From positions 1-28,783 of the forward strand of contig WAKA01000185.1 in assembly GCA_015523565.1 (NCBI GenBank): a stretch of 28,783 nt of DNA. The letters are read 5' to 3'. The notes beneath the pieces are model-generated. The model did not search any database. It worked only from the letters and a program-made list of their open reading frames with translations, and was not told where the DNA came from. The stretch is from Candidatus Heimdallarchaeota archaeon. Its GTDB lineage: Archaea > Asgardarchaeota > Heimdallarchaeia > Heimdallarchaeales > Kariarchaeaceae. Within the stretch, counting starts at the first letter, position 1; every line of letters starts with the position of its first letter. A program made the translations under genes and the position numbers. Shown here in pieces: positions 1 to 28,783 of the stretch.

Positions 1-1371
1 CATGGTATGACAATCAAGAATGTAAATATCCTGTATAACAAAGGAGGAAGCATATTACGGCAAATGATGGTCTACCTTGGTGAAAAAGAGTTTCAAAAGG
101 GGTTAAGGCATTATCTGGAAAAATACAAATTTGGTGTTGCAACTTCAGGGGACCTTTGGCAGAGCATCCAAGAGAAAACAGGCAAGCCAGTTGTTGAGCT
201 TATGGAAAGTTGGGTATTGCAGGAAGGATATCCAGTAGTTTCAGTCAAAAGAGAAGGTGAGGAAATTGTGGTCAAACAAAGGCGATTCACATTCCTCCCG
301 AATGATTCAAAGCAGACATGGCTGATTCCCCTTTCAGTTACAGTAATTAATGGAAAAAAGGCAGAACATAAGAAATTTACATTTGATAAGAAAGAAGATA
401 GATTTACCATTGGGTCGTGTGATGCATTCAAAGTTAACACAGACGCGACAGGATTTTATAGGGTCAGGTATGAAGCAGAAGAACTCAAAAAATTGTCAGG
501 GTTGGTAAAAGACAAGACACTTAATGCATCAGACCGTTGGTCCATTGAAAATGACTTATTTGCATTTTTGAAGAGCGGGGAGATAGAATTAAATAGTTAT
601 CTTGAATTTTTGCCCAGCTATGAGAATGAAGACAATGCTGTTCCCTTAAGAAACATAGCAAGCCATCTTTCTTTCCTCCATGAGCTTTATGATGACAAGA
701 GAAAAGGGGATGTGGCAAGACAAGGGATAAGCCTATTGGAGAGCATTTTAGGGAACATTGGATATGAACCAAGAGAAGATGAAGACCCAGCCATATCAAT
801 GGCAAGACCAGACATCATTTGGACAGCAGTGCAATTGGGGTCAGAAAAAGCAGGAAGCAGAGCAATGGAATGGTTCGAAATGTTGAAGGCAGGCAAAGAC
901 ATAAGCCCAGATCTTCGGGCGGTGGTGTTAAGAATTGGGGCAATGAAAACCAATGATTGGGAATGGTTTATTGGGAAGTTCAATAGTGCACAGAATGAAC
1001 AAGAGTTAGTTGATTATGGAAATGCCATTACACGTTTTACAGATGACAAGTTGATTGATAAAGTTGAAGAGTTCATTTTTGAATCCATTCCGTACCGAAA
1101 CCGAGGAGGGGCCATTGCAATGTTTTGCGCAAACCCCAATGCAAAAGACAGGATTTGGAAGTGGTATCTTTCAAATTTGGATAATTTTGAAAAACTTCAC
1201 CCATTTATGTACCAAATAGCTTTGGTCAGCGTGATCTCAAATTCAGAACAAGTTGAAAATGACATGAGGGACTTTTTTGAGGGATATGTAAAAAAGAATC
1301 CTATGGTTGCGGATGCAGTGGAAGTTGGATTTGAAACACTCCAAATCTCAAAACAAATAAAGAGCCGTTAA
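1..1371 (+). CDS. M1-family aminopeptidase (tricorn-interacting factor / puromycin-sensitive type), C-terminal part; 5' end lies outside the window
   Basis: YNKGGSILRQM matches the catalytic-Tyr 'YxKG' motif of M1 peptidases. It is followed by W..QEGYPVV, KVNTDATGFYRVRY and a helical ERAP1_C-like domain. The frame is open from base 1; HEXXH is not in the window. Confidence 0.93.
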   Translation, partial: HGMTIKNVNILYNKGGSILRQMMVYLGEKEFQKGLRHYLEKYKFGVATSGDLWQSIQEKTGKPVVELMESWVLQEGYPVVSVKREGEEIVVKQRRFTFLPNDSKQTWLIPLSVTVINGKKAEHKKFTFDKKEDRFTIGSCDAFKVNTDATGFYRVRYEAEELKKLSGLVKDKTLNASDRWSIENDLFAFLKSGEIELNSYLEFLPSYENEDNAVPLRNIASHLSFLHELYDDKRKGDVARQGISLLESILGNIGYEPREDEDPAISMARPDIIWTAVQLGSEKAGSRAMEWFEMLKAGKDISPDLRAVVLRIGAMKTNDWEWFIGKFNSAQNEQELVDYGNAITRFTDDKLIDKVEEFIFESIPYRNRGGAIAMFCANPNAKDRIWKWYLSNLDNFEKLHPFMYQIALVSVISNSEQVENDMRDFFEGYVKKNPMVADAVEVGFETLQISKQIKSR

Positions 1372-1808
1372 GCCAATTCATTTTCCAGCTTGAAAAGCCA
1401 ATCAAAAAACGCATCATAAACAGATTTTGAAATGTCAAAATTGGATGGACCTAAGGAAACAATCCACTCTTCAATTTCCTGCCGATAGGATTTCAGGATT
1501 TCTTTGATTTTTTCACGATTCTTCCCTGCTTTTTTTAGTTTCAGGTGATTATTTTGGATAATATGCTGGAGGGTGACAAGCAAGTCTGGAGGTAACGAAT
1601 TGACAGTATCAGATTGCCTCAGAGTTTCCCAAAGGTCTTGATTTAAGAGAGACATAGCTGCAGAGCTAATTTTTTTGGATTTTGGAGGCGATACATCGGA
1701 AGATCCATCCTTGTTTATGAAATAAGATGCAAGGAGATAAGTTGCGATAAATGCGACAATGGAAGATACAACTACCACCAAAATAATTGGTGAAAAATCA
1801 ATTGCCAT
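1368..1808 (-). CDS. Hypothetical protein with a single N-terminal TM helix and a helical soluble domain
   Basis: 146-aa ORF with ATG start and hydrophobic residues 7-31; its stop overlaps the convergent aminopeptidase stop by 4 nt. Confidence 0.7.
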   Translation of the reverse strand: MAIDFSPIILVVVVSSIVAFIATYLLASYFINKDGSSDVSPPKSKKISSAAMSLLNQDLWETLRQSDTVNSLPPDLLVTLQHIIQNNHLKLKKAGKNREKIKEILKSYRQEIEEWIVSLGPSNFDISKSVYDAFFDWLFKLENELA

Positions 1809-1851
1809 TATTTATATATTAGGGGGTCAATTATTAATTTTTTTTGAGTGG

Positions 1852-2991
1852 TCAGGTGACCAATCCGAAGATACGTTCAACCTCTTCATTCATGATTTGA
1901 TAGGAACCAGGAGAAATTTCATAAGAGTCAAGAGATGTTCCAAACTGACCAAGGAACGAGTCCCTGAAATGTTTAAGAGCCCGATTGATAAATGTAGATT
2001 TTTTCTGGGCAATCACTATGAAAATCAGCTCATTATGGACAGAAAAGACAATTTCCAAACCCCTAAACTTGATAGTCTCCAAAGTGCCAGAGGTTTTCAG
2101 GATTTCATGGGCGAGACCCCTGATGGCAACGATCAGACCGCTTAAGATCAAGTCATTGGTTGATGAGGAATCATATACATTGAAAACATAATCATAGATT
2201 GGCAGTCCAGTCTCATGTATGACCATAAGCCTTTCCAGTCTGCTTGATTGGAGAAACAACAGGCTATTGTCGAGAACATAGGAAAGAAGGATTAAGGCAA
2301 TTCCAAAAGACATGAAGAAATATCCAGCAAACTCAGCAATCCAAAGACCAATTTTTGGCAGTCCAAGAAAAGAAAGAAAATCGCCAAAAAATGAAGCGAC
2401 AGGACCTAGAATAAATGCGATGGCAACGCCGCTACCCATTATCTTCATTTGTTGTCGATGTTTAAAATTACGAGTTGCTTGAATGGAGGAGGAAATGTTT
2501 TTAAGTGTCCAATATGAAAATAGAACGATAGCAGGCACCGTAAAAAAGTATGAAAGAGGAGTCCAGAGGAATATCAGCACACCTTCCTTTTTCACAGTTG
2601 TAAACATGACAGAAAAATCATTGAGAATCAATGAGACCATGAAAGCAGTAGAAATCCCAGTAATTGAGACAATTCCATGTGCTACACGATAAAGCCTCAT
2701 TTCTCCATCAAAAGCCTCGAAAAAGATAATGAGGAGACCAACGTTAGAGGCAAGTAAGACAATGACAAGACCACCAAGAATGTCAACCCATTGGATCTTG
2801 GATTCTAGAAAATTAGGCAATATCAAGGCAAGATTTGCAAGTACATAATTAAGGATAATAATTGTCATCAGATGAAGAAATAAAATTTTTGTTTGGCGTT
2901 CCTTTTTGATATTGACAACTACCAATGCAAGACCAACAAGAATGCTGGATAAATGGGAAAAGTAATATGCAATTGCAAATGCCGATGCCAC
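1852..2991 (-). CDS. Multi-pass (about 7 TM) membrane protein with a C-terminal longin/roadblock-like domain
   Basis: About 7 hydrophobic segments in the first 240 aa. The C-terminus shows a longin-like beta-beta-alpha-beta-beta-beta-alpha pattern: LMVIHETGLPIYDYVF / LILSGLIVAIRGLAHEI / LETIKFRGLEIVF / LIFIVIA / INRALKHFRDSF. GTG start. Confidence 0.8.
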   Translation of the reverse strand: MASAFAIAYYFSHLSSILVGLALVVVNIKKERQTKILFLHLMTIIILNYVLANLALILPNFLESKIQWVDILGGLVIVLLASNVGLLIIFFEAFDGEMRLYRVAHGIVSITGISTAFMVSLILNDFSVMFTTVKKEGVLIFLWTPLSYFFTVPAIVLFSYWTLKNISSSIQATRNFKHRQQMKIMGSGVAIAFILGPVASFFGDFLSFLGLPKIGLWIAEFAGYFFMSFGIALILLSYVLDNSLLFLQSSRLERLMVIHETGLPIYDYVFNVYDSSSTNDLILSGLIVAIRGLAHEILKTSGTLETIKFRGLEIVFSVHNELIFIVIAQKKSTFINRALKHFRDSFLGQFGTSLDSYEISPGSYQIMNEEVERIFGLVT

Positions 2992-3072
2992 TACTGTTGT
3001 TTTGAAAGGGGATTTATTAGGTTAACTGTTAAGAGAAAAATGAATAGATGGAAGGAAAACAGAAATCAGAGG

Positions 3073-3486
3073 TTATTGGACAGGAATCAAGTATTTTTCC
3101 AATGAGCCACGGATTGCTTCAGAAAGAGGAATTGGAACACTTTTCTTTCTGTCAATAAGGACTTGAGTGGTCATTCCAGTGGCAAACGTTGTTTCTTTTT
3201 CTGCATTGCGAAGCCTGTAATTGAAATCCCAAGACTTATTCCCAATTCGCCCAACACCAAGTTCACCAATAACGTGGTCACCAAATAAAATTGGAGAAAG
3301 GAAGTCAATTTCAAGATGGGCAATGACAAATCCAATTATTCCATCGTCATTCAATGCGTCAACCCATTTTTCATGCCTAAGCCATTCAGTCCGGATCATT
3401 TCAAAATAAGTCGCATAGATTGCATTATTTACATGACCGTATGAATCAAGATCTGCAAATCTAGGGGAAAATGTAATGGAGAACAT
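3073..3486 (-). CDS. Hotdog-fold acyl-CoA thioesterase (4HBT/YbgC/FadM family)
   Basis: RFADLDSYGHVNNAIYATYFE motif with the catalytic Asp. Confidence 0.92.
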   Translation of the reverse strand: MFSITFSPRFADLDSYGHVNNAIYATYFEMIRTEWLRHEKWVDALNDDGIIGFVIAHLEIDFLSPILFGDHVIGELGVGRIGNKSWDFNYRLRNAEKETTFATGMTTQVLIDRKKSVPIPLSEAIRGSLEKYLIPVQ

Positions 3487-3495
3487 GGCATTCCC

Positions 3496-4614
3496 TCAAT
3501 TCGGGTTCAATTGTGTTCCGCAAAATCGGCAATATCTTGCATTAGTTTCGTTCTCATTTCCACATGCGGGACATAGGATTTTATTCCCAACAGTTGTTTT
3601 GACAGGTGGGATTGAAGCGACTACAGAACCACACCTCCTACATTGCGTATCTGTAGGAAGAAGTGGTGCATTGCAGACTGCACATTTTCCAGTTTGGATG
3701 TTGGATACAGGTGGAACAAATGAAGGATTTGGGATTCCACAAAATGGACAGTATTGGTTATTGGTTCCATATACGTTATTGCAGTTGGAGCAGGTAATGT
3801 ATGCAGGTGGTTGAGTTGGGGGAGGTGAAAACTGTTGTGGCACGGAAGAGGAAGGAAAACTTTGTGGTGGCGGAGGATTATTTTTGAATTGATAGTAGCC
3901 ACTTTCATATGCAATACGATCCAAGTCAGTCACAAATTTCAATTCAGTTCTGAGAATTTTAATTCCATAAACCATTACAAGAAGGAGAGCAATAAATCCA
4001 ACAATAAAAACGGCGGTAAGAGATGCAGAGAAATTCCAAAGCATGTGCAATCCAATGCTTTTCTTTATTTTCTCATATTTGCTTCGATAAAGACCAACCT
4101 TGTAACCACCGATACCAATACCAGCAATTCCAGTGTAAAGGGGATGACCGACAATTTGTGTCAGCCCCCTAATAAATGTCAAGCCCAAAGCGAAAGAAAG
4201 GCTACCTTCTGAGAAAGCATTAAGACCATAGAAGATGTTTTCAGCCATTGCAAATCCAGATCCAACCATTGCACCATAGATCAACCCGTCAAGAGGACCA
4301 TCAAAATCCCGATGTTTTGCAAGATATGCAACCATGATTGCTTTTGAGAATTCTTCGACGGGAGGTGCAATGAAAACAGCGACCATGAAATCACTGGCGA
4401 GAATCCCAGCAGTAAGAAGACCACCGATTGCACTTACAATGATTTCGATTATCAATGCGGGGATTACTGAAAAGACGCCTAACAAAAATGCAAAGAGTAT
4501 CCGAGAAAGCGGTTCAGGTTCATACTTGTCTTTCCGATAGTAGAAAACAATGGTTAAAAGCGTAAATAAGGCAGACATTGCAAATATTAGCAGAATTTCA
4601 TCATTCACAATCAC
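3496..4614 (-). CDS. PrsW-family intramembrane metalloprotease with C-terminal zinc ribbons
   Basis: DKYEPEP, APPVEEFSK, GFAMAEN, GHPLYT and HMLWN motifs. A P/Q-rich linker is followed by three CxxC...CxxC pairs. Confidence 0.9.
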   Translation of the reverse strand: MIVNDEILLIFAMSALFTLLTIVFYYRKDKYEPEPLSRILFAFLLGVFSVIPALIIEIIVSAIGGLLTAGILASDFMVAVFIAPPVEEFSKAIMVAYLAKHRDFDGPLDGLIYGAMVGSGFAMAENIFYGLNAFSEGSLSFALGLTFIRGLTQIVGHPLYTGIAGIGIGGYKVGLYRSKYEKIKKSIGLHMLWNFSASLTAVFIVGFIALLLVMVYGIKILRTELKFVTDLDRIAYESGYYQFKNNPPPPQSFPSSSVPQQFSPPPTQPPAYITCSNCNNVYGTNNQYCPFCGIPNPSFVPPVSNIQTGKCAVCNAPLLPTDTQCRRCGSVVASIPPVKTTVGNKILCPACGNENETNARYCRFCGTQLNPN

Positions 4615-4656
4615 AAGTATTTTCCCATATTTTTTAACTCATTCCTAAAGGAGCTT

Positions 4657-5004
4657 TCACAAGGCAACATATTCTTCAGGAATTAATCCTTTTTCGTATA
4701 GGAATTTTGCTTGGTTTGCAGAATATCTGTGTTCAAGAACACCTTTTTCCTCAGGATGCAATCCAAATTCAGGAATTACAAGAACCACATCACCTGTTCG
4801 AGACCACATTCTTTTTCTGTATTTTCCAGGAATGCGAACCTTCCTGACATGACCGTCCACACACCTCACCAACAACAAGTTTCCACCTAAAAGCTGGATA
4901 ATTTGTCCAAGAACCTCGCCTTTCTCTTTGTCAGGAAGGCGAACACGGATCACCTGACCATCTTCGCCCTGTTTAGTTTTTTGTTTTTTCTTCTTTTTTG
5001 CCAT
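4657..5004 (-). CDS. eif1a: Translation initiation factor aIF-1A (eIF-1A family)
   Basis: RVRLPD..GEVLG...LLGGN...VRCVDG..R..RIPGK.RKRMW...GDVVLV; basic N-terminal tail. Confidence 0.95.
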   Translation of the reverse strand: MAKKKKKQKTKQGEDGQVIRVRLPDKEKGEVLGQIIQLLGGNLLLVRCVDGHVRKVRIPGKYRKRMWSRTGDVVLVIPEFGLHPEEKGVLEHRYSANQAKFLYEKGLIPEEYVAL

Positions 5005-5010
5005 AGACCA

Positions 5011-5019
5011 ATCACTTCC
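5011..5019 (-). promoter_or_regulatory. Shine-Dalgarno-like site (GGAAGTGAT) upstream of aIF-1A
   Basis: One mismatch to the archaeal GGAGGTGAT consensus, 6 nt before the ATG. Confidence 0.5.
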
Positions 5020-5271
5020 AAATTAAAAGGATATTAATTGAAAATAAGCATTGCTGTTGAGTGCCAATTATCCCGATTTCAAACAATGTTAAGAAAAATA
5101 GGAATAAAAGCCAAAAAGACAACAAGAATGCATTTTTCAAACAAAAACCACAAAATAGGTGAAGATAGAGGGCAATCGATAGATTTACACTACAAACATT
5201 GATGGAAAAAGAAAATAAGGGATTACGTTATTGATAACTTAGTTGGACGAACATTGGAAGGTTAGTGCGAA

Positions 5272-5733
5272 ATGGTGCAAGCAAAACGAATGAAAAGATG
5301 GATTTTCGGAATGACAATGCTTTTGGTTTTGTTCCAAGGCAATATGTTGGTCTCTGCCAACTTTAGTGCGGATACAACAGTATTAGATGGATTTTACACA
5401 GACAGTGACTATGATGGATTTGCAGATGATGTTGTTGCATATGTAAGTGTAGATGTCTTATGGGGTTATTATGGGATGAGTATGGATGTGTATGTCGGGT
5501 TAACACTTCCAAGTGGAAATGAAATATGGTATGTGATAACTTTAACAGTTTATACCGACTATTTCATACTAAAATTGCAATTTTTGGATTCAGCGACGGA
5601 AAGTGGTTGGTATTCCGTTCATGCGGCAGCGTTTGCACCTCAAGACACATATGCCACAATGCACAGCTATACATTTGATCCACCAGGGGGAAGTCCAAAC
5701 AATCCTCCAAGTTTATTAGTTACAGTGATTTAA
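5272..5733 (+). CDS. Secreted beta-rich hypothetical protein with a DxDxDG motif
   Basis: Basic N-region plus hydrophobic core (signal peptide); DSDYDG motif; alternating beta-strand pattern; C-terminal DPPGGSP. Confidence 0.75.
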   Translation: MVQAKRMKRWIFGMTMLLVLFQGNMLVSANFSADTTVLDGFYTDSDYDGFADDVVAYVSVDVLWGYYGMSMDVYVGLTLPSGNEIWYVITLTVYTDYFILKLQFLDSATESGWYSVHAAAFAPQDTYATMHSYTFDPPGGSPNNPPSLLVTVI

Positions 5734-6948
5734 TCAAGTTGGTATTTGTTTTTGAATGCGGATTGAGAGATCAACGGGAAATAAACTACTGTTTTGTAAT
5801 GCCTGCAATGGTTCGGTTGCAATCCATTCAAGGGATGATTTCCATTGCCTGCCTTGGGGGTCGTAATTTCTGTGCCAAAGGTAGTATCTCATTGGATTTG
5901 GTCCAAGAACCATAACACGGATCTTACTGAACTTTTCAAAGAAGATTCGGTTGATTTCAGCGAAATCCTTTGGGGGAAGTTGAAGCCACAAGAATATTGA
6001 GTGATCCCCTTGATAGATGGAATTGGGGAAGGGAATGGCACCGATTTCCACAGCCTTCAACAATTGGCTTACTTCAAGGGTTTCATATTCAATAATGTAT
6101 AATGCCTGAATAAATAAGCCAAAATGTTCAGAATTAATGAAGAGTTCACTTCCCCGATAGATGCCCTCCTCTTTCAGTAATTTTAGATGGCGGGAGATCG
6201 TCTGTTGAGATCGATCAATCAATTTTCGTTCATCAGAATATTCAGCACCATATTTATTTAACATATCATCCAAAATTTCTTTTTGTGAACGTAATGTATT
6301 TCGAGTCAATTCACGTATGAGGATAATGTCATACATGTTAAGTTTGTGCAATACAGTGGAAGACAGTTCCTTTAAAGGAGTCTTGATGACAGGTTGATCA
6401 AAAACACCTCTAAGACGTTCAGGGTCAAAATTCCATCTTTTTGTTTCCAAGTTCCAATAAGAGATATTGCCTCTGCTGGAGTCAAGTTTTTGCACTTCAG
6501 GAAACACTTCATAAGATGAGATTATACGGTACTCATCCTTGAGCACATCAAATGCATGAATAAGATACCGCAAACTGTCCAAGTCAGAGGGGAGAACAAA
6601 CATTGCAAACATGCCATTGATATCTCCAAAAACCATATTGCGGTATATTGTATATGGATGGGCGTCAAAAAACAATTCCAATAATTTGATGTTTTCTTCC
6701 TTATTTTGTTCATTGGGGATTAACAGAAAAAAGTGCATTTCCAGGCCGATTTTTCTCAAATCGATATTTGCTTGGGCATAAGACACAATTTTTTCTTCCT
6801 TCAATTGACGAATATGGCGGGAAACAGTAGCGATAGAATAACTTTCGTCAGTTAGTTTCCTCATCTCTTCCAAAATTTCCTCTGTTGTTCGATCAGGGTT
6901 TTCGTACATTGCGATTAAAATCAACCAATCAACTGTTTTCAATTTCAT
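5734..6948 (-). CDS. Tandem-duplicated Lrp/AsnC-like winged-helix transcriptional regulator
   Basis: Two HTHs (SIATVSRHIRQLKEEKIV and SQQTISRHLKLLKEEGIY), each followed by an 'ID..K.GL'-type linker and an alpha/beta domain. ATG at 6948 (MKLKTVDWLIL) is preferred over the track start at 7008. Confidence 0.8.
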   Translation of the reverse strand: MKLKTVDWLILIAMYENPDRTTEEILEEMRKLTDESYSIATVSRHIRQLKEEKIVSYAQANIDLRKIGLEMHFFLLIPNEQNKEENIKLLELFFDAHPYTIYRNMVFGDINGMFAMFVLPSDLDSLRYLIHAFDVLKDEYRIISSYEVFPEVQKLDSSRGNISYWNLETKRWNFDPERLRGVFDQPVIKTPLKELSSTVLHKLNMYDIILIRELTRNTLRSQKEILDDMLNKYGAEYSDERKLIDRSQQTISRHLKLLKEEGIYRGSELFINSEHFGLFIQALYIIEYETLEVSQLLKAVEIGAIPFPNSIYQGDHSIFLWLQLPPKDFAEINRIFFEKFSKIRVMVLGPNPMRYYLWHRNYDPQGRQWKSSLEWIATEPLQALQNSSLFPVDLSIRIQKQIPT

Positions 6949-7041
6949 AATTATTGCAACCCATTGATTTTCGACTTTTTTAAATTTTTTCAAAAGTATA
7001 AACACCAATGGATAATTATTCCAAACAAAATTACAAAGAAA

Positions 7042-9351
7042 TTAATTCGCAACACCTTTTCCTTTATCAGTTAAAGCAAACTCCAGGTCGTCCTCACTTT
7101 TCAGATATCCTTTTTCAGTCAACTGTATTATGGTTCTGGAGATCAAAACAGGAGATGCAGAAGATGCCTTTTGTTTTAGCATGGAATGTTGAGTATAACC
7201 AAAGAGGTTCATCAATGCAAGTAATTCAAAGGCAGGATAAGACATCAACAGGTCTATATTGAATGCAACCCCGTGAGGGATCAATCCGTCATTTTTAAGG
7301 GATTCATAGATCTGTTTTAGACGTTCCTTATTTTCTTCTATTTTCTTTTGTTTTTCTTCTTCTTCTTTTTGTCTCCGTTCTTTTTCGATTTTTTCTTTTA
7401 CCTTTCTTTCATCTTCATTAAGGATATTGGAAATTTTTTGTGTAAGTTGCCAAGAATCATCCGATTTTTGTTCGATTACATTGTCGATTTCAAGTTGTGT
7501 TAATGTTCGGGTTATAAGAACAGGGGAGATTGAAGGGTTTTTTTCTTTTATCCCTTGTTGCCCAATCAAGGGGTGATCCTTTATGGTTTTAATTATTGCA
7601 TAACTGACGTTTTCTTCCAAAGGAATATCTGGCTTTATGTAACCCAATTTAGTCAATGCATTTCTGAACGCATGTTCTTCTTCATCTATTTTAGGAGCTT
7701 CATCCTCTGTAGGGGGAGGGGGGGATTCATCTTCAGGTTCAGGTTCTTCTTCAGTTTCAGGAGTCTTAAGTTCATTAAGAATTGCAAGAAGGGAAGGAGA
7801 CAGTTCATATAGATATGATTCTTCCTTTAGTAACCCATCCGCGACGAGATTGCTGAGAATTAACGAAATGGAGACAGGAGAAGCAATCATTTCGCTGATT
7901 TTTTCACCAGACAGGGGGGCATGTTCTGCCAACAGTTTAAGAACCAAGAATTCACCACTGTCAGCTGGGAAATTGAAATTCATGGTGGACAAGGCTTCTT
8001 TCAATAAATCCTCAATGGTTACAGAAGGAGGTTCAACTTCGGGGGTTTCCACTTGTGAAGAAGTGGCTTCCGAGGTTACTTCGTCCGTTTCGGTTTCTTC
8101 TTCAGATAGGATGGTTGTTGAAGAAGCAGAAATGTCAGGGGATTCTTCAGGAGATTCCATTGATTTTTCTTCTGCCTCAGTTATGGCATCAGCAGAGGAT
8201 TCACCAATATGGGGTGGTTCCTCGTCAGCAGTGGGTTTATCAGAGGAGGGGAGTGACATTTCTTGTTCATTTTTGTCTGTAGATTGAGCTTCAAGGGCTT
8301 CTGCTATTTGGGAAACGTCATCAGGGGAAATTGTAATTTTCCGCAATGAAACAGACAGTTCTTCTCCAAGTTGCCAAGAATATGAGGATTCATCTTGGAC
8401 AATTAGGCCATCTGCAGCCAAGTTGCTTAAAATCATGGAAATAGGGACATCATGAGATAATTTTTCCAAGATTTGATCTGTTGAGACTGGTTGCTCATTC
8501 ATGATTACCTTCAAAATATTGAAAGAATCATCGACAAGTATTTGACTTATTTCAAGGGTTGAAAATGAAGGGTGTGTCTGAATGACTTTTACGAGCTTGG
8601 CAAGTTCAGTCAAATCTGCCAAATCTGTTAGGGGAGAGGGAGTTTCATCTTCTGAAGATATCAAGACATTTTCTTTTGAGGTAGTACCCACACTGAATAA
8701 ATTGACGGACTTTTCAAGTTCCTCCAAAAGATCGGAGGTTATTCTCCATTTGTAATTTGAGGTCTGTTCTATCAATCCGTCTGCCTGAAGGTTGGACAAG
8801 ACAAGGGAGAGGGATTCACGGTTGACAATAACTTGTTCCAGCATTTCAGGGCTCATTTCTCCATTTTTCCAAAGCTTATAGACAACTTCAATCTCAGGGA
8901 TATTCAATAGGTTTCCGCCACTCCTATCAATAGAGATTCCCTTGTTCAGAAGAAGATCACATAATTTGTTCAACTCTTTTTTTCGAAGTTCTTGGGATGC
9001 ATCATCAATTGATTCAGGAACGCGACCCACATTACCAGCAATTTTTGTGACAGTTTCGTTGATTTTGGCTAAAAGATCGGGATGGATTTCCCATTTATAA
9101 TTGTTTGATGACTGAATAATGAGCCCATCACTTTGAAGATTGGAAAGGAGTAGGGAAATGGAAGGAAGATCGGGATAAGCCCTTTCGAGATTTTCAGTTG
9201 CAACAGATTCGTGCATATACACATAGGAAACAATCAGGTATTCTGGAATTTCACGATAACGTCCAGATTGAATGTCCATTTTTGAAAGATAGTTTAGTTT
9301 TTGGAGTTCTGAAACGAGAACCTCTCGTTCCAAGTCATTGAGTTCCTTCAT
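7042..9351 (-). CDS. Large protein with six winged-helix repeats and acidic low-complexity linkers
   Basis: Repeated motif (I/L)S(L/M)(I/L/V)LSNLx(A/S)DGL occurs four times, and LI(T/S)RT(L/I)xQL twice; each is followed by a wing hairpin with W/Y/F. Confidence 0.8.
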   Translation of the reverse strand: MKELNDLEREVLVSELQKLNYLSKMDIQSGRYREIPEYLIVSYVYMHESVATENLERAYPDLPSISLLLSNLQSDGLIIQSSNNYKWEIHPDLLAKINETVTKIAGNVGRVPESIDDASQELRKKELNKLCDLLLNKGISIDRSGGNLLNIPEIEVVYKLWKNGEMSPEMLEQVIVNRESLSLVLSNLQADGLIEQTSNYKWRITSDLLEELEKSVNLFSVGTTSKENVLISSEDETPSPLTDLADLTELAKLVKVIQTHPSFSTLEISQILVDDSFNILKVIMNEQPVSTDQILEKLSHDVPISMILSNLAADGLIVQDESSYSWQLGEELSVSLRKITISPDDVSQIAEALEAQSTDKNEQEMSLPSSDKPTADEEPPHIGESSADAITEAEEKSMESPEESPDISASSTTILSEEETETDEVTSEATSSQVETPEVEPPSVTIEDLLKEALSTMNFNFPADSGEFLVLKLLAEHAPLSGEKISEMIASPVSISLILSNLVADGLLKEESYLYELSPSLLAILNELKTPETEEEPEPEDESPPPPTEDEAPKIDEEEHAFRNALTKLGYIKPDIPLEENVSYAIIKTIKDHPLIGQQGIKEKNPSISPVLITRTLTQLEIDNVIEQKSDDSWQLTQKISNILNEDERKVKEKIEKERRQKEEEEKQKKIEENKERLKQIYESLKNDGLIPHGVAFNIDLLMSYPAFELLALMNLFGYTQHSMLKQKASSASPVLISRTIIQLTEKGYLKSEDDLEFALTDKGKGVAN

Positions 9352-9422
9352 TTAAGTATACATTGTTTTCGATTAAAATAAATCATTTGGGTTATTTTCA
9401 TAAAAATCACCAATTGACTTGT

Positions 9423-11390
9423 TCAATCATGTTCAAAGTAATTTTCCAAATTTTGGATGTCAATTGATTTATGAGCCCTTTGTCGGCTGAACTTTTTGAT
9501 GAGCCAACCAATTAAGATGATAGCCATTAAAACAGGGACAGAAATGATTATGAAAATCAAGTAATCAAGAGGGGAAATGAAGGGAGAGGAGTCGGCAAGG
9601 ATGAGGAATCCATATATGTTCAATCCAAGATCACCGCTGGCAGTTATTATTTTGTTTTTCCCAGATATGATTGTGGAGTCATAAGTTTGTTCAATAGGAT
9701 AATACGAGACATTGACAAGAGATGGAACCTTGATTTCCATGAGATAACTGACGGAAACCAGCAAAATGCTTTCATTGGACAATGGGAACAAATTACGACC
9801 GACGTCAATTCCAGAGGTTTTCATGACTTCATTGGATTTTTGGAGGGGGACATCAGTTGTGACAAGTAAATATGGGAATCCTGTCAAGAGAATCATATCA
9901 TTGGTCAAGGTGAGATCATTGACTTCAGAAAATTCAAATCCAAGTTTTATTTCTGTAGCAGAAACAAGTTTTGTTTGTAGGATATTAATTTCACCGATAG
10001 ATGAAGTCGTGGCATAAAACAATTTTTTATCAGTAAGTAGAATTGCATCGACACCATTTATCTGATAAGTGCTTAAGAGTTGCGGAGAAACGGGAGTTGA
10101 AAAGTCAAGCAGGGAAATCCAGTCAGAGTTGGCCACTGCGATCCAATTTTTGAAAAGAGAAAGAGAAGATCCATTCAATGCAGGATTTGTATATACCAAC
10201 AAAATGTTTTGGAGATTTCGAATGTCAAAAACAAAAAGTCCCGTATCATTTACCGCAATTAAATAGGAACCAAGTATTACAATATCATTGATTTGGTATG
10301 GGAAAGGAAAACGGAAGACAGTCAAATCATCGATTGAGAAAAACACGATACTGTCATACTCAGAAACAGAGGCAACAACACCATTTTCGGATGAGGAAAC
10401 AAGTTGGAAATTATTGGAGGGGAAATCGAAAGAGGAAAACAAGCGGAGGGATTTTGAATCCTGTGGAAGAAATACCTCCAATCCAGAGACCCCATGGGCC
10501 ACTATGATTTTTCCATCGACAGTGGCAATGTCTTTGATTCTATCAATTCCCCACATCCCAGAAACGTTTTGGAAGACTGTAAAATCACGATCCAACAATA
10601 ACACATCAGAGGAAGTTATGGCGAATGTTTTGTTTGGCAGTGCAAAGATATATCGAGGCATGAATTCCATGAGTTTGACATAAGAGGCGGAGGAGTTATC
10701 GACAATGAACAATGATTTCCCAGAAAATGCATATAGGGTTTTGTCGGTAAAAAAGAATTTTGCCCCCAATTCAAATTGAGAAGTTGGATAAACATCATAG
10801 GTCAAGTCAGATGTGTTTATAATTACTAGGCCCAAATCACTTAGCAAGAAAACTTGAGAGTTTAAAGTGAAAGCATCATAAACAGACAAACTGCTGTTTT
10901 GGATCAACGGGGCAAATCGATCGTTTATGACAGAGAGTAGAGAGAATCCATTGCCATATGCCAAGACAAGGTTTTGATCGATGGCAAGAAGACCTCTGAA
11001 AGATGAAAGGAAAGAAATATTGATCCGATCAAGAATTTCAAAGGAAGTTACAGAGAGAAGGAGAATTTCCCTTTGTTCAAAATCATAAAGATATATGAAT
11101 TTGTCAGAAACTTCAATTGCTGAATAGTCGGAAAATTTTTCAAGGAAAACCGTTTGTAACAGGATGAGTTTATTATTGAGGAGTGAGAAAACAGCAAAAC
11201 CCTCTGCACCATTGGCTACAAAAATTTTGTTTTGGGAGATGGCCAGATCAGAAAGATCAGAGTTCCCCACGTCAATTGTTTGACGTCCCAACTTTTCAAT
11301 TTCGCTTTTTGATAATTGAGGAGGATATACTGAGGTAATTAGAATGAGAATGGAAAGGAAGAATACCTGAAATCGGAATCGAAATGTCAA
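9423..11390 (-). CDS. Cell-surface beta-propeller protein (LVIVD-repeat-like), signal peptide plus C-terminal TM anchor
   Basis: N-terminal hydrophobic segment; repeats IFVANGAEGFAVF, IIVAHGVSGLEVF, GLFVFDIRNLQN, LLDFSTPVSPQLL and ITASGDLGLNIY; TM near residues 610-632 then a short basic tail. TTG start. Confidence 0.75.
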   Translation of the reverse strand: MTFRFRFQVFFLSILILITSVYPPQLSKSEIEKLGRQTIDVGNSDLSDLAISQNKIFVANGAEGFAVFSLLNNKLILLQTVFLEKFSDYSAIEVSDKFIYLYDFEQREILLLSVTSFEILDRINISFLSSFRGLLAIDQNLVLAYGNGFSLLSVINDRFAPLIQNSSLSVYDAFTLNSQVFLLSDLGLVIINTSDLTYDVYPTSQFELGAKFFFTDKTLYAFSGKSLFIVDNSSASYVKLMEFMPRYIFALPNKTFAITSSDVLLLDRDFTVFQNVSGMWGIDRIKDIATVDGKIIVAHGVSGLEVFLPQDSKSLRLFSSFDFPSNNFQLVSSSENGVVASVSEYDSIVFFSIDDLTVFRFPFPYQINDIVILGSYLIAVNDTGLFVFDIRNLQNILLVYTNPALNGSSLSLFKNWIAVANSDWISLLDFSTPVSPQLLSTYQINGVDAILLTDKKLFYATTSSIGEINILQTKLVSATEIKLGFEFSEVNDLTLTNDMILLTGFPYLLVTTDVPLQKSNEVMKTSGIDVGRNLFPLSNESILLVSVSYLMEIKVPSLVNVSYYPIEQTYDSTIISGKNKIITASGDLGLNIYGFLILADSSPFISPLDYLIFIIISVPVLMAIILIGWLIKKFSRQRAHKSIDIQNLENYFEHD

Positions 11391-11511
11391 ACGATTGCAA
11401 ATGGTATTTAGACAAAAATAAGAGTTTGGACAGAAATAATAGAAAGAATTGAATCAGGATAAAAAACCTTAACATAGAAATCCATCTTTATAGATAAGAT
11501 TGAACCTACAA

Positions 11512-12843
11512 ATGACAGCCTCATCCAATACATTGCATAATGAAATCCCTGCAGATCTAGAGGCAGTTATTGATGCATTGGTACAACATCCAGTCTATCC
11601 AAAGGTATTGTTTGTGTCAAAAGGGAAAATTGTTGCGGGGATTGGGGAGATTTTGGGACATGAACCAACATCCACGAAAGATGCAGGAAATTTTTTTGGA
11701 GGAATGTTATCAAAGGTTCATTCGATAACCAAAGAGGAATTTGATACAAAAGGAAGTGCAAATGGACAAGCAGGAGTTTCACCTAAAATGTTCATGATAT
11801 TTCCTTTTGATTTCAAAGTGGGAAGAGAGAGCATATGGAAAAATACCCCTTCATCAAAGGTCTTTGTTCCCTCGCTTATGATTGAATTTGAAGATGGACT
11901 GTGCCAATTAGCCACATTCAAAGGGGAAGGGCAAAAAGAAGCGTTTGAGATGTTTATTGAACTTTTAAGAAAGGAAAAGCAACAGAATAGTAAAAAAGGA
12001 GACATCATATTTGAAGATGTCCCATCATATCACTATTGGAAAAAATCAGTCCAAGAAGTTCTTGACGAGATTGAACAGCAACAAATGAAGAAAATCGTGC
12101 TGAGCAGGACAAGACATGCGACATTAACAGGGAAAATTGACTTGACAAGGACAATCCTGCAATTGACAAAAAATAATGAAAACAGCACCACATTTCTTAT
12201 GGCAACTGATGAAACTAGTGTGTTTTTTGGATCCACACCCGAATTGCTGGGTAGAAAAAGGGGGAACTTATTCAAGACAATGGCGTTGGCAGGGACAGTA
12301 AGGTCTGCCAAAAAGGCGGAAGAGGAGGAAGATTTGAAAAAAGAGCTCTTTGAATCTGAGAAATTGAGAGAAGAACATGAAATCGTAGTTACTACCATTC
12401 AAGATGAGCTTCAAGAGTTATGTGAAAAAATTGAGATTGGGAACATGGAAGTAGTATCATTGAAAAATGTGATGCATTTGCATACACCCATCAAAGGCGT
12501 ATTGAAAGATAAGATAAAATGGTGGCATGTATTTGAGAGAATTCATCCCACCCCTGCTGTTGGTGGCTTGCCAAAAAACGTGGCAATCAAGCAAATCAGA
12601 AAAATAGAGCATTGGGGAAGGGGGTGGTATTCTGGCGTAATTGGTTGGGCAGACATGAAAGGAAATGCGGACTTATTTGTCAGTTTAAGATGTGGGCTTC
12701 TAAAAGGAAAAGATTTATGGATATTTGCAGGGGCAGGGATTGTGGAAGGATCGGATGCATTGGCAGAGTGGCAAGAAACAGCACTGAAGTTTCAATCAAT
12801 AGAGAACTCGTTGTTTTTGGAGAATGAATATGAGACCCTATAA
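11512..12843 (+). CDS. menF: Isochorismate synthase (MenF-like)
   Basis: KIVLSR, FFGSTPELL, MALAGT, EEHEIV, HLHTPI, HPTPAVGGLP, RGWYSG, FAGAGIVEGSD..AEWQET..K; overlaps menD. Start is ATG 11512 or TTG 11500. Confidence 0.92.
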   Translation: MTASSNTLHNEIPADLEAVIDALVQHPVYPKVLFVSKGKIVAGIGEILGHEPTSTKDAGNFFGGMLSKVHSITKEEFDTKGSANGQAGVSPKMFMIFPFDFKVGRESIWKNTPSSKVFVPSLMIEFEDGLCQLATFKGEGQKEAFEMFIELLRKEKQQNSKKGDIIFEDVPSYHYWKKSVQEVLDEIEQQQMKKIVLSRTRHATLTGKIDLTRTILQLTKNNENSTTFLMATDETSVFFGSTPELLGRKRGNLFKTMALAGTVRSAKKAEEEEDLKKELFESEKLREEHEIVVTTIQDELQELCEKIEIGNMEVVSLKNVMHLHTPIKGVLKDKIKWWHVFERIHPTPAVGGLPKNVAIKQIRKIEHWGRGWYSGVIGWADMKGNADLFVSLRCGLLKGKDLWIFAGAGIVEGSDALAEWQETALKFQSIENSLFLENEYETL

Positions 12844-14506
12844 TTTTACAATTGCAAGCCATTTTGTCAAAACATTAATTGATTTGGGGGTTAGGGAAGC
12901 ATATATTTCCCCAGGATCAAGATCCACGCCCTTAACCTTGGCATTTGCAAGATTCAAAGAGAAAATCTTGACAAGAGTTGTATTTGATGAACGCAGTTCT
13001 GCGTTTCACGCATTGGGAGCGGCAATATATTCAAATGTGCCTGTTGCATTAGTCTGTACGTCAGGGTCCGCCTTAGCAAACTATATGCCAGCAGTTGTGG
13101 AGGCATTTCAATCGGAAATCCCATTGTTGATGCTCACCGCGGACAGACCACCAGATTTACAACTGACAGGATCAAACCAGACAATGAACCAACAAAATTT
13201 TTTCGGACATTTTTCAAAAGCCTATGTTGAAATGCCAGTGGGAGATTCCATGCAATGGAAACAAAATAACATGAAGAAATTTGTAAGGATACGGGCGGCA
13301 CTGGCATTCAGTTTGGCAAATCAAGACCCAAAGGGACCCGTACAAGTCAATTTCCAGTTCAGGAAACCGCTTGAACCGCATGAGGAGGAGAGATCTGCAT
13401 TATTGGAAAGGGAAAGCAGTCCCAAGATAATTTCAGGGGAACCTTCTTTGACAAATGAACAGGTAAGGGAACTGGCAGGAATACTGAACCAAGTGAAACG
13501 ACCATTATTTGTATTGGGTCCAAATGCATGGCGAATAGTTGATTTGACCATTGTGGAAAAGTTTGCAAGGAATTTAGGGATTCCCATATTTGCAGATATC
13601 TTGTCAGGATATACGCCCGTTACAGCCCATGTTACATTTTTACAAAGCAGAAAAGTCATGGAGGAAATCAGGCCAGATTTGGTGATACATCTTGGAAAGG
13701 TTCCGATTTCCAAGGAGTTGAATGATTTGATTGCCACATCACAATTCAAGATTCAAATTTCAAAATCATTGAGACTCCATGATGACCGTCACAAAACAGA
13801 CATGCTATTTGTCGCAAAGCCAAATGAGATTTTGGAGAAAACGGAAGAGCAGGTCAATCCATATGGACAGGATTGGACTGAAAAAATCGAGAAACTGGAC
13901 AGGCAGACAAAAAGTCTATTGAAACAAAAGATGAAAACAAGCAAATGTGAAGGGACTGCAATAGGGAATTTAGTTAATGAGACAAAGGAAGGAGAATTGA
14001 TATTTTTAGGAAACAGCCTTTCAGTAAGGCATGCAGAACAGTTTGGGGTTTTCTCAAGGGCGAAGTTCTTTGGGAATAGGGGAGTCAGTGGGATTGATGG
14101 AAACCTGTCAACAGCGCATGGAATTGCATTGGGATCAGGGAGGAAAGTGATTGCCATCATTGGGGATTTGGCAATGCTTCATGATATGAATGCCCTTGCC
14201 TCTAGACAAAGGGGGAAGATAGTACCAATAGTTATCAACAATCAAGGCGGAAACATATTTACACGATTACCGATTTCAGAAGAGAGGGAATTCAAGGAAT
14301 ATTTTTACACCCCGCATACATTTCGGTTCAAGAGCATTGCAGATTTTTATGGGATGGACTACATTCAAACAAATGTTGAAATGCGGCAGGATATTGCTCA
14401 GGAAAACACATTTATTGAAATAATTACAGAAGGACAAAAAGATGAGAGGAAAAGAGATGAAATTACAAAGCAAGTTATTTCATCGCTTGAGCAATCATTT
14501 TTCTGA
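12824..14506 (+). CDS. menD: SEPHCHC synthase (ThDP-dependent), menaquinone pathway
   Basis: SPGSRSTPL, DERSSAF, CTSGSA, TADRPP, GNRGVSGIDG and GDLAMLHDMN...INNQGG motifs. Confidence 0.96.
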   Translation: MNMRPYNFTIASHFVKTLIDLGVREAYISPGSRSTPLTLAFARFKEKILTRVVFDERSSAFHALGAAIYSNVPVALVCTSGSALANYMPAVVEAFQSEIPLLMLTADRPPDLQLTGSNQTMNQQNFFGHFSKAYVEMPVGDSMQWKQNNMKKFVRIRAALAFSLANQDPKGPVQVNFQFRKPLEPHEEERSALLERESSPKIISGEPSLTNEQVRELAGILNQVKRPLFVLGPNAWRIVDLTIVEKFARNLGIPIFADILSGYTPVTAHVTFLQSRKVMEEIRPDLVIHLGKVPISKELNDLIATSQFKIQISKSLRLHDDRHKTDMLFVAKPNEILEKTEEQVNPYGQDWTEKIEKLDRQTKSLLKQKMKTSKCEGTAIGNLVNETKEGELIFLGNSLSVRHAEQFGVFSRAKFFGNRGVSGIDGNLSTAHGIALGSGRKVIAIIGDLAMLHDMNALASRQRGKIVPIVINNQGGNIFTRLPISEEREFKEYFYTPHTFRFKSIADFYGMDYIQTNVEMRQDIAQENTFIEIITEGQKDERKRDEITKQVISSLEQSFF

Positions 14507-16204
14507 AATTCCCCTCACAATATCGCCAATGCTGACAATTCCCAAAAGATGACGGTTCTCATCAACCACTGGGGCACGCTCCACGTCCTCTTCAAGCATT
14601 TGGAATATTGCCTTTTTACCATTCATATCTGCACCAATAAATACAGGAGGGGATGAACATTGAGCAACCAAGCTTTGAGGGGATGCTTTTTTGAGAATTT
14701 GCAGATTGACCATTCCAATCACCTCATTCCCCTTAAGAACAGGGAAATCACGTTTTCCAGAGGAAATGAGTCGATGGAGAACGTTTGAGACCAAGTCATC
14801 AGCATTAACAGAAACAACATTTTCTTTTGGAGTCATAACCTCTTTTACCTTGAAAAATTCTTTTTTGTCAAATTTTGAAAGTTCAGAAAGAATTTTTACA
14901 TTTCTGCTGGTTATTTGTCCCTTATAAAGTGAATCAGACCCAGAAAATGCATATGATGAGAGATTGGCAAGGACAATCGGGATAACTAGGTTAGGTAAGC
15001 CAGTGATTTCCAATATCAACAAGACAGATGCGATCGGTGTTTTTGTTGTTGCAGTATGCGAGGCACTCATTCCAACAATCGACCATGCGGCAATAGTTCC
15101 AATGGTTGAATTTGGGAGCAAGAGAGCAAAAATAATGCCAGCCAGTCCCCCAACAGTTAGAGAAGGACCAAAAATCCCACCAGGAAATCCAGATCCAATG
15201 ACAGCAGTGGTTGCCACAATCTGCAAAAGAAGGATTCCAATCATTGTAAAAATTAGTTGATTATTGGCATTTGTAATGAAGAAGAGGATCTGGGAGTAAA
15301 AGGAAATATGGGGGATAAAAAGAGCATCTCGCAAAAGGAAAAGCCCAATCCCCAAACTTAGAAGTGCCACAAGCAATCCAATTAAGAGTCGTGGGATATC
15401 GTCGAATTTTTCCACTCGATCGGTATATAAGTAATAAAAGCGGATGAAACCCCGACCCATAAGCCCCACAATGGCGCCAAAGACCAATGCAAGAATGGAG
15501 GTGAAGATGGTAACCTCAAGAGTTGCAGGTTCAGGAATGACAAAATAAGTGAATGAGACAGGAAACCATGTTTTGTTTACCATTTCCACAATTGTTTTGG
15601 CTATCACAGCAGAAGTAACAGAAGCCAGAAAAGCCCCCATCATCATTGGCTCATCAGCATCTTCCTTGTAGGGAACTTCTGCAGCAAAAACAGCAGAACC
15701 AAAGGGAGCTTGAAACAGGGCACCTGTCGATGCGGCACTTCCCAGAGTCATTGCCTTTGAACGCATGTCTTTAGGAATTTTTACAAGTCTTGCAAGCCAA
15801 GATGTAATTCCACTGCCCATAATAAGCGCAGGGCCTTCCTTCCCCATTGGAAGACCAGTTCCAAGGGCAATGCCAGAGGAGAGGAACTTATTTCTCGCAA
15901 CAGATGGAGAGATTTCCCTATCTTGATGTTTCTTCTTTATGACATAAGAAATCCCATTTTGTTTTGGTTTCTCAATTTTAAGGAGAACAAGTCCAATAAC
16001 TATAGTACCTCCTAACAACACGCGAACAAGTGGAAAAACAGAATCAAAAACAGAAGCAAGAAAGAAAATGAAGATGTAGAACAATGCCATTACAGTGCCA
16101 ACGATGGAACCCACAAGGATTGAAAATGGAAACCACACACGAACTTGAAAGCCATAACCCTCTGCCATTTCAGATTCATTGCGATAAGCATCAAGAATGC
16201 CCAT
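14495..16204 (-). CDS. ClC-family chloride channel/transporter with a C-terminal CBS pair
   Basis: GKEGP, FQAPFG, GGIFGP, TPIAS...LEITG and SLY motifs; CBS domains VKEVMT...FPV...APVVD...GIVSIGDI. Confidence 0.93.
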   Translation of the reverse strand: MGILDAYRNESEMAEGYGFQVRVWFPFSILVGSIVGTVMALFYIFIFFLASVFDSVFPLVRVLLGGTIVIGLVLLKIEKPKQNGISYVIKKKHQDREISPSVARNKFLSSGIALGTGLPMGKEGPALIMGSGITSWLARLVKIPKDMRSKAMTLGSAASTGALFQAPFGSAVFAAEVPYKEDADEPMMMGAFLASVTSAVIAKTIVEMVNKTWFPVSFTYFVIPEPATLEVTIFTSILALVFGAIVGLMGRGFIRFYYLYTDRVEKFDDIPRLLIGLLVALLSLGIGLFLLRDALFIPHISFYSQILFFITNANNQLIFTMIGILLLQIVATTAVIGSGFPGGIFGPSLTVGGLAGIIFALLLPNSTIGTIAAWSIVGMSASHTATTKTPIASVLLILEITGLPNLVIPIVLANLSSYAFSGSDSLYKGQITSRNVKILSELSKFDKKEFFKVKEVMTPKENVVSVNADDLVSNVLHRLISSGKRDFPVLKGNEVIGMVNLQILKKASPQSLVAQCSSPPVFIGADMNGKKAIFQMLEEDVERAPVVDENRHLLGIVSIGDIVRGISEK

Positions 16205-16326
16205 TTAACTAGCCCGATGGATACAATCCTTCATTAACCTTGAGGTGAAAGGTGAAACTACAGATTGAATTGGATTAATTACAAACTTGACTTTTCTTTA
16301 TTATTAACACATTAGAACAATAAGAT

Positions 16327-17271
16327 ATGTCAGACATCAAAGAAAGGCTAAATGAAAAATATCAGAGGGGAGAAATCAGTGAAGAAGAATACAGGCGGTT
16401 GTTGAAAGATCTGGAAAAATTGGGGATGTTGCATGAGGAACAAAATGAAAAAGCGACAGGAGTCTATGAAAAGATAACAGTTAATGGAGCAAGAACCATT
16501 GAAGGAGGGGTTAACAAAAATGGAACACATGTCAATGGGAAATTTAGATCTACAAAGGCATTCACAACAGAACAATTGTATGTAAATGGGAAAGCAGAGT
16601 TTGAAGGGAAATTGGAAGTCAAAAAAAATACAAAAATCAATGGGAAAATAGAGTTGAAAGATGACGGAATTTTTATTGGACCCATCACAATTACAGGGAA
16701 GATTGAAAGTGAGGGAAATCTTGTATTTTCGTCTGGTGGGAAGGTTTCTGGAAAAGTCGAATGCAATGGAGAGATAACAACAGCGGAAGAACTGAAGATT
16801 TCTGGAAAGCTCGAGGCAGAGACATTAGCGTCTACAGGAACAATTGTTACATCTGGACCGATCCACATAAAAAAGGGAATTATTGCGGAGCAATTTATTT
16901 CAATGGAAGGGGGAGGTTCAGCAGAGTACATCAAAGCAAAAAAGGTGGTTATAGGGGAAGAATACAAATATTCAACTGAAAAGAAGAAAAGTCCAGAACA
17001 GGTAGAAAACCTGAAAGATTTAGCAGAGTACCTTACATTTGTCATTTCAAGAGCATTTTCGAGGCACAAGACCCATGAACCGAAAGAATTTGAAATCAGG
17101 TCACACATTGAAGGAGAGGAAATCCAGCTATCACATGTCCATGTCATGGGAGACATTGTGGGGGATCGCATCATATTGGATGAGAACACAAAGGTTGACG
17201 GAGTGGTAAAATATAGGGAAAGTGCAATAATTCCAGAGAACATGGAAGTTGAGACTGTTCAAATATCCTGA
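16327..17271 (+). CDS. Bactofilin-like (polymer-forming cytoskeletal) beta-helix protein with an N-terminal SHOCT-like domain
   Basis: N-terminal LNEKYQRGEISEEEYRRLL; about 17-aa repeats (ITVNG, THVNG, LYVNG, TKING, ITITG, GKVSG, LKISG); C-terminal IEGEEIQL...V.GDIVG..I.L...TKVDG.V.Y. Confidence 0.78.
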   Translation: MSDIKERLNEKYQRGEISEEEYRRLLKDLEKLGMLHEEQNEKATGVYEKITVNGARTIEGGVNKNGTHVNGKFRSTKAFTTEQLYVNGKAEFEGKLEVKKNTKINGKIELKDDGIFIGPITITGKIESEGNLVFSSGGKVSGKVECNGEITTAEELKISGKLEAETLASTGTIVTSGPIHIKKGIIAEQFISMEGGGSAEYIKAKKVVIGEEYKYSTEKKKSPEQVENLKDLAEYLTFVISRAFSRHKTHEPKEFEIRSHIEGEEIQLSHVHVMGDIVGDRIILDENTKVDGVVKYRESAIIPENMEVETVQIS

Positions 17272-18875
17272 TTGATTGGTTTTGATGGAAAGACACCTAA
17301 AAATTTCTGGATAAGAGTATCTCTTGGCACAGGGTCTTTTTCAGGGTAATCCTTTGTGTAGTGAGAGCCTCTGCTCTCTTTTCGAAATAGGGCAGATTCG
17401 ACAATAAGTTCAGCCACTGTCAATAGGTTTCTTAATTCCAAAAGGGGTTGAGTGACCTTATAGTTCCAATAATATTCCTCAATCTCATCATGAATAAGTT
17501 TTAGCCGTTTTTTTGCTCGAAGCAACCTTTTGGATGTTCGTTCGACGCCGACATAGTTCCACATTGCCCTTCTGATTTCATCCCAAGCATGAGTGACAAT
17601 TACCCCCTCATCACTTTCAACGGCATCCCCAGTTTGCCAAGGGGGAAATGAAAGCTCCCCGATACCCTTTTCAAGAAGATCAAAGGCGTATTCCGCAGCC
17701 TTTTCACCCATTACCGCACCTTCAAGCAAAGAGTTACTTGCAAGGCGATTCGCACCATGAAGACCCGTATTTGTGACTTCACCAACGGCCAAAAGATACG
17801 GGATATCTGTTTTTCCGTTTAGGTCTGCGACAATGCCGCCAACGGTATAATGGGCAGCAGGGACAACAGGGATCGGCGTTTTTGTCATGTCAATGCCATA
17901 TTTCATTAATGTTGAATACACCAAGGGGAAACGTTTTTTGATGAAATCTGGATTTTTGAAGGTAATGTCAAGCAAGACATGGTCATCGCCAGACCGTTTC
18001 ATCTCCTTGTCAATTGCAAGTGCAATTTTATCTCTTGGTGCCAATTCAGCCATTTCATGATATCTAGGCATGAAACGTGTTCCAGAAATTGTCTTGAGGA
18101 TGGCGCCTTCACCTCGTAAAGCCTCAGTGATAAGAAAAGATTTTGCGTAGGGATGGTACAGGCAAGTAGGGTGAAATTGGACAAATTCCATATTTCGAAT
18201 GGTTGCACCTGCCCTATAGGCCATGGATATACCATCACCAGAAGCGATATCAGGATTGCTTGTGTATAAGAATGCCTTTCCAGCACCACCAGTTGCAAGA
18301 ACAGTGATTTTTGATTCGAAATTATAGACTTCATTATTTTCAGTATTAAGAACATAAGCTCCAGCAACCTTTCCATCAACAATTGCCAAATCGATAGCCG
18401 TATGGTTTTCAAAAATGTTCACACCATCAAGTTTTTTGATGGTGGCAACTAGAGCCTCTTCAACAGCCTTTCCAGTATAATCACGAACATGTGCAATTCT
18501 TCGATGGTGATGACCCCCTTCCCGTCCCAATTCCAAGTTGCCGTTTTCCCGATCAAATTCAACACCCAGTTCAATCAATTTTTTTATTATGTGAGGGCCA
18601 TATTGAACAACCTCTCGGACAACCTGCAGTTTACATAAACCGTCACCGGCATCCAAAGTATCTTGAATATGTCCTTCAAAATTATCAGAAGGGTCTAAAA
18701 CAGCGGCGATACCACCTTGAGCATAACGTGTGTTGCTTTCATGAATTTGACGTTTGGTAATGATGTTGATTGAATAATCAGAAAGTTCACGCAACCTATA
18801 TGTAAAAATAAGTCCAGAAATTCCAGACCCAATAACTAATACATCAGATCTTATAACTTGGCTAGAGGTAGCCAT
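17259..18875 (-). CDS. nadB: L-aspartate oxidase
   Basis: GSGISG FAD motif, YAQGGIAA, REGGH...RIAH, QFHPT, ITEALRGEG, ELAPRD, PAAHYTVGG, GLHGANRLASNSLLE and ESRGSHY. Confidence 0.96.
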   Translation of the reverse strand: MATSSQVIRSDVLVIGSGISGLIFTYRLRELSDYSINIITKRQIHESNTRYAQGGIAAVLDPSDNFEGHIQDTLDAGDGLCKLQVVREVVQYGPHIIKKLIELGVEFDRENGNLELGREGGHHHRRIAHVRDYTGKAVEEALVATIKKLDGVNIFENHTAIDLAIVDGKVAGAYVLNTENNEVYNFESKITVLATGGAGKAFLYTSNPDIASGDGISMAYRAGATIRNMEFVQFHPTCLYHPYAKSFLITEALRGEGAILKTISGTRFMPRYHEMAELAPRDKIALAIDKEMKRSGDDHVLLDITFKNPDFIKKRFPLVYSTLMKYGIDMTKTPIPVVPAAHYTVGGIVADLNGKTDIPYLLAVGEVTNTGLHGANRLASNSLLEGAVMGEKAAEYAFDLLEKGIGELSFPPWQTGDAVESDEGVIVTHAWDEIRRAMWNYVGVERTSKRLLRAKKRLKLIHDEIEEYYWNYKVTQPLLELRNLLTVAELIVESALFRKESRGSHYTKDYPEKDPVPRDTLIQKFLGVFPSKPINQDI

Positions 18876-18984
18876 AATCTGCCTTATTTAAAAGAAAAGA
18901 AAAGGATTATCCTGAATTTCAAAATAACCAATAAAAAAAGGGATGGAACTTTATGTTAATTAAGATAAAAGCTGGAAAAAGAAT

Positions 18985-19482
18985 GTGAAATTTCAAGATC
19001 TTCCCATTGGGACGATTGATTTGGAAACGGGAGAAGTCCATATAATCAACAATATTGATTTTGGCTGTAAAAGCAGTGGAGATTGTTGCAGAAAGAATGA
19101 AATTCCCGTAACAGAAAAAGAAGTGGAAAGGATAATGGACAAAGGGTGGGAATTGGATCAGTTTTTGGAATCATTAATGCCGGTAGTATTGCCAGGAAAG
19201 ACAGAGGGAACTAGAATAAAGGCGTACATCCTCAAGAAAAAGCCATTTACGCGTGACTGTGTATTTCTGGATGAGGAAAACAGGTGTAAAATCCATGAAT
19301 TCAAGCCATTTGCCTGCCGAATGTATCCCTTCAGTTATAATGTTGCAGGCAAGAACAAAATAGAAGTCAGAGTCCATGCGCAAAATGTCTGTGCAAATGT
19401 AAAATTAGGGGGGACAGACAATCGAAGCAGGAATATTTTGAACGACATATACATGCTTCTAAAGGAGAAGTTTTTATCCTAA
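18985..19482 (+). CDS. YkgJ/UPF0153 (CxxCxxCC) Fe-S or Zn cluster protein
   Basis: CKSSGDCC...CVFLD...CKIHEFKPFACRMYPF...C; GTG start. Confidence 0.85.
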   Translation: MKFQDLPIGTIDLETGEVHIINNIDFGCKSSGDCCRKNEIPVTEKEVERIMDKGWELDQFLESLMPVVLPGKTEGTRIKAYILKKKPFTRDCVFLDEENRCKIHEFKPFACRMYPFSYNVAGKNKIEVRVHAQNVCANVKLGGTDNRSRNILNDIYMLLKEKFLS

Positions 19483-19499
19483 CGGGGAAATGTTGATCA

Positions 19500-20351
19500 A
19501 TGTATTTTGGCGCACACTTTTCAATTCAGGGAGGATATCATATTGCTGCAGAAAAGGCAAATGAGATGGGATGCACAACCCTACAGATTTTCACCCGTTC
19601 ATCAAGGATATGGAAAGCCAAATCAATGAACCCAGATGCGGCAAGCAAGTTCAAGGAGGCAATTCAAAAGTCAGGACTAAAAAAACCAGTTGTTCATTTG
19701 CCCTATTTGCCGAATTTTGCAACGGATGACCCGACAATATATGAGAAGTCAAACCAATCCTTGAAAGAAGAAATTCAGAGATGTGGGTTGCTTGGTATCC
19801 AATTATTGGTTGTCCATGTGGGCTCCCATAAAGGGAAGGGAGTTGCGACAGGAATAAAAAACGTGGTCAAGCATTTGGACAGTGTAAACGATGTTGCTGC
19901 GGAAAACAAGGTGTATATTTGTCTAGAAACTTCGGCAGGAACAAAGAACAGTACTGGGAGCAAGTTTGAGGAGATAGGGAGCATCATTCAAAAAACAAGT
20001 GATGACAAAATGATTGGGGTCTGCTTTGATACTGCACACATCTTTGCTGCGGGATATGACATAAGAACACCAGAAAGTGTTGAAAGGACAATAACAGAGT
20101 TTGAAAATGAGATAGGGTTGAAAAGGCTGAAAGTTGTGCATTGCAATGACAGCAAGTTTGAATTGGGATCTGGAAAGGATAGGCATGAACATATAGGATT
20201 GGGGAATATTGGAGAAAAGGGGTTCAAGGCGTTTTTCAGCAATAGCCGAATTAAAAAACTAGAAGTGCCAGTCATTTTAGAAACGCCAATTGATGAGAAG
20301 GGGACACATGAAACTGATTTTAAAAAATTGAAGGAAATAGTTGGATTCTGA
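19500..20351 (+). CDS. nfo: Endonuclease IV (AP endonuclease 2)
   Basis: GAHFSI.GG, QIFT, HLPYL.N, VVHVGS, LETSAG, CFDTAH, HCNDSK...DRHEHIG and ILETP. Confidence 0.96.
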   Translation: MYFGAHFSIQGGYHIAAEKANEMGCTTLQIFTRSSRIWKAKSMNPDAASKFKEAIQKSGLKKPVVHLPYLPNFATDDPTIYEKSNQSLKEEIQRCGLLGIQLLVVHVGSHKGKGVATGIKNVVKHLDSVNDVAAENKVYICLETSAGTKNSTGSKFEEIGSIIQKTSDDKMIGVCFDTAHIFAAGYDIRTPESVERTITEFENEIGLKRLKVVHCNDSKFELGSGKDRHEHIGLGNIGEKGFKAFFSNSRIKKLEVPVILETPIDEKGTHETDFKKLKEIVGF

Positions 20352-20979
20352 AAGAAGAAGATTTAATCAAGCGAAACAAAATGGAATTGATAGAATGATC
20401 GATGAAAGGGAAGTGCTCAGAGCGGCATTAAAGGACTTAGAATTGGCTGACAAATATGAGGAAATCCTCAGCAGGGAAAAAACGTTGATCAGCCCTTTTT
20501 TTGAGGTCAATGGGTTGGATTTGAGTGGGTTGGAGATTACAAACCTGCCAGAAAACTTTTTTGAAAAGTTCCCCCACCTTTTCTTTTTAAGTCTCAAAAA
20601 CAATAAAATTTCAGAACTCAAAGGCAATCTGTTGCACAAGAACAGAAAGTTGAGAGAGTTGGATCTTTCAAGGAACCAATTGGAGGAACTTCCAGAGAGC
20701 CTAATAAGCAAAGCACATCATTTGCAAATCCTAGACCTTTCCTTTAATAGAATAAAAGAACTCCCAGATGACATTTTCAAGAAATCAAAAAACTTGAAGA
20801 GGCTAAACCTGTCGAATAACATGATGGAAAAATTACCACGGAGCTTTTATGATTTGAAGATACTGTCATTTGTAGATTTGACGGGAAACAGGTTTCCTGA
20901 AGAGATAAACAAGGTCGTAATTGATGAGGAAAGTGTTAAGAGGTTTGTAATTAAGGTCAAAAAGGTGTTAGGTGAATAG
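20341..20979 (+). CDS. Leucine-rich repeat protein
   Basis: About 6 LxxLxLxxNxLxxLP repeats of roughly 24 aa; TTG start overlaps the nfo stop. Confidence 0.88.
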   Translation: MDSERRRFNQAKQNGIDRMIDEREVLRAALKDLELADKYEEILSREKTLISPFFEVNGLDLSGLEITNLPENFFEKFPHLFFLSLKNNKISELKGNLLHKNRKLRELDLSRNQLEELPESLISKAHHLQILDLSFNRIKELPDDIFKKSKNLKRLNLSNNMMEKLPRSFYDLKILSFVDLTGNRFPEEINKVVIDEESVKRFVIKVKKVLGE

Positions 20980-20981
20980 AA

Positions 20982-21998
20982 GTGTCGTTGAAATTTTCAG
21001 AGATGAAATATTCAAATGCTTTGGAGAAACTGGAAGCGATATTGTTTTCACTGTCACCGATCCTGCCCATTATTTTGTGGAGATTCGGAAATTCCCAGAT
21101 TAACTTCATTCCAATTCTCAAGCCAATACTCATTATAGCGGCAATTGTGCTTTTTGGGAGGGACATCTTCAAGAAAAAAGGGGAAACACATTATGTAGGT
21201 ATTTCAGTTGCAATCCATTTAGTGTCGGTAATTGTCATGGTCTTGTATCTGTACGTGAACGCCAAATTATTCAATCTAAGCCTTGTCACAATGCTTCTTT
21301 CATACAATATGTTCGCACCAGAGAAAAATTATGAGGACATGATTCAATATGTCAAGACACATCAAAAGATGAAAGGGTTTCAATCAGCTCTTGTTTTGGA
21401 AGATTTGGGATTTGAGAACCAAATCATATCACCATTGGATATTGCGATCACGAAAAAGAAATTCATAAAATTTTTTGCAGGCGACTTCTATTCAACCAAG
21501 CAAAGTGCAATTTTATCTTTAAACCTGTCCTTCATAATTTTCACCTATCTTAGCATCTTCATACCAACTACATCCGTTTGGGCAAACATGGTGATTTTTG
21601 CATTCGGATTTTCAGGAGCATTTGTATTTGGATTGGGCTTACGAATATTCATTGCGGCAGTATATTACCAAAAAGATTTGCTAAAGGAAATAAAGGGATA
21701 TCTAAGAATTGTAGACAAGCCACATAGAGTGATTCCAATAGTTGTGAAGGGGAGTTATGCAACACTTGCATTGGGTGCATTGTGGATAATAGTTGCATTG
21801 ATTTTACGACCCGTACCAGCCATACCCACAAAATTTGGGATAGAGGTGCTGGGATGGGGGATCATATTATTTTTCCCAATAGTTTTGGCGTTAACATATC
21901 CAATCCAGCCAATATGGCGAAAATTGGTTTGGGCAAATTTAAAAGAGGGGACAGGAAAACAAAAGAAGGGGAAAAAGAAAAATGTGCGTCGAAAATAG
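20982..21998 (+). CDS. Hypothetical multi-pass membrane protein with a lysine-rich C-terminal tail
   Basis: About 8 hydrophobic segments; tail GKQKKGKKKNVRRK; begins 2 nt after the LRR gene stop. Confidence 0.7.
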   Translation: MSLKFSEMKYSNALEKLEAILFSLSPILPIILWRFGNSQINFIPILKPILIIAAIVLFGRDIFKKKGETHYVGISVAIHLVSVIVMVLYLYVNAKLFNLSLVTMLLSYNMFAPEKNYEDMIQYVKTHQKMKGFQSALVLEDLGFENQIISPLDIAITKKKFIKFFAGDFYSTKQSAILSLNLSFIIFTYLSIFIPTTSVWANMVIFAFGFSGAFVFGLGLRIFIAAVYYQKDLLKEIKGYLRIVDKPHRVIPIVVKGSYATLALGALWIIVALILRPVPAIPTKFGIEVLGWGIILFFPIVLALTYPIQPIWRKLVWANLKEGTGKQKKGKKKNVRRK

Positions 21999-22008
21999 GC
22001 TTTTATAA
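21991..22008 (+). promoter_or_regulatory. BRE/TATA promoter of the UbiD-family gene
   Basis: GAAAA...TTTTATAA ending 22 nt before ATG 22031, the spacing expected for a leaderless archaeal transcript. Confidence 0.6.
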
Positions 22009-22030
22009 CGATAGAGAGATATTGGGAACA

Positions 22031-23278
22031 ATGAGAAATTTTCTAGAACAAATTCCACATCATGTCATCAAGGAAGAGGTTTCATGGAAAGGGAGTGCAA
22101 CAGAGCTAATAATAAGGCATAATGAAGAACCAATCGTTTTTGAGAATATAGAGGGTTATGAGACCAGAATGGTCGCAGGAATTGTTTCTTCAAGAGAGTT
22201 ACTTGCAAAATCGATCGGGGTTACACCAAGAGACCTTTCAGACACCGTTGGACGAGCATTTGACAAGCCGTTGCCGCTGGAGGAGACAAATGATGCACCA
22301 TTCCTTGCGACCCATATCAAAAATCCAGACATCGGGAAATACATCCCCATCCCAGAGTTTTTTGGAGGCAAGAGGTATCTAACGGCATCCATTGTGCTTG
22401 CAAAAGACCCAATCACTGGAAGAAGAAATGCATCCATCCATAGAATGATGTATAGGGAGAAAAATGAATTTGCCATCAGACCAGTTGCCCAAAGGCATCT
22501 GCATAGTTTCTATACAACAGCATTAGAGCAAGGAGCAGACCACTTGGACATTGTGATTATTTTGGGGGTTCATCCTGCATTCGAGTTGGGAGCGGCAACA
22601 TCATACCCCGGATTGGATGAATTGGCGTTTGCATCACGTTTAATGGGAGGGGCAAAAGAATACAAAGTCAATGGAATTGGAGTGCCAGTCAATACGGAAA
22701 TAGTCATGGTTGCAAAAATGCTTAGGGATCAAGTTGAGGAGGGGCCGTTTGTCGACTTGACAGGCACACAGGACCATGTAAGGATGCAACCCTTGGTCAA
22801 GATCACAGATCTTTACATGAGAGAACGCCCTCTCTTTAGAACTATCCTTCCTGGCATGAAAGAGCACAAGATATTAATGGGCATACCTCAAGAGCCAAGG
22901 ATGAAAAAGCTGATACAAAACACAGTGCCAACAGTAACAAATGTTGTTATGACAGAAGGAGGAGGCTCTTGGCTTCATGCAGTAGTCCAAGTGAAAAAAC
23001 GAACCGATGGAGATGGAAAAAATGCCATTATTTCGGCATTGGCCGCGCATCCTTCATTGAAAAGAGTAGTAGTTGTTGATGAGGACATTGATCCTACAGA
23101 TCCCGTTGATGTGGAATGGGCCATTGCCACGAGGTTCCAAGCAGATAAAGACATGGTTTTAGTCCCAGGGGCAAAAGGGAGCAGTTTAGACCCATCAGCC
23201 ACAAATTCCATCACCTGCAAATGGGGGATAGATGCAACAAAGCCCTTGGGTGCAAAGGGATTTGACCGTGTGATTTAG
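22031..23278 (+). CDS. UbiD-family prFMN-dependent decarboxylase (candidate anhydromevalonate-phosphate decarboxylase)
   Basis: RNASIHR, EEGPFVDLTG, VVVVDEDID, VEWAIATRFQ, GSSLDPS and GIDATKP. Start moved to ATG 22031 because of the upstream TATA box and to remove the overlap with the preceding gene. Confidence 0.9.
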   Translation: MRNFLEQIPHHVIKEEVSWKGSATELIIRHNEEPIVFENIEGYETRMVAGIVSSRELLAKSIGVTPRDLSDTVGRAFDKPLPLEETNDAPFLATHIKNPDIGKYIPIPEFFGGKRYLTASIVLAKDPITGRRNASIHRMMYREKNEFAIRPVAQRHLHSFYTTALEQGADHLDIVIILGVHPAFELGAATSYPGLDELAFASRLMGGAKEYKVNGIGVPVNTEIVMVAKMLRDQVEEGPFVDLTGTQDHVRMQPLVKITDLYMRERPLFRTILPGMKEHKILMGIPQEPRMKKLIQNTVPTVTNVVMTEGGGSWLHAVVQVKKRTDGDGKNAIISALAAHPSLKRVVVVDEDIDPTDPVDVEWAIATRFQADKDMVLVPGAKGSSLDPSATNSITCKWGIDATKPLGAKGFDRVI

Positions 23279-23283
23279 TTATC

Positions 23284-23297
23284 GGAAGAGTTTTAAG
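23284..23297 (+). promoter_or_regulatory. BRE/TATA promoter of the DtxR-family gene
   Basis: GGAAGAG-TTTTAAG ending 24 nt before ATG 23322. Confidence 0.5.
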
Positions 23298-23321
23298 AAT
23301 TGAGGGGATACAGATCATAAT

Positions 23322-23798
23322 ATGGCAATGCCCAATGAAAAAGAGAGCCTAAAATTTCCAAAGCCACGAGTAAGAGAGTTGACAGAGACTACCGAAAATT
23401 ATTTGAAGAGAATTTTATGGCTAACTGCGGACAAAGAGTATGCAAAGGTTTCAGAAATTGCAGATCTCATGGGGAGAAGCTTGAGTTCGACAACAGAGGC
23501 GATGAGAAGGTTAGAAGAGCAGGGGTTCGTGGTTTATTTGAGACAGGGGAGGATAAAACTGACAGAGAAAGGGAGACAGATTGCAACAAATGTAAATGAT
23601 GCATACCAAGTTCTCGCGGATCTTTTGACGATGTTGGGCATTGATGATGATCTTGCAAATGAGGATGCATGTAGCATGGAACATGCCATTTCCAAGAGAA
23701 CCATAGAAACATTGTCAAAATTTGTAGATTACATCAATTCAGACCCAGTAAACAGAGCCTTGATTGAGAAATTTAGGATGCAGGTTTCTGAGCGATGA
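23322..23798 (+). CDS. DtxR/MntR-family metal-dependent transcriptional regulator (no FeoA domain)
   Basis: TENYLKRI, HTH VSEIADLMGRSLSSTTEAMRRL, LTEKG and EDACSMEHAIS. Confidence 0.92.
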   Translation: MAMPNEKESLKFPKPRVRELTETTENYLKRILWLTADKEYAKVSEIADLMGRSLSSTTEAMRRLEEQGFVVYLRQGRIKLTEKGRQIATNVNDAYQVLADLLTMLGIDDDLANEDACSMEHAISKRTIETLSKFVDYINSDPVNRALIEKFRMQVSER

Positions 23799-24570
23799 AA
23801 TGCAGAGTTGGGTAAGTTGTCGTGTCAGTTTTCTTTTTGAGGGTTTCACGATCATCGATTGAAATTTTTACGGGATTGAAGCCAATATTCTTTAAGATGG
23901 ATTTCAAAGAGTCAGGGGTATGAATGGTTTTCAATGTTGAAGGAGGGGGGGAGGAGTCAAGGGTTCCGGCAGTTCTCCCAATGAAATAGCCATTTGGTTG
24001 GAGTATTTCAAATATTTTTTGAACCAATCCCTGGTTTTCATTTAATGAAAGAAGGTGTAGGACGGAACCAGCATGGCAAGCATAGAAAAATGAATAGAAA
24101 GAATTAAGGGGAACTTTTGCTGAATTGCCATTTTGTACATGAATTAATTGTGAATCCGTTAATGACCCTATAAGAAAATGTAACTTGTTTTCCATTGTTC
24201 GTGAATAATTTGAGTAAAATAGTTCCCTTCCTAAAGAGATAAAACCATCATGAATATCATGTCCATAAAGATTTTCAGGTTTAGCACCTTTTGTGGTCAA
24301 ATATCGCAGATCAGTGCCAAAAGCGCAGCCGATGTCCAGAAACGGTCCTTTCAACGGGAGCATACTGTTCAAAAACGGATTGGAACTGATACGAGGATGC
24401 AAAAATCTGAAAAATTCAATAAATCGATAATGATGAATTTGAAGGGCCTTTTTTTGTATGTGTTGGGCACGTTGTATAACCTGCCCAATATCCATTTTCG
24501 AATATTCGGAAAACAATGAAATTCCAGCATCTGTAAGGGGAAAACCATCCATCAATTGGTAATAAGCCAT
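23773..24570 (-). CDS. Class I SAM-dependent methyltransferase
   Basis: FLDIGCAFG motif I, LYGHD motif II, HAGSVLHLL and LQPNG. Confidence 0.88.
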   Translation of the reverse strand: MAYYQLMDGFPLTDAGISLFSEYSKMDIGQVIQRAQHIQKKALQIHHYRFIEFFRFLHPRISSNPFLNSMLPLKGPFLDIGCAFGTDLRYLTTKGAKPENLYGHDIHDGFISLGRELFYSNYSRTMENKLHFLIGSLTDSQLIHVQNGNSAKVPLNSFYSFFYACHAGSVLHLLSLNENQGLVQKIFEILQPNGYFIGRTAGTLDSSPPPSTLKTIHTPDSLKSILKNIGFNPVKISIDDRETLKKKTDTTTYPTLHFIAQKPAS

Positions 24571-24642
24571 AATGTATTAATTCATTGCTTTTCAAAATAA
24601 ACAGAAAGCAACAGATTTATCAAAACAAAAAACGCATAGTAT

Positions 24643-26190
24643 ATGACCCCTAGAAAAGTAAATATTTCCTATGCCTTGGAAAATTCGACCACAATTTTTG
24701 GAAGAAAAACAGCAATAGTTTCAGGAAATAAAACATTCACATATGAGGATGTCAACAGAATGGCTTCGAGGATCGCAAATGGCTTACTGGAAACAGGAAT
24801 TGCAAAAGGAGACAAAGTTGCATTAAGCTGTCCAAACAATGAATACTTTCCAGCCATTTACTTTGGGATTTTAAAAATAGGGGCAGTTGTTGTCCCCCTG
24901 AACATCCTGCTGAAAAAACAGGAGATTGAATACCATTTGAGACATTCTGATGCAAAAATCTTGTTTTTTCATGAAGATAGAGAAGGAAATATTTCAGAGG
25001 GATGGAATGCATACCAAAATGTTGAAACATGTGAGAGGTTCATAGCCATTTGTTCAGATGCATCAAAGATAAAACAGGGGATGACATGGTTTGAAGATTT
25101 CATTTCTGATGAAGATCGGTTTATTTCAGCACCCACTTCACAGGAAGATACAGCAGTAATCCTATATACGTCAGGAACAACAGGGAGACCAAAAGGAGCG
25201 GAATTGACGCATGGAAATTTGTTTGACAATGCAATGGCACTTGTTGGACTAATGCAATTGACCAGCAGAGATGTACAAGCAGTAGCCCTCCCATTATTTC
25301 ATTCATTTGGTCAAACTGTGCAATTGAATGCAGGATTCTTTGCAGGATGCAAATTGGTGTTATTGTCTCGTTTTTCTGCAGAGGAGACACTATCGGTATT
25401 TGAAAGGGAAGGGGTTACAGTATTTGCAGGGGTTCCAACAATGTATTGGGAACTTTTGCATTACCCCCATCTTGAGAAATTTGATATGGACAGGATATCG
25501 ATCACAATGAGATTGGGGGTTTCTGGAGGAGCTGCAATGCCAGTGAAGTTGATGGAGGCTTTTGAAAAAAGATTTAAGATGACCATTCAAGAAAGTTATG
25601 GTCTCTCAGAAACGTCACCAGTGGCATGTTTTTCACGAATTGACATCCCAAGAAAAGCGGGATCAATTGGGGTAGCAGTACCTGGATCCGAAATGATCAT
25701 TGCAGATGAGAATGGCAACCCCTGCCAAATTGGAGAGATTGGAGAAATTTTGATAAGAGGGCATCATATTTTCAAGGGATATTATAAAAATCCTGAAGCA
25801 ACAAAAGAGGCATTCCAAGGCGGATGGTTTCATTCTGGAGACTTGGGGAGAATGGATAGGCAAGGATATTTCTATGTAGTAGACAGGAAAAAAGACATGA
25901 TTATCAGAGGCGGATATAACATCTATCCAAGAGAAATTGAAGAAGTGATGATGAGGCATCCAAGAATATCATTGGTTGCAGTCGTTGGGGAGAAAGATGA
26001 GAAATATGGTGAAGAAGTGGTAGCATACGTTGTTTTGAAGGAGGGAAAGAGAGTTTCAGAAAAAGAGATCATGGAATGGTGTAAAAGTCGAATTGCGTCC
26101 TATAAATACCCACGCAAAATCATCATTGTGGAAAGTCTTCCAAAAACTGCAACTGGGAAGATAAAAAAGAGGGATTTGAGAAAAAAATAA
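24643..26190 (+). CDS. Long-chain fatty acid--CoA ligase (FadD-like)
   Basis: YTSGTTGRPKG, LPLFHSFG, YGLSETSP, GWFHSGD, DRKKDMIIRGG.NIYPREIE and LPKTATGKI. Confidence 0.94.
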   Translation: MTPRKVNISYALENSTTIFGRKTAIVSGNKTFTYEDVNRMASRIANGLLETGIAKGDKVALSCPNNEYFPAIYFGILKIGAVVVPLNILLKKQEIEYHLRHSDAKILFFHEDREGNISEGWNAYQNVETCERFIAICSDASKIKQGMTWFEDFISDEDRFISAPTSQEDTAVILYTSGTTGRPKGAELTHGNLFDNAMALVGLMQLTSRDVQAVALPLFHSFGQTVQLNAGFFAGCKLVLLSRFSAEETLSVFEREGVTVFAGVPTMYWELLHYPHLEKFDMDRISITMRLGVSGGAAMPVKLMEAFEKRFKMTIQESYGLSETSPVACFSRIDIPRKAGSIGVAVPGSEMIIADENGNPCQIGEIGEILIRGHHIFKGYYKNPEATKEAFQGGWFHSGDLGRMDRQGYFYVVDRKKDMIIRGGYNIYPREIEEVMMRHPRISLVAVVGEKDEKYGEEVVAYVVLKEGKRVSEKEIMEWCKSRIASYKYPRKIIIVESLPKTATGKIKKRDLRKK

Positions 26191-26242
26191 GCAAGAATTC
26201 TATAAGGGAAAAGCACATATTTCTCATTGTTTTCATTAAATT

Positions 26243-27646
26243 GTGCAACTTTTAGAGAACCATGCCCAATTGATAGATGACATAATAACCAAACAGAATG
26301 AATTTTTCTCAAGCGGAAAAACGATGTCCCGAAATTTTAGGAAAGAAGCATTGAAACGATTGAAAAGCTCGTTATTGGAGAAGAAAGACGAGATTCTTGA
26401 TGCCCTGTATCAGGATTTAGGAAATGACAGGTTGATTGGTTTTGTCAAGGATGTAGGGGTAACGATCAAAGAGATAGACTATATTCAAAAGCACTTGAAA
26501 AAATGGATGAAAGGAGAAAGCAGGTTTGCAGGGATGTTGTCGTTTCCTGCCATTCGTGCAAGGACAATTCCAATGCCAAGGGGAAGAACAGTCATTATAA
26601 GCCCATGGAACTACCCCATTCTTTTGACATTTGTACCCCTTGCCTATTCCATTGCGGCAGGGAACACAACAATCGTCAAACCCTCAGAAATAAGTGTCCA
26701 AAGTTCAAGAATCATAAATGAAGTCATTCAAGAAAGCTTTGATTCTGCACATGTCGCATGTATTGAAGGGGGAAAGGAAATTGGGAGTGAATTGATTAAA
26801 CGGAAACATGGATTAATTTATTTTATTGGAGGAGAAAAAGTAGGAAGGATTATAGCAGAGGCAGCTGCAAAAACATTAACGCCAACAGTTTTGGAGTTAG
26901 GAGGCAAGTCTCCAGCAATTGTGGCAGATGACAGGAATTTGTCCGTGACTGCAAAACGAATAATTTTAGGAAAATGGATCAATGCAGGTCAAACCTGTGT
27001 TGCACCAGATTATATCCTTGTGGACAGGAAGGTTAAAGACAAATTTATGCAAACCATGATAAAGGAACTAAAGCGGATGGGATTGGATAATCTGGAAAAT
27101 TATAGCAAGATAGTCAATGAAAGACATTTCGAACGGATCTTATCGTTAATGGATGGGGTAAAGGACAAGATTGTTTATGGAGGAAATTCAGACAAGGACA
27201 ATAGAAAGATACAGCTAACAATAATCGAAAATCCACCACTGAACCACCAAATTATGCAAGAAGAAATATTTGGGCCGATTTTACCAGTAATTGAGTATGG
27301 AAACGAGGAAGAGTTGGTGTCAATCATAGGCAGAAACCCGACACCATTGGCATTGTATGTGTTCTCCAAAGATAATAAGTTCATCAATTCCATTCATAGT
27401 AAGATACAATTTGGAAATGGATGCATCAATGACACATTGTTTCAATTTGGGGTGACAGGGTTGCCAATTGGTGGCGTAGGTACTTCAGGATATGGGTATA
27501 ATAAGGGAAAAGCCTCATTTGATGAGTTTTCAAGGATGGTATCCATTCTGAAAAAGCCACGTTGGTTAGATACCCCTTTTTTCTACCCACCTCATGGGAA
27601 ACTCTCAAAGCTCTTGACAGAAATCATTTTCAGAACCAAGCTTTAG
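26243..27646 (+). CDS. NAD(P)-dependent aldehyde dehydrogenase, ALDH3-like
   Basis: SPWNYP, KPSE, LELGGKSP, NAGQTCVAPDY (catalytic Cys), EEIFGP, PLALYVF and GGVGTSG; GTG start. Confidence 0.94.
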   Translation: MQLLENHAQLIDDIITKQNEFFSSGKTMSRNFRKEALKRLKSSLLEKKDEILDALYQDLGNDRLIGFVKDVGVTIKEIDYIQKHLKKWMKGESRFAGMLSFPAIRARTIPMPRGRTVIISPWNYPILLTFVPLAYSIAAGNTTIVKPSEISVQSSRIINEVIQESFDSAHVACIEGGKEIGSELIKRKHGLIYFIGGEKVGRIIAEAAAKTLTPTVLELGGKSPAIVADDRNLSVTAKRIILGKWINAGQTCVAPDYILVDRKVKDKFMQTMIKELKRMGLDNLENYSKIVNERHFERILSLMDGVKDKIVYGGNSDKDNRKIQLTIIENPPLNHQIMQEEIFGPILPVIEYGNEEELVSIIGRNPTPLALYVFSKDNKFINSIHSKIQFGNGCINDTLFQFGVTGLPIGGVGTSGYGYNKGKASFDEFSRMVSILKKPRWLDTPFFYPPHGKLSKLLTEIIFRTKL

Positions 27647-28200
27647 GTTCCATCGTCAGGGATAATTTGCATTTTTGGAAAAATAGACGCCCAAGCTACA
27701 AAAATGGCAGGGATTACCAACCAAGAATATAACAATTGCCAGACAATAAGTTTGGATGAGTTGAAAAATAATGCGACAGATCCTGCAAAAATAAGATTCA
27801 ACTGAAGAAATGCGGCATATTTAAGGGCACCTGGGAAATACTTTTCATCCAATTGTTTTGCAATCAAAAAGAAAAGTATCGTTTCAAGAGTCAAAGAAGT
27901 TTCTAAAAAAAAGAAAAAGAAAATAAGGGCAATGTCTGTTGGAAAGAAATTCCATGCAAGTACCGCGGATATTTTTCTCGAGAGTAGAAGAATTAAGTAG
28001 ATACGTCTATACATTTGAATTTTAGGGTGAATATCATCGAATGTCTTCAGTACAGTCCACAAAAAATAGATTTCGGAGAAGAAAACAATTATTCCAAGAG
28101 GCAATAAAGAATTAAAAATGATAAGTTGAGCCGCAAGAAATTGGACAGAACGTATTAGGGCGTATTTTCGGAAGGCACGGGAACTGATGGAATTGTCCAT
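27643..28200 (-). CDS. Hypothetical membrane protein (about 5-6 TM)
   Basis: 185-aa hydrophobic ORF with ATG start, convergent on the ALDH gene with a 4-nt overlap. Confidence 0.65.
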   Translation of the reverse strand: MDNSISSRAFRKYALIRSVQFLAAQLIIFNSLLPLGIIVFFSEIYFLWTVLKTFDDIHPKIQMYRRIYLILLLSRKISAVLAWNFFPTDIALIFFFFFLETSLTLETILFFLIAKQLDEKYFPGALKYAAFLQLNLIFAGSVALFFNSSKLIVWQLLYSWLVIPAIFVAWASIFPKMQIIPDDGT

Positions 28201-28244
28201 ACTGATTTAGGAGGTATCAGTTTCTTAAGTAAATCGACATGCAA

Positions 28245-28682
28245 TTATGCATCTGCATTTCTTTTGACCAATCCTGAAAGAGAGATCGGCAATTGATTGA
28301 TTAACAAAGAGGGCATCAGAATTGTCTCTAAAATAAGAAAAGGGGCATCATTTGTATTAAATGCCAATCGGAAACGCCGGGTTTCCACCCTATTTCCTTC
28401 AATCCGCATAGATCCCACTACGAGGACATACTCGGTAAGAATAAATTCCCCATCTACAAAATCTTGGACAGGGGGCTTTAGGGTACAATCGTGGAGTTTT
28501 GGAGTTTGTATCAGAATGTCATTTTCAGGCCAATCTGGGAATTTCCTGTTTTTTGGAATATACTTGTCAAGTGAAAGCTTACCTTTCCTATTATCAAAAA
28601 ATACAGTAATTTGGTCATAACTGCGACGGATTTCCCAATTTTTTCCAGATACAGTGTTTGAGTCAATAGGTGCAAAGATCAT
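28245..28682 (-). CDS. Hypothetical protein
   Basis: 145-aa ORF with a GAGGGAG purine tract upstream, co-oriented with the next gene; no recognised motif. Confidence 0.55.
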   Translation of the reverse strand: MIFAPIDSNTVSGKNWEIRRSYDQITVFFDNRKGKLSLDKYIPKNRKFPDWPENDILIQTPKLHDCTLKPPVQDFVDGEFILTEYVLVVGSMRIEGNRVETRRFRLAFNTNDAPFLILETILMPSLLINQLPISLSGLVKRNADA

Positions 28683-28783
28683 CAGGAGGTCTCCCTCATA
28701 GTCTTATCGAACAAACCATTTTTACATTTTCCCTTGCGTGTTATTAAAATGTGCATTCAGTTTTATCCACGCCTCCCTTATAC

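Follow-up and report, generated by a model that had tools for sequence, protein, structure and literature searches.

The gene at positions 7042 to 9351 (stop codon included) on the minus strand of the window, the whole 28,783-nucleotide stretch of DNA analyzed here from a Candidatus Heimdallarchaeota archaeon, raises the question of whether a protein made of six winged-helix (wH) domains is a transcription factor or a scaffold that binds other proteins. Its extent was defined from the ORF list, the translation, and an ortholog alignment: the reading frame starts with ATG and encodes 769 amino acids (aa), the orthologs align end to end at 26 to 54% identity, and the N terminus is kept across them. 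The protein, designated P0001, is encoded in single copy in the source genome and is soluble, with no transmembrane segments and a pI of 4.43. Against a proteome median pI of 6.3, with 3.5% of ORFs below 4.5, it sits in the acidic tail, and its orthologs are all likewise acidic (pI 4.4 to 4.9). Overall acidity alone leaves room for nucleic acid binding through a local patch.

The original prediction had divided the protein into six units, each a lead helix plus a winged helix-turn-helix (wHTH), falling into two motif classes. Both the division and the classes were recovered. Profile HMMs made from the family's own units, one profile per class, identified six domains (aa 4-103, 120-216, 248-345, 458-536, 556-654, and 671-768), each matching its own-class profile at E 1e-17 to 1e-27, and the helix-3 motifs that had been named all lie at the positions given for them. 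In every unit, AlphaFold2 (AF2) placed a lead helix and three further helices, then a beta-hairpin wing and a last, C-terminal helix, and the fold matches described below likewise model the repeats as winged helices. The model has a mean pLDDT of 74.6 and a pTM of 0.28, so that the arrangement of the domains relative to one another is not confident, and it is disordered at aa 106-116, 217-242, 363-443, and 531-555.

Units 1 to 4, all on the minus strand like the features that follow, form class A and carry S-N-L-x-A-D on helix 3, within the longer motif LSNLx(A/S)DGL that begins at aa 69, 185, 308, and 499. Unit 1 (LSNLQSDGL; aa 4-103, positions 9043 to 9342) matches the class profile at E 9.6e-25 and is modeled as helices plus a wing with pLDDT of about 80 to 92; unit 2 (LSNLQADGL; aa 120-216, positions 8704 to 8994) matches at E 4.1e-25; and unit 3 (LSNLAADGL; aa 248-345, positions 8317 to 8610) matches at E 1.4e-22 and is also seen in the AF2 model. 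Unit 4 (LSNLVADGL; aa 444-536, positions 7744 to 8022) matches over aa 458-536 at E 9e-18, with its lead helix modeled at aa 446-456. Units 5 (SPVLITRT; aa 556-645, positions 7417 to 7686) and 6 (SPVLISRT; aa 678-768, positions 7048 to 7320) make up class B, with S-P-V-x-I-x-R on helix 3 and SPVLI(T/S)RT beginning at aa 609 and 733; they match the class-B profile at E 7.3e-27 and, over aa 671-768, E 8.4e-25. The lead helix before each module bears an L...GY motif. The helix-3 residues S, N, L, and D are invariant across 90 units of many proteins, and in class B helix 3 bears an Arg that never varies (Arg615 in unit 5, Arg739 in unit 6), a Lys ahead of that helix being likewise invariant. Judged by profile comparison, classes A and B are homologous over the lead helix and the wH (hhalign probability 99.5%, E 1.9e-22).

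The two flexible linkers that had been proposed, one long and E/S/T/P rich and one proline rich and acidic, are both present and both modeled as disordered. The first (aa 363-443, positions 8023 to 8265; pLDDT about 30) carries a net charge of -21 over aa 365-443 and varies in length and sequence between orthologs, two of which, P0011 and P0014, have extra wH units in its place. The second (aa 537-555, positions 7687 to 7743; pLDDT about 35) carries -11 over aa 531-556. The segment between units 5 and 6 (aa 646-677, positions 7321 to 7416) had been described as a K/E coiled coil, and here the composition and the missing heptad register point instead to an ER/K helix. ER/K single alpha-helices (SAHs) serve as spacers in, for example, myosin VI/X and caldesmon, and their sequences are more than 70% charged, with i/i+4 Glu-Lys/Arg pairs and no hydrophobic seam. 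Residues 645-677 show these properties: charged residues (Glu, Lys, Arg, and Asp) make up 79% of the segment and hydrophobic ones 9%, opposite charges are paired 16 times at i/i+4, and even in the most favorable heptad register just 6 of the 15 a/d positions are hydrophobic, most of them at the segment's ends. AF2 gives the charged segment as one unbroken helix (pLDDT 78 to 89) within a continuous helix spanning aa 638-687, and its length is 31 to 33 residues in all nine orthologs examined. The charge pattern and constant length favor an ER/K single alpha-helix, which this segment of about 32 residues looks like on sequence and model, over a coiled coil.

Whether the units could recognize DNA in the usual way was judged against 24 MarR-type wH domains from the same genome. 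Over 59 residues the six units have net charges of -1 to -7, compared with +3.2 ± 2.7 (minimum, -1) for the controls. Over helix 3 and the wing they contain 0 to 3 Lys plus Arg, with a net charge of -4 to 0, versus at least 4 Lys plus Arg (mean, 6.1) and, on average, a net charge of +2.5 in the controls. Thus, the recognition helices are non-basic, as had been claimed from the sequence: all six units lie under the control range for Lys plus Arg, and five of the six lie under the range for net charge. This counts against an ordinary long MarR-type transcription factor that sets six DNA-binding domains on several operator half-sites, a reading that we regard as highly improbable. Pfam does match P0001 to MarR (29.1 bits; cutoff, 24.6) and HTH_Crp_2 (39.1 bits; cutoff, 27), the top fold matches include structures of the MarR family, and one source labels an ortholog a "predicted transcriptional regulator." However, the Pfam matches are partial stretches that map to unit 2, solved MarR proteins come no closer than E 0.02 by sequence profile, the MarR C-terminal dimerization helix pair is missing, and the strong acidity extends to every ortholog.

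That acidity could instead be the point of the protein. Eukaryotic histone chaperones use their acidic tails to hold and screen clients that are positively charged, and P0001 might by analogy be an acidic chaperone or decoy for basic clients such as histones, ribosomal proteins, or nucleic acid-binding proteins. The low pI, the charge of the two linkers, and the acidity common to all orthologs are in keeping with such a role, but composition is its sole basis, the linkers are poorly conserved and swapped for extra wH units in some orthologs, and neither the invariant SNLxAD nor the position-specific conservation of six units would be explained. We consider this very unlikely.

Searches of Pfam, NCBIfam, PADLOC, and the PDB gave no end-to-end match to a characterized family, in agreement with the earlier impression of an unrecognized architecture, and we found no description of the P0001 family in the literature on Asgard or Heimdall multi-winged-helix proteins. 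NCBIfam yielded Sta1 alone, below threshold; PADLOC yielded nothing; and PHROGs yielded a generic regulator HTH and no other defense or phage family. With sequence profiles of both unit classes, the best PDB match was to a MarR at E 0.02 to 0.06, and no close solved relative of either class was among the matches. Fold matches of single units and of the whole model were to MarR/TcaR, Fur, MecI, and TFE (Z 8 to 9.7). Taken at the level of models, the matches to MarR, Fur, MotA, RPC62, and ScpB (Z 7 to 10) are those of a generic wH fold and nothing more. Two further comparisons bear on neither side: when the unit profile was aligned by hhalign to Vps25-like, EAP30-like, and MarR-type proteins of the genome, the probability stayed below 1% in all three cases, single-sequence targets making the comparison non-discriminating, and a complex prediction with two copies of aa 547-769 returned a score of 0.00, which is no answer and favors neither outcome.

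The likeness to MarR proteins (PF01047; TcaR 3kp2/4ejt, TM0710 2a61) lies in the N-terminal helix, the three-helix wHTH, the two-strand wing, and the following helix, and P0001 superposes on MarR structures with Z 8.8 to 9.7 and rmsd 3.0 to 3.3 Å over 92 to 101 residues (TcaR: Z 9.7, 3.2 Å, 101 residues). Unit 2 modeled alone (pTM 0.61) likewise matches TcaR (Z 8.8, 3.0 Å, 92 residues). MarR regulators have one wH per chain of about 140 to 170 aa and dimerize via their N- and C-terminal helices. In contrast to a MarR homodimer of about 150-aa chains, P0001 carries its six units on one chain with a single helix after each, and they do not have the basic recognition helix and wing with which MarR proteins contact DNA: Lys and Arg are depleted in both relative to MarR-type domains, and the wing is shorter and without the conserved Arg.

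The units' closest solved fold relatives are mostly DNA-binding regulators, a point against a protein-binding role. For unit 5 the match is to the DNA-binding domain of Fur (Z 9.6, rmsd 2.0 Å, 71 residues) and for unit 6 to that of PerR (Z 8.8, rmsd 2.0 Å, 77 residues); across both, Z-alpha domains and the DNA-binding domains of Fur, PerR, MecI, and TrmBL2 match best (Z 8.4 to 9.6, rmsd 1.2 to 3.6 Å). Units 5 and 6 are also the least acidic of the six (net -4 and -1; pI 5.1 and 6.1), they carry the invariant K, S-P-V, and R on or ahead of helix 3, and the spacer between them is of constant length. P0001 might accordingly be a hybrid tether, its ER/K-spaced units 5 and 6 anchored to DNA or RNA by their conserved Lys/Arg while the four class-A modules recruit proteins; this corresponds to the chromatin tether with two wH classes that the original prediction had put forward. 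Against this, helix 3 and the wing of units 5 and 6 hold 2 to 3 Lys plus Arg with a net charge of -2 to -3, under all 24 controls; the MarR-type wing Arg motif is missing from both; no DNA repeats or operators are associated with the gene; and its genomic context is unconserved. On balance we find the tether doubtful.

Several known systems place multiple wH domains on one chain without using them to read DNA. In RNA polymerase III (Pol III), the four extended wH domains of Rpc82/RPC62 and the tandem wH domains of Rpc34 are protein-interaction modules, and Pol III subunits are the top whole-model Foldseek matches to P0001 (7z1o_O, E 1.8e-3; 2xub). The Foldseek matches to these subunits span E 1.8e-3 to 4e-2 with TM-scores of 0.09 to 0.14 and rmsd of 19 to 33 Å, and VIA-align gave Z 9.0 to 9.7 with rmsd of 13 to 18 Å; the low TM-scores and large rmsd mean that superposition is limited to single domains, in a model whose placement of the domains is itself of low confidence. 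The Pfam profiles of the Rpc82/RPC62 and Rpc34 families gave no match to P0001 at E up to 10, and P0001 belongs to one archaeal family alone and is not universal. In ESCRT-II, the tandem wH domains of EAP30/Vps22-36 and Vps25 bind proteins rather than DNA, and the host of P0001 is an Asgard archaeon with ESCRT-II. Its own EAP30 and Vps25 homologs are separate genes on contigs C32 and C207, and neither PF04157 (EAP30) nor PF05871 (Vps25) matched P0001 at E up to 10. The likeness of P0001 to ESCRT-II and to Pol III C34/C82, which the original prediction had cited, is one of analogy only.

ScpB and other "kite" proteins are acidic tandem-wH partners of kleisins that bind protein and not DNA, and P0001 resembles them in its acidic tandem wH domains, in a low-scoring profile match (4i98_B, E 0.24) that takes in the lead helix, and in fold (2z99_A, Z 7.4). 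The profiles PF04079, PF02616, and PF06470 had no match in the source genome (90% complete), and with no ScpA, ScpB, or SMC-hinge match there is no kleisin for P0001 to bind. Among the 47 genomes of the order, ScpB PF04079 had no match over the cutoff and one weak match (E 4.5e-4). A replacement of ScpB by P0001 was rejected: ScpA and ScpB, and for the most part the SMC hinge as well, are absent throughout the order, and since P0001 occurs in one family, their absence does not track it. A further parallel is the C-terminal domain of the helicase Lhr, in which five wH modules are reported to nucleate a tetramer (PMC8053096). Like P0001, that domain strings wH modules together, five there and six here, and in Lhr they serve protein-protein assembly and not DNA recognition; as described there, the Lhr array is bacterial, compact, and attached to a helicase core, whereas the P0001 modules are free-standing, joined by disordered linkers, and without an enzyme (PMC8053096). 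No sequence relationship between P0001 and the Lhr C-terminal domain was detected.

The distribution of the family is narrow and its array is old. A search of 1.84 billion representative proteins gave 72 matches; within the GTDB family to which it belongs, 10 of 11 genomes have it, against none of the 388 other genomes of the phylum, and it is therefore confined to one Heimdall-group Asgard family, with no eukaryotic relatives detectable by HMMER. In the 3.57-Mb source genome, the unit profiles clearly matched just one protein besides P0001, and two further six-frame ORFs reached them at E about 0.002 to 0.003. Each unit is closest to the unit at the same position in the orthologs (36 to 46% similar, versus 21 to 36% for other units), which indicates that the array is old and that each position has been kept; on these similarities, the six-wH array is older than the split of the genera. 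Sister proteins of the same archaeal family have one or two modules fused to TPR/SNAP-like repeats or, in other cases, to coiled coils of about 170 aa. One such coiled-coil protein ends in a class-B module, and its tandem neighbor bears a TrmB/MarR-type wH, an arrangement that would also suit the hybrid tether.

The gene neighborhood was less informative. A membrane beta-propeller-like gene upstream, a double-HTH gene downstream, and men genes accompany P0001 just in its closest relatives (L001 and L027) and are gone in L002, L003, and L022 to L026. Genes that recur nearby (bactofilin-like, Orc1/Cdc6, RadA, and NAD-kinase-like) look like residual synteny rather than an operon. A functional inference from the neighborhood was set aside, as gene order is conserved within the genus alone and gives no clue to a partner.

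Because the modules lack the Lys/Arg complement of wHTH domains from the same genome, a protein-binding scaffold is the most likely explanation. We give roughly even chances to P0001 being a lineage-specific, multivalent protein- or peptide-binding scaffold, in which both the protein ligand and the multivalent binding are what we infer as most likely. P0001 would then be a string of six divergent MarR-fold wH modules, soluble and strongly acidic, in which every module displays one and the same helix-3/wing face, conserved and both polar and hydrophobic, for a partner that is repeated or oligomeric. Flexible acidic linkers lie between most of the modules, and together with the rigid, constant-length ER/K helix they would govern how far the modules reach and how they are spaced. 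The original preference for a scaffold over a transcription factor thus gains from the charge control, the place of P0001 in the acidic tail of a proteome that is not itself acidic, and the TPR and coiled-coil fusions, but no partner or activity was found to complete it. Other observations also weigh against the scaffold: the invariant Arg and Lys of class B could contact phosphate, and the invariant SNLxAD may serve the fold itself, through helix capping and the turn that leads into the wing, and not be a face for a ligand.

A broader version of the scaffold reading starts from the architectures in which the module occurs, namely, proteins of three units, arrays of six to seven units or more, and the TPR/SNAP-like and coiled-coil fusions. 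The SNLxAD/SPVxIxR wH could be an undescribed lineage-specific adaptor module, used in at least four architectures that would all bind the same target in the cell, perhaps a filament, a component of chromatin, or a complex that remodels membranes. This we think unlikely; if true, a new scaffold network of Asgard archaea would have P0001 as its multivalent hub, with the ER/K helix as a molecular ruler.

Asgard archaea are a study ground for the origins of eukaryotic protein-interaction machinery, and in ESCRT-II, Pol III, and further complexes of the eukaryotic type, proteins are scaffolded by winged-helix arrays. With its one-family range, no eukaryotic relatives detectable by HMMER, and no partner identified, the wider significance of P0001 hinges on its ligand. 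P0001 may be an independently evolved case in which wHTH domains gave up DNA binding to become a non-basic module in repeated copies, and the re-use of that module with TPR and coiled-coil partners could point to an unrecognized assembly in one Heimdall lineage.

The 769-amino-acid protein P0001, encoded on the minus strand at 7042-9351, is a real, old and position-conserved array of six MarR-fold winged-helix modules of two classes, joined by linkers that are acidic and flexible and, at one junction, by a rigid charged helix whose length is constant. The helix-3 positions given in the original prediction each fall on the motif claimed for that position: LSNLx(A/S)DGL occurs four times, from amino acids 69, 185, 308 and 499 (class A, units 1 to 4), and SPVLI(T/S)RT twice, from 609 and 733 (class B, units 5 and 6). 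Profiles made from 90 class A and 37 class B units of the protein family were run on the six-frame translation of the window's own genome (3.57 Mb in 233 contigs, about 90% complete). In P0001 they recovered domains at amino acids 4-103, 120-216, 248-345, 458-536, 556-654 and 671-768, each matching the profile of its own class with E values of 1e-17 to 1e-27. Elsewhere in the genome only one protein gave a clear match and two further ORFs reached E values of about 0.002 to 0.003, while the generic regulators (30 MarR and 23 TrmB-type matches) gave nothing comparable, indicating that the repeat is specific and far above chance. The two classes are homologous to each other across the lead helix and the winged helix (hhalign probability 99.5%, E 1.9e-22).

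The six repeats do model as winged helices, as had been proposed. AlphaFold2, run on the family alignment (mean pLDDT 74.6, pTM 0.28), gave a common unit layout of lead helix, loop, three helices, β-hairpin and C-terminal helix, with disordered segments at 106-116, 217-242, 363-443 and 531-555. Unit 2 modelled on its own (pTM 0.61) and the whole model both matched MarR-family proteins, TcaR among the fold matches giving a Z score of 9.7 (rmsd 3.2 Å over 101 residues). Further matches were to Fur/PerR DNA-binding domains, MecI, TFE/TFIIE, the MotA N-terminal domain, RPC62, ScpB and ribosomal eS19; with the whole series, MarR through eS19, spread within about 2 Z units, the modelled fold identifies a winged helix and allows no finer assignment.

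The DNA of the window is archaeal, as its eIF-1A gene (4657-5004) shows, and the protein family is confined to one archaeal family. Full-length relatives numbered 11 (26 to 99% identity) when 5.8 billion proteins were searched by word index. Against 1.84 billion representative proteins, a profile gave only 72 matches at E ≤ 1e-3, 36 of which reach E 1e-30. The named homologs come from "Candidatus Heimdallarchaeota" MAGs, which, together with the ESCRT-II genes of the genome, places the host among the Heimdall-group Asgard archaea. Among 400 genomes of the phylum, the GTDB family to which the window belongs had matches in 10 of its 11 other genomes, and 32 other families (388 genomes) had none. 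The orthologs align end to end, with SNL and D invariant in units 1 to 4 and P-V and R invariant in units 5 and 6. Each unit is 36 to 46% identical to the unit at the same position in orthologs, versus 21 to 36% to other units, and the six-unit array is thus older than the genus divergence, with each position maintained.

Within the same archaeal family the module is re-used with TPR and coiled-coil elements. Three homologs (P0011, P0014 and P0018) carry six class A units and one class B unit, proteins of about 400 amino acids carry three units, in others TPR/SNAP-like repeats at the N terminus precede a disordered region and then one or two units, and proteins of about 246 amino acids join a coiled coil of about 170 residues to one C-terminal class B unit. 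The unit profiles found a single protein of this last type in the window's genome, P0083, on the minus strand of locus L017 (contig C35). There, adjacent minus-strand genes (L017:4268-4996 and 4996-5739) encode proteins of about 245 amino acids, each a long coiled coil with a C-terminal winged helix; the partner of P0083 matches TrmB and MarR, and the two may form a heterodimeric pair. Small leucine-rich-repeat proteins (LRR_8, LRR_4) are encoded beside this pair (L017:6761-7531) and in the window at 20341-20979 (plus strand).

P0001 has a pI of 4.43, and its orthologs all fall between 4.4 and 4.9, in a proteome that is not acidic (median ORF pI 6.3, with just 3.5% of ORFs below 4.5). No transmembrane segment or signal peptide was found in it. 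Such a charge would suit an acidic chaperone, or a decoy that binds basic proteins; we regard this as improbable. Relative to the genome's own winged-helix domains, the six units are depleted in basic residues: over the equivalent 59 residues, 24 MarR-type control domains have a net charge of +3.2 ± 2.7 (range, -1 to +9) and the six units -1 to -7, and Lys plus Arg in helix 3 and the wing number 4 to 9 (mean, 6.1) in the controls and 0 to 3 in P0001. The recognition helices had been called non-basic, and all six units do lie below the control range for Lys plus Arg, the SPVLISRT class included; a conventional multi-site transcription factor is the least probable reading. We give roughly even weight to the proposal that the ligand of the modules is protein or peptide and not DNA, with the array acting as a multivalent scaffold. 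The invariant SNLxAD could be a structural cap and not a binding face.

The main rival, a hybrid tether in which the class B pair would contact nucleic acid through its invariant Lys/Arg, is distinctly less probable. That pair is the least acidic portion of P0001, and its spacing would be set by the charged helix between units 5 and 6. This helix had been described as a K/E coiled coil. Residues 645-677 are instead 79% charged and 9% hydrophobic, with 16 i/i+4 opposite-charge pairs and no heptad register, the spacer measures 31 to 33 residues in all nine orthologs examined, and AlphaFold2 places it inside one unbroken helix (638-687). These features, in sequence and model, are the signature of a putative ER/K single α-helix, a rigid spacer.

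Synteny holds in the closest relatives, where the gene lies between membrane-anchored β-propeller-like and double-HTH genes beside menaquinone genes, and fails in distant orthologs, whose neighbors differ; no operon partner is conserved among the loci compared, so gene context is uninformative on function. The 424-amino-acid neighbor (5734-7008, minus strand), beginning 33 bp downstream on the same strand, is an internal duplication of an ArsR/Lrp-like HTH with a domain of about 150 amino acids behind it, and is kept as a neighbor in the closest relatives only (L001, L027). The 655-amino-acid protein at 9423-11390 (minus strand) has an N-terminal signal or anchor segment, a C-terminal transmembrane helix (LIFIIISVPVLMAIILIGW) and repetitive β-rich sequence of propeller-like appearance, and matched nothing in Pfam or NCBIfam. 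A quinone-related set on the plus strand (11500-14506 and 21782-23278) comprises a MenF-like chorismate-binding, isochorismate synthase-like protein, a MenD-like ThDP enzyme and a UbiD-family decarboxylase. Positions 17259-18875 encode a flavoprotein of the succinate dehydrogenase/fumarate reductase type. A SHOCT plus bactofilin-like protein is encoded at 16327-17271 (plus strand; Pfam Bactofilin, E 2.4e-9), and five loci, from two genera and the metagenomic contig L001, have such a gene 0.1 to 7 kb from that of the six-winged-helix protein (L025:3528-4475, directly adjoining; L026:12654-13616; also L001 and L027), which is probably residual synteny. In some orthologous loci the six-winged-helix gene is convergent with Orc1/Cdc6 or has RadA less than 3 kb away (L022:7051-8298, plus strand; L025:5805-7040; L026:13731-14825), an arrangement not seen in the window.

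P0001 has no Pfam match to the ESCRT-II, Rpc34/Rpc82, TFIIE or ScpB families at E up to 10, nor any substantial match to defense or phage families. ESCRT-II genes, matched above cutoff in none of 14 control prokaryote genomes, are present in this genome elsewhere, apart from P0001. Whole-model matches to Rpc82/RPC62 (TM 0.09 to 0.14, rmsd 13 to 30 Å) confine that likeness to single domains. We also considered and rejected an acidic tandem-winged-helix "kite" substituting for ScpB: ScpA, ScpB and nearly all SMC-hinge matches are missing across the order and not just in the archaeal family that has P0001, and the phyletic patterns are not complementary. ScpA (PF02616) has no match in the window's genome, ScpB (PF04079) none over the cutoff in 47 genomes of the order, and SMC-hinge matches are limited to 7 of these genomes, which all belong to another family; the lineage of P0001 appears to be without a canonical SMC-ScpAB condensin.

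Winged-helix arrays serving as protein scaffolds are already known from ESCRT-II and Rpc82. The C-terminal domain of Lhr, an array of five winged helices, is described as a further such scaffold (PMC8053096). What is new in P0001 is an uncharacterized, lineage-specific winged-helix subfamily and its architecture, not the principle, and a shared binding partner, if found, would raise its importance.
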